This document shows, one piece after another, positions 1-60,165 of a stretch of DNA of 60,165 bases. The stretch's first letter is position 1; each line of letters opens with the position of its first letter. The DNA is taken from positions 1 to 60,165 of IMG/VR virus record IMGVR_UViG_3300043399_000886; one strand, given 5' to 3'. A program made the translations under genes and the position numbers. Source of the stretch: a virus (Duplodnaviria > Caudoviricetes). The notes beneath the pieces are model-generated. The model had not been told where the DNA came from and ran no database searches. It saw only the letters and a list, made by a program, of their open reading frames with translations.

Positions 1-1
1 A

Positions 2-145
2 GGAGAGGAGAACCACCTCTCCGACACCGGCAGCCTGTACAGCTCGCCGCAGGCCGTGCTCGAGATGATCGAGAGCCTCGACGCCCGCGGCGCCGACACC
101 ACCGCCTGGTCCGAACTCAAGGCCGCCGCCCAGTCCGCCCTCTGA
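2..145 (+). CDS. 3' end of a hypothetical protein (5'-truncated by window)
   Basis: Open frame from nt 2 to TGA at 143-145 with G/C-ending codons; next gene follows with GGAG RBS. Confidence 0.6.
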   Translation, partial: GEENHLSDTGSLYSSPQAVLEMIESLDARGADTTAWSELKAAAQSAL

Positions 146-159
146 CCCTGGAGACCATC

Positions 160-414
160 ATGCTCATCACGTACAACGCCTCCGTCCACACCGCCGCCGG
201 CTGGCGGCACGTCACGATCCGCGCCGAGGCCGAGCGCTTGAGCGCCGGCATGGCGAAGGTCACCAAGGTCATCGACATCGACGGCGAGTCGCCGACGGGC
301 ACGCGCTCCCGCACCGGTGCGCGCCGGCAGCAGTACTACGCCGGCGGCGTGGCTATGCGCGAAGTCGGCGCCAGGAAGCGCATCAGCGCCTGCGTCGTGG
401 AAGAATCATGCTGA
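160..414 (+). CDS. hypothetical phage protein
   Basis: 84-aa ORF, GGAG upstream, overlaps next gene. Confidence 0.75.
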   Translation: MLITYNASVHTAAGWRHVTIRAEAERLSAGMAKVTKVIDIDGESPTGTRSRTGARRQQYYAGGVAMREVGARKRISACVVEESC

Positions 415-629
415 CGATCGTGCCGGCCTACGGCCGCGACTACAAGAGCCTCGAGACGGTCATCAACGACCTGCGCGCGAACCGCGACTTCATCGTTCAC
501 GACATCGGGTCGACCGAGTTCGGGCGATACGTGAACCTGGCCGCCATGCGCGACGTCGGCATTCACCAGGTTCGCGTGCGCCATGGCGGCCTGCGCCGCG
601 TGTCGGTCATCAACATCGACGAGATCTAA
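408..629 (+). CDS. hypothetical phage protein (PAYGRDYKS family)
   Basis: 73-aa ORF; LTIVPAYGRDYKS N-terminus is a motif I recall from small early phage proteins. Confidence 0.75.
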   Translation: MLTIVPAYGRDYKSLETVINDLRANRDFIVHDIGSTEFGRYVNLAAMRDVGIHQVRVRHGGLRRVSVINIDEI

Positions 630-664
630 TCCCGAGCGGGACGCAGGGTCATCGCGTCCCAGAC

Positions 665-689
665 CGAATTGTTGCACAACAATTCGTTG
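665..689. promoter_or_regulatory. putative repressor operator pair (CAAC-N5-GTTG class)
   Basis: CGAATTGTTG-CA-CAACAATTCG perfect inverted repeat containing CAACAATTCGTTG (677-689). Confidence 0.65.
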
Positions 690-710
690 TCCCTTCAACG
701 AAAGCCCACC

Positions 711-1082
711 ATGTCACTTCTCCTGAACATCGGCCTGGCCATCGGCAACGGCCAGCAGCTGACCGTCTCTGAAGTCGTCCAGTCCATCCAGCGCATCGCC
801 GGCCTGGCCCTCCGAACCATGCGGGTCGTCGAGTCCGACACCGAGCTGACCGTCGTCGCCGAGGTCGGCAACTGGGTGGACTTCGGCATCTGCCGCGAGC
901 AGGCCGACGTCATCGACCGCCTCTCCTCGACCCTGGCCCAGGACTGCATCGCCGTCTACGACGAGCGGTCGGAGACCGGCCGGCTGATCGGCCCGCGCGC
1001 CGACGAGTGGGGCAGCTTCAACCCGTGTTTCTTCTTCGACCTGAGCGGCGCCCGCCTGGCCCCGCTCGCGCAAGCAGCTTGA
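711..1082 (+). CDS. putative SAM lyase (SAMase)-like anti-restriction protein
   Basis: LNIGL...ESDTELTVV...LAQDCIAVY...GRLIGP...WGSFNP; E and QD-x-I spacing resembles the T3 SAMase-type fold. Confidence 0.55.
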   Translation: MSLLLNIGLAIGNGQQLTVSEVVQSIQRIAGLALRTMRVVESDTELTVVAEVGNWVDFGICREQADVIDRLSSTLAQDCIAVYDERSETGRLIGPRADEWGSFNPCFFFDLSGARLAPLAQAA

Positions 1083-1092
1083 GGAAGTCACC

Positions 1093-1599
1093 ATGAGATA
1101 CCTTGGTCACATGCCCGACGGCTCCTCGATCCAGCGCCACAGCGCCGGCCCGCACTACCCGTTCATCGTCGGGATGCAAGAGCACCGCGACGGCCGGTGG
1201 TTCGTGATGGACCCGTCCGGCGAGATCGTGGGCCGCCTGCCGATCTACGGCGACGCGTGCGAGTTCGCGCTGGCCCTGGCCCGCGCTGCCGCGATCCAGG
1301 CCGAGTCCGCCGCCCGCGGCGCGATGAGCATCAGCTTCACCGCCCATGGCCTCGACTTCGATGCCGAGGTCGACTACACCCCTGGCACGCCAGACCACGT
1401 CAGCGGCCCGCCCGACAGCTGGTGCGAAGGCGACCCCGACGAGCTTGAGGTCGTCGCGCTGAGCGTCGACGGCTACGATGCGCTGTTCCTCGAGGACAGC
1501 TCGATGTGGCCGTCGATCTACGACGCCGCGCTCAAGGCCGCGCGTGAGCAACTGGAGTCCAACCCGGACAGCGGCGCGTACGAGGACACCGAGTGGTGA
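1093..1599 (+). CDS. hypothetical protein, possibly a fusion of two small genes
   Basis: 168-aa ORF with GAGGA RBS; internal ATG at 1324 starts a distinct acidic half. Confidence 0.7.
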   Translation: MRYLGHMPDGSSIQRHSAGPHYPFIVGMQEHRDGRWFVMDPSGEIVGRLPIYGDACEFALALARAAAIQAESAARGAMSISFTAHGLDFDAEVDYTPGTPDHVSGPPDSWCEGDPDELEVVALSVDGYDALFLEDSSMWPSIYDAALKAAREQLESNPDSGAYEDTEW

Positions 1600-1753
1600 C
1601 CGCCCCCGCCAACTGGCCGTTCCCGACGTGGCGCGGCCAGCCTCTACGCCCGGCGCCAAGCGCGCCAGATCAAGCGCCCCCAGTCTGGGAGCGTCAACGC
1701 AAGCGCCCCACCAGGCGCGCAACTCCGTCGGCACCGCCGGCGCCATTCTGACC

Positions 1754-2209
1754 ATGACCACATACTTCACGATCACCCCGCCCATCCCCGACTCGATGTC
1801 GAAAGAAGAGCGGGCCCGGCTGGCCTCAAGCCCGTTCTACGGCAAGATCAAGACCGCCACCCTGCACCCAGAGGTCCGACGCCTCTGGGCCACGCGCGAC
1901 GACGAGCCGCCGCCCTGCGAGCCGATCGACATCTACTGGCCGACGCAGACCGACCCCGAGGTTGAGCTGCTGCTGGACTACGCCAGGCGTCTGCTGGCCC
2001 GAACCCGCATGACGCAGCAGCAATGGCTCGTGCTTGAGATGTGTACCCTCGGCAACGCAACGCTTGCCGATGCTGGCGCACGACTGGGTGTTACAGGCGG
2101 TCGCGCAAGGCAACTGCTGGTCCGCGCCCACAGCGAGCTGCGGATCGCCAGCAGACTGATGGGAGGGTGCCTCTTCGACGCGCCACGCCGACGCCCCAGA
2201 CGGCAATAA
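1754..2209 (+). CDS. sigma70 region-4-like HTH protein
   Basis: MTQQQWLVL...TLADAGARLGVTGGRARQL matches the sigma r4 HTH pattern. Confidence 0.6.
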   Translation: MTTYFTITPPIPDSMSKEERARLASSPFYGKIKTATLHPEVRRLWATRDDEPPPCEPIDIYWPTQTDPEVELLLDYARRLLARTRMTQQQWLVLEMCTLGNATLADAGARLGVTGGRARQLLVRAHSELRIASRLMGGCLFDAPRRRPRRQ

Positions 2210-2243
2210 CCCTCCAGTTCGGTCTGGATTGTGTTCCCGTTGT

Positions 2244-2273
2244 TTGGCCAACAATTCGTTTGTGATGTAACAT
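2244..2273 (+). promoter_or_regulatory. putative sigma70 promoter with operator in the spacer
   Basis: TTGGCC-18 nt-TAACAT; CAACAATTCGTTT at 2249-2261. Confidence 0.5.
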
Positions 2274-2304
2274 CTGGTTGTCCGCAACGAACCAGGAGCT
2301 CCAG

Positions 2305-3093
2305 ATGGAACTGTTCAACCGCTCAGGCACCGCCCGCATAGCCAACGCCGGCGAACGCGGCCACCGGTACACCACCAAGTGCAGCCGCTGCGGCGGCGCT
2401 GGCGGCTCGAAGGCCTGGGAGCACACCGGCTACACCTGCTACCAGTGCGGCGGATCCGGCCTCGGCCCGACCAAGGTCGAGAAGCTCTACACCGCCGACG
2501 AGCTCGCCGTCCTGGACGCCCGCCTCGCGAAGGCCCGCGCCCGCCGCCAGGCCTTGATCGACGCCGAGACCGCACGCATCGCTGCTGAGCGTGCCGCCGC
2601 CCGCGACGCGTTCCTGGCCGGCAACACCGACACCCTGGCCAAGCTCGACGAGCTGGCCGCCGACGAGGTCTCCCGCGCCAAGCCCGACACCAGCCTGTTC
2701 TGGGATGACGTCCGCAACGGCATCGTCGAGCGCGCCCACATCAGCGAGCGCCAGGCCGAGATGATCAACACCCGCTACGCCGAGCTGCTGGCCCGCCGCG
2801 AGGCCGAGTCCCGCGCCCGCGAAGCCGGCCACCTGGGCCAGCCCGGCCAGCGCGTCAAGACCCGCGCCTGCGTCGTCGAGTGCCGGCACATCGGCATCGT
2901 CTCGCGCTACCCGCTGATCCACCGCTTCCTGGTCCGCCTCGAGACCGAGCAAGGTCACACCCTGGTGTGGTGGACCGGCTGCGGCAAGTACACCCACGAC
3001 GACTTCGTCGAGTGTGCGCTGACCGTCAAGGAGCACGGCGCCTTCAACGGAAAGCCGCAGACCACCGTGCAGCGCGTCACCTTCAAGGACTGA
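2305..3093 (+). CDS. Zn-finger (CxxCxGxG) protein with C-terminal OB-fold-like domain
   Basis: CSRCGGAG...CYQCGGSG; C-terminal LVWWT...TVKEHGAFNGKPQTTVQRV; AGGAG RBS. Confidence 0.75.
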   Translation: MELFNRSGTARIANAGERGHRYTTKCSRCGGAGGSKAWEHTGYTCYQCGGSGLGPTKVEKLYTADELAVLDARLAKARARRQALIDAETARIAAERAAARDAFLAGNTDTLAKLDELAADEVSRAKPDTSLFWDDVRNGIVERAHISERQAEMINTRYAELLARREAESRAREAGHLGQPGQRVKTRACVVECRHIGIVSRYPLIHRFLVRLETEQGHTLVWWTGCGKYTHDDFVECALTVKEHGAFNGKPQTTVQRVTFKD

Positions 3094-3095
3094 TC

Positions 3096-3305
3096 ATGCG
3101 ATTCTCGCGAGACCCGCTCATCGAGAAGGAGGCCCGCCGGCTCGAGAAGTCCGGCTGGGTCGCGCTCAACGGCGGGAAGCACAAGCGGCTGCGCAGCCCC
3201 GACAGCAAGCACACGATCACGGTCCCAGGCAGCCCGAGCGATCACCGCTCGGCCCTCAACTGGCTCCATCAACTGCGTCGCATCGAGCGCGCCACACAGG
3301 CCTGA
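3096..3305 (+). CDS. HicA-like mRNA interferase fold protein
   Basis: LEKSGW...GGKHKRLRSP...ITVPGSPSD resembles the HicA dsRBD-like fold with conserved His. Confidence 0.6.
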   Translation: MRFSRDPLIEKEARRLEKSGWVALNGGKHKRLRSPDSKHTITVPGSPSDHRSALNWLHQLRRIERATQA

Positions 3306-3370
3306 CCACAGCGACCTGCCCAGAGGTAGGTCAGTGGGGTCACCCCGACACCACGCAACAGGAAAGATCC

Positions 3371-3601
3371 ATGCACGACCTGAACACCATCAACCGCCTC
3401 AACCTTGAGGCCCACGGCAAGGCCATCGAGGGCGACCGACTCAAGGGCAAGCACGTCGTCGCCACGTACGAAGGCCTGCACCTGACGCGGCACAGCTCGT
3501 TTGACGACGGCGAGATGGCCCTGCAGTTCGCCGAAGCGGAGCGACGCAACGCCATCGGTCGCACCGTCCACATCCTCCCGCCGCTCGCGGAGGCCGCATG
3601 A
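3371..3601 (+). CDS. hypothetical protein
   Basis: 76-aa ORF, AGGA RBS, ATGA coupling to next gene. Confidence 0.7.
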   Translation: MHDLNTINRLNLEAHGKAIEGDRLKGKHVVATYEGLHLTRHSSFDDGEMALQFAEAERRNAIGRTVHILPPLAEAA

Positions 3602-3813
3602 CGCAGTTGCTCGCCCTCTTCCGCAGGTTGTCTGGGCGAGCAACTGTGCTCGAGCTCGCCTCAGCAGAGCTGGACGCCGCCGAGCGCGAAAAGCTCCAGG
3701 CCGAGAGCGCACGCGAGTACGCGACTGCGATGGTCCTGTACCACGAGGCCCGGATCCAGCGCCTGCGCAACAGGCTGGGCCATGACAACGCTTCTTCGCA
3801 GATCGACGCATGA
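3598..3813 (+). CDS. hypothetical coiled-coil protein
   Basis: ATGA overlaps at both ends. Confidence 0.7.
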   Translation: MTQLLALFRRLSGRATVLELASAELDAAEREKLQAESAREYATAMVLYHEARIQRLRNRLGHDNASSQIDA

Positions 3814-4007
3814 CAGCCCTTGATTGCCTGCGCAAGCACGGTCGCATGACCGCCAGCGAGATCGCCGACTACACCGGCGCCGACCTGGTGGACGTGTACT
3901 GCGAGCTCGTGCCGGCCGAGGCCCGGGGCGAGGCGTCCTTCGACGTCGTGCGCTGGGCGGACAACACGCAGACCCGCGAGTGGTTCATCATCGGGAGCAA
4001 CCATTGA
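3810..4007 (+). CDS. small winged-HTH-like protein
   Basis: LDCLRKHGRMTASEIADYTG; translational coupling. Confidence 0.6.
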   Translation: MTALDCLRKHGRMTASEIADYTGADLVDVYCELVPAEARGEASFDVVRWADNTQTREWFIIGSNH

Positions 4008-4810
4008 GACGACGCACCTTCATCGCATCCGCCGCGCTGGCCCTGGCCGGCTGCGGTGGCGGAGCAGCACCGGCCAACACCCGGACGCTGCAGTACGGCA
4101 ACGACCAACGGCAAGCCGTCGACATCACCGTCGTCGAACTGGCCTCACCGTGGATCGCATTCATCCATGGCGGCGGCTGGTCCGGCGGATCGCGTGATGA
4201 CGCAGCGATGCGCGCGGTCACCGGCCGACTGCAGGACCGCGGCTACAACACCGCCGCGATCGGCTACCGCGTCCTGGGCCAGGCCGCCTACGCCGAGCAG
4301 ACGTCCGACATCATCTCGGCGCTGGCCATGCTTGAGCGCGAGCTGCGCACCGACGCCGGCGTCCTGGTGGCCGGAGGGTCGGCCGGCGGCTACCACGCGA
4401 TGGAGGGCGGAGCGCTGTACCTGCTCGCAGGCAGCAGCCGCGTGCGCGGCCTGATGTCCCTGGCCGGGCCGCTGGACCTGGACCCGGCGTGCTACCCCAA
4501 CCCGTCCGCAGTCGAGCCTCTGTTCGAGGCGTTCGCCGGCGACTCCTCGCAGCGCTTCGTCAGGAGCCCCACGCTCAGGGTGGCACGCGGCGAGTACGAC
4601 TCCCTGGCCGGGCGCGTGCGCCTGTTCGCGACGGCGATCGACCACGACACCGTCGTGCCGACGTTCGTCGCCTCCGAGTTCGTGGAGATGGCGCGCGTGC
4701 GCGGCATCGACGCGACCCTCCACATCGAAGCCGACGCGCTGGGCCACGCAGCCGGCGCCGAGACGATCTCCCGCGCCGTCCTCCGGGCGGCCGACAACCT
4801 CTTCGCATGA
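4004..4810 (+). CDS. alpha/beta hydrolase (HSL-type esterase), predicted Tat lipoprotein
   Basis: TTG start overlapping the upstream TGA; RRRTFI twin-arginine motif, LAGC lipobox, HGGGW oxyanion loop, GGSAGG nucleophile elbow, DTVVP and downstream His. Confidence 0.8.
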   Translation: MRRRTFIASAALALAGCGGGAAPANTRTLQYGNDQRQAVDITVVELASPWIAFIHGGGWSGGSRDDAAMRAVTGRLQDRGYNTAAIGYRVLGQAAYAEQTSDIISALAMLERELRTDAGVLVAGGSAGGYHAMEGGALYLLAGSSRVRGLMSLAGPLDLDPACYPNPSAVEPLFEAFAGDSSQRFVRSPTLRVARGEYDSLAGRVRLFATAIDHDTVVPTFVASEFVEMARVRGIDATLHIEADALGHAAGAETISRAVLRAADNLFA

Positions 4811-4998
4811 ACGCCATGAACACACCATGCTGCAACGGAAGCTCGTGCAATCAAGGCCGCGAGCCATGCCAGACACCTAACCTCTGTACGTCACCACATC
4901 CCAAGCTGGGGGTGATCGACATCATCGCGGTGGCCATCGCCGCCCTGTGCTTCGCATGCTCTGTGTTCATGCTGGCAAAGATCGCGGGGATCGCATGA
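4807..4998 (+). CDS. small Cys-rich membrane protein
   Basis: CCNGSSCNQGREPC followed by one hydrophobic helix; ATGA coupling. Confidence 0.6.
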   Translation: MNAMNTPCCNGSSCNQGREPCQTPNLCTSPHPKLGVIDIIAVAIAALCFACSVFMLAKIAGIA

Positions 4999-5324
4999 GC
5001 AAGCCGGGACGTCGCGCCGCTGACGGCGCCACCGGCGTCGAGCGCGTGTGCATCACCCTCACGCCGGCCGATCGCGAGACGCTGCGCGCGATGGGCGGGT
5101 CCGCTTTCGTGCGCCAGGCGATCCGCCAGGCCGCGGCGCTGGGCGACGATGCGAAGCGCTACGCCTGGATCCGCCAGCACTGCGAGCACATGGCCGTCGG
5201 CCGCGGCGGCAAGACCCTGCAGCTGACGGTCAAGGGCGACGAACGCGTCGCCGTCGAAGAGTCACCTCTCGACAAGCTGGTCGACGAGGCCATGCTTGCC
5301 ACGTCAAGCGATCAGAAACCCTGA
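4995..5324 (+). CDS. ribbon-helix-helix-like DNA-binding protein
   Basis: ERVCITLTPADRETLRAMGGSAFVRQAI; ATGA coupling. Confidence 0.55.
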   Translation: MSKPGRRAADGATGVERVCITLTPADRETLRAMGGSAFVRQAIRQAAALGDDAKRYAWIRQHCEHMAVGRGGKTLQLTVKGDERVAVEESPLDKLVDEAMLATSSDQKP

Positions 5325-5809
5325 CGAAGACCCACGAAACCCTGATGAAGGGCACCCGAACCCTGATGACGATGTCACAGCCGGCGCCTGACGTCCTCCA
5401 GAAGGTCCGATTCGCTGAAGCCGTAGCGCTTCTCGAACCCCTTCGTCCCCAGCCCATGCACGCCGGTGTTGCCGCGGTGATGCGAAGCGCTACGCCTGGA
5501 TCCGCCAGCACTGCGAGCACATGGCCGTCGGCCGCGGCGGCAAGACCCTGCAGCTGACGGTCAAGGGCGACGAACGCGTCGCCGTCGAAGAGTCACCTCT
5601 CGACAAGCTGGTCGACGAGGCCATGCTTGCCACGTCAAGCGATCAGAAACCCTGACGAAGACCCACGAAACCCTGATGAAGGGCACCCGAACCCTGATGA
5701 CGATGTCACAGCCGGCGCCTGACGTCCTCCAGAAGGTCCGATTCGCTGAAGCCGTAGCGCTTCTCGAACCCCTTCGTCCCCAGCCCATGCACGCCGGTGT
5801 TGCCGCGGT
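5148..5809. repeat. 331-bp tandem duplication (5148-5478 / 5479-5809)
   Basis: Copies read identical by eye; GATGC microhomology at 5148, 5479 and 5810. Confidence 0.95.
5315..5371. repeat. three 21-bp-period direct repeats (AACCCTGAYGA); again at 5646-5702
   Basis: GAAACCCTGACGAAG (5315), GAAACCCTGATGAAG (5336), CGAACCCTGATGACG (5357). Confidence 0.85.
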
Positions 5810-6017
5810 GATGCTCGTAGCAAAGTGGCAGCACGTCGGTGTGCGCAGCGCGCTGCCCCATGCCGACGCCGCGCCGCGGGTGGTGCAGCTCCACCATGGG
5901 GCTGCGGATGCCCATCCGCCGGCACACGACGCATCCGAGCTGCGCGACGCGGTCCATGTGCCGGCGATCCTCGGCCGTCTTGGACTTGGGCTTGGGCTCC
6001 TTCAGGAACGAAGGCAT
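5706..6017 (-). CDS. Ref-like (RecA-dependent) HNH nuclease
   Basis: HMDRVAQLGCVVC...ELHH...GMGQRA...LPLCYEHHRG...GVH...FEKRYG. Confidence 0.75.
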   Translation of the reverse strand: MPSFLKEPKPKSKTAEDRRHMDRVAQLGCVVCRRMGIRSPMVELHHPRRGVGMGQRAAHTDVLPLCYEHHRGNTGVHGLGTKGFEKRYGFSESDLLEDVRRRL

Positions 6018-6445
6018 CAGTCCAGCTTCAGCTCGTCGATGCCGCGGCCGCAGTTCGGGTCGTAGATGCACGCCAGCTCGACCGCCTCGCGCGCGGACCT
6101 GCCAAGGTGCATCGCTGCCATCGCATACTCGCGCCCCGAGCCGATCGCGAAGATCGGGTCGTGGAACTCGATCGGGTTTGGGGTCCGCTCGTACAGCCAG
6201 ATCCCGTCAGCCTTGATGACCAGGAACGGCGCGAACTCCTCGCTGTTCTGCATCGCCGGGAAGCGATCCGGATCGCAGCCATGGCGCACCCACCAGAGCA
6301 TCGACTGCACGACGTCGGCGCTGCCGGACCCGCCGACCAGCATGTCCCGCACCTTCCAGATCTTCGTGACCGTTCGCGCCAGGCATCCATGCGCCGCCAT
6401 CCGATCCGCTGCCAGGGTCTTCCCGTCCCAGGCGATCACCGTCAT
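6017..6445 (-). CDS. HslV/proteasome-beta-like Ntn peptidase
   Basis: M-T-VIAWDGKTLAAD (N-terminal Thr), KI...GGSG, AIGSG...AMAAM...AVELA. Confidence 0.8.
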   Translation of the reverse strand: MTVIAWDGKTLAADRMAAHGCLARTVTKIWKVRDMLVGGSGSADVVQSMLWWVRHGCDPDRFPAMQNSEEFAPFLVIKADGIWLYERTPNPIEFHDPIFAIGSGREYAMAAMHLGRSAREAVELACIYDPNCGRGIDELKLD

Positions 6446-6951
6446 CTCAGCCTCCTCACCACTGCAGCCTGCGTCACCGAGTCGATCCGCTCGAGCACCG
6501 AGATGAGCTCGGCGATCTCCGGCCGCCAGCGCTTCTGGATCGGCCGCCGGCCGGTGCCGTCGCAGTGCGTGCAGCGCTTGGTCGTGAGCACCGGCGCGTT
6601 CGGCGCCTTCTCGAACCCGCGCCCGCTGCAGTGCAGGCAGGTCGGGTAGATGTGGTGCGCCAGCGCGAGCTCGGCAACGCGCACCAGGTTGCGGCCGTTG
6701 ACCTTCCAGCCCCTGGCCTGAGCCAGCCTCTTGGCGACCGACAGCGTCGATCTGAGCGCCGCGCGCAGGTCGGTGGTACTGGATGCCAGGTGGACCCTGA
6801 TCAGCGCGTCTGCGGGCCCGCCAACCTGCCTGGCGGCCAATCCCAAGGCAATCAGGTGGTCGGCATCGCCGCGCCGGCCCGCGCGCAGCGACAGGTCGCC
6901 CGATCCGAAAGCCGAGTGCAACCGCTCCTTCTCGGTCAGGCGTTCCCGCAC
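6442..6951 (-). CDS. Q-like antitermination protein with Zn finger
   Basis: CLHCSGRG...CTHCDGTG; GTG start with GAGGA; located late in the replication operon. Confidence 0.65.
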   Translation of the reverse strand: MRERLTEKERLHSAFGSGDLSLRAGRRGDADHLIALGLAARQVGGPADALIRVHLASSTTDLRAALRSTLSVAKRLAQARGWKVNGRNLVRVAELALAHHIYPTCLHCSGRGFEKAPNAPVLTTKRCTHCDGTGRRPIQKRWRPEIAELISVLERIDSVTQAAVVRRLR

Positions 6952-7304
6952 AGGTAGTCCTCGATGACGTTGCGGGCCGCGTCCCAGCCATGGCAGACCT
7001 CGACCCGGTATCCGACCTCGCGCAGACGCTCGATCCACTTCCGCTGCGAGTCGCTGACGCGACCGGCCTTCGGCGGCTTCAGCTCGATGAACAGGCCCGG
7101 ATGCTTGCCAACAGGCAGGGCCAGCACCAGGTCCGGAACACCGGCGCGCACGCCCTCTGACTTGAGGATCGACGCGGTGATCTTGTCCCTCCGGCCGCCG
7201 TTGGGGACGGCGAACAGGAAGTCGCCGATCCGCCGGTTGCCGACCCAGGCGGAGTCGGCCCAGCGCACGAGGGCCTGCTGGTGCTGCGACTCCTCGTGCC
7301 TCAC
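6936..7304 (-). CDS. VRR-NUC nuclease (resolvase-like)
   Basis: EESQHQ...FAVPNGG...GVRAGVPDL...FIELK...SDSQ..W. Confidence 0.9.
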   Translation of the reverse strand: MRHEESQHQQALVRWADSAWVGNRRIGDFLFAVPNGGRRDKITASILKSEGVRAGVPDLVLALPVGKHPGLFIELKPPKAGRVSDSQRKWIERLREVGYRVEVCHGWDAARNVIEDYLCGNA

Positions 7305-7585
7305 TGATGCTCCCCGTTCGCGGCGCGCACCAGAGCTTCGCTGGGCTTCATCACCGGGACGGCGCGTGGCGGCACGACCACGATCTCGCCAGTGCGGACG
7401 TTGCGTGCCCGCTTCTCGCCGCGGCGCGAGATCGTCAACTTGCCAAGACCGAACAGGCGCACGTCCTCGCCGCAGGCGATCGACTCGAGCGCGATGTCGG
7501 CCGTCGCGTTCAGGACCTTGCGGACGGTGCAGGCAGGCACGTCGCTGAGCTCCGACACAGCCCGGATGAGGTGATCCTTCTTCAT
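7301..7585 (-). CDS. HU/IHF-like histone-like DNA-binding protein
   Basis: VRLFGLGKL...R..RARNVRTGE. Confidence 0.9.
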   Translation of the reverse strand: MKKDHLIRAVSELSDVPACTVRKVLNATADIALESIACGEDVRLFGLGKLTISRRGEKRARNVRTGEIVVVPPRAVPVMKPSEALVRAANGEHQ

Positions 7586-7593
7586 GGTGTGGT

Positions 7594-7606
7594 CAACAAA
7601 TTGTTG
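7594..7606. promoter_or_regulatory. putative operator CAACAAATTGTTG
   Basis: Near-perfect 13-bp palindrome just upstream of the HU start codon. Confidence 0.65.
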
Positions 7607-7665
7607 GGACGCGCGGTTTCTACCACACCTTCACCGCCTCCCAAAGCGCCGAACACGGGCGGACG

Positions 7666-8139
7666 TCAGCGATCAAATTCCCGAAGGATTGACTCGACCA
7701 TTTCCATCCCCTCGCGATCGGAGAGCCAGGGCCACAGGAACCTCGGGACGTACTCCGTTCGCAGGAACTTCACGACCTCGAGGTGGTGCTCTGCGAAGTC
7801 GTTGTCGTCGAGCTTGCGCCAGGCGATGCTCCGAGGGATGGCCACCGGCTTGCCCTTGGGGCCCGGCAGGAGGTCGCAAAACCCAGCGCCCACCTGCACC
7901 CACATCCGGAACGCCTCGAAGTCCTGGAACTGGTCCTGCGCCTCGAAGAACGCCCCCAGCATCGCGAAGTGCAGCCGGTGGAACTGGGGGCTGCGCGGCG
8001 CCCACCAGCTGAACTCGATGGTCTCGCCGACCACCAGGCTCTCGATGGTCGAGCGGAACTTGGCCCAGGCGCGGGCACCCTTCTCGCCGAGCCCCGTCAG
8101 CCTGCCCTGCTCATCCTTGACCAGGATTACGTTGGCCAT
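7666..8139 (-). CDS. DUF1367-like phage protein
   Basis: PRSPQFHRLHFAML...FEAFRMWVQVGAGF...PRSIAW. Confidence 0.75.
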   Translation of the reverse strand: MANVILVKDEQGRLTGLGEKGARAWAKFRSTIESLVVGETIEFSWWAPRSPQFHRLHFAMLGAFFEAQDQFQDFEAFRMWVQVGAGFCDLLPGPKGKPVAIPRSIAWRKLDDNDFAEHHLEVVKFLRTEYVPRFLWPWLSDREGMEMVESILREFDR

Positions 8140-8389
8140 CCGCGTCTTTCGTGATGATGTCCATGAACGCCAGGCCGTCGTACTCTTCGCGGCTGACCTG
8201 CACCACGCACGCACCGACGCCGGCGCGCGCGATGCCAATCATCACGCTGCGGTTGCCGACCTCCATCCAGACACCGAGGTCGCGGTCGCCGAGCATCTCG
8301 AATGCTTTCCCTCGCACCAGGGCAATCGCCTCGTCGAGTGTCTTCTTCTCGATCAGGCCCGTGCCACCGCTCCTGCCATCGATCCTCAT
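8111..8389 (-). CDS. hypothetical protein
   Basis: GAGGAGG RBS, ATGA coupling. Confidence 0.65.
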   Translation of the reverse strand: MRIDGRSGGTGLIEKKTLDEAIALVRGKAFEMLGDRDLGVWMEVGNRSVMIGIARAGVGACVVQVSREEYDGLAFMDIITKDADGQRNPGQG

Positions 8390-8616
8390 GCCGCCTCCTC
8401 ATCAGTCGCTTCAACCGCGCGCAGCTGCTGCTCACGTTCCTTGTCGCGACGCGGCATGGGCGCCCATGCCATGTACCGGCCGTCCGACGTCCAGGGCCCG
8501 CGCACGCAGATCCCGCCGCGCGTCAGCAGCAGGACGTCGCTGCCACCAGGGGGGAGCGGATCGCCGAGGCCCGGGTAGCGGTACTCGGCCACGCCGGCCA
8601 GGTACTTGCGGCTCAT
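8386..8616 (-). CDS. hypothetical protein (DUF551-like)
   Basis: PPGGSDVLLLTRGG...AWAPMP; GGAGG RBS. Confidence 0.65.
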   Translation of the reverse strand: MSRKYLAGVAEYRYPGLGDPLPPGGSDVLLLTRGGICVRGPWTSDGRYMAWAPMPRRDKEREQQLRAVEATDEEAA

Positions 8617-8671
8617 TGCTCGCCTCCATCCGAACCCGAATTCGGGTTCGCAAAACCGAATTCGTCCGCGC

Positions 8672-8941
8672 TCACTGCTGTCCCCTCGAGCGGATGGCCA
8701 GTGCGACACGGCAATCGCCAAGGGCCTCAGCCACGCACGCGCAGTCCTCGCGCTCGTGCTGGATGGCTCGCAGCATGTCCGCTCCAGCTCCCGCCAGGAG
8801 CGACCGCAGCTTCAGGACTTCGTGCTCCGCAGCGCCCCGCGCCGCGCGCTCGTCGGCCAGTGCGTTCGTCAGCCGATCGAAGTCGGTGAGGCCCTCTGGG
8901 TATCGGGCGGAGATGTACTCGCCCAGCGCTCGCTCAGTCAT
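8672..8941 (-). CDS. hypothetical protein
   Basis: MTERALGEY...EREDCACVAE...AIRSRG; ATGA coupling. Confidence 0.6.
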   Translation of the reverse strand: MTERALGEYISARYPEGLTDFDRLTNALADERAARGAAEHEVLKLRSLLAGAGADMLRAIQHEREDCACVAEALGDCRVALAIRSRGQQ

Positions 8942-9420
8942 GCTGCTTCCCTGTAGATCTCCGCGCCGGCGACCTCGGTGCCGTCGACGCTTCTCGACCG
9001 CACCCTCGCGGCCACGTAGTTCGCCCCTGGCATCGCGTCGATCAGGAGCCTCTCGTTGCGCACGATCAGGTCGTGCGAGTCGGTGACGGCCTGGTCGATC
9101 ATCGGCACGAACGAGGTGCGCCAGACGTAGCCGTCCAGGCACAGCTGCATGATCGTGCGCAGCGCCCCGTGCAAGCGACGCAGGCGATTGTCGCCTGAGC
9201 GCAGCGCGAGCTCGGCGCCACAGGCGATGACCCAGGACGCGTTGCCCAGCAGCACCGACCCGTCGCTGCCGTCCTCCTGCAGGTACAGCTCGATCTGCAG
9301 CTCCTTCAGCAGCGACAGCGCCTGGGCGCGGTGCATGGCGCGCGCCACGGGGTTCATCACCAGGGCCTGGTTGCGCCTGGCCTCGACCTGCAGGGCGCGC
9401 TTCGATTGCTTCTTGGCCAT
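8938..9420 (-). CDS. hypothetical protein
   Basis: MAKKQSKR start with AAGGA RBS; helical 160-aa ORF. Confidence 0.7.
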   Translation of the reverse strand: MAKKQSKRALQVEARRNQALVMNPVARAMHRAQALSLLKELQIELYLQEDGSDGSVLLGNASWVIACGAELALRSGDNRLRRLHGALRTIMQLCLDGYVWRTSFVPMIDQAVTDSHDLIVRNERLLIDAMPGANYVAARVRSRSVDGTEVAGAEIYREAA

Positions 9421-9422
9421 GG

Positions 9423-10223
9423 TCAGTCCTTCGTGGCCTGGCTGCGGTACGAGTCCCAGGTGAATGAGACCCAGTGGCCGCACTCGCGCAGCCGGTCAAA
9501 TGTTCGATCGCCGACCACGCGAACGAAAGCCTCTAGGTCGAGGTTCGTCATCAGGATCGTCGGCTTCATCGCACTGTAGCGGCGGTCGAAAATCTCGAAG
9601 AACAGCAGCATCTCGGCCTCGGTCTCGTACTGAGCGCCGACCTCATCGATGACCAGCAGGTCGACGGTGCCGAGTTCAGTGATCACGTCGAGCTCGGTGC
9701 GCTCGGAGTCCCTGCGCCAGGTGCCGCGCACCACCCGAGTCATCCCCATCATCGTCGTGTACAGCCCGAGCCGAGGCTGGATCGCCTGGATGACCGCGGC
9801 CGCCAGGTGCGTCTTGCCGGTGCCAGGCTTGCCAGACAGGATCAGGCACTTGCCCTTCAGGTTGTCGAAGCGCTCGGCATAGGCTCTCAGGATGCGGAGC
9901 GCGCGCTGCTGCCCCGGTGTCGTCGCCTCGTAGTTGTCGAAGGTGCGACCGATGAACCGCGGCGGCAGGCAGCTGCGGGCCATCATCTGCTCGAGCCTGG
10001 CGCGCTGGTCTGCGACCTTGCGGCGCTCAACCTCCGCCTGCTCTGCGGCCACCAGAGCTGCCGCGCACTGCGGGCATCCGGTCCAGAACTCGCGCGGCCG
10101 GACGATCGTCACGCGCGTGCCGTTCGACTGGTACGCACCATGGGTCGGGCACGTCTCGGTGCGCGTACCCAGGTCTTCGCGGGAGATTTCCATGGTCATC
10201 GCCTCAGAGAAGGATTTCGCCAT
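9423..10223 (-). CDS. DnaC/IstB-like AAA+ helicase loader
   Basis: N-terminal CxxH...CxxC, TFDNY, Walker A GKPGTGKT, Walker B LLVIDE, R(Y)...PTILMTN, DRLRE. Confidence 0.9.
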   Translation of the reverse strand: MAKSFSEAMTMEISREDLGTRTETCPTHGAYQSNGTRVTIVRPREFWTGCPQCAAALVAAEQAEVERRKVADQRARLEQMMARSCLPPRFIGRTFDNYEATTPGQQRALRILRAYAERFDNLKGKCLILSGKPGTGKTHLAAAVIQAIQPRLGLYTTMMGMTRVVRGTWRRDSERTELDVITELGTVDLLVIDEVGAQYETEAEMLLFFEIFDRRYSAMKPTILMTNLDLEAFVRVVGDRTFDRLRECGHWVSFTWDSYRSQATKD

Positions 10224-11100
10224 TGGGTCCGATGCCCTTCGTGTAGTTCATCTTCGAGAAGTCGTGCTTCGAGCGCTTGCCGTCGGTCAGGCTCTTGGCG
10301 ATCCAGGACGCCGGCTCCAGCACGGGGGCCGCAGCGATGCAGGCATCCACAACCTCGGCCACGCGGATCGCGCCGTGCTGGCTGATCATCCTCCCGTAGA
10401 AGCTGCGGGCCGCGGCGTCCCGCGTGCCCAGGCCCGTCAGGAGCGGAACGCCGACGGCGAAGATGTGGTCCTTCGCGACGTCGACCCTGCTGGGCTCGGG
10501 CGCTGACTGCGTTGGTTTGGGTGCTGCCTGCGGAGGATCGTCTTCCCAAGGCGGCGCGCCGTGGTCGCCGTTCAGCGGGTCGACCTCGTCCGGATGTTCG
10601 CCGGCATTGGGCAAGTTGTCCACCGCCGAAGCTGGCGCGTCAGCGCCCGCTACGTAAGTAGCGGAACTTCCTTCCTTTCCCTTCCCTTCCTTTCCCTTCC
10701 TTCCTTCCCCTTTCACGCGTGACGACGCGTCTTTCACGCGTGACGACGCGTCTTTCACGCGTGACGACGCGTGATCCACGCGTGCAGGAATGGAGCTCTC
10801 AGCCTCCTTGTTGTTGATGACCTGGTGCCTCTTGAAGGACGGGATCTCCGCGTACTGCCGTCCGTCCACCTCGTAGAGGACGATCATCCCGACCTCGACG
10901 AGCTCGCTCGACAGGGCATCGATGTCGCAGCTGTCGCCAGGCAGGTAGCGCATCTTCAGGGTCTTGGGCTTCCAGCTGAGGCGCCCCTCCCTGTCAGCCT
11001 CGCACCACAGCGCCACGTAAAAGAGGCGGGCAAGCGGGGACAGCGTCACGACGTCCTCGGACGTGAAGAACTCTGGCTTGATGGTTCGGATGCGGGCCAT
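10204..11100 (-). CDS. phage replication initiator (lambda O-analogue)
   Basis: MARIRTIKPEFF...LWCEADREGR...F.RHQ; internal iterons; directly upstream of DnaC-like gene. Confidence 0.85.
   Translation of the reverse strand: MARIRTIKPEFFTSEDVVTLSPLARLFYVALWCEADREGRLSWKPKTLKMRYLPGDSCDIDALSSELVEVGMIVLYEVDGRQYAEIPSFKRHQVINNKEAESSIPARVDHASSRVKDASSRVKDASSRVKGEGRKGKEGKGKEGSSATYVAGADAPASAVDNLPNAGEHPDEVDPLNGDHGAPPWEDDPPQAAPKPTQSAPEPSRVDVAKDHIFAVGVPLLTGLGTRDAAARSFYGRMISQHGAIRVAEVVDACIAAAPVLEPASWIAKSLTDGKRSKHDFSKMNYTKGIGPNGEILL
10668..10784. repeat. putative replication origin: 3 x 21-bp iterons plus polypyrimidine tract
   Basis: CTTTCACGCGTGACGACGCGT at 10710, 10731 and 10752; C/T-only tract at about 10668-10714. 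Confidence 0.8.
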
Positions 11101-11297
11101 CACTCGTCCTCTTCATCGTCTTCGGCCAGCAGATCGGAGATGCCGAGCCCGCTGCCGATGCTCTGAGCGATCTGCACCGCGACTGATCGCGGCAGGATGA
11201 CCCTCACTTCACCCTGCCACTCACTGTTCTGGCTGATCACGAGGTGGCCGTTGCCGTTGATGAAGACACGAGTCTCCGGGAATGCGTTGAACTTCAC
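11100..11297 (-). CDS. hypothetical protein
   Basis: GTG start (VKFNAFPETRVFIN...), AAGG RBS, TGATG coupling to the initiator. Confidence 0.65.
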   Translation of the reverse strand: MKFNAFPETRVFINGNGHLVISQNSEWQGEVRVILPRSVAVQIAQSIGSGLGISDLLAEDDEEDE

Positions 11298-11326
11298 GGT
11301 GCTACCTTTCTTCCGGCTGGCCGGAA

Positions 11327-11431
11327 GCAAAAGGCCCAGGTCGGGACTCTCACCTTGCGGTGTTGGCGGACTGGATGGGTTACCAGCAGAGTCCCGACCT
11401 GGGCCTACCCAGATGACGCCGCCAAGCGTCA
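11327..11431 (-). terminator. leader attenuator/terminator structure of the replication operon
   Basis: 19-bp perfect inverted repeat 11332-11350/11388-11406 with a short U tail on - strand; upstream hairpin loop TTGGCG(G) complementary to CCGCCAA in the large loop. Confidence 0.65.
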
Positions 11432-11445
11432 GGGGCCGATTGTGC

Positions 11446-11458
11446 CAACGATTTGTTG
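11446..11458. promoter_or_regulatory. putative operator CAACGATTTGTTG abutting a - strand extended -10 (TGgCACAAT)
   Basis: Matches CAAC-N5-GTTG. Confidence 0.6.
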
Positions 11459-11489
11459 GTAGGCCCGGATGGTTGACTGCGTCGCGCGG

Positions 11490-11882
11490 TCAAGCGTGAA
11501 CCAGCGCGACGATGTCGCAGCGCTTCCAGCCGTTCTTCACCGCCATGTCGCAGACGATCTGCGCAGCCTCGCGCAGCTCGTACGGCTTCGAGCGCACCGG
11601 CATCGGCCTGTGCGTCTGCATGTAGGTCTCCTCGCTCCAGGGGCGAGGCACCTCAGTGCCGTTGGCTCGCGCGGCCGCGATGGCCTGCTCGTGCTCGAGC
11701 CTGCCTCGCAGCAGCTGGTCTGGCGAGAACCCCACGACGCGGAACCCTTTGTGCCACTGCGCCTTGTCGGGGCTGCGGCGGGACGTCTTCTTCGCTGGAG
11801 GCTTATCCGCCGGCGAGTGGCGCACCAGGATCGGCTGGCCGTGAATGTTGACGTACTCGACGTCTGTGAGCTTGTCGCGCAT
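11490..11882 (-). CDS. hypothetical protein at the cro position (no evident HTH)
   Basis: MRDKLTDVEYV start after AAAGG; divergent from repressor. Confidence 0.65.
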   Translation of the reverse strand: MRDKLTDVEYVNIHGQPILVRHSPADKPPAKKTSRRSPDKAQWHKGFRVVGFSPDQLLRGRLEHEQAIAAARANGTEVPRPWSEETYMQTHRPMPVRSKPYELREAAQIVCDMAVKNGWKRCDIVALVHA

Positions 11883-11903
11883 GCCTGACCTTTCAGGGGT
11901 TGT

Positions 11904-11938
11904 CACCCTAGTTGGGGTGGTGCGCACCCTAGTTGGGG
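11904..11938. repeat. CACCCTAGTTGGGG direct repeat, 21-bp spacing
   Basis: Copies at 11904-11917 and 11925-11938 in the divergent promoter region. Confidence 0.8.
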
Positions 11939-12051
11939 CGCCGACCGGGTTGCCGGGTTGGCCCAGATTGTTGGTCCGCATCTGTTGTGTGGACAACAAA
12001 AACATGGAGTGTTAACTTAATGTTTCGAGGGGGTGTCACTGGAGTACCAGC

Positions 12052-12483
12052 ATGAAGGTCGGCGAACAGATACGGGCCCGGCGCGAGAAGCAGGGCCTAA
12101 CGATTGCCCAGTTCGCGAAGCGGCTTGACGTCTCCGAGCAGGCTGTACGGTACTGGGAGTCCGGTCGCAGCGCGCCGCGGCGTCAGGCTCTGAGGTCGCT
12201 CGAGGCGGCGCTGAACTTCACGATCGACTGGACCGAAGGGAAGTCGGGCCGACCGATGGGAGCAGCCGGCCTCATCGACCAGGCTGACGTCGAACTGCTC
12301 TTGCTGATCTGTCGCCTCCCGCCGGAGATGAAGCATCTCCTAGCGGAGCTGGCAGGAGAGCTCGTGAAAACGCCAGTCAGGAAGTCGCGGGCCCCATTCG
12401 CAGACGCTGAACGCAACAAGCCCATGGGGGACTTTGCCGCGGCGAGGAAGAAGAATGACGGCCGAAGAAAGGGAATGCGCTAA
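12052..12483 (+). CDS. XRE-family HTH repressor (CI-like, no S24 peptidase domain)
   Basis: IRARREKQGLTIAQFAKRLDVSEQAVRYWESG; GGAG RBS; divergent from the replication operon. Confidence 0.85.
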   Translation: MKVGEQIRARREKQGLTIAQFAKRLDVSEQAVRYWESGRSAPRRQALRSLEAALNFTIDWTEGKSGRPMGAAGLIDQADVELLLLICRLPPEMKHLLAELAGELVKTPVRKSRAPFADAERNKPMGDFAAARKKNDGRRKGMR

Positions 12484-12700
12484 GCTGTCCGTCGTCAGAG
12501 ACTCCAGGCCGCCTGCTGTCGTCGCGCAGCTCGAGAGCGTCCTCGAACTCGCGCGCAAGGGTGAGGTCACAGGCATCGCACTCGTCACGTACTCGCCCAA
12601 GGACGGCGTCGGGTACTACGGGTGCGGAGCCTTCACCGCCAGGCCTGAACTCGCGATCGGAGCAATAACCAAGTTGCTTGTGCGGTTTCTCCGCAAGTGA
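12455..12700 (+). CDS. hypothetical protein co-transcribed with the repressor
   Basis: VVAQLESVLELARKGEVTGIALV; GAGG RBS. Confidence 0.65.
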   Translation: MTAEERECAKLSVVRDSRPPAVVAQLESVLELARKGEVTGIALVTYSPKDGVGYYGCGAFTARPELAIGAITKLLVRFLRK

Positions 12701-12720
12701 CGAAGATCGCCAAGTAGAAT

Positions 12721-13150
12721 CGGCCGCCAAGACGCATGGCACATGCGTGGCCGCAAGGCCAGCACTCCCGGGGCGGGCTGCAGCCTTAATGTGCCGACGC
12801 AGATGACACCTCGGAAAGACGAGGCCCATCACACATGGGGGCCGGCGACGGGTTGGCGCCGTCGCAGGAAGCTCTAGCTCCTCAGTTGAAGGAAACGCTG
12901 CCGTATGCGGGCGGCCCCCATGTGTGATGGCGCGAAGGCCAAGCGCCAACCACGCGACCCGCCACAGCGAAGCGCGGGAGTAGCGACCTGTGGGTGAAAC
13001 CCGATCGAAACGAGTGGGCAACGGCGGTCCTGGGCAGGCAAACGTCGAGACGCCTCGGAGAGACGAGGACCATCACGCATGCAGATCGGGTTGCGGCTAC
13101 GCGGCCCAAAACCTCGCGAGCGGTCTGCAGTCGTGATGGCGAATGCGCGC
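12721..13150 (+). ncRNA. putative structured non-coding RNA / cassette array
   Basis: No credible ORF; TAGAAT at 12715-12720; 19-bp perfect stem 12826-12844/12912-12930; repeated CCTCG-GARAGA-CGAGG-N-CCATCACRCATG; several GNRA-type hairpins. Confidence 0.6.
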
Positions 13151-13238
13151 ACGCCCGAGATCAGCGGCGGCCGCCGTCATCAAGAGAAATCAGCCCCAGC
13201 CTGGAGCTGAAACACTAAAAGTACCCGACTGAAATACA

Positions 13239-13276
13239 CAACTTTTCGTTGGCATCACAACGCTTGCCTATAGAAT
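13239..13276 (+). promoter_or_regulatory. sigma70 promoter with operator overlapping -35
   Basis: CAACTTTTCGTTG (13239-13251); TTGGCA-16 nt-TAGAAT. Confidence 0.75.
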
Positions 13277-13300
13277 TGTGGCTCGCAACAGGAGCTGCAG

Positions 13301-14446
13301 ATGGAACAAGCAAGTGTCGCCAGCGTGCCGTGGGAAGTCACTGAAGACGCCGCGGCGACGACATCAGTCGTCGAGTACAGCCGCGTGGAGGCAGGTCTCG
13401 CTGACCTGCGTGAGCGCTACAGCAACGTCGTGTTCGATCTCACGACAACGGCCGGAGACAAGGCAGCACGCGCTGCGCGCAAGGAGCTGGTGACCACGCG
13501 CACCACGATCGAGTCGATCCGCAAGGAGGCCAAGGCCCCGCTGCTCGCGAAGGCAAAGCTCCTGGACGACGAGGCCAAGCGCATCACCGCCGAGATCGTC
13601 GCGCTCGAGGCGCCGATCGACGAGCAGATCAAGGACGACGAGAAGCGCCGCGAGGAAAAGCGCGCCGCCCGTGAGGCCGCCGAGCGCGCCCGCGTCGATC
13701 GCATCCGCTCGAAGATGTCCGACATCGCATCCGCCACCGCAGGATGTGCTTCTGCATCTGCTGAGGAAATCAGCGCCGTCATCCGCCTGCTCGAGTCGAT
13801 CCAGATCACCGAAGAGGACTACGCCGAGTTCGTCGACGAGGCCGAGGTTGTGCGTCTGCGTGCCGTCTCCCAGGCGTGCGCACTGCGCCACGCGGCCGTC
13901 GAGCGCGAGTCCGAAGCGGCCCGCCTGGCCGCGGAGCGCGCCGAGATCGAGCGCCAGCGCCAGGAGCTCGATCGCGCCAGCGCCGCCGAGGAAGCTCGCA
14001 TCAAGGCCGAACGCGACGAGATCGAGCGCCAGCGCCAGGAGATCGAGCAGGCCAAGCGTGAAGCCGCCGAGCGTGAGCGTGCCGAGCGCGAGCGGCAGGC
14101 CGCCATCAAGCGCGCCGAGGATAAGCGCCTGGAGGACGAGCGCAAGGCCCAGCGTGACGCATTCGAGGCTGACCTCGAGGCAGAGCGCCAGAAGATCCGC
14201 GAGCAGGAAGAGCGCCAAGCCGACGAGCGGGCCGCGCAAGAGGCTGCGCGCCGGGCTCGCGAGAAGCGCCTGTTCGGTGCTGCCGAGCAGATGCTTGAGA
14301 CGCTGGCCGAGATCCGCACCGGCCTGATTCTCGTCATTGGCGACAAGACGCCGGCAGCCCTGCTCGAGGCCGTCGAGTCCACCCTGCCCGCCCTGCGCGA
14401 TGCTGCCCACCGCGCCATCGTCGCCGCCACCGAGGAGCAGCAATGA
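13301..14446 (+). CDS. coiled-coil protein (DUF1351-like) of the recombination module
   Basis: RTTIESIRKEAKAP...IDEQIK, long E/R/A coiled coil; AGGAG RBS; precedes recT. Confidence 0.8.
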   Translation: MEQASVASVPWEVTEDAAATTSVVEYSRVEAGLADLRERYSNVVFDLTTTAGDKAARAARKELVTTRTTIESIRKEAKAPLLAKAKLLDDEAKRITAEIVALEAPIDEQIKDDEKRREEKRAAREAAERARVDRIRSKMSDIASATAGCASASAEEISAVIRLLESIQITEEDYAEFVDEAEVVRLRAVSQACALRHAAVERESEAARLAAERAEIERQRQELDRASAAEEARIKAERDEIERQRQEIEQAKREAAERERAERERQAAIKRAEDKRLEDERKAQRDAFEADLEAERQKIREQEERQADERAAQEAARRAREKRLFGAAEQMLETLAEIRTGLILVIGDKTPAALLEAVESTLPALRDAAHRAIVAATEEQQ

Positions 14447-15354
14447 GCAACGCCCTGCAGATCGTCTCCGGCGACATCTACGCCGCCAAGAGCGCGTTCG
14501 AGTCGGTGCTGGTCGACCGCTCGATCAACTTCGAGCGCGAGGCCGGCTTCGCGATCCAGGTCCTCCAGGCCAACGACTACGCGCTGGGCCTGGCGATGAA
14601 GAACCGTCAGTCCGTGGTCGACGCCGTGACGAACATCGCGGCCATCGGGTTGTCGCTGAACCCTGCGAAGAAGCAAGCCTACCTCGTGCCGCGCGACGGC
14701 AAGATCTGCCTCGACGTGAGCTACATCGGGCTAATCGAGCTCGCGATCCAGTCGGGCTCGATCAAGTGGGCCCAGGCCGCGGTCGTCCACATGCACGACA
14801 GCTTCCAGCTCCAAGGTCTGGACAAGCTGCCGATCCACCACTTCAACCCGTTCAGCAAGGACCGCGGCGAGATCGTCGGCGTGTACGTGGTGGCCAAGAC
14901 AGCCGACGGCGACTACCTGACCGAGTCGATGTCGATCGACGACATCAACGCCATCCGCGACCGCAGCTCGGCCTGGAAGGCGTGGGTCGAGAGGAAGCGC
15001 TCGTGCCCGTGGGTCACCGACTGGTCCGAGATGGCGCGCAAGACTGTGGTCAAGCGCGCCTCGAAGTACTGGCCAAAGACAGACCGCCTGGACCAGGCGG
15101 TACACCACATGAACACCGACGGCGGCGAGGGCATCGCAACGGTCGTCGACGCCGCGCCGAAGATGTCCACGTTCAGTGCCGACAGCTGGATCGCGCGAGT
15201 CGAGACGGCCACTGATGAGGCCACGCTGATGGAGATGTATCGCCAAGCCATCAACGAGGCCAAAGAGGCCAAGGACCTCGATGGAGCCGCCAGGTTCAAG
15301 CGGCACGCAGTGGCACGTCGTGACCTGCTGCGCAATCCGGAGGTCGCGCAATGA
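14443..15354 (+). CDS. recT: RecT-family single-strand annealing recombinase
   Basis: [16 protein letters not shown]...SYIGLIELA...[21 protein letters not shown]. Confidence 0.9.
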
Positions 15355-16028
15355 TCTGCATCGAGTGCCAACAAGGGACGGACGAGTGGCTGGCCGCGCG
15401 AGCCGGCGTGATCACCGCCAGCACGTTTGCCGACGCCACATCCAAGCTCAAGCGCGCATCGGGCGACAAGAAGCCTGGTGACCCGACCGACACCAGCGAG
15501 AAGCTTGCCATCGCCACCGCGATCGAGCGGATCAGCGGCCAGCCCTACGGCGACACGTTCCAGACCTTTGCGATGCGCCGCGGACAGGAGCAGGAGGCCT
15601 TCGCACGCATGCGCTACGAGGCCCGCCACGGCGTGATCGTCGAGGAGTCAGGCCTGATCCTCACCGACGACCGGCTCTTCGGGTGCTCGGTCGACGGGTT
15701 GATCGACGACCACGGCGGCTTCGAGTGCAAGACCCCGCTCGACCCGCTGAAGGTGGTGAACATCATCAAGACGGGCGACATCAGCGAGTACATGCACCAG
15801 ATCCAAGGCTGCATGTGGATCACGGGCCGAAAGTGGTGGGACTTCGTCATGGCCGTACCCGACCTCGAGGCGCTCAACAACGGCAACGAGCTCTACGTGC
15901 AACGCGTGCTGCGCGACGACGACTTCATCGAGCAGATGGAGCAGGACCTGTGGCAGTTCGCGGTGCGCGTGAAGCGCTACGAGGAGCTGCTGCGCAAGCC
16001 CTACAACACGAAAGGAGTGACGACGTGA
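15351..16028 (+). CDS. YqaJ/lambda-exonuclease family nuclease
   Basis: [17 protein letters not shown]...G...E..AR..YE...SVDGLI...ECK...[17 protein letters not shown]. Confidence 0.9.
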
Positions 16029-16231
16029 ACGGCAAGAAGGCAAAGCTGCTTCGCCGGCTGGCGGCATCGGAAATGATCGAGGACCCGCACCGGGACCTTG
16101 TGGCCAGCCCGCAAAGCAACACCACGGGGATCAACAGCCCGAACTCGAAGCGCGGCATGTACCTGGCTCTGAAGCGCGAGTACGGGAGGGCGCTGCGCGC
16201 TGGAGCATTCAGTCCGCGAGGTGCTGCGTGA
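16025..16231 (+). CDS. hypothetical protein
   Basis: GTG start ([11 protein letters not shown]), AAAGGAG RBS, GTGA coupling. Confidence 0.65.
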   Translation: MNGKKAKLLRRLAASEMIEDPHRDLVASPQSNTTGINSPNSKRGMYLALKREYGRALRAGAFSPRGAA

Positions 16232-16467
16232 TCTCCGTCTCGTACGACGTGCCGGTGCCACCGCGCCGCGGAAAGGAGCCGAAGTACCCCTTCCGCGCGA
16301 TGCAGCCTGGTGGATCGTTCTCGATCCCCATCGAAGGCAGCGCTCGTCGAACCCTCAACCGGCTCAACTCAGCGGCGCAGAACTGGCGCCGCCGCCACCA
16401 ACCCACTGCGAAGTTCCGCCTCCAGATTGAGGGGCAGGAAGTCCGCATCTGGCTCATCAGCCTGTAA
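16228..16467 (+). CDS. small putative DNA-binding protein
   Basis: KYPFRAMQPGGSF...VRIW, a common phage family. Confidence 0.7.
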   Translation: MISVSYDVPVPPRRGKEPKYPFRAMQPGGSFSIPIEGSARRTLNRLNSAAQNWRRRHQPTAKFRLQIEGQEVRIWLISL

Positions 16468-16495
16468 CCGCCCAAGGGGCAGAAAGAAGCAAGCA

Positions 16496-16981
16496 ATGGC
16501 ACAACTGATCGGTCTCGCGCGGCTCGGCCGCGATGCGGAGGTCCGCTACACCACCAAGGGTGATGCGGTCACCAACCTGTCCCTGGCCTTCAACTACGGG
16601 CGCAGGGGTGAAGACGGCAACCGCCCGACGCAGTGGGTCGATGGGTCCCTGTGGGGCAAGCGCGCCGAGTCCTTGGCCGACTACCTCCTGAAGGGCCAGC
16701 AGGTCGTCGTCACGCTGGACGACGTCCACATCGAGGAGTTCGACAAGAGCGACGGCACGCGCGGCAACAAGCTCGTCGGCAACGTCTCCTCCATCGAGTT
16801 CGCCGGCGGCCGACCGGATGGCGCACAGCAAGGGCAGGCCCCGCAGCAGCGCCAGGCTCCGGCGCAACGTCAGGCACCGGCGCAACGCCCTGCTGCGCAG
16901 GGCGGGCCGCAGACCGCGCAGCGCCACCAGCATCGCGCCTCGCATCCTTTCTCCGACATGGAAGACGACATCCCGTTTTGA
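16496..16981 (+). CDS. ssb: single-stranded DNA-binding protein
   Basis: RLGRDAEVRYT...W....LWGKRAE...YLLKGQQV; C-terminal DDIPF. Confidence 0.95.
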   Translation: MAQLIGLARLGRDAEVRYTTKGDAVTNLSLAFNYGRRGEDGNRPTQWVDGSLWGKRAESLADYLLKGQQVVVTLDDVHIEEFDKSDGTRGNKLVGNVSSIEFAGGRPDGAQQGQAPQQRQAPAQRQAPAQRPAAQGGPQTAQRHQHRASHPFSDMEDDIPF

Positions 16982-17037
16982 TGCCACCAACCGCGCGCCT
17001 GGCAACGGGCGCGCAACCACAGAGAAAGGAACTCTCC

Positions 17038-17346
17038 GTGAACAACGAATACGTCAATGAATACGATCTGTCGGGCAAGTCCGTGGCTTTCGTGCCTGTC
17101 GACGCGACCGACGCGCCCAAGCAGTCAGTTGAGCAACCAAAGCCGCAAGCCAAGCCCAAGCCCAAGCCCGGCCGGGTGATGATGATTGGTCCGGACAATG
17201 TTGTGTACACCAGCGTCGGCCTCCGCGAAAACGCCTACAGCTTTATCACGATGCTGGCAGAAGCCCGCGAGACGACGCGTGTGGATGTCGTCGACAAGAT
17301 CATCAACGACTACGCGATGCGGCTCCTCCGGAGCAACCCCGCCTGA
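17038..17346 (+). CDS. hypothetical protein (RHH-like C-terminus)
   Basis: GTG start after AAAGGA. Confidence 0.6.
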   Translation: MNNEYVNEYDLSGKSVAFVPVDATDAPKQSVEQPKPQAKPKPKPGRVMMIGPDNVVYTSVGLRENAYSFITMLAEARETTRVDVVDKIINDYAMRLLRSNPA

Positions 17347-17360
17347 ACAAGGAGCAAGAC

Positions 17361-17651
17361 ATGGAGCAAGCCGAGCACATCAGGTCGCGCCTGACCGATC
17401 CAGAGACCAGCCACGCTGCAGCGGAGGCGGCAGCCAAGTTCGCGGCCGCGCATTGCGACGCGATCATCGATGCGTTGAAGGAGGGTCCGGCCGGCAAGAC
17501 TCTCATCGCCAGGCGCAGCGGCATCGACGACGTGGCGGTTGCGCGGCGTATGCCGGAGCTGCAGCGCCTGGGCTCCATCGAGCTCACAGGGAACTCAGTT
17601 CGCAGTGCCACCGGACGCGCAGAGCGCGAGTGGCGCCTCAAGACCATCTGA
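17361..17651 (+). CDS. HTH protein (RxTDPETSHxAA family)
   Basis: RLTDPETSHAAA...RRMPEL...GR..REW; AAGGAG RBS. Confidence 0.75.
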   Translation: MEQAEHIRSRLTDPETSHAAAEAAAKFAAAHCDAIIDALKEGPAGKTLIARRSGIDDVAVARRMPELQRLGSIELTGNSVRSATGRAEREWRLKTI

Positions 17652-17664
17652 CCAAGGAAACACC

Positions 17665-18240
17665 ATGACCAAGATCATCGGCCTCACCGGCCTCGCTGGG
17701 TCCGGCAAGGACACCGTCGCCAAGATTCTCGTGCGCGAGCACAACTTCGCCGGCGTCGCGTTCGCCGACCCGATCCGCGCCATGCTGGGCGCCCTCCTCT
17801 TCCGCGTCGGAGCGGACGGCAGCTGGATGACCGATCGCGAGCTCAAGGAGCGCCCGACGCCTGTCGTCGGCGTGAGCTACCGCGAGCTCGCGCAGACGCT
17901 CGGCACCGAGTGGGGCCGCGCCATCAACCCGGACTTCTGGGTCAACATCGCCGGCGACCGCATCGAGCGCCTGATTGGTGCCGGATGCAGCATCGTCATC
18001 AGCGACGTGCGCTTCCCGAACGAGGTGGAATGGATCCGAGCTCGCGGCGGAGAAGTCTGGCACATCGCTCGCGAGCAGGTCGACCCGGTGCGTGAGCACG
18101 TCAGCGAGGAACACATCGCCGAGCTGCCGTGCGACCTCGTCATCGACAACAGCGGCACCCTCGAGGAGCTCGCGGCGCATGTGAACGCGGCGCTGCTGCC
18201 AGGCGAAGCCGCCGAGATCGAAGTCTCCAGCGTCATCTGA
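17665..18240 (+). CDS. deoxynucleoside monophosphate kinase
   Basis: IIGLTGLAGSGKDT, FADPIR, RELAQTLGTEWGR, ISDVRFPNE, HVSE. Confidence 0.9.
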   Translation: MTKIIGLTGLAGSGKDTVAKILVREHNFAGVAFADPIRAMLGALLFRVGADGSWMTDRELKERPTPVVGVSYRELAQTLGTEWGRAINPDFWVNIAGDRIERLIGAGCSIVISDVRFPNEVEWIRARGGEVWHIAREQVDPVREHVSEEHIAELPCDLVIDNSGTLEELAAHVNAALLPGEAAEIEVSSVI

Positions 18241-18248
18241 AGGACACC

Positions 18249-18716
18249 ATGAAGAGCAACTACTTCCGAACTGTCGAGTGGCTCTCCGCCTGCGGCAAGG
18301 AACCACGCAACGAGCAGCACCTGAGCGTGCAGATCGGCTGCCACCTCGAGGAGACGGTCGAGTTCCTGAACACCGTCTACATCGAGTCGACCACGGGCAT
18401 CAGCTCGAACGCGCTGCAGGAGGTCGCCGCCATCCTGAGCGCGATCGGCAACAACCTGAAGCGCGGGCACGCGACTGCCAAGATCTTCGACAAGGAAGCT
18501 GCACTCGATGCCCTGTGCGACTGCGAGGTCACCGGCAACGGCGTCGCGTTCTTGGCCGGCTTCGACAAGGCCGGCGCGGATGAGGCCGTGCTCGCCAGCA
18601 ACGAGGCCAAGCTCGTCGACGGCAAGCCGGTCATCAAGGAGGGTGGGAAGATCGGCAAGCCCGACGGATGGGCGCCGCCTGACCTGACTCCGTTCCTGCC
18701 GAAGGACGCCGCGTGA
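18249..18716 (+). CDS. MazG-like / all-alpha NTP pyrophosphohydrolase
   Basis: CHLEETVEF...LDALCDCEVT...V.ASN.AK...GKIGKP.GW.PPDL. Confidence 0.8.
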   Translation: MKSNYFRTVEWLSACGKEPRNEQHLSVQIGCHLEETVEFLNTVYIESTTGISSNALQEVAAILSAIGNNLKRGHATAKIFDKEAALDALCDCEVTGNGVAFLAGFDKAGADEAVLASNEAKLVDGKPVIKEGGKIGKPDGWAPPDLTPFLPKDAA

Positions 18717-18886
18717 GGCCTCCGCCGATGCTCAATGGCAGCCGCAAGAACACGGCGCCACTGCGTCGGTGCAGCCACTGCGGCACCGATCAGGACCCTT
18801 CTGGTGGCGTGTCGGTGACCGGTGACCGGTGGCTTTGCCGCCGCTGCTGGGCCAATAGGACCAGCCGCAAGAAGCCCTTCAAGTAA
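18713..18886 (+). CDS. small Zn-finger protein (57 aa, not in ORF track)
   Basis: GTGA coupling; CSHC...WLCRRC; TAA at 18884-18886. Confidence 0.6.
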   Translation: MRPPPMLNGSRKNTAPLRRCSHCGTDQDPSGGVSVTGDRWLCRRCWANRTSRKKPFK

Positions 18887-18888
18887 GT

Positions 18889-18926
18889 CAACTATTCGTT
18901 GGGTCGCGAGCGGGCACTCATAGAAT
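18889..18926 (+). promoter_or_regulatory. sigma70 promoter with operator overlapping -35
   Basis: CAACTATTCGTTG (18889-18901); TTGGGT-16 nt-TAGAAT, same geometry as 13239. Confidence 0.75.
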
Positions 18927-18953
18927 CCCGCTCAAACCAACAGAAAGCAAAGC

Positions 18954-19289
18954 ATGAGCAACCTGCGTCAGGCGATCAGCGAAATGAAAGAGCAGGCCGA
19001 CGACATCCTTGAGTCGTGCAGCGTCCACGGCGAGCCGTTCACGCGACTCGTGGTGACGATGTTCGAGGCCAACCAAATCGCGATGATCGTAGGACAGGTG
19101 TCCGCGCTCGCGGATGAAAAGCACCGGGCCCGCGCGAAGGAGCTCTGGGAAGTCTCTCTGTCGCTGCTGACGTCGATCGTCGTCAAGGCGACCGCGCACG
19201 TGGAGGACGACCTGCTGGAGAGCGCATCCAGCATGGCCGACGTGCTCATGCAGAAGCGCGAAGAAGCCATGCGCAAAGCCAACCTGTAA
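18954..19289 (+). CDS. hypothetical protein
   Basis: 111-aa ORF downstream of promoter. Confidence 0.7.
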   Translation: MSNLRQAISEMKEQADDILESCSVHGEPFTRLVVTMFEANQIAMIVGQVSALADEKHRARAKELWEVSLSLLTSIVVKATAHVEDDLLESASSMADVLMQKREEAMRKANL

Positions 19290-19302
19290 CCACGAGGAAC
19301 CC

Positions 19303-19488
19303 ATGAACGAAACTGTCAACATCACCGTCCCCGTCGAGACCGTCAAGGTCGCGCTGAAGGCCATGGACGAGCTGCCGCACAAGCAGGTGCGTGCGCACAT
19401 CGACCTGCTGGTCGAGCGCACGAACGCGAGCCTGGCGGAGCAGCAGGCAAAGCAAGAAGCAGCCGACGCGCCGGCCGAGCAGCCCTGA
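19303..19488 (+). CDS. hypothetical protein
   Basis: GAGGA RBS; ALKAMDELPHKQV motif. Confidence 0.7.
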   Translation: MNETVNITVPVETVKVALKAMDELPHKQVRAHIDLLVERTNASLAEQQAKQEAADAPAEQP

Positions 19489-19489
19489 C

Positions 19490-19897
19490 ATGATCTGCCC
19501 GCGCTGCGGCCAGGCCCGCACCAAGGTCCTGGAGACACGCTCGACTGGCCTGCTGGTCCGGCGCCGCAGCGCGTGCGATGCGGGGCACCGGTGGACGACG
19601 ATCGAGGTCCCCGAGACCGTGGTCAAGTCCATCGGTTCCTCGCGCCTGGCTCAGGCCATCGACACCCTGTCGCGCGGCGTGTCTGCGCGCCAGGAAGCTG
19701 ACTGGCGCCGCGAGACGGCTGTGACCATGCTGCAGGACGGCAAGACCGTTGCCGAGGTCGCAGAGGCGCTGCGCGTCACCGAAGCCCGCGTGCGGCAGAT
19801 CCGCTCCGCGACGCGCAAGGTCGAAGACCAGCCGCAAACGGCGACCAGCAGCGACCCCTTCAACTACATCCTGGCTTCACTGGGAGGCCGCCCATGA
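19490..19897 (+). CDS. NrdR-like Zn-ribbon plus HTH protein
   Basis: MICPRCG...TKVLETR...RRRSAC...HRWTTIE; C-terminal TVAEVAEALRVTEARVRQI. Confidence 0.75.
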   Translation: MICPRCGQARTKVLETRSTGLLVRRRSACDAGHRWTTIEVPETVVKSIGSSRLAQAIDTLSRGVSARQEADWRRETAVTMLQDGKTVAEVAEALRVTEARVRQIRSATRKVEDQPQTATSSDPFNYILASLGGRP

Positions 19898-20085
19898 AAC
19901 TTATCAGGTTGCCGCAGGTGATGGAGCGCGTCGGCCTGAGCAAGACCACCATCTACGAACAGATCAAGCGTGGGGCGTTCCCTGCCCCCACGAAAATTGG
20001 ATCGGCCAGCGCCTGGTCGGAGCTCGAAGTCGACGACTGGGTTCGCCAAGCACTGCAACTGCGCACGAAAGACCAACGTCCATGA
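19894..20085 (+). CDS. alpA: AlpA-family excisionase/regulator
   Basis: LIRLPQVMERVGLSKTTIYEQIKRGAFPAP.KIG...AW...EVDDW. Confidence 0.9.
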   Translation: MKLIRLPQVMERVGLSKTTIYEQIKRGAFPAPTKIGSASAWSELEVDDWVRQALQLRTKDQRP

Positions 20086-21029
20086 ACCTCATCAAAAACG
20101 CCCGCGTGTACCGCATCAACCTGCCAGGTCGGGAGGCACTGGCAAAGCACCTCGCCGAGATTCCGCACCGAGAGATCCGGCTGACCGAGGCCGAGAACGC
20201 CGGCTTCGTGCCGGTGCGAGAAGGCGAATGCTGGCCCGAGGAGCTCGGCCTGACCGAGTCGTTCCCCGGCGGCGTCGCGTTCGCCGTGCGCGTCGACAAG
20301 AAGGTGCTGCCGGCCAAGGTGGTCTCCGAGGAGGTCAAGAAGCAGGTCAAGACGCAACTCGAACAGAGTGGTCGTGCGCACCTCAGCAAGGCCGAGAAGA
20401 GGATCATCCGCGAGCAGGTGGTCGCCGACCTTGTCCGGACTTCGCACGTCGCCAGCCAGACGATCGTGTCGTTCTACCACGCCGAGTCGCGCCTGCTCTT
20501 CGTGCCCGTGGCCAGCCAGAACCTGGCCAACCGCGTGACGAACCTGCTGGTGAACGCAGTCGGCGCAGCCAAGACCGAGACGATCAACATCTCCGACGTG
20601 AAGGGCGGCCTGACGACGCGTCTCAACCAGTACCTTGTCGATGCGGAGAGCGGCGCGCCAAGCGAGGCCTTCGCCGACTTCGAGCTCTCTGGCGAGATCT
20701 GGCTCAACGGGTCGCAGGGCAAGGTCACGTACCAGCTGCGCGACGTCGACGCCGGCCACTCCGAGGTCTCTGTCCGCGGCCTGAAGGACGCGCTCAAGGA
20801 GGGCATGCGCGTGGACGCCATCCGCCTGGGTTACGGCGCGGCATCGTTCAAGCTGACCGCGGGCTTCAACTTCAAGTCGATCTGGTACGTCGGAGCTGAA
20901 GCGGCACCCGATGACGGCGACGACCTGTGGCGCCACGAGGCGTCAGTGCAGACGCTGTCGATGGTCGAGGCGGTCAACGCCCTGTGCTACATGTTCGACT
21001 ACAAGGAACCCGCGCAGGAGGCTGCATGA
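20082..21029 (+). CDS. rdgC: RdgC-like recombination-associated protein
   Basis: IKNARVYR...GFVPV...KKVLPAKVV...K.EK..IRE.V...L. Confidence 0.8.
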   Translation: MNLIKNARVYRINLPGREALAKHLAEIPHREIRLTEAENAGFVPVREGECWPEELGLTESFPGGVAFAVRVDKKVLPAKVVSEEVKKQVKTQLEQSGRAHLSKAEKRIIREQVVADLVRTSHVASQTIVSFYHAESRLLFVPVASQNLANRVTNLLVNAVGAAKTETINISDVKGGLTTRLNQYLVDAESGAPSEAFADFELSGEIWLNGSQGKVTYQLRDVDAGHSEVSVRGLKDALKEGMRVDAIRLGYGAASFKLTAGFNFKSIWYVGAEAAPDDGDDLWRHEASVQTLSMVEAVNALCYMFDYKEPAQEAA

Positions 21030-21574
21030 GCGGCATGAACAAGAAGGTGCCGCCGCTGCGCAAGGGCGCCGGCGTGGCCGAGATCATCGAGCACCTGCGC
21101 TCGCGCTGCGACGAGGACGGCGACTGCCTGATCTGGACCGGCGCCGTCAACACGCGGCCGAGCTTCATCCTCAACGGGCAGAAGGTCTCGGTGCGTCGCT
21201 ACCTCTACGAGCACACGCGTCGCCCGGTCTCGAAGAAGCTGTTCGTCTGCGCGGGCTGCGGGAACATGCGGTGCGTGAACCCGCACCACGTCAAGCTGCT
21301 CGACCACAAGGGCATCGCCGAAGCCGGCGTCAAGTCCGGCCGTCTCGGCTCGCCTGACCACGTTGCCCGCATGACGCAGTCTGCGCGCTCACGGTCGAGG
21401 ATCGACATCAACGTCGTCCGCAGCATCCGCGCAGCCGAGACTGTTCGAGAGGCGTGTGACCTCTCGGGCCTCCACGAGTCGCACGTCATCAAGATCCGGC
21501 GCAATCAGATCTGGCGTGAAGAAGTCAGCGGCGCCTCGGTGTTCTCGTGGCGCCCCAATGAGAGCGCGGCGTGA
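21026..21574 (+). CDS. HNH endonuclease-like protein (degenerate)
   Basis: DCLIWTGA...CGNMRCVNPHHV; usual HR/H residues substituted. Confidence 0.7.
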   Translation: MSGMNKKVPPLRKGAGVAEIIEHLRSRCDEDGDCLIWTGAVNTRPSFILNGQKVSVRRYLYEHTRRPVSKKLFVCAGCGNMRCVNPHHVKLLDHKGIAEAGVKSGRLGSPDHVARMTQSARSRSRIDINVVRSIRAAETVREACDLSGLHESHVIKIRRNQIWREEVSGASVFSWRPNESAA

Positions 21575-22038
21575 AGCTGCGTGATGCCGCCCAGCAGGCC
21601 CTGAGCCTGCTCAAGAGGCTGAGCATGCTGAACCCAGAGCCGCACGCGGTCTCAACCGTTGCGGCGCTGGAGGACGCTCTGGCGCAGCCTGAGCCGCGCA
21701 ACCAATGCGCGGAGACATGCGAGCGCGCCAGGTTGTGTGCGGTGTGCTCGATCGGCCTGGAAGAGGCGGGCCGACCTGCTGCGGGCTGGGACGACCCGAG
21801 CGTTCAGCTTGTGTATCGAATGCTGTGCGACTGCGAGGAGCCGCCGCCAGGCATGCACTGGGAGGGTTGGATGGCACGCCGCATTGTGGCCGAGCTGGCC
21901 GCCGGTCAGCTGACCTCGGAGGAGATCCGCACGCTTGCCGCCAGGCATCTGGACGAGTCGGTGGCCGAGCAAAGCAGCCCGAACGGCATCAAGGCATTCG
22001 CGCGCGCCATCGAGCAAGCGCAAGGAGAAGCGAGATGA
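21571..22038 (+). CDS. modular hypothetical protein (LRxAAQQAL family)
   Basis: KLRDAAQQAL...ALAQPEP...FARAIE. Confidence 0.7.
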   Translation: MKLRDAAQQALSLLKRLSMLNPEPHAVSTVAALEDALAQPEPRNQCAETCERARLCAVCSIGLEEAGRPAAGWDDPSVQLVYRMLCDCEEPPPGMHWEGWMARRIVAELAAGQLTSEEIRTLAARHLDESVAEQSSPNGIKAFARAIEQAQGEAR

Positions 22039-22442
22039 GTGGTGACCACAACATGCACTGCATCGCAAACCAGATCAAGACCTGGGTGCAGCGCTGCGAG
22101 GAGCATCCGGCTCACCAGAGCGGCATGGTGTCGCACTCGATGATCCAGCAGCGCATGCAGGAGGAGATCGATGACCTCCGCGCCGCGTTGGTGCAGCAGG
22201 AGCAGGAGAAACCAATGAACGAATGCAACCACGAATACGAACTCGACTTCAGGAGCAGCATCCACATCTGCAAGCACTGCGGGACGATGCGGAGCAACCG
22301 CCCGACCCAGAAGCCTGCTGGGTGGCTGTACGACTTACAGATAGACGGTCAGGTCGTGAAAGACTGGTTCACCCGCGATGAGTCTGAAGCAAAAAAGCAC
22401 GCCAACGTGCGCCCCCTCTATTTCGGACGCAACCATGACTGA
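22035..22442 (+). CDS. modular hypothetical protein
   Basis: AAGGAG RBS; LRAALVQQEQE, CNH...CKHCG, PAGW...RPLY. Confidence 0.65.
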   Translation: MSGDHNMHCIANQIKTWVQRCEEHPAHQSGMVSHSMIQQRMQEEIDDLRAALVQQEQEKPMNECNHEYELDFRSSIHICKHCGTMRSNRPTQKPAGWLYDLQIDGQVVKDWFTRDESEAKKHANVRPLYFGRNHD

Positions 22443-22833
22443 CCTACGCACCGCCGCCCATCAAGCTTTGGCGGCACTGGAGCGCGTGCAGCCGCAAGTC
22501 CGTGGGGCGATCCCGATCGGCGACGTGGAAGACGCGATTGCCGCCCTCCGCGTCGCGCTGGCACAGCCGGAGCAGGAGCCGGTGGCGTGGCGCATTGGCA
22601 AGTCGTACTGGAGCCACTACGAGTCCATCCCATCCGCGCTGCTGCCGCCCGCCAACACGCCGCAGCCTTTGTTCGCCGCCCCACCCCGCCGCGAGTGGGT
22701 GTCGCTGACGGATGAGGAAATCGACTCAGTGACAGATGCGCAGTGGGCCGCAAATAACCACAAGCCGATCTACGCAGCGCACCGCGCCAGCGCCCGTGCC
22801 ATCGAAGCCAAACTGAAGGAGAAGAACACGTGA
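22435..22833 (+). CDS. modular hypothetical protein (LRxAAQQAL family)
   Basis: DLRTAAHQALAALE...ALAQPEQEPVAW...WVSLTDEEI...ARAIEAKLKEKN. Confidence 0.75.
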   Translation: MTDLRTAAHQALAALERVQPQVRGAIPIGDVEDAIAALRVALAQPEQEPVAWRIGKSYWSHYESIPSALLPPANTPQPLFAAPPRREWVSLTDEEIDSVTDAQWAANNHKPIYAAHRASARAIEAKLKEKNT

Positions 22834-22946
22834 CCGCAGCTTTTGCCAACTTCCTTGCCTTATCCGCTGCAATGCTGATCATCACGGCTTCTGCTGCCCT
22901 AGCGGCCTGGATCATTCATCAAATAACCAAAGCGGAGGATAAATGA
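22830..22946 (+). CDS. 38-aa single-TM peptide (not in ORF track)
   Basis: GTGA and ATGA coupling at both ends; AAGGAG upstream; hydrophobic helix. Confidence 0.55.
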   Translation: MTAAFANFLALSAAMLIITASAALAAWIIHQITKAEDK

Positions 22947-23287
22947 CAAAACTACGCGAGGCCGCCCAGCAGGCGCTGGAGGCTCTGGAGTGGGCATCCG
23001 ACCTCAACGCAGTGGCGCAGAACCACACCCCTTTGCACGACGCCATCACCGCCCTCCGCGCCGCGCTGGCGCAGCAGGAGCAGGCCGAGCGTCGTCTGCC
23101 AATGGAGCTATACCGCGACGAGCAGCGGGATGTTCCCGAAGCCAGTTGGGGGAACAAGTACAGCGACATCGTGAGCGACGGAGGCATGGACCCGCGATCA
23201 AGGCCAAGCGACGCGCCACAAGCATGCCCACGCTGCGGCAAGCGACTCAGCGCCGACGGCATCCACACCTGCACACCGAGGGCGTGA
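22943..23287 (+). CDS. modular hypothetical protein (LRxAAQQAL family)
   Basis: KLREAAQQALEALE...LRAALAQQEQ...YSDIVSDGGMDPR...CPRCGKR...IHTCTP; GGAGG RBS. Confidence 0.75.
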   Translation: MTKLREAAQQALEALEWASDLNAVAQNHTPLHDAITALRAALAQQEQAERRLPMELYRDEQRDVPEASWGNKYSDIVSDGGMDPRSRPSDAPQACPRCGKRLSADGIHTCTPRA

Positions 23288-23568
23288 TGACCAAGAAGTC
23301 GAACTTCTGCGACACCTGCGCGCACTACAACGCGAAGCTGCGCAACGTATGCGAGGCGGGCCACCGGCCCCGGTTCTACTGCCCGGACACCTGGGCCCAG
23401 GCCTTCCATGGCGACTGGGGATGGAAGCGGCGTTGCGAGGACTTCGTCGCGAAGTCGACGGCCGAGCCCATGTGCATGTGCGCAGCTAGGCCTGCGGCGC
23501 AGTGCCCGGGCCCGTGGGAGCCTGGATGCGACCTTGGCGCGAACGAGGCTTACGTGGTGCGGGTCTAG
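23287..23568 (+). CDS. Cys-rich hypothetical protein
   Basis: TGATG coupling; CDTCAHY...C..GH.PRFY...WGWKRRC. Confidence 0.6.
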   Translation: MTKKSNFCDTCAHYNAKLRNVCEAGHRPRFYCPDTWAQAFHGDWGWKRRCEDFVAKSTAEPMCMCAARPAAQCPGPWEPGCDLGANEAYVVRV

Positions 23569-24832
23569 GCTTCGGCGGCGGCATCGGCTTGCTGCCGGCG
23601 GCCACCGTCTCGAGCCAGGTCGACCACTGCTCCATCATCGCGATGCGCTCGGCCAGGAACTCGGCCCGGTTGTAGGCGCCGTCGTAGTCCTTGTCGAGCT
23701 CGTGCGAGAGCTGCTTCTCGACGTAGCGATAGTCGACGAGCAGGACCTCCTCGAGGATCGTGCGGGCCATGGCGCGGAACCCGTGGTGGCAGTGCAGCCC
23801 CGCATACCCGAGCCGGTCCAGGGCCTGGGAGACGGCCTGGTCGGAGTACGGCTCGCCCGGGTCGCGCCCCGGGAACACGTAGCCCTTGCGGCCGACCACG
23901 CCCTGGTGGCGCTTGAGCAGGTCCACCACGAACGGCGACAGCGGCACCAGGTGCGAGCGGCGCTGCTTGAGTGCCTCCACCGGCACGGTCCACCGGTTGA
24001 GCTCGAAGTCGAACTGGTCCCAGGTCGCAAGGCGGACCTCCGCAGGGCGCTGGAAGACGTGGGCTGAGAACACCATCATCGTGCGCACTCCGTACTGGTC
24101 GTAGCCGCGCACGGCGCGCATCAGCTCGATCGCCTCAGCCTTGGTCGTCACCGCCGGCAGGTTGCGCTTGCGCGGGCGCATGAACGTCTTGAGCTGCCCG
24201 AAGGGGACTGGGCTCGTCTGCACGCGCGGCACGTCCTCATTCATGGCGTGCTCCCACATCTGGGCGAGCCACATGCGCACACGGCGCACCATCGTGTGGG
24301 CGCCGCGGGCCTCGATGCCGCGCAGGATGGCCAGGATGTCGGCGCGCTGCACCTCGGTGATCTGCTTCGAGCCGATCGCCGGGAAGACGTCCTTCTCCAT
24401 CGAGTTGTTGATGACGCTGCGGTAGGTCACGGCGAAGCGCTGCCGGCGGATCCAGGTGTTGTAGAGGTCGAGCACGGTGCCCTCGACGGCGTCACGCTCC
24501 ACGGGAGGGGCCGGCGCAGGCCTTGGCTGGGCCCTACGGAGCGCGATCCGCTCCTTGGTGGGGTCTACCCCTTGCTCGACCTTCTCGCGCGCTTCCTGGG
24601 CCTTCTGGCGGGCCCGCTGCAGGGTGGTCTGCGGCCACTCGCCGAGGAAGTAGGAGTTGCGCTTGCCGAGTCGGTAGCGGTAGGTCCAGGAAGCCCCGCC
24701 GCTGGGGCGCACGATCAGCAGCATGTTGCCGCCGTCGTTGATGCCGATGCGCTGGTTGCGCGTCTTCGCCTCCTCGAGGGCGGCCTTGATCCGGCTCTTG
24801 AGCTCGCGGTCGGTCAGCAGGTGCATCGCCAT
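23486..24832 (-). CDS. int: tyrosine integrase, P4-like with arm-binding N-domain
   Basis: DGGNMLLIVRPSGGASW.YRY...LGEWP..TL..AR; catalytic R (QRPAEVR), HGFR, QLSH, AYNRA. Confidence 0.95.
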   Translation of the reverse strand: MAMHLLTDRELKSRIKAALEEAKTRNQRIGINDGGNMLLIVRPSGGASWTYRYRLGKRNSYFLGEWPQTTLQRARQKAQEAREKVEQGVDPTKERIALRRAQPRPAPAPPVERDAVEGTVLDLYNTWIRRQRFAVTYRSVINNSMEKDVFPAIGSKQITEVQRADILAILRGIEARGAHTMVRRVRMWLAQMWEHAMNEDVPRVQTSPVPFGQLKTFMRPRKRNLPAVTTKAEAIELMRAVRGYDQYGVRTMMVFSAHVFQRPAEVRLATWDQFDFELNRWTVPVEALKQRRSHLVPLSPFVVDLLKRHQGVVGRKGYVFPGRDPGEPYSDQAVSQALDRLGYAGLHCHHGFRAMARTILEEVLLVDYRYVEKQLSHELDKDYDGAYNRAEFLAERIAMMEQWSTWLETVAAGSKPMPPPKPRPAPRKPRSRQGRIQAPTGPGTAPQA

Positions 24833-24862
24833 CGCCCGTCACCTCAGTTGGCTTTGCGGACA

Positions 24863-25105
24863 TGGTATTCCACGGGGCGTCTGGAACTCCACTGGAACTC
24901 CATCCGCGGCGGATACGGGCGAACAGCGGCGAACGCGGGCGGACGCCTTTGCGAGGGAAATCAGGGTCTTAGGCTTGGCCCCGGACGCGCACGGACGAGC
25001 GCGAACGGGGGGATGGCGGAGAGGGTGTCAGTCGATCTGCGCTGATCTGCAAGGGATTTTTCCAGGCGGAACTCCAATGGAAGCCCAGTAGAGACCTGAA
25101 CTCCA
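24863..25105. mobile_element. attP-like site: core matching tRNA-Ser 3' end, with arm-type repeats
   Basis: 25014-25027 reverse complement CACCCTCTCCGCCA; CTGGAACTCCA tandem at 24881/24892, variants at 24863, 25067, 25096. Confidence 0.75.
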
Positions 25106-25123
25106 AACTGCTACCCTGCCTCG

Positions 25124-25309
25124 GTGCGACGGGATGCCGACACCGTAGCATTGGCGATGTTCTTCGTCACACTGATCGTCGTCGGCTTCGGACTCGCGGC
25201 GGCCCTCATGCACGACGACGTGGTCAAGCTGCTCCTGGCGATGGCGTGGGCCGGCATGGCCTTGATGGCTGCCGGCTCCACGCTCTACGCGCTACTGTCG
25301 CTGCTGTAG
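25124..25309 (+). CDS. small two-TM membrane protein
   Basis: 61 aa, two hydrophobic helices, lone + strand ORF next to attP. Confidence 0.5.
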   Translation: MRRDADTVALAMFFVTLIVVGFGLAAALMHDDVVKLLLAMAWAGMALMAAGSTLYALLSLL

Positions 25310-28300
25310 CGCCTCCATCTGCCTGTTGAGCCGCGCCATCGTCTCGGTGATGCGGTCCTCGATCGCCTTCACCTGCTCGCGCGGCGCGCCCTGCTTGATC
25401 AGCTCGCGCTTGTCCAAGCGCAGGCGCTGGATCTGGCGCTCCGCCCGGCTGGCCGCGGTGATCAGGTAGGCCTCGCTGCGCTCGCGACGGAGCGCGTTGG
25501 CCTCGGCGTTCTTGCCGTCCTTCTGCAGCCCCTTGATCTCGGTCTCGAGCTCGTTGAGGCGGTCGGTGTTGGCGTAGAAGGCCGTGCCCTCGGAGGCCTG
25601 GCTCTTCGTGTCGCCGACGAAGCGGCCCAGCAGCGGCACCTTGTACGTCGGCAGCGCCTCGCCGCGCGCGGTCGACAGCACCGTCTGCTCGACCTTCGAC
25701 AGCTCCCGACCGACGCCGCCCGTGAGCTGGCCGATCAGGTAGTCGATCTGGTCGGGCGTGGGGCTGAACACGCCGGCCACGTACTTGTTGCCGCCAGACA
25801 GCGTGTTGACGGCCTCCGACACCGTCTTGGCCAGGCTCGTCGCCGTGTCACGGCCGAGCGCCGATCCGGGGATCGCCTTGTTGCTCGACTCGCGAGCGAT
25901 CGGGCGACCGGTCCAGTCGCGGTTCTCGGCGAGCGCCACCAGCGGGTCGAGAGCCGTAGGCGCCAGGGTCTGCATCGACAGGCCTGCGTTGCCGATCGGG
26001 TTGAACGTCTCGGCGAACAGTGAGGCCAGCGACAGGGCTCGCTTGTGCGGGTCCTTGAACCCAGACAGCGCGAACTCGGTAGCCACCCGGCCGATGCCCG
26101 GCAGGACGTGGAAGCCCAGCGGCATCGGGATCGTGACGTACTTGCCGCCGCCGACCGGGATGATCAGGCTGCGCTCGCGCACGAACTCCGGCGGATCGTC
26201 GTCGTTGAAGCCGGCCGCAGCCAGCGCCAGCGCCTGCATCGACCCAAGCATCATGCCGCCGTAGACGATCTTCTTGCCGGCGGCGCTCAGGCGCAGCGTC
26301 TTGGGCTTGCCGGGCTCCATCGTGAAGAGCGTCTGGCCCATCCGCGCCGTGCCCTGGACGCTCGCGTTGAAGAACGCGTACAGCGCGCCGGCCTGCTGGC
26401 TTACCTGGCCCTTGCGGTTGAAGTTCACCGTCAGGTTCTTGGCGACGCTCGCGGCCTGCTCCTTCGAGAGGCCCTTGTCGAGGCCTGCCTTGTAGGCCGC
26501 CAGACGCACGCCGTTCTCGAACGCCAGGTTGTAGTCGCCGATCCAGTCGAAGAGCCAGCGAGCACCCTTCATCGCCACCGACAGCGGGACCTTCAGCGCG
26601 CCGCCGGCGGTGAAGATCTTGCCCAGGCCCGAGTCCATCCACGCGTCAGGGTTCAGGGCCTTCTCGATGGCCTTGGCGCGATCGGAGCTCGTGCGGAAGA
26701 GCTCGCGGTAGCCGGTCTGCCCGCCGACCTCCTGGAACTCATCCCACAGGCGCGCCCACTGCGAGCCCGGGTTCCGACCCTTGCGGGCGGCGCGTGCGTC
26801 AGCGTAGACGCCGCGCAGGGCCGACAGCGTGTCGAGGCCGAACTTGCGCTTGTCGACGTCCTTGAGCGGCGTCGACGACAGGTTCAGCACCGCGCTCTGC
26901 ACGTCGCGCACCAGGTTGACCACGCCGAACACCGGGTTCCACTGCGTGTTCACGCTGGCGAAGTAGCGGCTGATCTTGGCCGAGACACCCAGCAGGCCCT
27001 CGAGGTCGCCGGCGTCCAGGTTCTTCAAAGCTCCAGCCATCCGCAGCGCGCGCGGGTCGTCCTCGTTGAAGACCACTGCGTGCTCGCGCACCACGCCGTT
27101 GGCGTCAGCGATCTTCGCCACGACCGCGTTAGCGCGGCTCTTGTACAGCGGGTCCGGCTGGTCCTTCACCAGGCCCGTGGCCGGGTCGAAGACGCGCTCG
27201 GTGGGCACCTGGTCGACGGTCCAGAAGTCCGGGTTCGGGTTCGACTGGGCCAGGCCGATCAGGGCCTGCGAGACGCGGTTCTTTTCGCCGCGGACGATCG
27301 CCTTCTCGCGCTGGATCGCGACGTTGGCCAGGATGTCGACGACCTTGCGCTTCGAGCCAGTGCGACCCTTCACCTCGCGACCCTTGATGCTGAAGCCTTG
27401 ACCCAGCCCAGGGCTGCCGTCCTTGTCCTCGCGCATCAGCGGGATGTAGTGCTGGTAGGCATTCTTCCAGCCGTCGACCGTGGCCTGCGACTCGAGCTCG
27501 TAGTCGACGTACAGCTGGCGGGTCTGCTCGATGATGCCGTCCACCTTGGCCGCGGCGGCCTCGAGCTTGGTGCGCAGGTCCGCCGGCAGCGTCGCCAGGT
27601 AGTTCTGCGCCTCGCCGGTTTCCATGCCGGAGCCGCCGTCCTGGAAGTCAGGGTTGCCCGGGTTGCGCTTGGCGATCGCCTCGTTCGCTTCCTTGGCGTG
27701 CCGCGCGTGCAGGAACTCCTCGAGGTCGGCCATGCTCAGGCCATCCTTCGAGAGCTGCTCCAGCAGCGGCGTGAGCTCCATGTTCACGAAGTCCTCGGTG
27801 CGCTTCGCAGCGCGGCCGTGGTAGAGCTCCTCCTGGAGGTAGACGTTCAGGTCATCGGCGATGGCGCCGGAGGCTTCACGCAGCGACTCGACGACGCGCT
27901 TGACGTCGACAAGTTTGTCCTGAGCCTTGTAGACGAAGTCGTCCCACTTCGACGCGCTGGGCGAATCCCACACGGCGCCGGTGGCAGTGCGGCCCGTGCT
28001 GCGGCGGATGTCTGGATCAGCAGGATCGAAGGTGCCGCGGTTGCCGATGGCGGACTTGATCTGCTCGGGGTAGAAGGCGATCCACTGATCGTTCTGCTCT
28101 TCTTCGGTGTCGCCGTTTGGGTCTCCGGGAACATAGATACCGTCGTATCCAGATTTCTTCAGGCCATTCACGAAGCCAGTGGTGCCCTCTTCGTCATACT
28201 CGGACCCAAAGACCTGGATCATCATCCGCTCGTCGTTGTCCATGAAGTATGGCTTGCGGATGGCCAAGTACAGCGGCATGACAGAGCCGCCCTCGCCGTA

Positions 28301-31300
28301 GCTGCTGGCCACATCCGGCGAGGCGCTGGTGAATACTCCAAGCTCGTCGGCGCGCCGAACGCGGTCGAAGTCGAACACCGAAAAATCACCGCTTGTCCCG
28401 TGATACACCACCAGCGGCTTGCCGTCGGCATCCACCACCTTCGAGTCCCCGAACCACGCCTTGAACTCAGGCGTGTCGGTGACGCGCTCGCGGCTGAACA
28501 GCGGCAGGCCTTCGGCGACCTTCTCGCGCATGGCGTCGGTGACGTCGAAGCCGGGTTGGGCGCGCAGTGACGTGTCCGGGTTTGACTCGACAATCCGCAG
28601 CTTTTTCTGCGGGTACATGCCTTGAATGCTCGGCAGCATCCGCTCGGCCTCAGCCCTGGTGCGGTACGCCATCAAACCGCTGTCACGCTCATCCATGATC
28701 CACACGTTGGATGGATCGTAGCCAGCGGTGTCAGTCGAGATGCCGACTCGCACCTCGCTCATCTGACCACCACCCACCTTCGGCAGCAGCTTCTTCAGCG
28801 CCGTGGGCACGATGGTGTCGTAGAAGGTCTTCATGCCTTCGCCGCCGACCTTGAGGTCGAGACCGGCGATGCGGTGCATGCCGTATTCGTTTTTCGGCGC
28901 GTCAATCAGACGTTGCGCCAGCTCTTTACCCACAACGTCCGCGACGTCATCGTCGGACGCAACGTCACGCGTGACGGCGTTGGATCCGTCTTTGCGGCCA
29001 ATGATCACTCCGCCGCCTGCGCTCTTGCGGTCGTACAGAACTTCGTCGAGTTGCTGGCTCAGGTCATACCGATCCGCAGACTGCTCTCCGTTGACGAACG
29101 CCACGCGGTCGTAGCCGCCCTCTGCGGCCATGACCATCACGCGCTTGAGGGCAAGGTTGAGCCAGCCTTCGGTCTTGGTGACGAAGGGGGCAGCGGGGAT
29201 CTTGTCGCTGCCGCCCTCCATGTCAAGGTCGCGCCCTGCGCGCATGCGCGCGTACTCATCGCCGCGGCCAAGCTCCTGCGCCATTTGCGGAAACGGCATG
29301 TTGATGCCGCGACGCCCAGCCTCCTCTCGGCTCTCCCCGGCCTGCACGCGCTGCTCGATGTAGTCGTCCAGCAGCTTGTCCGCAAAGGCGTCGTATTCCT
29401 TTCGGGACACGGGCTTGACGTCAGACTCGCTGGCAAACCCCTTCTTCTTCCCCTCCTGCCCCCAGTCGCTCTGCAGCTCCTCGACGAACAGCACGCGCTT
29501 GCCGTCGGCATCGGTGCGGTCGTTGACGCGGATGTGAGCGAGGACGTTGGGCTGGTCCCAGTGGGTGGAACGGTAAGCGCCTTCCTGCGCGCTGTCGATG
29601 CCGCCGGGCATCTCGTAGAATCGAGCTGACGGTGTCACTCCGTCGAACTCTCCTGGGCTGAGCATGCGCTCCGTTTCGATATCTCCATCGTCAAGCGGGT
29701 AGCGAGCGTAGACAAATCGGCTCTCGTCGGCCGACAGCTTGATTGCTTCTTCGCGCCCAATCTCGCGCTCATCCCGCTTAACGGGCAACGTCAGCAGCAC
29801 CTCGCGGTAGTTCTCGCCGCCGGGGAGGGTGTATTGGCTGTACTTGGTGCCGAGAGCACCCGTCTCGCCCTGCTCCGCGTACTCGTTCATCGCCTCCGCG
29901 ATGGAGAACATGCGATTGGCGCGCTCCGTATCGCCCCTCGCCCGGAACTGGCGAGCGATGCGCTCCTCGCGCTCAGCCTCCGCGATCCACCCATCGGTGG
30001 TTGTCGGCTGCCTGCGTGACGAGTTCTCGAAGTGCCGGCTGAGAATCTCTGGCAAGCCGCGCGGCCCGCCCAGCACCACCTCCTCGACCTGCACGCCACC
30101 GCGCTCCAGGTACTCGGCCACGGCCTCCTTGCTCACCTTGCCCTGCTGCAGGTCGAGCCAGTCGTTGATGCCGGACCACTCGATCTCTTCGGCCTTGGCG
30201 ATGCCCTTGTTGATCAGGCCCTTGATCTGGGCCTTCCAGGCGCCAGCCGGAGCCTGCTTGGTCTGCATGGCATCGATGCCGCGGGCCAGAGCGCTGACGT
30301 AGCCAAGCGGCGAGCGCTCGGGGCTGCGCAGGAAGCTCTCGTTGTCGAGGCTGAACGCGCCAGAGTTGCCGATCGCACTCTTGACGTACGTCGGCTTGAA
30401 CGACACGTAGACGTTTGACGGCGTCGCTCCGCGACCGTCCGGGCGCGAGATCGAGTCGCGCAGGTCCTTGTAGATGATGCCGTCGTATCCCTGCTGCTTG
30501 GCCCACTGGTTGATCATGTCGGTGTTCGACATGGGCAGCCCGTAGCCCGGCACGCCGCGCGTGTCGATGCGGTTGAACGAGGCGCCGCGCGCGTTGATCA
30601 CGAGCGGGTTGTCCATGCGCACGTACTGGCGCTGCACGTTGCCGCCAGGCTGCAGGGCCTTGTTGCGGGCCTCCTCGTACACGCCAGCGTATTCGTCGGC
30701 GACGAGCGGCTTGCTGCTCAGGAAGTAGCCCGCGCTGGAGATCGCGGTGTCGACGCGGTCGAAGTCGCGCTTCGTGCCGTGGAAGCCCTCGACGACCACG
30801 GGAGAGCCCGTCTCGAACTTGTAGAGCGAGGCCACTTCCGCCGGCACGACTGTGTGCCCGCCGGTCCACGCCGTGAAGTTCTGGTCGCGCTCGGGGCTGC
30901 GGCGGATGTCGGGGTTCCAGGAGAACCTGCCATTGTTGTCGGTCGCGCTCTTGATCTGCGGCGCGCTCCAGACAACGACCTCGGTCAGCTTGCCGTTGTT
31001 GTACTTCGCGATCCCGTCGTAGCCTTGCTCGATCGCGCGCTTCTTGATCTCGCTGCCGAGGTAGCCGTACTTCTCGTACGCGTTCTCGGCCATGCGCTGA
31101 GCCTTTTCGCGCGCCACGCCCAACTGCACAAGAGCGTCGACGGCAGGGTCGTACGCGTCCTTGCCGTCCTTGCCGATCTCGAGCGGGCGGGTGACACGAG
31201 CGTAGAGCTTGTTGACCTTGCCGCCTTGCGTGGATCCGACGTTGGCGTAGTCCTCTGCGATCTCCAGGTCCGGCGTCATGTAGAAGCCGACGCCCAGCGC

Positions 31301-34300
31301 GCCGCGGCTGCCGACCTTCGGCACAGACTTACCTTCGGACGCGCTTGCGAAGTCGAAGCCTCCGTGGTACAGGACCAGCGGCTTGCCGCCGGGCTCGCCG
31401 TTCTCTGTCATCACCGACTCGCCGAACCAGCGCCGGAACTCCTCGGTGCCGGTGACGTCGCGCGCCGGGCTGGCCTTGGTGTCGAAGCCGTACTTCTTGG
31501 CGTCGAACGGCTGCGCGCGCGGCAGGTCGGCGACGCCGGCCGCCTTGTTGATCGCCGCGACCTCGTCATCAGACAGGACGCGCGTGACCTTCATCGACCC
31601 GCCGATCAGCCAGTTGCCCGTCATGTTCGGGTTGGTCTTGTAGCGGTAGAAGCCGTCGACCGGGACCTGGTCGGTGATGTGCGCCGTAGCCGGATTCGGC
31701 TGGCCCTTCACCGCGCCCGTTGCGGGGTTGGTGATCTTGTACGGGACGGCCCGCTTCTCGGCCTCGGCCTGCCAGTCGCGGTCGGCGGCCATCTCGATCT
31801 CGGCCCACACCTGGTTGGCTGGCCGCACCGAGGGCAGCGTCTTGACCTTGCCCGACTCCTCGTCGAAGCGCGGCGCCGGGTTGCTGCCGATGTGCGTGGC
31901 GATCGGCAGGTCGCCCGCGTGCCAGCCGGGGCGCAGAGCCAGGGGCCCCAGCTTCGACTTGACCTGCGGCTTGCCGGTCTTGGTCGGCTCAGCCTGCTGG
32001 CCGACCTCGGCGTCCAGCCACGCGCCCATCTTGACGGGCTCGTTGGCGCTGACGAACAACGGGAACAGCTGGCCCGGCTTCTTCGCGTCGACGCGGAAGA
32101 GCTTGTAGGCCTTGACGGTCTTCTTCGGCGGCTCGCCGCGGCGCGGGCTGAACTTGATGTCGCCCTCCGGGCCCGCGGTGGTGCCGGCCTCGGAGACCGG
32201 GATGTACTTGCCGCGGAAGCGCTTCTCGCTCCACCCGCCGATCAGGCCTTCGTCCTGCATGCGGTCGAAGAACGCCGCAGCCGGCTCGGTGACCTCGTCG
32301 ACCAGCACGTCGCTGAGGTACTCCTCCTGCAGCCAGCGCAGCATGTCGCGGCCGCGCACAGCCTTGGAGGACGTGATCGCCTGGATGCGGATGTTGCCGT
32401 TCTTGTCGCGGCCGTAGCGGATGTGGGCCTCGTCGTCGAACTCCGCGTACTTCGCGCCCGGGATGTCGCCGTCGTCATCGACGACCGAGCGCGGCTGGAT
32501 GCCAGAGGCGGCGGCTGAGCCAGCATCCGAGCTCCACACGCCGTCCACGTCGGGTCCGAACCCGAGGCCCGTCAGGACCTGCTCGATCCGAGCGCGCGCC
32601 TTCCAGTTGCGCGGTGTCTTCGGCTCGATGAGGAGGCGCACCCCGCGGGCCCTTGCGAGGTCCGCCACGCGGCGCACCGTCGTGCGGAAGAGCTGCGGGT
32701 CGGCCTCGAGGTTCTTGGTGCCCGTGATCGCGATGTCGGCTCCGTCGTCCTCCAGGTTGAAGGAGGCTCCGGCGACAGGCGCCGCATCGTAGTCGGCCTG
32801 GAGCGCGGCGGCGTCATTCACTGCGGCCGGATCGAACCCGGGCAGGTACGAGCCGCGGTTGCCGAAGACGTAGACGTTGTCGGTCTTGTTGAGGTACAGG
32901 TTGCCGCGCTTGAACGTCAGCAGCAGCTGGTCTGCCGCGCCGGCGTAGTCGGCACCCTCGGACTTCTTGTTCGTGCCGCCCAGCGGGCCGAACAGGTCGT
33001 CCTTCTCATAGAACCACAGCGCGGCCTGGATGTCGGCGATGGTGATCGTCTGGCCGGTCTTGCGACGGATGATCTTCTGCGCGGCCTCGGCGGTGTCCTG
33101 CTGGAACGAGCGCTCGAGGTCGGTGCGCGGCGCAGCGACGGCGCCCTCGCGCCCCTCGACCCACACCTTGCCCGCGCGGCGCATGTCGGACTTGAGCTTG
33201 TAGCCGCCCTTGCGGAAGTCCTCTTCGAGCTTGGCGGCGAACTCCAGGGCCTTGTACGGGTTGTCGAGGATCTCCTCGATCTGCTCCCGCGTCATGCCCT
33301 CCAGGTCGGGCCCGAACTCCGGCATGACGGCCGCATCGCCGCGGACGGACTTCGGTTGCACCGGGCCCACGAGGGTCCCGTTGACGTGGTTGTACTCGGC
33401 CACCAGGGCGGAGATGAACTTCTGGTACTGGTCGGCCTCGAGAGCCGGCGCATGCACGAACGAGTAGCCCAGGATGCGGTTCCACGAGCGCGAGAACCAC
33501 AGGTCCGCGGTGAGCGTGCTGTAGTCGCCATGCAGGTTGTTGATGAACGAGCCGATCTTCGGCCCGAACACCATCCACCCGGTGACGATCTGGTCGGACT
33601 TGCCTTCGACCTGCAGCGGCGAGCCGCTGTAGTACAGGGTCTTGTCCTCGCGCAGGCGCTTGTTGATGTCGCCGACTCGGCCCTTCGTGTTGAAGAACCT
33701 CCGCATGGCGTCGTAGCCGTTGCGGTTGATCAGGTCGTGCAGCTTCAGCAGGTTGTTCTCGATGGCGCGCGTCTCGCCGCCAAACGTGCCGCGCAGGATG
33801 CGCACCGCGTTGGGCAGAGTCATCTGGCCGTTGCGCACCAGGTTGTAGACGCGGGCCCCGTACACTGAGTTGCTGAAGACGTCGTTGCCCTGGCTGGTGA
33901 TGCCCCAGATGGCATCGAACAGCATCTCGGCATCGGGGTCCGTCGCGAGCTCGGGGAAGATCGACTGGTAGTCCTTCTTCGCCGCCTTCAGCGCGCGGTC
34001 GTACCAGCCGATCGCGGACTTGCCGCCGCGCGGGCTCTGGAGGTGGAAGATGACCTCCTCGGCGATGGCCTCGGCAATGACCTTCTTGGCGCGCTCAGAG
34101 TAGTCGCCGGGTTCGATCAGGCCAGCCTGGGCGGACCTGTTTTGCAGGGCCCAGAGGATGTCGCTGACGGTGACCTTGCCGTTGGCTCCGGTCGGCGTGA
34201 TGTCGAGCTTCTCTTCGCCCGACGCGATTGAGACGGTGGACTTGCTGCGCCCACTCCTCGGGATCAGCGCGTCGCGGATCAGCTCTCGCTGGGCGTCGGA

Positions 34301-37300
34301 GAGTCCGAACTTGTCGGCGAATCGCTGTACGGCAAATCGATAACCCTCGGCTCCGACTGCCTTTGCGTACGGGACAACAAGAGCATCGACGGCCCTTCGG
34401 AATAGACTGGATGGTCCGGGCTCGCGATCCGAAAGCCACGCTGCCGGGCTGCCGCTTCCATCTCCTGCCTGGACATACGTGTTGGCTTCATTGAGGTCGC
34501 TCCGGACGAAGAACAGGTCGCTGTATTTTAGACCTGCGGATTGCTGGATGTCCCATACCTGGTCGATGAAATCGAGGTACTGCTCCCCCGGCCCGAAGTA
34601 CAGGAACTTGACGGCTCGGCCGTCCTGCGTGGTGCTGTAGTCGAGGCCCGCTGCGCGCGCCGCCTCGATCACCTTGTCGAGCTGCTTCTTCGTCAGCTTG
34701 GTGTCGTTGCCGACGTAGGCCGCCGGCGTGCCGGCCATGTCGTCCTCCGGGCTCGGCTTGTAGACGACCGTCGCGTCCTGGGCGAACGCGAAGCCCAGCA
34801 GCTTCGACAGCTGGGTGGCCTGGTCGTAGGTCATCGAGTCGGCGACCAGAGCGTAGCTCGGCTCGGGGTTGCCCAGCCAAGAGCCCTGGATCGGCACGAC
34901 CCGCAGGCCCTTGATGCCGAGCGCCGAGTCCGCGAGCTCAGCGAACTTCTTCGACGACAGGATCTTCTGGACCGCCGGGCCGATCTTCTCGAGCCGCGGC
35001 CCGAACACGGCCGGCGCCTGGATGGGCGGCGGCGTCAGGTCGTTGCGCGTGAAGTTCCAGCCGAACTCGCCCGGCTTGCCGCCGACCACGACCGACATGC
35101 GGTTCTCGTCGGCTGCGCTGCGATCAACGCTCAGGCGGATGTCGTCGCTCGAGACGCTGAAGGTGCCGCCGTTGAAGTCGGCGCTCTTGACCTGGTTCGG
35201 GTCGAACGCGACGAACACGTTGCCAGGCAGGCCGGAGTACCCCGGGCCGCCGCCGTCGTCGATGACGCTGCGGATGATGGCGCCGTCGTTGTTGTAGCGC
35301 CGAGCCTCACGCACCACGCCGTCGGTGGTCGTGTAGTGGTCGTCGGGCGCCTCCACCGTCCCGCCGATCTCGTCGGCGATTTTTGTGGCCTCGTCGGTCT
35401 CGAAGTGCCCGCGGCCGTCCTCGGCGTAGTAATGCTCGCCGTTCGCATCCAGGACGATGTTCTGGTGCTCGCGGGACCCGCTCCAGTTTGCGCCATCGAA
35501 GTCCTCCTCGGACGGGTTGCGGAGATTGACGAACAGCGCGTAGATGCCGACGTTGCGGCCGCCCTCCTCGTAGTTCTCGAGGTCTTCGGCAGTGAAGTCC
35601 TTGGCCCGGCCGCGGCGCGCGTAGCTGCGCGCCATGCCGTAGTCGGCGCTGGCGAAGATGCCCAGCTCGCCGCGCCGATCACCGGTGGGCCGCTTGAACT
35701 CCGCAAAGCCCCCGGTCTCGGTGCCGTGGTAGACCACCAGCGGCTCGCCATTCTCGTCGACAGCCTTCGAGACCTCGCCGCGCGCGTCGCTCCAGACGCC
35801 GCCCTCCACGCCGGCGAACTTCTCCCAGTCGCCGAACCACTGCTTGAACGAGGGTGTGCGCACCTGCACCCACTGCCGCTCGCTGAGCTTCGTGGGCTGG
35901 CCGTTGGGCGCCTTCATCCACTGGTCGGTGTTGCGGTACTGGGCCTCGACCTGCGCGTACTCGCTGGCCGCGCGCTGCACGTCCTCGCCGCGCACCGGGC
36001 TGAAGCGGATCGATGAGCCGATGCGCTCCATCTCGGCGTTGGCCTGGTCGCGGCTCGTCTCGGGGACGATCAGCGTGCCCGAGCGCAGGCGCGCGCCAGG
36101 GATCGACGTGACGTCGACGCGCTGCATCTCGGCGCTCATCAGGCCGCGCTTCAAGTCCTGGGGTACGGCCTTCGGCGGCACCGGGACGGCCGGCGTCGGG
36201 ACGGTCTCGGCCGGCATGTTGGTCGAGGCCTTGCCGATCACCACGCCGATGCCCTGGCCGGTCGGGTGGTTCTTCACCCAGTAGCCGTCGAAGCCGGCGT
36301 CGAGGATGGCCGACTCGGTGCCGTTGATGTCGGCGCCGTTCCAGAGCTTCAGCGGGTCAGCCTTGGCATCGTAGAGCTTGGGCAGCTTGACCTGGTGCGC
36401 CACGCCACCGACGCCAGCCTCCGGTCGCACGCCCTGACCCTCGTCGATGTAGAAGTAGACGCGGCTCTTAAGGCGGCCGTCGGTCGTCTCGCGCAGGCGC
36501 TCGGCCTCTAGGCCCTTGAGGCCCTGGCCGTAGAAGGCGCCATTCAGCGCGGCGCGCGGCTGGCGGCTGAAGTGGATGCCGAACTCCGGCGACGGCGCCT
36601 CGGCGCGCTCAGTCGACTTCCTGATGTCCGGGTTGGCGGGATCGAACTGACCGTTGTTGCCGATGGCGGACTTGACTTGGGTCGGCGAGAGCACCGCGAT
36701 CTCGCGGTACTTGCCGGCGTCGCGCAGGTTCTCGTTGGTGCGCGCGATGGCGTCGTACCCGGCGCGCTCCATGATCTTGCGGAAGACGTCGGGCGCCTCG
36801 GCGCGCATGGTCGACTTCTTGATCTCGGCCTTGGCGCGCTGGACGTCCGCCGCCAGCTTGGTGCTGGAGGTGTTCGTCTGCTTCATGTAGCGCGCCATGC
36901 CGTCACGCAGCGCGCCGCGGATCGCGTCGGTGTCGCGCACGAAGCGCTCAGCGTTGAACCCGCGCTGACCCTGGAACATCTCGGTCAGGCGATTGAGCAT
37001 CTCCTGCACCGTGGCAACGACCTTGGCGATCACCGACGGCGCCTTCGGTCCGGCGTCCTGCTGGATCCTCGTGAAGACGTCGGACCAGAAGTTGCCGCTG
37101 CGCATCTGGTCGCCGTTGAGGTCGCTCACGAGCTCCTCGAGCTCGCTGTCGTTCAGGTCGATGTCGGGCTGCTCGAGGATCTTGCCGCCCGGCAGCTTCT
37201 GCAGCGCGGCGTTGGCCTCGGATGCCAGGCGGAACGAGGCCACCTGCTTGCCGCTCTCGTCGGCCAGGACGTACTTCCCGAAGTAGTCGTCGCGGAACCC

Positions 37301-40300
37301 CTTGGCGTTGCTCACCCGGGCGCGTACGACATCGGCGACGGCGCGGTAGGCGTGAGGCGCCTCGACCTTCATCAGGTGGACGAGCTCGTGGCCGAACACG
37401 GCCAGCGGCGAGACGGACGAGGACTCGTTCAGGTAGATCGTGTCGGGCAGGCTCGGGCGCACGAAGCCGTCGTCGCTCGTGCCGTTGAAGAACACGACCT
37501 TCTTGTTGAAGAGCCCGGCCACGCCGCGGATGAGCCTGGCCTGCGACTTCGTGATTGCGCGGCGGCCTTCGGTGGCGCCCGCCGGCTGCTCGGGGAACTT
37601 CGACTCGTCGGCGACGAACAGCGGCTTGCCGCCGACCTTGAGAATCTCCACGCCCGGCGCGAGGTCCGGAGCGACGGTGCGAGCGACGTCCTCGACGGCG
37701 GCCTGCGACTTCGTGCGATCGGTCTTCAGCCAGGACTTGAACTCCTCCATCGTCATGGCCTTCATGGCCTTGCGCCGGCGCGGGCCGGAGCCGTCGGAGA
37801 AGTGCTGGTCGTAGATGCGCTCCGCGGCCGCCTGGTCGGCCACGCCCAGCACGACCTTGTGCTCGTCGAACGAGCCGTCGTCCTTGTACTGGTCGAACAC
37901 GAACACCGGGGAACCCGGGCGCGCGTTCTCCGGCAGGTAGACGTCAACCTGGTCGCCGTCGGCGCCCTCGGTGCGGCGCACGAAGCCGTAGTGGGCCTTC
38001 ATGTCGACGGACCACTTCGTGCCGTCCGGCGCGGTGCCGGAGCGGGTGGACCCGACCGGGTTCTCGACGGCGACCTTCAGGCCATCGAACGTGACGTCGC
38101 CCTTCGCGTACTGGCCAGCCTTGGCCTGTCCCTCGGTGGGCTGGGGCGTGTCGTTCAGCGGGCTCGTGGCTGCGGTCTGGGCGCGGGTGTTGATGAAGTC
38201 CGCGACGGCCCGGCGCGCGAACTGCGAGTCGGCCATGCCGTCGAGCTTGAACTCCTGGCGCTTGGTCGGGTTGATGAAGAAGAACCCGTCCTCGCGGCGC
38301 TCGACGCGATCGAAGCCCAGGGACGCGAGCTGGCCGAGCATGGCCATGCGCTTGCGGCGGAAGGCCGGCGCGGTGTCGCCGGGCGCGGCCGGCGGGATGG
38401 CGACCTGCGGCGCGGCGATCTGCTCGAATGGGGCGGGAGTCTCGACGGCGGGCGCCTCGGCTGCCGGGGCTTCTGTTGCTGGCGCAACAGTTTGTTGTCC
38501 TGCGGGCAGCGCAAAGTCGTCGACCGGCGGCAGGGATTCCTCCTGCGCGAGCTGGTCCAGGCGCAGCTGAGCGGCATCCGCGGCGGTGCCAGCCGGCGCC
38601 ACCGAGCGCGCAGGCATCCTGCCAGGCGCTGGATCGCCGGCCTGGCCGTCCTCGGTCTCGAGTCCCTGCAGGCGCGCGGCGGCCGCATCGGAGGCGGCCT
38701 GACCTTCGGGCGTGGTGCCCACGGTGGGTGCCGGCGGGACCGGACGCGTCAGAAGCGCAGCGGAGGGGCCTGCGGCTTGCGCAGGGGCCGCAGGAGCGTC
38801 GATCGGGGCCTGGGTGGGGGCAGAGTACCTGCCGATGATCTCGAACGCCTGGCGGGCGAAATCGCCCCGCGTCGCGGCCGGGATAGCCGGGTCACGAGCC
38901 TGGGCAGCCAGCTCGACCAGCGAGCGGCGATCGGGCTCCGACATCTGCAGGCGCAGGTCGCGATCGTTCAGCGCGTTCTCGATGGCGCCGAGCTCCGGCA
39001 CGACCGGCGTGACCGGCGGCTCGGGAGCGTTCTCCTTGGCCCAGTCGATGGCGAGCTCGATGCGGCCCAGGGCCTGCTCGCGCGTCGCGGCCGCGGTGGA
39101 TCCGCTGCGGACGATGGCGAGGTCGTTCAGGAACTGCTTGGGCTGGTACGGCGACTCGTCGGAGCGCAGGGTGCGCAGCACGCCCAGGTCGCGGATCTGC
39201 TGCTCCAGCGGGGCCAGGCGCTCGGCGATCGGGTCGACCGGAGTCTCGGGCTCAGGCTGGGGCTGGACCGGCGGCATTGCATCGACGCCCGCCACCGCGG
39301 CGCTCGAGAGTGGCGAGTTGCCCTCCGCGGCCTTGTCCTGGACAGGCTTCGGCGCGGCCGGCTTCACCGGCGGGCTCGACAGCGCACCGGCCACACCGCC
39401 CGTGGCCTTGCCGACGGCGGCGCCACCGATGAAGTCTCCGAGCGTGTCGCGCGTGGCGTTCTCGAGCGCGGGCTTGCCCTGGCCGATGTTCTCGCCGATG
39501 TTCTGGCCGACCTTCTCCGACGTCTCCTGGCCGCCTTCCATGATGGCGCCGCCTGCCGCGCCGACCGCGGTGCGCACCGGCAGGGACCCGGAGACGCTGC
39601 CGAGCGCGCGGGAGACGCCCCGCTTGAGGATGATGCCCTCGATGACCTTGGCGTTGAACGCACCGCCCGCGGCGCCGGCGACCGAGGAGATCGCGCCCGC
39701 CCAGCGGGCCGAGCTGTTGATGACGGAGTCGCGCGCAGCCTGCTCGTCGCCGGTGGCCTGGAAGGCCTCAGCGTACGCGGGAACCTCAGCAAGCAGCTGC
39801 TCGTGCGTCATGCCGCTCATCTGCTCGCGCAGGCTCTCGCGCACGTCGCCCGCCGCGGCGCCGCCGGTGACGGCTGCGTTGGTGCTCGCGCCCAGCACGG
39901 ACATCGCACGCTGCGCGCTCTTGAGCTCGGTGGCGAGCTGGGCGACCTTCGCTGCGTCGCCCGCCTCCTTGGCCGCCTTGAGGGCGCCGGAGAGCTTGCT
40001 CACGCGCCCAGCCTGGCCGACCACAGGGATGAGCATGGTCGACAGCGAGCCCAGTCCGTTGACCAGCAACATGCCCCACCCCTGCGCGCTGTCGGGCAGC
40101 TCGACGCTTGAGGTGTCGCCCTCCAAAACCTTGGCGACGTCACCCTTGACGGTGGCGTCCTCGCGGGCCTGCTTGCCGCCCTCGGTCATGCTGTTGCGCA
40201 GCGCGTCGGAGGCGGGCTTCAGGAGGTTCTTGCCCTCGTACTGCTCGGTCCCGGTGGCCGAGTTGGCGACCGCGGCCATGCCTTCGCCGATGAACTGGCC

Positions 40301-40930
40301 GATCGAGCCGACGGAGTCGACGGCTGAGGCGCCGAACTCCTTCACGTAGTCGCCCAGGGTGGCCGACTCTGCCGTCTTGGCGTTGCCGCCCACGAGCTGC
40401 GTGTTGGGGGCCGGCGAGAACTCGGTGCTGGAGCCTCCAGACGTCTTGCCGGCGCGCGCCATCACCGACGGCACGTAATCGCGCGTCTCGCGCGGCAGCA
40501 TGGTCAGCCAAGCGTTAGGGTCGCCGGCCTTGGTGGCGCGGTCGACAGCGCTGCGCACGGCCGCGGGTCCTGCGTTGTAGGCTGCCAGTGCCTTCGCGGT
40601 GTCGCCGAAGTCCTCGAGTTGCTTCTGGTAGTAGGCGCGACCCAGGAGCTTGTTGTACTCGGCGTCGTTGCGATACCTGACCTCGTCGAACTCCACGCCG
40701 GCCAGGCGCGCAGCCTCCGGCGCAGTGCCGGGCATCACCTGCGCGATGCCGATGGCGCCCGCCTTGCTCGTGATCGGCTTGCCCGCCTTGTCGAACTGGC
40801 GTCCGCCGGACTCCTGTCCGAGCAGCGCATTGAAGACCGCGTCGGGCGCGGCTTTGGCGGCGCCGGCGGCCGCGGTGCTGGCGGAGTCGATGCCAAGGTC
40901 AACGAGCGAGTCGAGGAAGCTGTTTGCCAT
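25292..40930 (-). CDS. giant polyvalent internal virion/DNA-ejection protein (5212 aa)
   Basis: N-terminal SLT, InPase, HExxH metallopeptidase, several ART-PolyVal-like domains, C-terminal LPD38-like region; last gene of ejection operon. Confidence 0.9.
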   Translation of the reverse strand: MANSFLDSLVDLGIDSASTAAAGAAKAAPDAVFNALLGQESGGRQFDKAGKPITSKAGAIGIAQVMPGTAPEAARLAGVEFDEVRYRNDAEYNKLLGRAYYQKQLEDFGDTAKALAAYNAGPAAVRSAVDRATKAGDPNAWLTMLPRETRDYVPSVMARAGKTSGGSSTEFSPAPNTQLVGGNAKTAESATLGDYVKEFGASAVDSVGSIGQFIGEGMAAVANSATGTEQYEGKNLLKPASDALRNSMTEGGKQAREDATVKGDVAKVLEGDTSSVELPDSAQGWGMLLVNGLGSLSTMLIPVVGQAGRVSKLSGALKAAKEAGDAAKVAQLATELKSAQRAMSVLGASTNAAVTGGAAAGDVRESLREQMSGMTHEQLLAEVPAYAEAFQATGDEQAARDSVINSSARWAGAISSVAGAAGGAFNAKVIEGIILKRGVSRALGSVSGSLPVRTAVGAAGGAIMEGGQETSEKVGQNIGENIGQGKPALENATRDTLGDFIGGAAVGKATGGVAGALSSPPVKPAAPKPVQDKAAEGNSPLSSAAVAGVDAMPPVQPQPEPETPVDPIAERLAPLEQQIRDLGVLRTLRSDESPYQPKQFLNDLAIVRSGSTAAATREQALGRIELAIDWAKENAPEPPVTPVVPELGAIENALNDRDLRLQMSEPDRRSLVELAAQARDPAIPAATRGDFARQAFEIIGRYSAPTQAPIDAPAAPAQAAGPSAALLTRPVPPAPTVGTTPEGQAASDAAAARLQGLETEDGQAGDPAPGRMPARSVAPAGTAADAAQLRLDQLAQEESLPPVDDFALPAGQQTVAPATEAPAAEAPAVETPAPFEQIAAPQVAIPPAAPGDTAPAFRRKRMAMLGQLASLGFDRVERREDGFFFINPTKRQEFKLDGMADSQFARRAVADFINTRAQTAATSPLNDTPQPTEGQAKAGQYAKGDVTFDGLKVAVENPVGSTRSGTAPDGTKWSVDMKAHYGFVRRTEGADGDQVDVYLPENARPGSPVFVFDQYKDDGSFDEHKVVLGVADQAAAERIYDQHFSDGSGPRRRKAMKAMTMEEFKSWLKTDRTKSQAAVEDVARTVAPDLAPGVEILKVGGKPLFVADESKFPEQPAGATEGRRAITKSQARLIRGVAGLFNKKVVFFNGTSDDGFVRPSLPDTIYLNESSSVSPLAVFGHELVHLMKVEAPHAYRAVADVVRARVSNAKGFRDDYFGKYVLADESGKQVASFRLASEANAALQKLPGGKILEQPDIDLNDSELEELVSDLNGDQMRSGNFWSDVFTRIQQDAGPKAPSVIAKVVATVQEMLNRLTEMFQGQRGFNAERFVRDTDAIRGALRDGMARYMKQTNTSSTKLAADVQRAKAEIKKSTMRAEAPDVFRKIMERAGYDAIARTNENLRDAGKYREIAVLSPTQVKSAIGNNGQFDPANPDIRKSTERAEAPSPEFGIHFSRQPRAALNGAFYGQGLKGLEAERLRETTDGRLKSRVYFYIDEGQGVRPEAGVGGVAHQVKLPKLYDAKADPLKLWNGADINGTESAILDAGFDGYWVKNHPTGQGIGVVIGKASTNMPAETVPTPAVPVPPKAVPQDLKRGLMSAEMQRVDVTSIPGARLRSGTLIVPETSRDQANAEMERIGSSIRFSPVRGEDVQRAASEYAQVEAQYRNTDQWMKAPNGQPTKLSERQWVQVRTPSFKQWFGDWEKFAGVEGGVWSDARGEVSKAVDENGEPLVVYHGTETGGFAEFKRPTGDRRGELGIFASADYGMARSYARRGRAKDFTAEDLENYEEGGRNVGIYALFVNLRNPSEEDFDGANWSGSREHQNIVLDANGEHYYAEDGRGHFETDEATKIADEIGGTVEAPDDHYTTTDGVVREARRYNNDGAIIRSVIDDGGGPGYSGLPGNVFVAFDPNQVKSADFNGGTFSVSSDDIRLSVDRSAADENRMSVVVGGKPGEFGWNFTRNDLTPPPIQAPAVFGPRLEKIGPAVQKILSSKKFAELADSALGIKGLRVVPIQGSWLGNPEPSYALVADSMTYDQATQLSKLLGFAFAQDATVVYKPSPEDDMAGTPAAYVGNDTKLTKKQLDKVIEAARAAGLDYSTTQDGRAVKFLYFGPGEQYLDFIDQVWDIQQSAGLKYSDLFFVRSDLNEANTYVQAGDGSGSPAAWLSDREPGPSSLFRRAVDALVVPYAKAVGAEGYRFAVQRFADKFGLSDAQRELIRDALIPRSGRSKSTVSIASGEEKLDITPTGANGKVTVSDILWALQNRSAQAGLIEPGDYSERAKKVIAEAIAEEVIFHLQSPRGGKSAIGWYDRALKAAKKDYQSIFPELATDPDAEMLFDAIWGITSQGNDVFSNSVYGARVYNLVRNGQMTLPNAVRILRGTFGGETRAIENNLLKLHDLINRNGYDAMRRFFNTKGRVGDINKRLREDKTLYYSGSPLQVEGKSDQIVTGWMVFGPKIGSFINNLHGDYSTLTADLWFSRSWNRILGYSFVHAPALEADQYQKFISALVAEYNHVNGTLVGPVQPKSVRGDAAVMPEFGPDLEGMTREQIEEILDNPYKALEFAAKLEEDFRKGGYKLKSDMRRAGKVWVEGREGAVAAPRTDLERSFQQDTAEAAQKIIRRKTGQTITIADIQAALWFYEKDDLFGPLGGTNKKSEGADYAGAADQLLLTFKRGNLYLNKTDNVYVFGNRGSYLPGFDPAAVNDAAALQADYDAAPVAGASFNLEDDGADIAITGTKNLEADPQLFRTTVRRVADLARARGVRLLIEPKTPRNWKARARIEQVLTGLGFGPDVDGVWSSDAGSAAASGIQPRSVVDDDGDIPGAKYAEFDDEAHIRYGRDKNGNIRIQAITSSKAVRGRDMLRWLQEEYLSDVLVDEVTEPAAAFFDRMQDEGLIGGWSEKRFRGKYIPVSEAGTTAGPEGDIKFSPRRGEPPKKTVKAYKLFRVDAKKPGQLFPLFVSANEPVKMGAWLDAEVGQQAEPTKTGKPQVKSKLGPLALRPGWHAGDLPIATHIGSNPAPRFDEESGKVKTLPSVRPANQVWAEIEMAADRDWQAEAEKRAVPYKITNPATGAVKGQPNPATAHITDQVPVDGFYRYKTNPNMTGNWLIGGSMKVTRVLSDDEVAAINKAAGVADLPRAQPFDAKKYGFDTKASPARDVTGTEEFRRWFGESVMTENGEPGGKPLVLYHGGFDFASASEGKSVPKVGSRGALGVGFYMTPDLEIAEDYANVGSTQGGKVNKLYARVTRPLEIGKDGKDAYDPAVDALVQLGVAREKAQRMAENAYEKYGYLGSEIKKRAIEQGYDGIAKYNNGKLTEVVVWSAPQIKSATDNNGRFSWNPDIRRSPERDQNFTAWTGGHTVVPAEVASLYKFETGSPVVVEGFHGTKRDFDRVDTAISSAGYFLSSKPLVADEYAGVYEEARNKALQPGGNVQRQYVRMDNPLVINARGASFNRIDTRGVPGYGLPMSNTDMINQWAKQQGYDGIIYKDLRDSISRPDGRGATPSNVYVSFKPTYVKSAIGNSGAFSLDNESFLRSPERSPLGYVSALARGIDAMQTKQAPAGAWKAQIKGLINKGIAKAEEIEWSGINDWLDLQQGKVSKEAVAEYLERGGVQVEEVVLGGPRGLPEILSRHFENSSRRQPTTTDGWIAEAEREERIARQFRARGDTERANRMFSIAEAMNEYAEQGETGALGTKYSQYTLPGGENYREVLLTLPVKRDEREIGREEAIKLSADESRFVYARYPLDDGDIETERMLSPGEFDGVTPSARFYEMPGGIDSAQEGAYRSTHWDQPNVLAHIRVNDRTDADGKRVLFVEELQSDWGQEGKKKGFASESDVKPVSRKEYDAFADKLLDDYIEQRVQAGESREEAGRRGINMPFPQMAQELGRGDEYARMRAGRDLDMEGGSDKIPAAPFVTKTEGWLNLALKRVMVMAAEGGYDRVAFVNGEQSADRYDLSQQLDEVLYDRKSAGGGVIIGRKDGSNAVTRDVASDDDVADVVGKELAQRLIDAPKNEYGMHRIAGLDLKVGGEGMKTFYDTIVPTALKKLLPKVGGGQMSEVRVGISTDTAGYDPSNVWIMDERDSGLMAYRTRAEAERMLPSIQGMYPQKKLRIVESNPDTSLRAQPGFDVTDAMREKVAEGLPLFSRERVTDTPEFKAWFGDSKVVDADGKPLVVYHGTSGDFSVFDFDRVRRADELGVFTSASPDVASSYGEGGSVMPLYLAIRKPYFMDNDERMMIQVFGSEYDEEGTTGFVNGLKKSGYDGIYVPGDPNGDTEEEQNDQWIAFYPEQIKSAIGNRGTFDPADPDIRRSTGRTATGAVWDSPSASKWDDFVYKAQDKLVDVKRVVESLREASGAIADDLNVYLQEELYHGRAAKRTEDFVNMELTPLLEQLSKDGLSMADLEEFLHARHAKEANEAIAKRNPGNPDFQDGGSGMETGEAQNYLATLPADLRTKLEAAAAKVDGIIEQTRQLYVDYELESQATVDGWKNAYQHYIPLMREDKDGSPGLGQGFSIKGREVKGRTGSKRKVVDILANVAIQREKAIVRGEKNRVSQALIGLAQSNPNPDFWTVDQVPTERVFDPATGLVKDQPDPLYKSRANAVVAKIADANGVVREHAVVFNEDDPRALRMAGALKNLDAGDLEGLLGVSAKISRYFASVNTQWNPVFGVVNLVRDVQSAVLNLSSTPLKDVDKRKFGLDTLSALRGVYADARAARKGRNPGSQWARLWDEFQEVGGQTGYRELFRTSSDRAKAIEKALNPDAWMDSGLGKIFTAGGALKVPLSVAMKGARWLFDWIGDYNLAFENGVRLAAYKAGLDKGLSKEQAASVAKNLTVNFNRKGQVSQQAGALYAFFNASVQGTARMGQTLFTMEPGKPKTLRLSAAGKKIVYGGMMLGSMQALALAAAGFNDDDPPEFVRERSLIIPVGGGKYVTIPMPLGFHVLPGIGRVATEFALSGFKDPHKRALSLASLFAETFNPIGNAGLSMQTLAPTALDPLVALAENRDWTGRPIARESSNKAIPGSALGRDTATSLAKTVSEAVNTLSGGNKYVAGVFSPTPDQIDYLIGQLTGGVGRELSKVEQTVLSTARGEALPTYKVPLLGRFVGDTKSQASEGTAFYANTDRLNELETEIKGLQKDGKNAEANALRRERSEAYLITAASRAERQIQRLRLDKRELIKQGAPREQVKAIEDRITETMARLNRQMEALQQRQ
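34279..34491 (-). CDS. putative overprinted 70-aa gene in an alternative frame of the giant gene
   Basis: GGAG 8 nt upstream of ATG; host-frame codons become A/T-ending here while this frame is mostly G/C-ending; SPDHPVYSEGPS motif. Confidence 0.55.
   Translation of the reverse strand: MKPTRMSRQEMEAAARQRGFRIASPDHPVYSEGPSMLLLSRTQRQSEPRVIDLPYSDSPTSSDSPTPSES
35145..35950 (-). other. domain: ART-PolyVal-like ADP-ribosyltransferase (further copies 30911-31455, 30340-30885, 28013-28480; truncated 36629-36790; divergent 36200-36590)
   Basis: F..WFG...D.NG.PLVVYHGT...G.F.S...A..Y...G(Y)DG.I...F.P.Q.KSA..N.G.F. Confidence 0.8.
37090..37520 (-). other. domain: zincin-like metallopeptidase (MPTase)
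   Basis: DGFV...IYLN...GHELVH (37376-37390)...EELVSD. Confidence 0.75.
37720..38140 (-). other. domain: inorganic pyrophosphatase-like (InPase of polyvalent proteins)
   Basis: PTEGQAKAGQYAKG...ENPVGS.RSG...HYGFV..TEGADGDQVDVY...FDEHKVVLG. Confidence 0.85.
38485..38497. promoter_or_regulatory. intragenic operator-like site CAACAGTTTGTTG
   Basis: Matches CAAC-N5-GTTG; AT-rich patch within a Pro/Ala linker. Confidence 0.45.
40455..40835 (-). other. domain: soluble lytic transglycosylase
   Basis: QESGG...GAIGIAQVMPGTA...ALAAYNAGP...ETRDYV. Confidence 0.9.
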
Positions 40931-40948
40931 GGGTGTGCTGCAGTTGCG

Positions 40949-43012
40949 TTACTGGGCCCGGCGCAGCGCGCGCAGGACTTCGGAGCTCAGGACGTCGCTG
41001 TACTTGTTGTAGTAGTTGCGAGCCTCGTCGGGCTTGAGGACCTTGGCCGCCTCGGGCGTCAACCAGGCGATCTCGGCCTTGCGCGCCTCGACGTCCTTGG
41101 TGCGCCGCTGGGCATCCAGCGCACGCGCGGAGCGCACGATGTCAGCCTGGTCGCGACTCTGCTGGATGCGCGCTGCGATCTCCGGCGGAGGAGCCATGCC
41201 ACCCGCTGCCGGGATCGGGCGCACGTTGTCTGGAATCTTGGCCGGAACGACCTTACCGTCCGCGACCGTGTAGCCCGACCCCTCCAGCGCGGTGCGAATC
41301 GCCTGCGCGCGGCCGCCGCTCTTCTCGTCGCCGAACCCGTACAGGCTGATCAGGTTGAGAGCCGGCTCGGCGGCATCGATGGCCGCCTTGGATGCCGCCT
41401 GGAAGTCGGCCTCGGCGGGCTCGCGGCCGGTCTTGGCTTTGAAGGCGGCAACGCGCTCCGGCGTGCGCACGCCGGCGGCAAGCGTCGTGTTCAGGTCGCG
41501 GCGAGCCTCGGGGCTGAAGGCCGCCGCCACGAGCGTGCTGCGGTCGCTCTTGGGCAGGCTGGCCAGGTACTCGTCGGCGATCGGCCGCAACTGCTCGGGC
41601 TTCACGCCGCGCGGAGCACTCGGTGTGCCGCGCCGCTCGAGGATGTAGTTGCCGCCGCGGAACTCGACTGCGTCGACCACCTGCCCGCTCTTCGGGTCGA
41701 ACTTGAGCTTGACCTGCGTGGGGTCGACCACTGAGCCGACGGCAACATCGGCCGCCACCGCAGGATCGACGCCAGGGTTCTCGGCCAAGAACTGGCGCGC
41801 CAGCGTCTGCACGCGCGCGGCTTGCGTCGGCTGCATGTCCTTGAACGTGGAGTTCTCGGCGATGAACTTGAGCACCTTGCCGAGAGGCTCGTCGTCCTTG
41901 GTGGTGCCGCCACTGCCGCCGGACTTGCCGCTGTCGATCTTGCGCAGCACCATTTCTCCGTTCGGGCCAACCACCATCTCTTCGCCGGGCCGCAAGCTGC
42001 CGTAGGCGACCTCGACGTCTTTCCCTTGCGTGATGTCGTAGGCCATGCGCTTCTCGCCGGGCTTGAGCGTGTACGGCTCCATCCGCTTCGCCTGGTATGC
42101 GGCCATCTTCTCGGCGCGGGCGCGGGCTGCAGAGATGCGGCCATCGGCACCAGAGAGGTAGTCGATGACGTAGGACTCGACGTTCGGGACAAGAACCTGA
42201 CCGTCTTTGCCGACGAGCTGGTGGACGCTGCGCCCGCCCTCGGTGAGGGTCTTGAACGATGCGCCCTCGGGCAGCTTCGTCATGCCGGTGCCGTTGAAGA
42301 ACTTCGCGGCGTCCTCCGGCTTGCCGGCGTCGAGCATCGTCAGGACCCGGAACGCGCCTTCCTTGTCGGCCTCCCTGGCGCGGTTCAGGTAGATCTGCGC
42401 GAGCTCGGGGCTCTTGGCTTCCAGGCGCTCTGCCATGCTGCGGTAGCGGTGGTAGCTCGAGACGGGGTTTGCTTCAGCCCAGGCCTTCGCATCCGCCGCA
42501 GCGTTCATGCCGGTGAAGAGCTTCTTCGAGCCGTCGAGGGTCGTGACCGAGTAAGTCTTCGTGGGCGCAGCCTTCGGCGCGTCGGGCGCGGCAGGCGCCT
42601 TCACGTCAAGCTCGGGCGTCGCGGTTGCGGCCGGCGGCGTGTCGGTGATCTTCGGCGTCGTGTCGACCTTCGGCAGGTCGACCTTGGGCTCGCCATCGAG
42701 CTTCGGCGCCTCGACCTTCGGGGCGGCCTCCGTCTTCGGCGAGGGCGGCTCGGTCCAACCCGTCTCAAGCTGCTCGACAGGCGTCGTCTCCTCCTGGACC
42801 GTGCCGGCGCGGCTGGCGTCGTCGACGATCTTCTGCGCGTCACGGGCTCGGTTGCGCTGCTCCTCCTGGTAGGCGGCGTTGTCCATCGCAGCCTTGTGCT
42901 GGTCGGCCGCCATCTGGTCGAGCTTGTCCTGGCGTTGGCGCTCGTACTCCTTGTCCTTGGCCTTGAGGTAGCCGCTGCCGAACCCGGCAGCGAAAGATAG
43001 GAGCTTGCTCAT
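40949..43012 (-). CDS. internal virion / ejection protein (687 aa)
   Basis: FAAGFGSGY N-terminus, coiled coil, PK-rich repeats; between pilot-like and giant genes. Confidence 0.75.
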   Translation of the reverse strand: MSKLLSFAAGFGSGYLKAKDKEYERQRQDKLDQMAADQHKAAMDNAAYQEEQRNRARDAQKIVDDASRAGTVQEETTPVEQLETGWTEPPSPKTEAAPKVEAPKLDGEPKVDLPKVDTTPKITDTPPAATATPELDVKAPAAPDAPKAAPTKTYSVTTLDGSKKLFTGMNAAADAKAWAEANPVSSYHRYRSMAERLEAKSPELAQIYLNRAREADKEGAFRVLTMLDAGKPEDAAKFFNGTGMTKLPEGASFKTLTEGGRSVHQLVGKDGQVLVPNVESYVIDYLSGADGRISAARARAEKMAAYQAKRMEPYTLKPGEKRMAYDITQGKDVEVAYGSLRPGEEMVVGPNGEMVLRKIDSGKSGGSGGTTKDDEPLGKVLKFIAENSTFKDMQPTQAARVQTLARQFLAENPGVDPAVAADVAVGSVVDPTQVKLKFDPKSGQVVDAVEFRGGNYILERRGTPSAPRGVKPEQLRPIADEYLASLPKSDRSTLVAAAFSPEARRDLNTTLAAGVRTPERVAAFKAKTGREPAEADFQAASKAAIDAAEPALNLISLYGFGDEKSGGRAQAIRTALEGSGYTVADGKVVPAKIPDNVRPIPAAGGMAPPPEIAARIQQSRDQADIVRSARALDAQRRTKDVEARKAEIAWLTPEAAKVLKPDEARNYYNKYSDVLSSEVLRALRRAQ

Positions 43013-44127
43013 GCCTGTTCCTTCTCCAGCTGGCGCTCGAGGCGGTCGACCTTGCGAGCGAGCGCGGCGGTCGCCGCCATGTTGATGCCGCCGATCGAGA
43101 TCAGGTCGATCGTCTTGCCGCCAGGCGCGGCGCCCTCGCCCATCGTGCGGTTGACGTCTTGCGCCATCGGGCCGACGTGACGGCCGCCGTCGCCCAGGCC
43201 CTGCTTGTACTGCCAGCGCGAGACTGGCGTGGACTTGACGGCCTCGAGGGCCTGCTCGTCGGACACAGGCTTGATGTCCTGTTTAGCGTTGACGTCGGAG
43301 ATCGCCATGATGCCCTTGGAGATCAGCGACGACCCCGCCTGACTGCCAGCGAACTGCCCGGCGATGCCGCCCAGCGCGCCCCAGATGCCGCTGTCCTGGC
43401 CATCGATCTGTGCGATCTGGCCGTAGATGCTGCCCGCGCTCTGGTTGCCCTGGATCGCGGTGTTGAAGCCCTGGCCAGCGACCATCGCGTTCTGGCCGAC
43501 GTTCTGCATCGCCTGCTGGCCGGTGCCGAAGGCGCCCGCGTTCGAGGCGTTGGCACCCGAGTAGTAGTTCGAGGCGGTGTTCGGCATGTTGCGGCCGAAG
43601 TTCGCTACACCGGCGCGCAGCGCGATGGCCTTGTCGCGGGTGTCGTTGGCCGCGACGTTCTGGGCGCCGGCAGCGGCCAGGGCCTGGCTGCGCGCGAGGT
43701 CCTCGGACATCTTGGCGAAGTTGCCGCTGCTCAGCCCGTAGCGGCCCTGCAGGCGTGCAGCCTGCGCAGACGCGTTGGAGAACTGCTGGTTGACCGCCGC
43801 CGCGGCCTCGCCGGAGCGTCGCTGGACGTTGGCCGCCGAGTCGTAGTCCATCGCGTCGGCAACCATGCGCTGCTCGACGGGGCGGAACGTCGTCTCGTAG
43901 TCGCGGCGCTGGTCCTGCGCGAAGGTCTTCTGCTGCCTGGACGTGTCCAGGTAGTCGCCGACCAGGCGATCAGCCAGCTCCTGCTGCTTGAGCTGGGCCG
44001 GCAGGAGGTCGCGGGCGTAGATGTCCTTGTAGAAATCCAGCGCCTCCTTCGCGATCTCCGCGTTGGCCTCAGCGGCCTTGTTCATGCCGGAGTAGTCTGG
44101 TGCGTCCCCGCAAAGTGACAGTGACAT
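43009..44127 (-). CDS. ejection (pilot-like) protein with C-terminal peptidase S74 chaperone domain
   Basis: G/A/Q/N-rich body; ISDVNAKQDI...V..W.YK...HVGPMAQD...coiled coil. Confidence 0.75.
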   Translation of the reverse strand: MSLSLCGDAPDYSGMNKAAEANAEIAKEALDFYKDIYARDLLPAQLKQQELADRLVGDYLDTSRQQKTFAQDQRRDYETTFRPVEQRMVADAMDYDSAANVQRRSGEAAAAVNQQFSNASAQAARLQGRYGLSSGNFAKMSEDLARSQALAAAGAQNVAANDTRDKAIALRAGVANFGRNMPNTASNYYSGANASNAGAFGTGQQAMQNVGQNAMVAGQGFNTAIQGNQSAGSIYGQIAQIDGQDSGIWGALGGIAGQFAGSQAGSSLISKGIMAISDVNAKQDIKPVSDEQALEAVKSTPVSRWQYKQGLGDGGRHVGPMAQDVNRTMGEGAAPGGKTIDLISIGGINMAATAALARKVDRLERQLEKEQA

Positions 44128-44142
44128 AGCTGTCCCCTAAAT

Positions 44143-44634
44143 CTAGTTGAGATGGGCGCTGAAATTGCCGCCCACGTAGTGCATGCCGAAGTGCCGGTAG
44201 AGCTTCTCCGCGGCTGGCCCCGAGCCTGTTGCCACGCCGGCGCGCAGGTGCTTGGCGCCGCGGTCCTTGGCGACCTGGCAGAACATCTTGAGCATGCCGT
44301 GTGCAGCCCTTGATCCCCGATGTTGCGGGTGGACGTAGAACACGTCCTCGCTTGCCATCACGTCACCCCCGAACCAGGGCCTCTTCAGCGACATGAACAG
44401 CATGCCGGCCACCTCCCCGCCTCGCTCCGCCACGATCAGGAAGCGCTCGTCATTGCCGTGAATCCACGCGCCGATGTTGTTGATCGCCTTCTGCGGGTCG
44501 AAGTCGTAGTGCGCGAAGTCCGTCTCCTGGTGCATGTACACAGACAGCTTGAACACCGGGAGCCTGTCGGCCTCCGTAGCAAGGCGAATGCGCGTCGCGG
44601 CAGAGTCGCCGTCGCGGCGGATCGTGTCGCCCAT
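44143..44634 (-). CDS. GNAT acetyltransferase
   Basis: IRLATEAD...VAERGGEVAGM...FYVHPQHRGS...KLYRHFG. Confidence 0.85.
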   Translation of the reverse strand: MGDTIRRDGDSAATRIRLATEADRLPVFKLSVYMHQETDFAHYDFDPQKAINNIGAWIHGNDERFLIVAERGGEVAGMLFMSLKRPWFGGDVMASEDVFYVHPQHRGSRAAHGMLKMFCQVAKDRGAKHLRAGVATGSGPAAEKLYRHFGMHYVGGNFSAHLN

Positions 44635-44635
44635 G

Positions 44636-45244
44636 TCAGCTTTCCTCGAAGAACTTGACGAACTCCAGCGCAACGGCGCCGTAGCCCATGCGGAGCATCA
44701 GCACGTCGGCCCGGTTGACGAGCTTGCTGTTGACGCGAATCTCGCGGATGCCGATCGCGCGCAGTGACTGCTCCGCGAAGCGGATCAAGGCCAAGGCCGC
44801 GAAGCTGCCGCGGTGCTCGGGCAGCAAGAACATGACGTCCTCGCTCGCGTACTCGGTCTGCGTGTGCAGGCTGGTGCCGATGAACATGCGCAGGTTGCCG
44901 ACCAGTCGCCGGTACTCGTCGCGCATGGTGAACTGCAGCAGGCGACCGGCGCGCTCGCGCACCAGGAAGGCCTCGTAGTCGGGATTGAGCTCGAGGCCGT
45001 GCCGATGCTTCTCGGTCTCGAGCCAGTGGACCTGGTGCAGGTGGTGCAGCTCCGCGATGATGTTGCTGAAGCGCTCCGCCTGGATCGTGTAGCGGCCGTG
45101 CTGGATGGAGTCGAACTTCGCCGGGTTGTGGGAGAGGTCGGGCTCATAGAACAACGCGGCCTCAATCGCGGCCGCGTCTTCCGGCATCAGCACCTTGCCG
45201 AGCTTCGAGGCAAGCAGCATGCGAACGTCGTCAAGCTGGGGCAT
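44636..45244 (-). CDS. GNAT acetyltransferase
   Basis: LNPDYE...FTMRD...LVG...EDVMFLLPEHRG...RMGY; AGGAGAGG RBS. Confidence 0.85.
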   Translation of the reverse strand: MPQLDDVRMLLASKLGKVLMPEDAAAIEAALFYEPDLSHNPAKFDSIQHGRYTIQAERFSNIIAELHHLHQVHWLETEKHRHGLELNPDYEAFLVRERAGRLLQFTMRDEYRRLVGNLRMFIGTSLHTQTEYASEDVMFLLPEHRGSFAALALIRFAEQSLRAIGIREIRVNSKLVNRADVLMLRMGYGAVALEFVKFFEES

Positions 45245-45283
45245 CTCGCCTCTCCTTTCGGACGGAAATTCTACCTGCCGGGT

Positions 45284-45370
45284 CAACAGTCAGTTGCGGG
45301 TTTCTTGATTCTGTGCTACGCCAGCGCGCGCTCAGCGCTGGTTTTCTGTTGCCTGGCCAACGGTTCGTTG
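45284..45370. promoter_or_regulatory. two operator-like sites and a - strand TAGAAT upstream of the GNAT/ejection operon
   Basis: CAACAGTCAGTTG (45284-45296), CAACGGTTCGTTG (45358-45370); ATTCTA at 45268-45273. Confidence 0.55.
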
Positions 45371-45400
45371 CTCTTGATCGGGTTTTGATCAGCCGCCCGA

Positions 45401-48400
45401 TCACTGCTCGACGGACTGCAGGCTGAGCGTGTTGGTCTGGATGGTCGAGTTGACGTTGGTCCAGGCCGTGAAGCGCAGCTTGTACTTGCGCGAGTCGGTC
45501 GAGTACGAGGGGTCGACGTAGGTCGCCGAGTACCCGGCCTGCTGCCGGTAGTAGCCCGGGGCCACGTCGGCCGGAGCCGGGGCCTCTTCGGCGTGGCTGC
45601 CCGTCACGTTGTAGGTCGCCACGTCCGAGTACGAGCCAGCGCCGATCGCGCGCGAGAGCACGATGGTGAAGGATGGGTTCTGCTTGGTGGTCGCGTTGTA
45701 CGAGTTCAGTCCAGCGGTCGTCCCTGGGAACGACGTGTTGCCCAGGAACGTGAAGCCCATCGTGATGGTGATCTGGTTGCCGTTGGAGGCAAACGGCCCG
45801 AGCTCGGCGATGTTCGTGTTGTCGAGGATCGATCCCTGCACCGAGTTCTTGAACACGCCAGCCAGCAGTGCGCCGCCGAAGTAGGCTCCGCCGTCGGCCT
45901 TCAGGTAGTAGACCGCGTTGGACTCCGTGCAGTTGGCCAGGTTGGTCTGGGTCGGGCCGTACCACTCGATGAACTGGTTCGAGCTGCCGAACGGCTCGCC
46001 GGAGACCTTCATGTAGGCGCCGGTCTGGGTGATGACGCGGCCGCGCGCTGTGACGTTGTTGAACTCGGCCTCGCCGCTCGACTTGATGCGCCATCCCGCC
46101 GAGCCGCTCGAGAAGTTCGACGACTGGATGTAGTCGGCCCCCAGGACGTTGCCGCCGATCGCGCCGCCGTAGGCGTAGACCAGGCCGCGCACCGTGGCGG
46201 TCGTGCCGTTGAACTCGAGCGATCGGCCCGATGAGTCGGTCGCGCCGTTGCCGATGTAGAACTTCTTGACGCCGCTGTCGTCACCCAGGAAGAAACCGTT
46301 GGCGCCGTAGGCGATGGCGCCCGAGCGCAGCTTCGGCGACTGCAGCTCGACGGCCGCGGTGATCGTGCCGGCGGTGATCTTGCCGGCAGCCAGGGTGTCG
46401 ATCTGGGCGCTCTTGATCGTGGCGTCAGCGATGAACGCCGTGTTCATCCACGTCCCGGCCGGGTACACGACGCCGCCGATCGTCTGCTGCGAGGTCAGCA
46501 CGACGAACGGGACCTTGGTGGGTGCGAGCGTGCCCAGAGGGTCGGTCGCGTCGTTGGCGCCCACGATGGCGAACCGATCGGCGCGGACGATGAATGCGCT
46601 GGTCGGCGTGCTGTCAACCGTCTGGCTCGAGAGCCCGAACCCGCTGACGTGGCCGTTGTTGTCGATCTTGACGCTGTACTGACCGAGCAGGCCCTTGTCG
46701 GTGGCCGCCCGGACCTTTGCCTCCTGGGTGAGCGCGATCTTGTAGGCCGCTGCGTTCGGGCGGCCGACCTGGATCCAGTCGATGTCGAAGACGTCCGATG
46801 CGCTGTTGCCGAGGTCGAAGCGCAGGTTGGTGATCGTGTTCGAGACCCAGTCGGACCCGCCGACCGAGAGCTCGGCCATGTTCCACTCGACCACGACCCA
46901 GGTGTCCTGCACCGTCGTGTTGGAGACGATCTTGCCCCACAGGCCGTAGTCGTGCGCCGCGGTCTTGTAGAGCAGCGTGCCCTCCCAGCCCGTGCCAGCG
47001 ATGCGCTTGATGCGCATGCGCACGATGCTGTTCTGCACGCCGTCGATCGTGAGGTTCGTGGGCGAGATGAGCTGCGGGTCGGTGCCGGCAGAGGTCACGC
47101 GCAGCGCGCCGCCAGACACCGTCAGCGCAGCGCCGGAGGCCGTGAACCCGTCAGCCGTCGTGTCGAACGTCCAGCTGGCGCCTGCGGTGAAGTCGTTTGC
47201 GTCCTCGGCGGCGGCTTGCAGCTGGGTCAACGTGCTAGCGAACGAGTCGTCGGCCGCCACACGAGCGGTGGCCTCCTGGACGATGGCAGCGGAGTTTGCG
47301 TCCAGCGACACGCCCAGCGAGGCGATCGACTGCGCCTGGTTGGCCGTCGTCTGATTGAGCTGGGTGATGGTGGACTCGACCGCTCCGACGCGGGTGTTGA
47401 GCGAGGTCGCCGTCGTCGCCTGAGTCGCTGTCGTCTCGTTGAGCGACGTGATGCTCGACTCGGCCGCCCCCATGCGCGTCGTGAGCGCAGTGATCGACGA
47501 GGCCTGCGCGGCGGTCGTGGTCTGCAGCGTCGAGACGTTCGACTCGGATGTGGCCGTCCGCGTCGAGAGCTCCTGCAGCGACTGAGCCTGGGTGGCAGTC
47601 GTGGTCTGCAGCGTACCGATGCTCGACTCGGAGGCCGCCGTCCGGGTGGTGAGAGTTGTGAGCAGCTGAGCCTGATCGGCCGTCGTGCTCTGCAGCGCGG
47701 AGATCTTCGAGTCCGAGAGGTCCGAGCGCGTCGTGAGCTCGGTAAGCTGCGAGGCCTGCAGTGCGGTCGTCTGCGTCAGCGAGTTGATGTTCGACTCGGC
47801 GCTGCCGGCGCGGGTGGTCAGGCCCGTGATCAGCGAGGCCTGCTCGGCCGTGGTCGTCGACAGCGTCGACAGCGAGGACTCGGCGTTGTCGGCGCGCGTG
47901 GTGAGCGCCAGGAGCGACGAGGCCTGCGTCGCCGTCGTCGTGTTGAGTGTCGTCAGGTTCGACTCGGCGGCGCCGGCGCGGGTCTCGAGCGACTGCAGCG
48001 ACTGGGCCTGCGTGGCAGTCGTCGTGTTGAGCGAGGTGATGCTTGACTCGGCCGCGTCGGTGCGCGTCTTGAGCTCAAGCAGGGACTGAGCCTGGGTGGC
48101 GGTCGTCTGCTGCAGCCCGGTGATGCCCGATTCGGCGTTCGTGGTGCGCGTCGACAGCGCAGTCGCGATGGAGGCTTGCTCCGCGGTGGCCGTCTGCAGC
48201 GTCGAGATCTTCGAGTCGAACTCGTCGGACTTCGCGGTGAGCGTGAACAGGGCCTGTGCATGGGTGGCCGTGGTCGTGTTGAGCGAGCTGATGCCGGACT
48301 CGGTGGCACCAACGCGGGTGGCAAGTGCCGTGCTCACCTGCGCCTGCTCGGCGGTCGTCTGCGAGAGCTGGGTGATCGTCGACTCGGAGGAGCCCACGCG

Positions 48401-50749
48401 CGTACCAAGCTCGGTGAGCGACTGCGCCTGCGTGGCGGTGACCGTCTCCAAGGTGTTGAGCTTGGAGTCGGCGCCGTCGGCGCGGGCCGTCAGCGTCGCG
48501 ATGATCTGGGCCTGGTCGGCGGTCGACGTCTGCAGCGTGCGGATGCCCGACTCCGCGTCAGCGGTGCGGAAGGTCAGCGTGAGCAGCGACGAGGCCTGCG
48601 TCGTCGTGGTCTCGTTCAGCGAGGTGATGCTCGCCTTGGCCTCGCCCATCTGCGTGGTGAGCTCGGTCAAGGACTGCGCCTGAAGCGCCGTCGTGCTCTG
48701 CAGGTTGGTGATGTTCGACTCGGTGGCGCCCACGCGGGTGCCGAGCGTGGTCGTGATCACGGCCTGCTCGGAGGTCGTGGTCTGCAGGTTCGCGATGTTC
48801 GACTCGGCGAGCGCGGCCTTGGTCGACAGCGTCACCGCGATCTGCGACTGCTCGGCGGTGACGGTGCGCAGGTCGGAGATGTTCGACTCGTTCACGCCGG
48901 TGCGGAACGACAGCGCATCGAGCGTTGAAGCCTGGGTGGCCGTGGTCGTGTTGATCTGCGAGATGCTCGACTCGGCGCCTGCGACACGGGTCGTGAGCGT
49001 GAGCAGCGACTGCGACTGGTCGGCCGTCGTGGTGAACAGCGAGGAGATGTTCGACTCTGACAGGCCGACGCGCGTCGACAGGTTGGTCGCGATCTGGGCC
49101 TGCTCAGCCGTGGCCGTCTGCAGGGTGCTCACTTTCGACTCGGCGTCACCCATGCGGGCGGCGAGCGCGAGCGAGTACGTCGCCTGGTCGGCGGTCGTGG
49201 TGAACAAGCCGGCGATCGAGGTCTCGGCCGCCGCGGTGCGCGTGAGCAGGTTCGTGGAGACGGTGGCCTGCTCCGCCGTCACCGTCTCCAGCGAGGTGAT
49301 CTTCGACTGCGCGGAGTCCGAGGCCGCCTGCAGCGCCAGCAGCTGGGTAGCCTGCGCGCCGGTCACCGTCGACAGCGTGGTGAGGCTCGACTCGGTGCCA
49401 CTGACACGCGCTGCCAGGGTCGTGCGCAGCGAGGCCTCGGCGCTGATGGCATCCGCCCGGGTGATCGCCTCCTGCTGGATCGCCGCGGCGTTGTCGGCCG
49501 TGCTCGCGGTGATCGTGGTGACCTGGGAGTAGAGCGACTCGAGCGCGCTCTGGCGGGCGTTGGTCTCGACCGAGATGGCTGCGCCACGGGCGGCCGCCTC
49601 ATCGAGCAGGCCCTGCGCGCGGGCGGCGGACTCGGCCTGGATCGCGGCGGCTCGGGCCGTCTGCTCGGCGACGATGTTCGCGGAGACCTGGGCCAGGCTC
49701 GTAGTGGTCGACGCCGCGAGCGCCTGCCGGGCGATGGACTCTGCGGTGACCGCGGCGATGCGGGCGGTCTGCTCGGCAATCAAGTCGGCGGCTGACTGCT
49801 CGAGCCTCGTCGTCGTCGAGTTGGCCAGGGCCACGCGTGCCGCAGCCTCAGCGGCGATGGCGGCGTTGCGTGCGGCAGCCTCCTCCGCCACAGACTCGAT
49901 GCGGTCTGCCGTCTCGCTGGCCAGGTCCTTCGCGACCTGGCGCACATCGGACGCCGTCTGCGTGGCCTGGGAGATCCGCTCGGAGGTCTCGGCCTTCAGC
50001 GAGGAGCTCGCGCGCGTGACCTGCGACTCCAGTCCGCGGCGCGCGACGTCAAGCAGCTGCAGGGCCTCCTGGGCCCGCGTGTTGTCGAGCTCGAGCTGGT
50101 GGATCCGCTCGCCCAGGTCCTGCGCCAGCGAGCTGCCGACGATCTCCTCGCGCAGCGCCTCGATGCGCCGCTCGACGTCGAGCGAGGTCTTGGCGAACGT
50201 GCCCGAGGTCAGGTTGTAGGCGCCCTTGATGCTCGCCTGGGAGACGAACCGCACCCAGTAGTAGCAGGACCGCTCGGAGCCGACCTCGTCAGTGTAGAGG
50301 GTGCCCACCGTCGTGCCGATCAGCACGGCCGAGCCGAGCTCGTCGAGGGTGTTGCGCCAGACCTCGGTGTAGGCGTGATTGCGGTAGTTGTTGCCCGACC
50401 AGGACAGGAACACCGAGGAGTAGCCGCCCACCGCGATCAGGTCGACCGGCCGCGGCGGCGTCGTCATGTCGGCCGCGCCGTTGTACCCGTCCGTGATCGT
50501 GGCGCCGCCACCCAGGCCAGGCACGACGACGACCGGAATCTCGCCGGCGCCGCCCACGCCTGTGGTGGGCGTACTGCCGTCGCTCGAGACGACGCCCAGC
50601 GCCTGGAGTTCGCGGTACGTGACGGCCTGGTCAAGCGGATCGCCGAGGCGGCCTTCGCGCACCTCGATCGTCTGCTTGATCGCCGAGACGACGGAGAGGA
50701 TGTTCCCGGCGGTGACGTCGGGAATCGCGGGGACTCGGGTTTCCCTCAT
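45401..50749 (-). CDS. tail fibre / host-specificity protein (FN3-like N-terminus, long coiled coil, DUF1983-like)
   Basis: YTEVWR...YYWVRFVS; about 25 x 28-aa T/S/A/Q repeats; CBM-like WIQVGR module; YSVKIDNNGHVSGFGL...FIVRADRFAI. Confidence 0.85.
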   Translation of the reverse strand: MRETRVPAIPDVTAGNILSVVSAIKQTIEVREGRLGDPLDQAVTYRELQALGVVSSDGSTPTTGVGGAGEIPVVVVPGLGGGATITDGYNGAADMTTPPRPVDLIAVGGYSSVFLSWSGNNYRNHAYTEVWRNTLDELGSAVLIGTTVGTLYTDEVGSERSCYYWVRFVSQASIKGAYNLTSGTFAKTSLDVERRIEALREEIVGSSLAQDLGERIHQLELDNTRAQEALQLLDVARRGLESQVTRASSSLKAETSERISQATQTASDVRQVAKDLASETADRIESVAEEAAARNAAIAAEAAARVALANSTTTRLEQSAADLIAEQTARIAAVTAESIARQALAASTTTSLAQVSANIVAEQTARAAAIQAESAARAQGLLDEAAARGAAISVETNARQSALESLYSQVTTITASTADNAAAIQQEAITRADAISAEASLRTTLAARVSGTESSLTTLSTVTGAQATQLLALQAASDSAQSKITSLETVTAEQATVSTNLLTRTAAAETSIAGLFTTTADQATYSLALAARMGDAESKVSTLQTATAEQAQIATNLSTRVGLSESNISSLFTTTADQSQSLLTLTTRVAGAESSISQINTTTATQASTLDALSFRTGVNESNISDLRTVTAEQSQIAVTLSTKAALAESNIANLQTTTSEQAVITTTLGTRVGATESNITNLQSTTALQAQSLTELTTQMGEAKASITSLNETTTTQASSLLTLTFRTADAESGIRTLQTSTADQAQIIATLTARADGADSKLNTLETVTATQAQSLTELGTRVGSSESTITQLSQTTAEQAQVSTALATRVGATESGISSLNTTTATHAQALFTLTAKSDEFDSKISTLQTATAEQASIATALSTRTTNAESGITGLQQTTATQAQSLLELKTRTDAAESSITSLNTTTATQAQSLQSLETRAGAAESNLTTLNTTTATQASSLLALTTRADNAESSLSTLSTTTAEQASLITGLTTRAGSAESNINSLTQTTALQASQLTELTTRSDLSDSKISALQSTTADQAQLLTTLTTRTAASESSIGTLQTTTATQAQSLQELSTRTATSESNVSTLQTTTAAQASSITALTTRMGAAESSITSLNETTATQATTATSLNTRVGAVESTITQLNQTTANQAQSIASLGVSLDANSAAIVQEATARVAADDSFASTLTQLQAAAEDANDFTAGASWTFDTTADGFTASGAALTVSGGALRVTSAGTDPQLISPTNLTIDGVQNSIVRMRIKRIAGTGWEGTLLYKTAAHDYGLWGKIVSNTTVQDTWVVVEWNMAELSVGGSDWVSNTITNLRFDLGNSASDVFDIDWIQVGRPNAAAYKIALTQEAKVRAATDKGLLGQYSVKIDNNGHVSGFGLSSQTVDSTPTSAFIVRADRFAIVGANDATDPLGTLAPTKVPFVVLTSQQTIGGVVYPAGTWMNTAFIADATIKSAQIDTLAAGKITAGTITAAVELQSPKLRSGAIAYGANGFFLGDDSGVKKFYIGNGATDSSGRSLEFNGTTATVRGLVYAYGGAIGGNVLGADYIQSSNFSSGSAGWRIKSSGEAEFNNVTARGRVITQTGAYMKVSGEPFGSSNQFIEWYGPTQTNLANCTESNAVYYLKADGGAYFGGALLAGVFKNSVQGSILDNTNIAELGPFASNGNQITITMGFTFLGNTSFPGTTAGLNSYNATTKQNPSFTIVLSRAIGAGSYSDVATYNVTGSHAEEAPAPADVAPGYYRQQAGYSATYVDPSYSTDSRKYKLRFTAWTNVNSTIQTNTLSLQSVEQ

Positions 50750-53532
50750 GCTGACATCAGCTCCGAAACGGAGGTGCAGACGTTGATCTCCGTCACCTCG
50801 TTGGTGCCTGAGACCTCGAACACCCAGTCGACGGCCTTGAACCCGCCGGGCAGCCGGAAGAACTCATCCGAGCTGACCGTCTGCGTGACCTTGAGCACGC
50901 CGTCAGCGTAGGCCTTGAACGTGACCGGGTAGGCCAGGGCGCGCACCTGGGCGAGCGTGAAGTTCGCATGGTGCGGCAGACGGAACACCTTCGAGCGCCA
51001 GGTGTACGTCGCGCTCGTGCCGGCGTCGAAGCGCACGATGTTGCCGCCCTGTGCCAGGTACAGCGTGTCGGTGGAGGCATCCTGGTAGCCCGCGGTGACG
51101 GCGACGGTCTTGGGCAGGTCGCTCAGCGTGAGCACCGCACCCTGGCCGCTGAAGTCCAGAATCATCAGCCCGCGCACGCTCTGCGCGTCGGTGTAGAACA
51201 CATGGTAGCGCCCGTTGTGCAAGTACACCTGCATTGTCGACGGCGAATAGTTCAGCCACTGCTCGCGGGAGAACAAAGTCTTCGTCAACACGGTGATGCC
51301 GCCGGCGCCGATCGACACCAGGCCGTCGGGTGAGGCGTAGACCACGCCGTCGCCAGCCTCGACGATGGATCGCTTCGACGAGCACGCCTGCTTGAGCTCG
51401 AGCTTGCGGGTGGCCATAGCCGCCGGGTCGATGCCCTCGATCAGGTACGGGACCGAGCGCGTGAGCACGACGACGGCCTGGCCGAAGGTGCCGATGCCGA
51501 CGATCTCGTCGGGCACCGAGTACGAGTGCGGCCAGGCGTGCGGCAGGTTCGGCTCCGACATCCACACCGAGTTGCCGACGAACCCCACGGCCACGCCGTT
51601 GGCCATCATGCGCAGGCCCTTGAGGCCATCGGGTGGCGCCGTCCAGTCCTCCGACGGCAGCACCTCGCCCAGGTTCGCCTGCTTGACGGCATCGGTGTAG
51701 CTCGTCGTGGCGACCGGCACCTCGGCCACGTACTGGAACTGGGTCTGCCCGTTGGCCGCGGTGGAGCTGCGGTACAGGCGCTTGATGGTGATGTTGTAGG
51801 CGCCTGCAGGCGCGCCGCCTGGCAGCGACACGGTCACCGACTGGGTCGCATCGATCGACGCCGACGCCGAGGCGGCCGAGGGCGGACCCTCTTCTCCGTA
51901 GGCCGTGACGTAGGTGTAGACGTAGGTGCGCACCTCCGGCACGACCGAGGAGGGGATCGTGGCCGAGCCGGCGACCGACTCGGTCGGCGACGGCGGCAGG
52001 TCGCGGATGCCTGATGGCATGGCCGCACCCAGACCCACGTCGGCGATCTTGTCGGAGAACGTCGTGGTCTGGATCGGGTTGTCGGCGACCTTCTTGTAGT
52101 TGGCGTCGCTCGAGGTGATCGAGCCGCCGGAGACGGTCACCGTCTGCCGGTACAGGCGCCGCAGCGTCGCCCCGCTTGGCGCAGTCTCGGTGTGACGCAC
52201 GGTCACGGTGGTCGCGCCGTCGATGGCCTCGATCACGCCACTCGCCGGGCTCGGCGAGGACTCGTTGCCCGAGGCGTCGACGAACGTCACCGCGTAGATG
52301 CGCTTGGCCGGCGTGACCGCGGTCGAGGTGTTGACCGAGGCGGTCGGAGTCGAGGTCGGCTTGACGGTGTCCGGAGCGTCCTGGTTGAGCTGTGGGAAGC
52401 CGATCGACACATGGCTGGTGGGCAGCACGTCAGAGAACGTGCTCGACGACGTCTCGCCCACGAAGCGGAAGACGCTGTCGTTGCGAATGGCCGCGCCGAT
52501 GGCGTCGACCCAGGATCCGCCCACGTCGCTCACCACCGCCTTGCGGTAGACACGGAACATGGTGCCGGAGCTCGGCGTCGTGCCGGCCGCAGAGAGCCCG
52601 CTCAGCGTCACGGTCTGCGTCTGGTCGGCGTTGACCGTGACCGGCGCGCTCGGCGCCGACTCGGCGTAGTAGTTGTCCTGCAGCGAGTCGCCCGAGCCAG
52701 TCTGCGTCCACACGTTCTTGACCGTGTAGACGTAGCTGTACTGCTTCGCTTCGCCGGTGTAGTTGACGACGTCGGCCGCGGCGATCGGCGCGCTCGTGGG
52801 CGCGGTGGGCCGGGCCTCGACGCCGGTGGGCAGCGCTGTGGCGCCTGCCAGCGAGGCGTCGGTCGCCTCGTCCTTGTAGGTGGCGACCGTGACGTCGAGC
52901 TCGGCAATGCGGCGGAACGTCGCTCCGACCTTGCGGTAGAGGCGCTTCTTGGTGATGCCGGCGTCGCCGCCGTTGCCGGTGGGCAGAGTCAGGGTGACCG
53001 GCTGACCGTCCACGCCCTTGACCGTGAGCACTGCACTCGCAGACGACTCCTTGGTCGAGGACGGCTTGTAGTACGTCATCACGTACTGCCGGTCGACCGC
53101 GGTGTAGGTCGCAGGCGCGGTGTAGCCTGTCACCGAGGGCGCCGTGGCCGGCGCAGGCACGCCGAGCAGGTAGCTGCCGCCAGGGTAGCTGCCGCCGGAG
53201 AGCACGACGTCGTTGGCGCCGTACTTGGGCTTGGCGCCGTCGCTCCAGTACACGCGATCCCACTGGTCCTGGACGATCGGCGAGCGCATCACGTCGACGT
53301 CGCCGGCGAACTCGAGCCAGTAGTTCGACTCGTTCGAGCTCGAGCCGAAGCGGTAGATGGTCTGCGGCAGCGTGGTGGTCGTCGCCTTGAGCGTCGTGGT
53401 GCCTCGCATGGCCGCAATCGCCCCCGAGATCAGGCGCACGTTCTGCGCGAGCTGAGCCTCGTTGGGCTGCAGCTGCAGCGGGTGCGCGATGGGGCGCATC
53501 CCGTTGAAGCTCTTGATCGTCACGGCAACCAT
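50746..53532 (-). CDS. tail tubular/stabilisation-like structural protein (928 aa)
   Basis: F.GMRP...P..L...EAQ.A.N N-terminus; four Y.YT....E..PS beta modules; SEPNLPHAWP; WRSK.F. Confidence 0.75.
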   Translation of the reverse strand: MVAVTIKSFNGMRPIAHPLQLQPNEAQLAQNVRLISGAIAAMRGTTTLKATTTTLPQTIYRFGSSSNESNYWLEFAGDVDVMRSPIVQDQWDRVYWSDGAKPKYGANDVVLSGGSYPGGSYLLGVPAPATAPSVTGYTAPATYTAVDRQYVMTYYKPSSTKESSASAVLTVKGVDGQPVTLTLPTGNGGDAGITKKRLYRKVGATFRRIAELDVTVATYKDEATDASLAGATALPTGVEARPTAPTSAPIAAADVVNYTGEAKQYSYVYTVKNVWTQTGSGDSLQDNYYAESAPSAPVTVNADQTQTVTLSGLSAAGTTPSSGTMFRVYRKAVVSDVGGSWVDAIGAAIRNDSVFRFVGETSSSTFSDVLPTSHVSIGFPQLNQDAPDTVKPTSTPTASVNTSTAVTPAKRIYAVTFVDASGNESSPSPASGVIEAIDGATTVTVRHTETAPSGATLRRLYRQTVTVSGGSITSSDANYKKVADNPIQTTTFSDKIADVGLGAAMPSGIRDLPPSPTESVAGSATIPSSVVPEVRTYVYTYVTAYGEEGPPSAASASASIDATQSVTVSLPGGAPAGAYNITIKRLYRSSTAANGQTQFQYVAEVPVATTSYTDAVKQANLGEVLPSEDWTAPPDGLKGLRMMANGVAVGFVGNSVWMSEPNLPHAWPHSYSVPDEIVGIGTFGQAVVVLTRSVPYLIEGIDPAAMATRKLELKQACSSKRSIVEAGDGVVYASPDGLVSIGAGGITVLTKTLFSREQWLNYSPSTMQVYLHNGRYHVFYTDAQSVRGLMILDFSGQGAVLTLSDLPKTVAVTAGYQDASTDTLYLAQGGNIVRFDAGTSATYTWRSKVFRLPHHANFTLAQVRALAYPVTFKAYADGVLKVTQTVSSDEFFRLPGGFKAVDWVFEVSGTNEVTEINVCTSVSELMSA

Positions 53533-53542
53533 GTCGGGGTCC

Positions 53543-54031
53543 TTACGGGGTCACTGGCAATCGGCAGACGCCGGAGACGTACGACTGCAATCCTTCGGCG
53601 GTGACAGCAAGTCGATCACCTGCTGCTTGGCCTTCTCGAAGAAGGTCTGCACCCTCTGCGAGTAGCTCTGCCAGTCGGTCACGCTGTCGGATGACATCAG
53701 CGCAGCCGGCGGCGGGGGTATCTCTGGGGGCGGTGCTGGCAAGCGCGGCGAGTTGCTTGCGCAGGCCGTCAGACTCAGCGCGCAGAGCATCAGCGCGCCT
53801 CTGCGCATCGCGGAGCTTCGTGACGGTGGCATGGTCGACCCCCTCGGTGATGATGACGCGGTCGCCGTGATCGGCTCGCGCACGCTGCTCGGCCTCGTAC
53901 ACCAGGCGCGCCAGGTTGGACTTGCCGTCGCGCACGCCAGCCTCGTAGACCCAGTGCAGGGCCCACAGGCCCAGGCCGACCAACACGACCGCCAGGACGG
54001 CGCGGACGATGATGGCGGGCGCGAAGTTCAT
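53543..54031 (-). CDS. i-spanin (Rz-like)
   Basis: N-terminal TM, coiled coil, GLQSYV; follows endolysin. Confidence 0.8.
   Translation of the reverse strand: MNFAPAIIVRAVLAVVLVGLGLWALHWVYEAGVRDGKSNLARLVYEAEQRARADHGDRVIITEGVDHATVTKLRDAQRRADALRAESDGLRKQLAALASTAPRDTPAAGCADVIRQRDRLAELLAEGADLLREGQAAGDRLAVTAEGLQSYVSGVCRLPVTP
53551..53808 (-). CDS. o-spanin (Rz1-like lipoprotein), embedded in Rz
   Basis: MRRGALMLCALSLTAC lipobox followed by a Pro-rich segment. Confidence 0.7.
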   Translation of the reverse strand: MRRGALMLCALSLTACASNSPRLPAPPPEIPPPPAALMSSDSVTDWQSYSQRVQTFFEKAKQQVIDLLSPPKDCSRTSPASADCQ

Positions 54032-54552
54032 CAGTCACCCTTGGCCGCGGCCAGGCACTCGTCGCGACGCTTCAGGTTGCGCAGCCACACTCCCTTGCAG
54101 CCGCCCGGCCCCCAGTGCTGAGGCAGCGAGCAGTCGCGGCCCTGGGAGAAGCGGTACTTGGTGTAGGCCTGGCAGGCCTGCTCGTAATCGCCGGCGTTGA
54201 TGTGACGCACCATCGACGAGTTGCAGGTCGCCGTCACGCCGTACTGGTAGGTGAAGTCCACCAACACGTCGTACTCGGCCTGCAGCAGCGCGCCCGTGAC
54301 GCAGCGCTTGATCCCGTTCTCATCCTTCTGGATGTGCGCGAGCGTGCGCTTGAGCGCCTGCGGCGGCGTGATGGCGTCACCCATCTGCACCGGCGTGCCG
54401 TCGTCCCTGAAGGTCGAGCCGAACCCCACCGTGGGCCGATCGCCCTTGGTGGGGACGATCGCCAGGTCGGTGTAGCCCTCGCTGAGCGCAAGGCCAACGA
54501 GCGCCGCCGCCGACACGCTCAGGCCGGCGATGGCGCGACGAGAGAGGGCCAT
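54031..54552 (-). CDS. GH24 lysozyme endolysin, likely SAR type
   Basis: Weakly hydrophobic N-terminal helix then EGY...GD.PTVGFG; YD.LVDF.Y..G; RR..C. Confidence 0.9.
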   Translation of the reverse strand: MALSRRAIAGLSVSAAALVGLALSEGYTDLAIVPTKGDRPTVGFGSTFRDDGTPVQMGDAITPPQALKRTLAHIQKDENGIKRCVTGALLQAEYDVLVDFTYQYGVTATCNSSMVRHINAGDYEQACQAYTKYRFSQGRDCSLPQHWGPGGCKGVWLRNLKRRDECLAAAKGD

Positions 54553-54758
54553 CAGTCCAGGTCTTTCTGCGCGGTGATGCGCGCGACGAACGCCCCACCC
54601 ACAGCGAGCCCCGTGAGCACAGCGAACGTGCCGCGCGGCATCTCGTCAGCGAACAGCGGCAGGACCACCTCTGCGGCAGTGAGCACGAATGCCAAAGCCA
54701 GCAGACGCACGCTCCAGGCGCGCTTCAGGATGGCCCTCCAGCGGGGGTCGAGCTTCAC
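54552..54758 (-). CDS. holin (two TM)
   Basis: VKLDPRWRAILKRAWSVRL...ARITAQ; GTGA coupling; precedes endolysin. Confidence 0.75.
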   Translation of the reverse strand: MKLDPRWRAILKRAWSVRLLALAFVLTAAEVVLPLFADEMPRGTFAVLTGLAVGGAFVARITAQKDLD

Positions 54759-55072
54759 GATCCGAGCCCAATCTGCTTGACCAAGGCCATCCCCATGAGG
54801 CCAAGGAGGCCCCAAATGCCTCTGTCGATCCAGATGTGCAGGCGCCGGTTCGACGGGGCCAGCTGCTCGAGCGAGCTGATGCGCGCCTCGAGCTTGTCCA
54901 TCGTGATGAACGCCCGCTCCAACGCCGCGGCCGCCTGAGACTGACGTTCCTCGATCAGGGCCAGCCGCGTGATGGCAGCAGCAAGCTCGCGAAGAACCGT
55001 CTCGATCTCGCGCACGTCAGAGTGCAGCGTCTCGAGCTTGTGCGCAAGCACCTCCATGTGGTGTTCCGTCAT
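54755..55072 (-). CDS. coiled-coil protein with C-terminal TM (lysis-associated)
   Basis: AITRLALIEERQ...RISSLE...TM helix; GAGG RBS. Confidence 0.7.
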   Translation of the reverse strand: MTEHHMEVLAHKLETLHSDVREIETVLRELAAAITRLALIEERQSQAAAALERAFITMDKLEARISSLEQLAPSNRRLHIWIDRGIWGLLGLMGMALVKQIGLGS

Positions 55073-55101
55073 GATCACCTCGCGGCTACCAGGTCGGGCC
55101 A

Positions 55102-55422
55102 TCAGGCCCAGGTCGGGAAGTCGACGTCGCCGGCGATATTGACCGTCACGACGTACTGCACCTGCGTGCCGGTGAGGGCGCGCTGGATGTTGAAGGTGGT
55201 CGGCTTGTCGCCGGACGCGAGCGCGTTGTGGGTCACGAACACGCGGTCCAGGACGGCGACAAGGAAGTCGCGGATGTCGTCTGCGTAGTTCGCGGTCTTG
55301 ATGATCGTGCCGGTGGCGGCGGTGACAGCGCCGTTGGCGATCGTGACCGTGCCGGTGCTGTACGAGGCGGCGGTGGAGCCGATCTTGATCCAGTTGGCGA
55401 CGCCGACTGCTGGAATGGCCAT
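55102..55422 (-). CDS. hypothetical virion-associated protein
   Basis: AAGGAG RBS; T/A/G-rich 106 aa. Confidence 0.7.
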   Translation of the reverse strand: MAIPAVGVANWIKIGSTAASYSTGTVTIANGAVTAATGTIIKTANYADDIRDFLVAVLDRVFVTHNALASGDKPTTFNIQRALTGTQVQYVVTVNIAGDVDFPTWA

Positions 55423-55462
55423 GGTGTTCTCCTTTGCTTGGGGTGCTCAGTAATGAGGCCGG

Positions 55463-56011
55463 TCATTCCGGCCAGACGATGGGCGGGAGCGTTGCGATGA
55501 GCTCCTCGACCGATGAAGGTGGCGTTGCCGTGCCATCGATGACATTTTGCAGCAGCGTGTAGGCCTGGACGTTGCACTGGTCCATCCAGGCCGCAAAGAC
55601 GATGGCCTCGGCTTGGTACGGGCCTTCGTAGCCCGCACGCAGCGCCAGGCTGTGGCGGTCGCGGAAGCGGCGCTGCTGAGCGACGGAGTCGAGGTAGGCG
55701 TCAAGGCCTGCCTCGAACTCGGCAATGCGCTGCTGCATCGCTGCGGCCTGCTCCTCGGGCGTTTTTGCGCGAACGGTCCAGGTCTGCGTCCAGGCGCCGT
55801 CGACCAGCTCAGGAGCACCCCACTCCGCCTCCTGCGTCATCGGGTCAAGCGGCGGCGGCGACGTCGACGTCACAGGGAACACGCCCCACTCAGCAAGCGA
55901 CTGCTCGGATGGGAACGCCGGGAAGCTCGTCTCCGGATGGTCGATCCGCAGATCTGTGATCGAGTACGGGTAGCGCTCGATGACGCCGTCTCGGACGAGC
56001 GCGTAGGTCAT
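55463..56011 (-). CDS. tail fibre assembly chaperone-like protein
   Basis: YPYS..DLR...P.TSFP...WTQTW...YLDSVAQ.R...ELIATLPPIVWP. Confidence 0.75.
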   Translation of the reverse strand: MTYALVRDGVIERYPYSITDLRIDHPETSFPAFPSEQSLAEWGVFPVTSTSPPPLDPMTQEAEWGAPELVDGAWTQTWTVRAKTPEEQAAAMQQRIAEFEAGLDAYLDSVAQQRRFRDRHSLALRAGYEGPYQAEAIVFAAWMDQCNVQAYTLLQNVIDGTATPPSSVEELIATLPPIVWPE

Positions 56012-56250
56012 TGCAGCTCACTCAGCTGTCGCTGGATAGCGTTCAAGATGAGTCGCGACTTCCGCTGCTCATGGACGTTCTCCTTGAGAAGCTGACGAAG
56101 CTGATCGGCAAACTCCTCCAGGCCATCGCCCGCTCGACCAGACTCGATCTCCTCGATCGCATACTTGAAGTTGTTGATGTTGACCTGGTACATGTCAATC
56201 TCATCGATGCGCATCTGCAGTGCAGATTGGAGTGTGTCTTTGATGGCCAT
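56008..56250 (-). CDS. small coiled-coil protein
   Basis: R.DEI..YQVNI.NF..AI; ATGA coupling. Confidence 0.7.
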   Translation of the reverse strand: MAIKDTLQSALQMRIDEIDMYQVNINNFKYAIEEIESGRAGDGLEEFADQLRQLLKENVHEQRKSRLILNAIQRQLSELQ

Positions 56251-56256
56251 GTGGTG

Positions 56257-57312
56257 TTACGCGTTGCTGAAGGTTGCTCGCCGCAGGTACGTTCCGCTCG
56301 CGACGAAGTTTGATGGGTCTGCGTACTTTGTCCCGAAGCCACCCGAGTATGTCCAGCGGTAGGCGGTCATATACGGCGAGTTGTCGTGCAAGACCAGAAG
56401 TGCGTCTCGCGTGCGCGAGAACGACACAGACATCGATGGACCAGCAGGAGCGGATGATGGCTGGCTGTACTTCGTACCAAACCCAGAAGAAGACCACTGC
56501 CAAGCATGAACGTAAGGGAACCCGCCATAACACGCAGTGGCAATCGCGTCACCGTTGTTTGTCCAATCGGCCCCGTAGACGGCGCCATACAGCTGGCCTG
56601 GTGGCGGAGTCGTCCCAACGGAGTACCGAGTCCCAAATCCGTTGTTCCATGCGTAGACATAGAAGCCCGGTGGGGAGCTTGTGGTTCCGACCAAAAGGAA
56701 CGCACCGTCTGGCGAGAACTTGCAGCACATGCCCGTGCTGCCAGGGTTCGACGCCGGGTTTGAAACCTTTGCTCCAAACCCATTGGACCAAGCGTAGACG
56801 CTGATGTACGGAGCGTTGGCGTGAGCTACAGCGATGTGATTGCCGCTCGGAGAAAATGCAACGTCATAGGGCATACCCGCAGGGACAACCGAAGGATTCG
56901 CATACCTCGTGCCAAAGCCTCCGCTAAATGGCCACGCAGCCACGTAAGGACTGGATGAAAATCCAACCGCAACAGCCCCGCCTGTCGGGTGCCATGCAAC
57001 ACAGTTCGCGGCAGAGGTGACGTTTGAACTTGGGTTGGCGTACTTCGTGCCAAATCCGCTGCTGGACCAAGGCCACACAATGATGTACGGACTCTGCGCG
57101 ACAGCGGCAGCGAGTGCGTTGTTCGATGGTGAGAACGCGACTTTCCCAACAATGTTTGCCGGCGTCGTAGATGGGTTTGCGTACCGAACACCAAAGCCAA
57201 TCGACCTGTCCCAGGGGTAGGCGACGACATACGGAGACGACGTGACGCCAGCCGCTACATACGAATCGGTTGTGAACGCGTACGTTGCGGCTCGCAGCTT
57301 GTCAGCAAGCAT
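56257..57312 (-). CDS. beta-propeller (WD40-like) putative receptor-binding protein
   Basis: MLADKLRAA start (TGATG coupling); about 7 repeats of VAFSP...SPY..AY.W..GFGT.YANP; lower GC. Confidence 0.75.
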   Translation of the reverse strand: MLADKLRAATYAFTTDSYVAAGVTSSPYVVAYPWDRSIGFGVRYANPSTTPANIVGKVAFSPSNNALAAAVAQSPYIIVWPWSSSGFGTKYANPSSNVTSAANCVAWHPTGGAVAVGFSSSPYVAAWPFSGGFGTRYANPSVVPAGMPYDVAFSPSGNHIAVAHANAPYISVYAWSNGFGAKVSNPASNPGSTGMCCKFSPDGAFLLVGTTSSPPGFYVYAWNNGFGTRYSVGTTPPPGQLYGAVYGADWTNNGDAIATACYGGFPYVHAWQWSSSGFGTKYSQPSSAPAGPSMSVSFSRTRDALLVLHDNSPYMTAYRWTYSGGFGTKYADPSNFVASGTYLRRATFSNA

Positions 57313-58661
57313 CACGCATCTCCCACGCGAGCACCGTAGATGACGGTGCCGACCTTCCACAACTGGATCGCGGTGTAGCCGGTAGTGTTGAGCGACGGGG
57401 CGGTGCCGACGCCCGTCTTCCAGGTGACCGCCAAGCTGGTCCATGTCACCGTGAAGGAGCTACCGTCGTCGATCATCAGCGTCATGCTTTGCCCGGCGGC
57501 CCATGTCCCAGCGGTAGGTGTGGAGTTGCCAGACAACGTCCACGTCTGGATCGAGCCGTTCGTCGGCGACAGAGCCGGCGTCGTGCCAGAGACGGCGAAC
57601 ACTTCCTCGGTGTAGCCGTCGTTGAGCGTTGGTCCTGACAGCGTCAGACCGGTGAACGACGTGTGCGAGTGGTTTGACAGCGACACCGCAGTGCCGCCCA
57701 CCGTCGGCGTGGAGCTCATCGAGATCGACGAGCCGTTGATGGTGGTCGTCGAGCCAGTGTTGCCAATCGTCGTCGCACCCGCGATGCCGACCTGCGTCGC
57801 GCCGTTGTCGGGATTGCCGATCAGGAAGTCGCGGAACGTCGTGGCGCTGAAGTCGTATGCGGACACCTTGACTCCGATCGCCGTCATCTGCAGCGACGCG
57901 TAGTCGTCGGTGTACTCGTTGTAGGTGACGTCGACGCTCAGGTCGAAGGTGTTGCCGACCGACAGCGCCACCCACGTCCCGTCGCCGCGCAGGTACGTGC
58001 TCGAGCTGGCCGTACCGGTGCCCAGGCGGGACGTGGCGAGCACACCAGAGGTGATGTCGCTGGCGGCGTGCGTGTGGGTGCTCGATGCCGCATCGGTGAT
58101 GCCGTAGCCAGACAACGTGGTCGGCTTGCTGGTGATCGAGCTCCAGGCGGGCGCGATGGTGACCGCAGTGCCGATGCTCGTGATGCGGCCCTTCGAGTCG
58201 ACCGTGAACGGCCTCACCGCGGTGGCCGAGTCGTTGTAGGTGCCCGCAGTGACGCCGGAGCCTGCGAGCGTGAGCGCCGTGCTGGACCCGGTTGAACCTG
58301 AGCCCGTGACGTCGCCCGTGAAGGTGAGCGAGCCCGACGGCACCGTGATGGAGGCCGTGGAGATCGCGGTGATGCGCCCGGCCGCATCCACCGTGACGAC
58401 GGGGATGAGGGAGGCAGACCCGTAGCTCCCAGCCGACGCGCCGCTGTTGGGCAGCTGTCCGACCAGGATGCGAGAAGAGGCGTCCAGCGAGGCAACGCCG
58501 TTGGCGGCACCTCGCGAGGACGCGAGAAGGTACTGCGAGTGGGGGTCAGAGGCCGCCGTGTGGCCGTCGATGGCGTCGCGCAGGGCAGTGAAGTTGGAGT
58601 CGACTTCGGTGTTGGTCAGGGGCGAACCCTTGCCTGCCCGTGTCGTGACCGTGGTTGCCAT
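57312..58661 (-). CDS. tail fibre-like protein
   Basis: TRAGKGSPLT..EVD.NF; GVASLD; VTVD..GRIT; KPTTLSGYGITDA; NGSIQTWTL. Confidence 0.8.
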   Translation of the reverse strand: MATTVTTRAGKGSPLTNTEVDSNFTALRDAIDGHTAASDPHSQYLLASSRGAANGVASLDASSRILVGQLPNSGASAGSYGSASLIPVVTVDAAGRITAISTASITVPSGSLTFTGDVTGSGSTGSSTALTLAGSGVTAGTYNDSATAVRPFTVDSKGRITSIGTAVTIAPAWSSITSKPTTLSGYGITDAASSTHTHAASDITSGVLATSRLGTGTASSSTYLRGDGTWVALSVGNTFDLSVDVTYNEYTDDYASLQMTAIGVKVSAYDFSATTFRDFLIGNPDNGATQVGIAGATTIGNTGSTTTINGSSISMSSTPTVGGTAVSLSNHSHTSFTGLTLSGPTLNDGYTEEVFAVSGTTPALSPTNGSIQTWTLSGNSTPTAGTWAAGQSMTLMIDDGSSFTVTWTSLAVTWKTGVGTAPSLNTTGYTAIQLWKVGTVIYGARVGDA

Positions 58662-58711
58662 GCGCTCAGCTCCGATTCGCGGTTGACGTCAGCCCCTGTC
58701 CCCCAGGGTCA

Positions 58712-59170
58712 TCAGACCGCGGCCAGAGTGATGGTCCAGGTGACCGTCATCGTGTCGTCGGCGCCCTTGTTGACGACCGGGAACACGGTGCGGCACAGCA
58801 TGTCGCCCGCCGTCGCGGCGTTGAAGATGCCCGCCTCGGTCACGGCGCCGGTGGCGTCGCCCGCCTCGAAGCCGCAGGTGTAGACCACCTTCTCGTTGTT
58901 GGTGCCGGCGACGGCCGAGCCATCCAGCGCCTCACGCGCGCCCAGGATCGACACGAGGTCGGTCTGGGTGGCGGCCGCGGCGGTCGTGCCCGAGCCCAGG
59001 GCCATATGGCTCATCACGGACTTGGCGGTGCCGATCATGCGGCTGGCGATGTAGGCCAGGCCAGCGTTCACGACGAGGTTCTTGATCTCGCGCGAGTCCT
59101 TGATGTTGCCGTCCTTGTCGCGCAGGACGATGTCCACTTGCCCGCGCAGGGCCAGGTTGTCTTTGATCAT
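58712..59170 (-). CDS. virion structural protein
   Basis: KNLVVNAG...MALGSG...TEAGIFNA..AGDMLCRTVF..VNK...VTWTIT. Confidence 0.75.
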   Translation of the reverse strand: MIKDNLALRGQVDIVLRDKDGNIKDSREIKNLVVNAGLAYIASRMIGTAKSVMSHMALGSGTTAAAATQTDLVSILGAREALDGSAVAGTNNEKVVYTCGFEAGDATGAVTEAGIFNAATAGDMLCRTVFPVVNKGADDTMTVTWTITLAAV

Positions 59171-59187
59171 GGTGGTTGCCTTTCGTG

Positions 59188-60165
59188 TCAGAAGGTTCTG
59201 GACGCCCCGACGAAGTCGCCCCCGAAGTAGAACGGATCAGAGCAGTAGCTCTGCGCCAGCAGCGACCCCGCGTCGGATGTCGAGGTCGTTTCCGCGGCGC
59301 CCTTGCCCGGCGCGAGCACCCGATTATCAGCGATGAATGCTGACTCTCCGCTCACCGCCTTGCCGAGCGCCTTGAAATTGTTGTCGGTCGTGGTGCTCGT
59401 GTGCGCGAGCGCGCGCACGAACGAGACGGCTCGTGCGAACGCATCGCTCGCCGAGCTGCTGTCACTGAACGATCGCGTGAAGCCTGCGGCCCGCGCAAAT
59501 GTGTCGGATGTGCCAAGCGAAAGCGCGATCGTGCCGCGGCTGATCGCGCGCGACACTGCATCGCTGACCCCGCTCGAATCAGCCACCGAGCGGGCGTAGG
59601 CCACCAGGCGCACGAACGCGTCGGTCACGTTGGTGGTGTCGGTCGCAGCGCGAGCGAACGACATCACCTTCGTGAGCGCATCGCTCACACCCGTGCTGTC
59701 GGCGACACTGCGCGCGAACGCGACGGTGCGGGCGAGCGCATCGGACACGCTTGAGGTGTCGGCCGCAGACCGCGCCCAGGCCATCACCTTGGCAAACGCG
59801 TCGCCGACCTTCGGCGCCTCGGTTTGGACCTTGCCGGCAGATCGCGTCGACTGATCGCCCACGTTGGCTGCGTCGGCCGGCTTGCGCACGAACGCCACGA
59901 CCTTGGCGAACGCGTCGCTGAGCGACGAACTGTCAGCCGCGGGCTTGCTCAGGCTCTTCGCCGGCGCGTCGGTGGCCTTGGCCGAGTCGGTGAGCGACCG
60001 GGCGTAGCCCATCACCACCTTGATCGCCTCGCTGACCACGCTCGCATCCGCCAGGGCGCGCACGTAGGCCGCCACGCGGCTGAACGCGTCGGTCGTCGAG
60101 GCGCCATCGCTAGGGGTCTTCGCGACCGCCTTCGAGGCGCTGTCGGTCGCCCGGCCGCTGTCTGC
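59188..60165 (-). CDS. repeat-rich virion protein (5'-truncated by window)
   Basis: Frame open to window end; 15/19-aa repeats D......DAF.R.VA(F/Y)AR; C-terminal Y...YF.GDFVG. Confidence 0.75.
   Translation of the reverse strand, partial: ADSGRATDSASKAVAKTPSDGASTTDAFSRVAAYVRALADASVVSEAIKVVMGYARSLTDSAKATDAPAKSLSKPAADSSSLSDAFAKVVAFVRKPADAANVGDQSTRSAGKVQTEAPKVGDAFAKVMAWARSAADTSSVSDALARTVAFARSVADSTGVSDALTKVMSFARAATDTTNVTDAFVRLVAYARSVADSSGVSDAVSRAISRGTIALSLGTSDTFARAAGFTRSFSDSSSASDAFARAVSFVRALAHTSTTTDNNFKALGKAVSGESAFIADNRVLAPGKGAAETTSTSDAGSLLAQSYCSDPFYFGGDFVGASRTF

Follow-up and report, generated by a model that had tools for sequence, protein, structure and literature searches.

A 600-nt gap (12701-13300) in the 60,165-nt stretch of phage DNA analysed here, which we call the window, is best explained as a plus-strand array of reusable RNA modules common to many phages. 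Two structured units lie on this strand, unit A at 12803-12933 and unit B at 13047-13142, and both follow one plan, in which a 5-bp hairpin with a GARAGA loop (HP1) and one spacer base lead into a long helix (P1) that has the base CCAUCAC/GUGAUGG and encloses a variable interior. HP1-P1 recurs across many phages of Beta- and Gammaproteobacteria with compensating base changes. The HP1 and P1 scaffold is conserved, with covariation, while the interior varies (5 to ~150 nt), as an initial reading made from the window alone (the sequence-only reading) had proposed in describing a conserved scaffold with variable cargo. As to function, we tentatively prefer, at somewhat less than an even chance, stem-closed scaffolds that host RNases (RNase III, RNase P type) would cut into stable structured RNAs. 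Its chief competitor is an element that acts in cis, as a leader or in antitermination.

Two tandem units in the window

Unit A opens with a GACA flank (12805-12808) and the HP1 hairpin CCUCG-GAAAGA-CGAGG (12809-12824), both evident from sequence, repeat search and folding. Its P1 consists of 19 perfect pairs, 12826-12844 with 12912-12930, recovered as a 100% complementary inverted repeat, by folding and by our covariance model of the family (R1), and it encloses a 67-nt interior predicted to be branched (12845-12911). Unit B begins with a GACG flank (13049-13052) and the HP1 hairpin CCUCG-GAGAGA-CGAGG (13053-13068), supported by R1 in addition to sequence, repeat search and folding. The 19-nt arms of its P1 (13070-13088 with 13121-13139; inverted repeat, fold and R1) are 84% complementary and carry a 2x2 internal loop, CA/GU, which recurs unpaired in 20-23 of 30 units, and its 32-nt interior folds as a hairpin. 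The two HP1 stems are identical and their loops one base apart, within a 33-nt direct repeat of 88% identity (12805-12837 and 13049-13081). On the plus strand R1 gave 87.7 bits for unit A and 80.9 bits for unit B, values that are partly by construction, as the 30 related units used for training include both. The sequence-only reading had recognised two units of one architecture, the 19-bp perfect stem of unit A and the paired closing arms of unit B, and all three are borne out. It had also placed a degenerate first unit at 12732-12795; R1 finds nothing there at E <= 10 and local hairpins fold in its place, which reduces a three-unit reading to two units. These leader hairpins, ACGCAUG-GCA-CAUGCGU and UGGCC-GCAA-GGCCA (plus strand, 12732-12761, the second at 12748-12761), come from the minimum-energy fold and do not form an R1 unit.

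The plus strand of 12701-13300 folds more stably than its shuffles (z = -4.71; 0 of 100 shuffles as good), compared with z = -3.03 for the minus strand. A codon-position GC filter leaves a 600-nt gap at the array and none of the six ORFs crossing it matches Pfam at E <= 0.1, in keeping with the earlier statement that no credible ORF is present; this fold signal, together with covariation reached by none of 500 shuffles, upholds the proposal of a structured non-coding RNA array. An 88-aa ORF in the window begins MPRRGRR only if a TTG start is used. Across the 60 kb R1 found no further match save palindromic echoes on the minus strand (35.9 and 31.0 bits), and the phage record holds no second copy of the array. 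A blastn search with the array (12650-13320) against 50,697 phage records returned no match. The sequencing runs listed for the window are two DNA runs from a single freshwater sample, its possible source. Antisense complementarity to the rest of the phage showed no excess (12 perfect 12-mers compared with 11.2 in shuffles). A CRISPR array was considered and rejected, as the sequence-only reading had done, since only two copies exist, spaced 244 nt apart and each matched to an inverted partner of its own.

The spacer between the units (12949-13048, plus strand; sequence and fold) contains further hairpins, including GGGU-GAAA-CCC at 12993-13003. This hairpin and the UGGCC-GCAA-GGCCA leader hairpin are two of three GNRA-type hairpins named earlier; the third, CGTC-GAGA-CG, is not credible and overlaps the conserved GAC flank of unit B. 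Upstream, the -10-like hexamer TAGAAT (12715-12720, plus strand) is present in the sequence, but the promoter scan calls none at this site, and its standing as a -10 element is weak. By eye, the block around it (~12698-12729) resembles the leader of loci L209, L244 and L018. Downstream, a 9-bp hairpin that closes the array (13190-13210) is terminator-like on the minus strand only. Between the array and a 381-aa gene (ATG at 13301) the scan calls a sigma-70-like promoter, TTGGCA-16-TAGAAT (13249-13276, plus strand), which matches at 10 of 12 positions and is the sole such site in 11900-13500 (shuffle mean 0.1); because it sits between them, the 381-aa gene need not rely on the array transcript. 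No promoter was called upstream of the window array and no plus-strand terminator downstream, which counts against the scaffold reading.

A covarying family in phages of Proteobacteria

Pattern scans combined with the covariance model showed that this architecture is shared by 40 stretches of IMG/VR, by 35 distinct metagenome sequences and by one Delftia acidovorans genome, whose prophage carries locus L018. R1 run over 151 Burkholderiales genomes gave at least two with a match among the 20 candidates scored per genome. In the alignment of 30 units, 89.5% of cells are paired and 15 of 24 pairs vary on both sides, the covariation among homologues that the sequence-only reading had set as a test; the pair counts of alignment A5 lean towards the structure, that alignment having been fitted to its own model. 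Sliding the partner by 1-3 columns lowers pairing to 27-45%. Within HP1 four of the five pairs vary on both sides with 100% of cells paired. The search patterns themselves account in part for the invariance of the GAC, GARAGA and CCAUCAC columns; pattern-independent units carry compensated changes at the helix base, for example CCAUCAU/AUGAUGG and CCAUAGC/GCUAUGG.

HP1 and P1 accompany each other. With relaxed patterns HP1 formed all five pairs in 44 of 68 matches and one to four in the other 24. Among distinct metagenome matches, 35 of 64 had all four free HP1 pairs; P1 reached at least 13 of 19 pairs in 31 of the 33 full-HP1 matches with at least 150 nt downstream, and at most 13 pairs in those with fewer HP1 pairs (n = 29). 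HP1 is also found alone in some loci. RNase III acts on double-stranded helices of about two turns, and P1 is of such a length, with 19 pairs in unit A and at least 18 positions in 26 of 28 units, a crude count that may extend by chance.

One P1 position is a U-G wobble in 17 of 30 units, which on the opposite strand becomes a C-A mismatch. These wobbles and the higher plus-strand R1 scores (88/81 compared with 36/31 bits) point to an RNA of the plus strand. The wobbles also bear on the idea of a DNA-level element, such as folded single-strand recombination sites, an origin or hairpin promoters. Integron attC sites have a conserved helix base with an imperfect hairpin of variable length, of which the conserved 7-bp helix base and variable imperfect hairpin here are reminiscent, and the TGACA flank is followed 17 nt on by CCATCA. 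However, the wobbles favour one transcribed strand, the units without exception share the orientation of the genes around them, genes for recombinases or replication are not consistent neighbours, the helix-base sequence is not known to match the attC core, and the M3 module described below occurs inside a known mRNA leader. We regard a DNA-level element as very improbable.

Interiors range from 5 to 152 nt and include plain hairpins, canonical T-arm folds and, in L209 and L018, a whole M3 module. A canonical T-arm stands directly 5' of the P1 3' strand in L214, L237, L242, L212 and L232. The window interiors have no canonical T-arm and are not tRNA-like to Rfam or ARAGORN, which counts against the scaffold reading. 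The first interior hairpin of unit A is apparently common to locus L224, with one compensated pair (alignment A2, by eye).

The M3 module and a shared strand

M3 has a tRNA-like layout: its closing helix runs straight into a 5-bp hairpin, and a complementarity of 5 nt (99% paired) links two of its loops. Across 90 distinct sequences 18 of 23 pairs vary on both sides. No fewer than 121 viral contigs and 155 of 5426 complete E. coli genomes carry the module, as do P22-like and Stx2c-converting phages, and it accepts inserts of 28-164 nt, one of which (L088) has a hammerhead-like core by eye. A hammerhead-like core was likewise seen by eye in L034, outside the unit. R1 matches 14 of 80 M3 loci, some of these matches being partial or a lone HP1, and the majority of M3 copies stand without a unit close by.

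Unit B may be followed by a weak, minimal copy of M3. The M3 model (R2) matches a degenerate module at 13132-13181 (plus strand) at 14.4 bits, a weak score (E = 0.1 over the 314 kb searched), at precisely the place that M3 takes after P1 in relatives. Its closing helix would pair GAUGGCG (13135-13141) with CGUCAUC (13175-13181), enclosing AAUGCGC (13142-13148) and the hairpin CCG-AGAUCAG-CGG (13155-13167), and it overlaps the P1 3' strand of unit B at 13135-13139. After unit A a small hairpin, UGGCGC-GAAGGCCAA-GCGCCA followed by AC (12928-12948, plus strand, by eye), incorporates the final 3 nt of the 3' strand of P1 and is the analogue of the helix that closes D2 in relatives.

This overlap extends to the family. 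In 13 of 28 units the GAUGGNN 7-mer overlapping the P1 3' strand is perfectly complementary to a site no more than 400 nt downstream, compared with 1 of 140 control 7-mers; the complement covaries with GAUGGNN (six different 7-mer pairs) and is followed by AAC in 11 of 13. P1 and D2 thus compete for one strand or hand it over.

Such a joint would also suit domains of one large RNA (~350-500 nt or more) in which GAUGG serves as a switch or assembly joint, a reading that we consider improbable. GOLLD and ROOL are phage-borne large RNAs found beside tRNA genes, modular and with variable inserts, and the family resembles them in these respects. The recurrent order of HP1, P1, D2 or M3 and tail, the frequency of the GAUGGNN complement relative to controls, loops that could pair between molecules, and further conserved modules up- and downstream in relatives speak for this view. 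However, the modules also occur separately, as the M3 loci and lone HP1 copies attest, their number and order vary by locus, and the window M3 is minimal; moreover, the family has no Rfam match to GOLLD or ROOL and differs from them in host range, its hosts being Proteobacteria.

Genomic context and the cis-acting alternative

In every case the units stand shortly before an operon and point in its direction. Among 29 loci scanned, the genes that follow encode terminase in nine, recombination functions in five (plus the window) and DNA polymerase or primase in two, and on one contig units on opposite strands stand ahead of terminase (L216) and recT (L236). The earlier suggestion that the array is expressed with the repressor is a guess from position, the relatives standing ahead of genes for terminase, recombination or replication. 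The placement fits a cis-acting operon leader, in which HP1 would act like boxB or put to load an antitermination factor or RNA polymerase, and P1 and M3 would tune processing and translation of the first gene, in the manner of nutL and the structured N leader of lambda. We view this as possible, though on the unlikely side.

Several features fit a leader. HP1, whose window copies are one loop base apart, recalls the lambda boxB in its 5-bp stem and purine-rich loop. By eye, TAGAAT lies upstream of the HP1 GAC flank at distances from a few bases (L212) to ~30 nt (L224), and HK022 putL likewise comes just after PL in the passages of PMC9378689 that describe it. Enterobacterial lambdoid phages carry M3 within the PL operon, ahead of N: in IME10, in an Erwinia phage and in an E. 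coli prophage, where it follows a boxA-like and hairpin site (by eye), it is downstream of the repressor gene and, where N is annotated, upstream of it. At this position lambda and phi80 show a comparable long closing stem around a different interior, and the lambda N leader is highly structured and tied to RNase III control of N translation, as a part of PMC5725501 sets out. The position of M3 inside an mRNA leader, like that of units directly before operons, fits a cis-acting role as well as a scaffold role.

Other observations count against a leader. The best boxA-like 9-mer in the 60 nt upstream of HP1 in 33 units follows the control distribution, so boxA is not enriched. No Arg-rich N-like small ORF lies consistently beside the units, none of the ORF clusters within ~5 kb occurs in more than 7 of 31 loci, giving no protein partner nearby, and the window shares no neighbouring protein with the first nine related loci. 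Terminator-like sites within 700 nt after the array, at 11 of 26 loci on the same strand, would suit antitermination, but the excess is weak, since the opposite strand has such sites at 8 of 26 loci and the upstream side at 5 of 26. A promoter-like site separates array and gene in the window, and does so by eye in L232 and L056, which are syntenic with it; as the promoter lies downstream of the array, polymerase starting there never transcribes it. Antitermination, moreover, needs no tandem copies, nested modules, tRNA-like interiors or ribozyme-like inserts. On the side of the scaffold reading, besides the lack of a shared protein partner, L014 has TAGAAT ~100 nt ahead of HP1, with a strong intrinsic terminator after M3, and true tRNA genes adjoin the arrays, co-oriented, in L011, L023, L034 and L040.

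Comparison with known RNAs

The whole window gave no match to Rfam 15 at gathering thresholds. At E <= 10 the interval 12400-13500 gave three matches, at 13-16 bits compared with thresholds of 37-45 and none on the units, and none to RF00005. Rfam searches of 29 related loci returned only tRNA, Burkholderiales-2 and sub-threshold anti-hemB, tRNA-Sec and suhB; the sole match covering a unit was a weak tRNA-Sec on one interior (24.5 bits compared with 47). ARAGORN detected neither tRNA nor tmRNA in the window, nor in 13 related loci. The claim that the array is not tRNA thus stands for the window by ARAGORN and Rfam and needs qualifying for the family, which occurs among tRNA genes and has some tRNA-like interiors and a tRNA-like M3. 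Self-cleaving ribozymes (hammerhead, twister, hatchet, pistol, HDV-like) were considered and rejected, with no Rfam match in the window. A full-text literature search, covering main texts, found no description of the HP1-P1 or M3 modules.

Among the closest parallels are early-operon leaders. Like lambda nutL and the N leader, the units present a purine-loop hairpin and then a long helix around a structured interior; the N leader heads an early operon, in the position that M3 takes in enterobacterial lambdoid phages, and the M3 copy of L115 is closed by a very similar stem (by eye). Unlike nutL, the units show no enrichment of boxA and no consistent N-like neighbour, P1 starts one base after HP1, the copies are tandem, and units also stand ahead of late and replication operons. 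HP1 shares the 5-bp stem of boxB and has a 6-nt GARAGA loop compared with its purine-rich loop of 5 nt. Neither lambda nor phi80 matches R1 or R2. The HK022 put RNA (~70 nt) has two stem-loops and a triplex and binds the zinc-binding domain of the RNA polymerase beta' subunit; it resembles the units as an RNA-only two-helix element that serves more than one operon per phage, sometimes right after the promoter. Judged by this description in the relevant passages of PMC9378689, it differs in that the second helix of the units holds a 5 to ~150 nt interior and the copies are tandem.

The M3 closing helix stacked on a 5-bp hairpin, with tRNA-elbow-type loop pairing, recalls tmRNA, the C4 RNA of P1 and P7 and the phi80 M3 RNA, and the canonical T-arms of some interiors and the adjoining tRNA genes extend this likeness. 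Unlike these RNAs, the family has neither a CCA end nor an anticodon arm and no Rfam tRNA, tmRNA or C4 match. RNase P processes phage non-tRNA RNAs, C4 and phi80 M3 RNA being examples given in a portion of PMC11143913. The name of the phi80 M3 RNA of the 1970s is unrelated to our module, and identity of the two was rejected; the phi80 N leader has no R2 match.

Discussion

The structure and its strand, covariation, modularity and distribution are established by the analysis; that the array is transcribed and cleaved, engages a shared factor and has a biological role is what we infer. Under the processed-scaffold reading that we prefer, the module set comprises HP1 with its 5' (U)GAC(R) flank, P1 of ~18 bp or more, and D2, whose full form is the tRNA-shaped M3 and whose closing helix re-uses the GAUGG of the P1 3' strand. 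Rightward transcription, behind genes for HTH regulators or from a weak promoter of the array itself, would be accompanied by folding module by module, with the long closing helices serving as processing and stabilising scaffolds. RNase III would cut at P1, and RNase P or E at the M3-type 7+5-bp minihelix, to yield compact stem-closed RNAs of ~105 nt (A) and ~70 nt (B). HP1 and the conserved helix base may form a common handle for one shared factor, and the products would act through their fold, tRNA-like or protein-binding, and not as antisense RNAs.

A broader and more doubtful proposition is that phages of Proteobacteria share a 'scaffold and cargo' RNA system, in which HP1-P1 and M3 would mature, stabilise and present arbitrary structured RNAs (tRNA mimics, hairpins, ribozymes), a three-strand toggle CCAUC...GAUGG...CCAUC would hand on a strand, and the lambda N-leader hairpin would be a degenerate instance.

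The window and its relatives hold two or three RNA modules with strong covariation that are widespread, unannotated and without an entry in Rfam 15. Dozens of environmental phage contigs carry them, at operon control points (in the early-left leader and before terminase genes) and in the company of phage tRNA genes. As processing scaffolds, they would show how phages package and stabilise small structured RNAs and would offer a design from nature for scaffolds in RNA expression; as cis-acting elements, they would amount to a new level of RNA-based control over early and late genes, akin to nut and put. Because M3 is present in E. coli prophages, either reading is directly testable in a standard laboratory host.

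Two structured RNA units occupy a noncoding gap

The record, an IMG/VR virus contig (60 kb, 67% G+C), is that of a temperate phage, with PHROG matches that include an integrase, a replication initiator with a DnaC-like loader, RecT, YqaJ exonuclease, SSB, lysis genes and tail genes. Beside tail and internal-virion genes it also holds a single 5212-aa ORF of coding-like codon composition (window 25292-40930, minus strand). Gene order around the array begins with an HTH_3 regulator (12052-12483, plus strand) and an 88-aa ORF without a family match just 5' of the array (12434-12700, plus strand). Read from a TTG start, this ORF opens with the Arg-rich N-terminus MPRRGRRM, a motif lost when the next ATG is used. 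There follow, on the plus strand, a gap of 600 nt, a protein of 381 aa and unknown function directly 3' of it (13301-14446), RecT and YqaJ exonuclease. No ORF in the gap has coding-like codon composition and none of the six ORFs crossing it matched Pfam (E <= 0.1), in agreement with the sequence-only reading that no credible ORF lies here; the array region is not coding.

On the plus strand none of 100 dinucleotide shuffles folds as well as the gap (z = -4.71); the result is less marked on the minus strand (z = -3.03). A repeat finder returned a 33-nt direct repeat of 88% identity (12805-12837 versus 13049-13081), an inverted repeat of 19 perfect pairs (12826-12844 with 12912-12930) and a second, 84% complementary inverted repeat (13070-13088 with 13121-13139). 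Two units of the earlier reading are confirmed, A (12803-12933) and B (13047-13142). Each unit runs 5' to 3' through GAC(R), a 5-bp hairpin with a GARAGA loop (HP1), one base, and a long helix around a variable interior (P1), which in the window starts with CCAUCAC, ends with GUGAUGG and encloses 67 nt in unit A and 32 nt in unit B. R1, a covariance model of 30 HP1-P1 units including these two, gave units A and B 87.7 and 80.9 bits on the plus strand versus 35.9 and 31.0 bits on the minus strand, and no further copy of the array was present elsewhere in the record. A degenerate third unit that had been suggested was not recovered by the covariance model, and a proposed CGTC-GAGA-CG hairpin was judged not credible. 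The TAGAAT hexamer read as a -10 element is present at 12715-12720, but the promoter scan called no promoter there, its sole sigma-70-like site being 13249-13276, 3' of the array. The single terminator-like hairpin adjoining the array, at 13190-13210, has the polarity of a minus-strand terminator.

Covariation supports HP1 and P1 across phages

An exact 24-nt pattern drawn from both units matched 14 IMG/VR stretches and one Delftia acidovorans genome. Leaving the HP1 stem free gave 68 matches in 64 stretches, with all five HP1 pairs formed in 44 and one to four in the other 24; the stems vary among phages (CCUCG/CGAGG, CCCCG/CGGGG, CUUCG/CGAAG, GCUUG/CAAGC, CCCAG/CUGGG, CCACG/CGUGG). All four free HP1 pairs form in 35 of 64 distinct metagenome-collection matches. 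P1 has at least 13 of 19 pairs in 31 of the 33 fully HP1-paired metagenome matches with enough downstream sequence, and 13 pairs at most in the other 29, which have fewer HP1 pairs. On these counts HP1 pairing and P1 presence go together, which tells true members apart from chance matches.

In the 30-unit alignment 89.5% of cells are paired and 15 of 24 pairs have changed on both sides; HP1 is 100% paired, with four of five pairs covarying. None of 500 shuffles reached the covariation score, and sliding the 3' partner by 1-3 columns lowered pairing to 27-45%. The GAC, G-GARAGA-C and CCAUCAC columns, as a caveat, were fixed by the search pattern. When R1 was run over loci gathered for another motif, the helix base covaried in independent units (CUAUCAA/UUGAUGG, CCAUCAU/AUGAUGG, CCAUAGC/GCUAUGG) and showed a matched deletion (CCA-CAC/GUG-UGG); lone HP1 copies also appeared. 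The RNA strand is the plus strand, as evidenced by the R1 strand scores, by co-oriented flanking genes in relatives and by one P1 position at which 17 of 30 units have a U-G wobble, which on the opposite strand would be a C-A mismatch; a DNA-level element is accordingly a very improbable account of the array.

Three loci that otherwise differ from one another (L210, L215 and L239) share a further conserved module 40-110 nt 5' of HP1, a UUCG-loop hairpin (GCCUG-UUCG-CAGGC) followed by UACGCAGA...UCUGCNUACGG. At the array end of L230 (L052), a second HP1 with a stem identical to the first runs directly into AUUUUUAUU and the next gene's ribosome-binding site, an arrangement that resembles a short terminator.

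Several known identities were rejected. No Rfam 15 family matches the array in the cmscan check that had been suggested, whether in the window or at related loci. ARAGORN found no tRNA or tmRNA in the window or 13 loci, and the repeat analysis gave two copies only, 244 nt apart and each with its own inverted partner; the array is thus neither tRNA nor CRISPR, as first read. HP1 recalls lambda boxB in outline, with a loop of 6 rather than 5 nt, but the array does not pass as a lambda-type nut site: the sequence ahead of HP1 shows no enrichment of boxA, and an Arg-rich ORF of N type is not consistently found next to the units. Antisense complementarity of the array to the phage showed no excess.

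P1 shares a strand with the following domain

The P1 3' strand also contains the start of the helix that closes the domain following P1. In 13 of 28 units the next 400 nt contain a perfect complement of the GAUGGNN 7-mer, versus 1 of 140 control 7-mers, and this complement varies with the 7-mer (GAUGGUG/CACCAUC, GUUGGUG/CACCAAC, GAUGGCG/CGCCAUC, GAUGGCA/UGCCAUC and others); AAC follows it in 11 of the 13 cases. Nine of 30 units carry a U-U mismatch in the P1 base (GUGUUGG), and in the four of these where a complement was found it is CACCAAC, which leaves this position fully paired in the downstream helix. These data indicate either competition for GAUGG between P1 and the domain after it or a handover of this strand from one to the other; the sharing is a conserved feature. 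That the array forms a single large, modular RNA jointed by strand exchange is an improbable reading, which we rank third of three at the RNA level.

A tRNA-like module follows P1 in relatives

Many relatives carry a third module, M3, after P1. It comprises a closing helix, AAU with hairpin GCGCA-GGCUGA-UGCGC, a variable insert of 28-164 nt, and hairpin GCCGG-AGAUCAGCA-CCGGC, which continues directly into the closing helix. Matches to the 18-nt 5' core by itself come from at least 121 viral contigs; in 95 of 116 distinct copies the 3' core is present as well and the closing helix runs unbroken for 5-12 bp. Across 91 model-aligned copies (90 distinct), 96.4% of cells pair, 18 of 23 pairs have changed on both sides (7 of 8 in the closing helix) and the two loops are complementary over 5 nt (99.3% paired), counts biased in favour of structure by an alignment fitted to its own model. 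We take this layout to be that of a tRNA with an insert replacing the anticodon arm: both have, in order, a closing helix, short linker, hairpin, variable arm and 5-bp hairpin continuous with the closing helix, and M3 too has a loop-loop contact. In the window, the M3 model R2 gave a weak match (13132-13181, 14.4 bits, E = 0.1) at the expected position directly after unit B, with closing helix GAUGGCG/CGUCAUC, which may represent a minimal, degenerate M3.

Units lie among phage genes and other RNAs

A Pfam scan of 29 distinct unit loci placed both terminase subunits within three ORFs 3' of the unit in nine, recombination genes (RecT, ERF, YqaJ, DUF2800 with SSB) after it in five, as in the window, and DNA polymerase or primase in two; the remaining loci were uninformative, and no ORF family was common to more than 7 of 31 loci. 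One IMG/VR contig (L216 and L236) has units about 8.6 kb apart on opposite strands, ahead of terminase and of recT-yqaJ, whose HP1 stems differ by one compensated pair.

Rfam tRNAs (33-66 bits) lie directly beside the array and co-oriented with the unit in L011 (2674-2758, plus strand; missed by ARAGORN), L023 (353-424, minus), L034 (1007-1078, minus) and L040 (1163-1228, minus), and a canonical T-arm ends several P1 interiors directly 5' of the P1 3' strand. Hammerhead-like cores (CUGAUGA, short GGCC stem, GAAAC) were seen by eye about 90 nt upstream of the unit in L034, on the contig of L216, and inside the M3 insert of L088; cmscan (E <= 1) did not report that of L034. Sub-threshold anti-hemB (Burkholderia RNA 7) matches of 29-30 bits (threshold 49.5) lie downstream of arrays in L018 (2853-2963), L043 (841-912) and L063 (903-965) and may mark an additional, separate small RNA that closes some arrays on the 3' side. 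By eye, L043 and L063 show a CCUCCC-type motif and terminator after their arrays. The Delftia prophage region (L018) also has a Burkholderiales-2 RNA about 2 kb from the unit (460-526, minus strand; 69.8 bits, above the gathering score). Terminator-like sites follow arrays at 11 of 26 loci, compared with 8 on the opposite strand and 5 upstream, a weak excess; in L014 a TAGAAT precedes HP1 by about 100 nt and M3 is followed by a strong terminator.

Structure, strand, modularity and distribution are direct observations, and of three RNA-level readings we tentatively rank first that the units are processing and stabilizing scaffolds. Once the array is transcribed, RNase III and tRNA-type enzymes would release RNAs that act through their fold; transcription, cleavage, partner and role are what we infer. 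This reading fits the long closing helices (P1 spans at least 18 positions in 26 of 28 units, a crude count), the interchangeable and even nested interiors, the RNA-gene neighbourhood, the arrays that can be bounded by a promoter-like hexamer and terminator, and the window promoter between the array and the next gene.

M3 lies in the N leader of some lambdoid phages

By blastn, M3 occurs in 13 GenBank phage records, including IME10, two Stx2c-converting phages, Erwinia vB_EhrS_59 and Klebsiella KO-TP1, and in 155 of 5426 complete E. coli genomes; among the matches listed no RNA feature is annotated under it, most having no feature and a few a protein-coding gene. It lies within the PL operon in an E. 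coli prophage, IME10 and the Erwinia phage. In the prophage M3 comes after boxA-like GCTCTTTAAC and a hairpin (by eye) and ahead of the first small ORF, and in the Erwinia phage M3 is 5' of the annotated N gene.

This location, together with units at operon heads and the boxB-like HP1, fits a cis-acting leader, an antitermination or translation-control element, which we rank second and consider rather unlikely; the lack of boxA and of a partner protein and the promoter between array and gene count against it for this window. Full-text literature searches found no description of HP1-P1 or M3, nor did Rfam 15, RefSeq or GenBank annotations hold anything on them. We place the array among phage leader or tRNA-like structured RNAs and think it rather unlikely to be a class apart, working as a general scaffold-and-cargo system.

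A published account portrays the lambda N leader as highly structured and names RNase III as modulating the repression of N translation (PMC5725501). At the place of M3, lambda and phi80 carry a comparable long closing stem with a different interior, and R2 has no match in either. Across lambda (L246), phi80 (L252), L115 and L205 the closing stems of the N leader are similar and the interior is swapped, being M3 in some lambdoid phages and unrelated sequence in lambda and phi80. The N-leader mosaicism of lambdoid phages sits within one RNA helix.

Follow-up and report, generated by a model that had tools for sequence, protein, structure and literature searches.

Modules of a giant polyvalent protein

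The window analysed, a stretch of 60,165 nucleotides of phage DNA, carries on its minus strand (25292..40930) a giant ORF of 5212 aa, defined from the ORF listing together with Pfam and PHROGs matches, and all of the protein features described below lie on this same strand. Pfam recognises SLT, InPase, ART-PolyVal and LPD38 domains in it, and PHROGs adds a DarB-like family along with large families that have no assigned function, so that on its sequence matches the product is a phage polyvalent protein. Its content comprises SLT, InPase, an HExxH peptidase, four ART-PolyVal copies, one ART fragment, other modules and LPD38. The same phage codes for RecT-like and RecE-like recombination proteins.

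The SLT lytic transglycosylase domain (residues 22-135; 40526..40867; PF01464, E 1.4e-12), which NCBIfam transglycosylase models match too, is followed by the InPase domain (residues 934-1069; 37724..38131; PF18823, E 4e-43) and by the HExxH peptidase-like domain (residues 1115-1362; 36845..37588). Behind the peptidase and a short ART fragment lies a module that we call domain X (residues 1443-1639; 36014..36604), which is modelled by AF2 with high confidence, gave zero matches in the Pfam scan, and weakly resembles in structure two RES-type toxins, MbcT (Z 6.3) and NatT (Z 5.9). ART-PolyVal copy 1 (residues 1725-1924; 35159..35758; PF18760, 73 bits) then precedes a region of ~990 aa with no assigned family (residues 1938-2923; 32162..35119; no Pfam or NCBIfam match), which probably holds more than one domain and within which homology-block ends bunch near residues 2640-2690. 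The next module (residues 2932-3149; 31484..32137) is portable and widespread, with 1468 representatives at E<=1e-3, and it aligns with positions 2-192 of the 194 in phrog_30118. ART-PolyVal copies 2 (residues 3182-3336; 30923..31387; 76.3 bits) and 3 (residues 3374-3526; 30353..30811; 57.8 bits) are followed by a ~600-aa module, also without an assigned family or Pfam match, that ends in 'GLPLF' (residues 3540-4141; 28508..30313) and is conserved widely among relatives, with its end covered by 73 homology blocks. ART-PolyVal copy 4 (residues 4167-4301; 28028..28432; 92.3 bits in Pfam) has a model with pLDDT 86.7 that matches PARP catalytic domains (Foldseek, E about 4e-3), and the conserved C-terminal region (residues 4315-5212; 25295..27988; phrog_14770, E 1.4e-198), which includes LPD38 (residues 4911-5101; 25628-26200; PF18857, E 4e-41), has relatives in 349 phage records, among them Burkholderia and Ralstonia phages.

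In its giant size, virion-gene context, ART-PolyVal, InPase and LPD38 domains and zincin-like peptidase, the protein resembles the polyvalent proteins of phages and conjugative elements described by Iyer, Burroughs, Anand, de Souza and Aravind in 2017, the text of which notes mosaic architectures and multiple ART copies (PMC5512222). A second comparator is gp69 of the temperate Bcep22-like podovirus JC1, a DarB-like protein of 4515 aa that is likewise very large, is encoded where the virion module ends, and was detected in purified virions by mass spectrometry with 51 unique peptides (PMC9144972); the match of our protein to a DarB-like PHROG and its C-terminal relatives in Burkholderia and Ralstonia phages provide the link. 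As described in that text, the peptides came from an entire gel lane, so that the analysis is silent on the size or cleavage of gp69. The HExxH family had no tblastn match in 50,697 GenBank phage records, and the Bcep22-like podoviruses are therefore without a peptidase of the kind found here.

Ten junction octapeptides and their two halves

The original prediction, made from the letters of the DNA, placed ten related octapeptides at apparent domain borders of this protein and read them as a recurring linker. All ten occur where they had been placed, within the single 5212-aa ORF. Junction 1, EIKKSTMR (residues 1369-1376; 36803..36826), lies directly behind the peptidase domain and has the consensus KKSxDR in relatives, and junction 2, DIRKSTER (from residue 1435; 36605-36628), closes the ART fragment. 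They are followed by junction 3, SIRFSPVR (residues 1640-1647; 35990..36013), which is RIGSDIRFS(x)xR in relatives; junction 4, DIRLSVDR (residues 1930-1937; 35120..35143), with S and R conserved in relatives; and junction 5, DIKFSPRR (residues 2924-2931; 32138..32161), which joins two non-ART modules and corresponds to NIRWSPRR, IKFSRRR and LQFSRRR in relatives. Junction 6 is DTKASPAR (residues 3150-3157; 31460..31483; KYGFDxxxSxxR in relatives), junction 7 DIRRSPER (residues 3341-3348; 30887..30910), junction 8 SFLRSPER (residues 3532-3539; 30314..30337), where S and R are again conserved in relatives, junction 9 LPLFSRER (residues 4142-4149; 28484..28507), whose S stands in 40 of the blocks aligned without gaps, and junction 10 DIRRSTGR (residues 4307-4314; 27989..28012). 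As predicted, the series starts right behind the HExxH domain: residue 1362 is the last of the profile match, the first motif begins at 1369, and the pattern has no match further upstream.

The AF2 models place the motifs at module borders, and their confidence breaks agree with the ends of Pfam and PHROG matches and of homology blocks. In the model of residues 1091-1660 the Ser of junction 1 closes a helix, and from two residues on pLDDT is under 50; at junction 3 it is below 50 from two residues past the Ser, and junction 2 lies entirely in low confidence. In that of residues 4135-4325 the corresponding break at junction 10 starts one residue past the Ser. The Pfam ART matches stop 5-6 residues short of the motifs, and the phrog_30118 match fills the interval between junctions 5 and 6; the matches to the 1468 representatives of this module likewise begin and stop only a few residues from these two junctions. 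Parts of the motif are themselves modelled as ordered, for example PDIRRS with a pLDDT of about 80; S-R-E-R, which precedes ART copy 4, is modelled as a short helix in a block of pLDDT 81, so that some of the motif may be part of the next module.

We compared the motif counts with 2000 shuffles of the 5212-aa protein. Bare S-x-x-R is weakly enriched (32 observed against 21.1 expected; 22 of the 2000 shuffles reach 32), and the fuller patterns [ITFPL][RKL]xSxxR (12 occurrences, 0.98 expected) and D[IT][RK]xSxxR (6 occurrences, 0.015 expected) were equalled in 0 of 2000 shuffles, a generous test since the patterns were drawn up after the ten motifs had been seen. Two extra pattern matches (residues 3490 and 4745) fall inside modules. 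Five of the ten motifs (residues 1435, 1930, 3341, 3532 and 4307) are tails of paralogous ART-PolyVal copies, so the ten are not independent. With a scoring matrix made solely from the ART tails of other proteins, four of the ten score strongly, at 20-29 bits (for example 20 bits at junction 4 and 29.4 at junction 7), against a 95th percentile of 11.8 for the shuffled maximum; the motif at residue 2924 reaches 10.2 bits and the remaining five stay below 6, these weak motifs being supported instead by S and R conserved at the corresponding places in relatives and by the S..R found ahead of ART leaders, described below.

The octapeptide has two halves. Where it is present, P-D-I-[RT] forms the C-terminal end of the preceding ART-PolyVal domain, and stand-alone ARTs (n=22, from contigs of 10 kb or more) retain ..PDI[TR], with S at +4 in 8/22 and SxxR in 0/22. 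The S-x-x-R half is junction-specific and is seen only where another module follows: ART tails in giant proteins carry S in 111/130 and SxxR in 64/130 cases, and S-x-x-R precedes ART and non-ART modules alike. Only the second half of the proposed linker is a junction element in its own right, the D-I-R being domain tail. The invariance claimed for S-x-x-R applies within the 5212-aa protein; in the ART tails of relatives (n=120), S is kept in 108/120 and R in 64/120.

The paralogy of five motifs, the low matrix scores of five and the mild enrichment of bare S..R would fit a series that is a by-product of duplicated ART domains and chance matches, a reading that we consider very improbable. It is largely refuted by the conservation of the non-ART junctions at corresponding places in relatives, by the lack of SxxR in stand-alone ARTs, by the S..R found up to 16 aa upstream of ART leaders that follow non-ART modules (38/82, vs 2/82 for random 16-mers), and by homology-block ends that land on S or R. 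Another reading concerns the residues themselves. ADP-ribose is usually accepted by Ser and Arg, and basophilic kinases act at sites that R-x-S resembles, so with every ART copy flanked by an exposed motif, Ser and Arg might be modification acceptors (for ADP-ribosylation by the neighbouring ARTs, or for phosphorylation), or the motif a docking signal for packaging or ejection, uncleaved in either case. Against this, non-ART modules too are linked by the motif (junction 5 is an example) and SxxR is missing from stand-alone ARTs; we regard this explanation as improbable.

Gain and loss of modules at the junctions

Comparison with relatives shows that gain and loss of modules falls on the motifs, as had been proposed when they were read as recombination joints. 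Homology blocks drawn against 119 relatives start within 15 aa of a motif in 239/392 cases and end there in 214/370, where 9.7% is expected, and the block ends peak on S (43) and on R (43). At the junction between the peptidase and domain X, 10 of 15 relatives have a direct join, 2 a full ART and 3 other inserts. In the present protein this place holds the 66-aa C-terminal ART-PolyVal fragment that ends in junction 2 (36605..36802), missing from 10/15 relatives, which covers Pfam positions 103-140 of 140 with 25.7 bits, below the cut-off of 31.2, but which matches the other ART copies by BLAST; AF2 confidence is low there. It is flanked by direct repeats of 52 nt (repeat family D16), with copy A (36594..36645) covering junction 2 and copy B (36792..36843) covering junction 1, at a spacing of 198 nt and with 79% identity. 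Relatives sometimes carry a duplicated junction on both sides of an inserted module, and the same module is found elsewhere between alternative "GG"-type junctions; in 149 proteins the flanks are GG/GG in 58 cases, SR/SR in 12 and SR/GG in 1.

That the octapeptides are a standardised junction for module exchange is thus well supported. A related arrangement is known from polymorphic toxins, in which short conserved peptides such as VENN of CdiA and the core-end motif of Rhs proteins lie between a constant part and exchangeable toxin modules, with presumed roles in the exchange and, for Rhs, in cleavage. There each protein has a single border and the systems are those of bacterial secretion, whereas here ten borders of a different sequence lie in one phage protein.

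Exchange may be all that the junctions serve. They could be uncut connectors, seams for independent folding of modules in one tethered chain, which are alike by recombination within a lineage that carries them, an explanation that is possible but doubtful. It is favoured by the insertion of modules with duplicated junctions, by homology blocks that stop on S or R, by the like-type flanks, as within-lineage exchange predicts, by the phage's own RecT-like and RecE-like proteins, and by the partial order of the motif in the models (the PDIRRS stretch and the SRER helix). Against it, the 52-nt pair is the sole long repeat, nucleotide identity at the junctions being otherwise short, and specific residues are rarely kept in plain flexible linkers. 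Moreover, the Ser codons belong to both families (TCG in 2 junctions, AGC in 8), and S and R are still kept where the modules are only 30-40% identical, which argues for selection on the peptide rather than on the DNA.

The HExxH domain and possible cutting of the array

The region ahead of junction 1 is, as had been predicted, a conserved zincin-type candidate peptidase adjoining the first motif on its upstream side. HELVH (residues 1181-1185; 37376-37390) lies within it, HExxH being kept in 46/46 BLAST-aligned relatives and in 77/77 profile matches (chance expectation 0.019 occurrences), and the invariant columns H, E, H, E, D, G and W include the downstream E1266 and D1270. AF2 orders the domain as a helix, three strands, the HExxH helix and the E/D helix. 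The region had no Pfam match even at E<=1 and no NCBIfam match, and sequence and structure searches against solved structures gave no confirmation of a zincin fold. It almost never stands alone, doing so in 1 protein of 157-501 aa.

The HExxH family is present in 33/42 S..R-type proteins and in 0/45 of the GG type, raw counts that ignore shared ancestry and include many short or partial GG-type proteins, and it always stands before the first junction. In the remaining 9/42 S..R-type proteins the polypeptide itself carries no such peptidase. HExxH is missing from some giants whose motifs are perfect, and P0008, P0036 and P0039 contain none whatever; at locus L034 a giant without the peptidase, of the P0039 type, follows immediately downstream of one that bears it, and the peptidase-less giants look like second genes beside a peptidase-bearing gene, an arrangement seen in this one locus.

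Giants with perfect junctions but no HExxH would suit cutting by a different protease, of phage maturation or of the host, as would the GG-type junctions of polyvalent proteins that have no processing peptidase by Pfam (15 scanned), since some junction types would then need an outside enzyme. There is precedent in phages P1 (DdrB and DarA), T4 and phiKZ, where head-packed, host-delivered proteins, comparable in this to ours, are cut at short consensus sites. T4 gp21 cuts Alt and internal proteins, and gp175 of phiKZ is likewise a head maturation protease; in both, a separate head protease acts at other sites and removes targeting peptides rather than separating a string of enzymes. An outside protease is nevertheless unlikely here: a non-exhaustive scan of 26 ORFs of the window against PHROGs turned up no maturation protease, and the HExxH family tracks the S..R type, in L034 from the neighbouring gene.

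This tracking is also what an uncut connector leaves unexplained, a reading on which the HExxH domain would have another role, such as acting on host proteins or helping packaging. We tentatively propose instead that these standard junctions, which divide an array of effector modules, are recognised and cut by the HExxH peptidase. The recognition site would consist of the conserved Ser and Arg, placed in a seam that is exposed and flexible, and its reader would most likely be the zincin-type domain directly ahead of the first junction. Once assembly is complete, or once the protein has been ejected into the host, the peptidase would divide the array into individual enzymes, releasing ADP-ribosyltransferases, possibly an NAD+-targeting toxin-like module, and further modules. 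In phages with an array spread over two genes, it may act on the neighbouring protein too. As counterpoints to this cutting reading, five of the ten motifs fit the ART-tail matrix badly, and the SRER ahead of ART copy 4 is modelled as helical.

The original prediction, which is partly supported as a whole, was right that processing by metallopeptidase domains had been proposed for polyvalent proteins, as it is in the text of Iyer et al. 2017 (PMC5512222), citing the processing of P1 DdrB and DarA. According to the same text, N4 virion RNA polymerase, ArdC and TraC1 bear such peptidase domains yet travel full-length, which counts against cleavage and in favour of an uncut connector. The main text of PMC5512222 has 0 occurrences of the word 'linker', no named cleavage or junction motif was found in it, and no description of the junction motif was found in the literature searched. 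New with respect to Iyer et al. 2017 are the S-x-x-R that follows the ART tail and is absent in stand-alone ARTs, the second junction type, and insertion at the junction, which may in addition be the cutting site of the peptidase, a role for which it is a plausible candidate.

The giant polyvalent protein and its setting

All ten octapeptides fall within a single ORF on the minus strand of the window (25292-40930; 5212 aa), at exactly the coordinates that the original prediction had claimed for them; they are referred to here as junctions 1 to 10 (residues 1369, 1435, 1640, 1930, 2924, 3150, 3341, 3532, 4142, and 4307). Several unrelated effector and enzyme domains share this one chain. Pfam places an SLT transglycosylase at residues 22-135, an InPase at residues 934-1069, and LPD38 at residues about 4911-5101, and four ART-PolyVal copies score 73, 76.3, 57.8, and 92.3 bits, above the PF18760 cut-off of 31.2, with a further ART fragment (residues 1377-1442) falling below it at 25.7 bits; a HExxH domain occupies residues 1115-1362. 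Of the H-Y-D active-site residues of ART domains (Iyer et al. 2017), the His is discerned, that of '(V)YHG' being invariant in the ART alignment A1 (H43) and visible in all four copies. The PHROGs matches of the ORF are to a DarB-like family and to large families of unknown function. The protein is also encoded by a phage, the window being a virus record, and has virion genes for neighbors. Upstream of it, and on its own strand, are genes for a tail fiber (1782 aa), an internal virion protein (928 aa), a structural protein of the virion, acetyltransferases, and lysis; directly downstream is an integrase, and other parts of the window hold RecT-like and RecE-like genes. It is, on both counts, a polyvalent protein in the sense given in the available text of Iyer et al. 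2017 (PMC5512222). Terminase, portal, and major capsid found no match in a partial scan of 26 window ORFs against PHROGs, which may reflect an incomplete record or divergence of these genes. According to the available part of the source, JC1 gp69 is virion-associated by mass spectrometry, a whole gel lane having been analyzed (PMC9144972), and by analogy with that protein the window protein may be carried in the virion and passed on to the host cell.

Two stretches of the chain are without family match. One, at window 38231-39250 (residues about 561-900), is a long Ala/Pro-rich low-complexity stretch between the N-terminal SLT region and the InPase. The other, at window 32162-35119 (residues 1938-2923), runs for about 990 aa without an internal S..R-type junction, and BLAST block ends clustered near residues 2640-2690 make an unmarked domain border there probable. 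Related giant proteins also occur in two cultured phages, Bacillus phage Dartukuta (L001:6035-18646), in which the C-terminal region is 59% identical to that of the window protein, and Pseudomonas phage F116, whose p60 (L017:10441-15390) has the ART tail 'PDILFSRS'; these two giants carry other HExxH motifs ('LHELQHxIQ' and 'LHEMIHGQQ') and lack the S..R series.

Junctions at module borders and their two halves

We consider it well supported that the octapeptides define a junction, that this junction sits at module borders, and that it has a role in module exchange. The proposed placement at domain borders holds for the junctions tested, as judged from breaks in AF2 confidence and from the ends of Pfam and PHROG matches. 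AF2 models cover residues 4135-4325 (121-row alignment, pLDDT 86.7) and 1091-1660 (20 rows, pLDDT 82.0), and so junctions 1-3, 9, and 10; positions within each modeled segment are prefixed q. In the first segment confidence is below 50 at q1-5 and q178-191 only, and at junction 10 the residues PDIRRS (q172-177) are still ordered in the model, with the drop beginning at the residue after the Ser. In the second segment confidence is below 50 at q1-5, 285-291, 301-325, 344-353, 493-498, and 556-562; the helix preceding junction 1 (q279-286) stops at the Ser at q283, and at junction 3 (q550-557) confidence is lost from q556, such that at junctions 1, 3, and 10 the predicted pLDDT falls below 50 within 1-2 residues past the Ser. 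Junction 2 is wholly of low confidence, as is the entire ART fragment that separates it from junction 1. At junction 9 the opening residues belong to a block of low confidence (mean 47), and SRER forms a short helix in the model, within a block whose mean pLDDT is 81; this suggests that the downstream half of the motif, here ahead of ART copy 4, can lean on the next module. The models thus predict an exposed or flexible motif at the modeled junctions, less clearly so at junction 9. Pfam ART matches end at G-x-F, 5-6 residues ahead of the motif, and phrog_30118 (194 positions) spans residues 2937-3149, the space between junctions 5 and 6. Domain X (residues 1443-1639, window 36014-36604), which follows junction 2, is modeled with confidence by AF2 and is matched by no Pfam family; its alignments to RES-type toxins that target NAD+ are weak, with Z 6.3 (rmsd 3.9, 124 aligned) for MbcT (6fkg_B) and Z 5.9 for NatT (8qnl_C), and there is a Foldseek row to 6fkg_A at E 0.28, and from its model it may be a further NAD+-using effector.

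The bare S-x-x-R is only mildly enriched in the protein (32 observed vs 21.1 expected, with at least 32 in 22 of 2000 shuffles). Longer patterns stand out further, [ITFPL][RKL]xSxxR occurring 12 times vs 0.98 expected and D[IT][RK]xSxxR six times vs 0.015 expected, counts reached in 0 of 2000 shuffles in either case, though these tests are generous since the patterns came from the ten motifs themselves; two extra matches (3490 and 4745) fall inside modules. Nor are the ten motifs independent, because five of them end paralogous ART pieces: segment-against-segment BLAST identifies the pieces ending at residues 1442, 1937, 3348, 3539, and 4314 as ART-PolyVal paralogues, the first being a 66-aa C-terminal fragment.

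Comparison with relatives divides the motif into two halves. From 1229 candidates scored, 209 reached E<=1e-3, and the best 120 of these, including the query, give 119 other giants. In this best 120 of 209, the 134 ART tails run Q[IV]KSAxGNxGxF, a few residues, and then (N)PDI[RT]xS, and the 120 tails outside the window have D in 108, I in 106, R in 85 or T in 23, S in 108, and R at +7 in 64. A stand-alone ART set was drawn from the best 120 of 537 short-protein matches, of which 25 on contigs of at least 10 kb were kept as likely complete and 22 have a recognizable core. These proteins retain the tail as far as PDI[TR] and often end 1-8 residues past it, with S next in 8 of 22 and SxxR in 0 of 22 among the matches listed; their N-termini begin (Q)TETPEFKxWF, without S..R. 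We infer that P-D-I-[RT] is part of the ART domain and that S-x-x-R is added when another module comes next. Upstream of ARTs that follow non-ART modules, S..R lies within 16 aa in 38 of 82 cases, vs 2 of 82 random 16-mers, and the looser S-x(1-3)-R in 54 of 82, vs 4 of 82. Five of the window motifs score below 6 bits on the ART-tail matrix and are kept at the matching junctions of relatives, in which the junction after the peptidase domain has the consensus 'KKSxDR', that before ART copy 1 reads 'RIGSDIRFSxxR', those before and after the module at residues 2932-3149 read 'I[KRQ][FWY]SxRR' and 'KYGFDxxxSxxR', and that before ART copy 4 reads 'GLPLFSRxR'. A short motif of the kind that would border the products of a polyprotein is present at all ten junctions and conserved at matching places in relatives.

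A second junction type emerges from the 2932-3149 module (window 31484-32137), which is very widespread: it has 1468 representatives at E<=1e-3 and, among the best 150 of these, is 55-74% identical and found at any position of proteins of 219-4627 aa. Matches to it begin and end a few residues from junctions 5 and 6. One set of proteins flanks the module as in the window, and another places it between '...AKGGSV(K)EPKK' upstream and 'GFAxGGxVAPEEW' downstream, with ART tails there reading 'PDITKAKGGSV'. The two flanks agree in type within a protein, being GG/GG in 58, SR/SR in 12, and SR/GG in 1 of 149, the other 78 having at least one flank that is of neither type or not assessable. Proteins of the GG type are polyvalent as well, with ART-PolyVal, GNAT, VanY, PBECR5, and ASCH domains among the 15 scanned.

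Module exchange at the junctions

The suggestion that module exchange maps to the motifs is borne out by the ends of alignment blocks and by a series of inserts at the joint between the peptidase and domain X. BLAST of the query against the 119 relatives (best of 209) yields 446 blocks. Inside residues 1250-4450, a motif is no more than 15 aa away from 239 of 392 block starts and from 214 of 370 block ends, with 9.7% expected, and the ends peak exactly on two residues of the motif, the S and the R (43 each). Repeated ART paralogues make all these counts larger. Fifteen relatives have both the peptidase and domain X. In 10 of them the two are joined directly, by 11-22 aa with a 'KKSxDR'-type motif, in two (P0002 and P0047) a complete ART lies between two junctions, and in three there are other inserts. 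The window has a 66-aa ART remnant at this joint, and its flanking junctions form a 52-nt direct repeat that is 79% identical (36594-36645 and 36792-36843). This C-terminal ART fragment (window 36605-36802), predicted to be disordered, is probably a decayed cassette.

We also considered whether homologous recombination might act on long nucleotide repeats shared by all junctions, and rejected this idea, as only junctions 1 and 2 share an extended repeat and junction DNA elsewhere has only short identities. Of the ten junction Ser codons two are TCG and eight are AGC, and these two codon types, together with the shortness of the DNA identities, indicate that conservation is at the protein level.

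The HExxH domain and the question of cleavage

The HExxH region is a candidate zincin-like metallopeptidase, for which proteolysis is predicted from sequence and model. HExxH, here HELVH (residues 1181-1185), has a chance expectation of 0.019, and all 46 BLAST-aligned relatives keep it; by profile, the family is present in 77 of 120 giants (best 120 of 209), with HExxH in 77 of 77, and H1181, E1182, H1185, E1266, and D1270 are shared by all 14 sequences of an alignment. In the AF2 model the HExxH lies on one helix (q85-100) and a Glu on a later one (q171-185), and the modeled order of secondary structure, with helices at q38-50, q85-100, and q171-185 and strands at q54-59, q65-68, and q71-78, fits the zincin layout described in the available text of Iyer et al. 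2017 (PMC5512222). The region has no counterpart of this sort in Pfam at E<=1, and NCBIfam gives no match to it. Its profile finds nothing significant among PDB sequences (the sole match is 1npc neutral protease, E 0.83), and a Foldseek search of the PDB with its model finds nothing at E<=0.001, the weak rows (E 0.1-0.85) including lethal factor, BepA, PprI, selecase, and FtsH. A VIA structure search with the segment model gives a list dominated by the long helices at q184-290, an ESM Atlas search returns unnamed viral clusters only, a related-locus search returns ART-tail matches only, and tblastn against 50,697 GenBank phage records gives no match. The domain is nearly never alone, with one protein of 157-501 aa.

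Our preferred mechanism, held tentatively and at somewhat less than an even chance, is that the junction is the cutting site of this peptidase. Among 269 proteins the peptidase family occurs in 33 of 42 with S..R-type junctions vs 0 of 45 with the GG type, counts that ignore shared ancestry and include many partial proteins, and S follows the ART tail core in 86 of 89 cases in giants with the peptidase family vs 25 of 41 in those without. The arguments for cutting are this co-occurrence, the conservation of residues in a flexible seam, the absence of the motif from stand-alone ARTs, and the lineage-specific types. Against it stand the lack of correction for ancestry in the counts, the giants that lack HExxH, and N4 virion RNA polymerase, ArdC, and TraC1, which carry such peptidase domains and yet travel intact, according to the available text of Iyer et al. 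2017 (PMC5512222); the last of these points also speaks for a junction that is simply an uncut connector, which we think somewhat less likely than cutting by this peptidase.

The giants without HExxH also speak for cutting of the junction by another protease, a reading against which the peptidase co-occurrence counts and which we regard as quite improbable. Three such relatives, P0008, P0036, and P0039, have fine junctions. For P0039 the gene order of an IMG/VR locus that is a 69% relative (L034:5234-19291) provides an explanation, since there two giant polyvalent genes, of 2783 and 1902 aa, share one reading frame with a single TAA between them; the first carries the peptidase and S..R junctions, and the second begins a few codons past the stop with 'MATFTN', to be compared with the N-terminal starts 'MAKFTN' of P0039 and 'MAFTSN' of P0008. 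In an arrangement of this type the peptidase would act on the neighboring protein. Across 79 IMG/VR loci the peptidase is present in 3 of 16 that are junction-rich, the loci being clipped by contig ends and the junction pattern loose.

Cutting by the HExxH peptidase could be extended to the broader and more doubtful proposal that the polyvalent proteins of phages are genuine polyproteins and carry a cleavage code, in which each lineage has a junction 'dialect' matched to its own processing enzyme and the same junction is the docking point for new effector modules. S-x-x-R would then be read by the GHExxH peptidase and the '...AKGGSV...' type by another enzyme, and, if this is true, any module landing between two junctions would automatically be set free in the host as a separate enzyme. 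Both this type of protein and the idea that it is processed are already known. We found no description of the defined junction, the split between ART tail and junction-specific half, the second type, or the cassette series in the available text of the literature on polyvalent, ART-PolyVal, and DarB-like proteins, which for Iyer et al. 2017 is main text. That peptidase domains process the polyvalent proteins carrying them has been a proposal since 2017 without a testable site, and the defined junction gives exact positions; were it a cleavage code, it would be reusable to deliver several proteins from one gene. The junction also offers a simple rule for dividing giant, mostly unannotated proteins into modules, which aids the search for new anti-host enzymes, and the junction series records the domain-by-domain rebuilding of such phage proteins.
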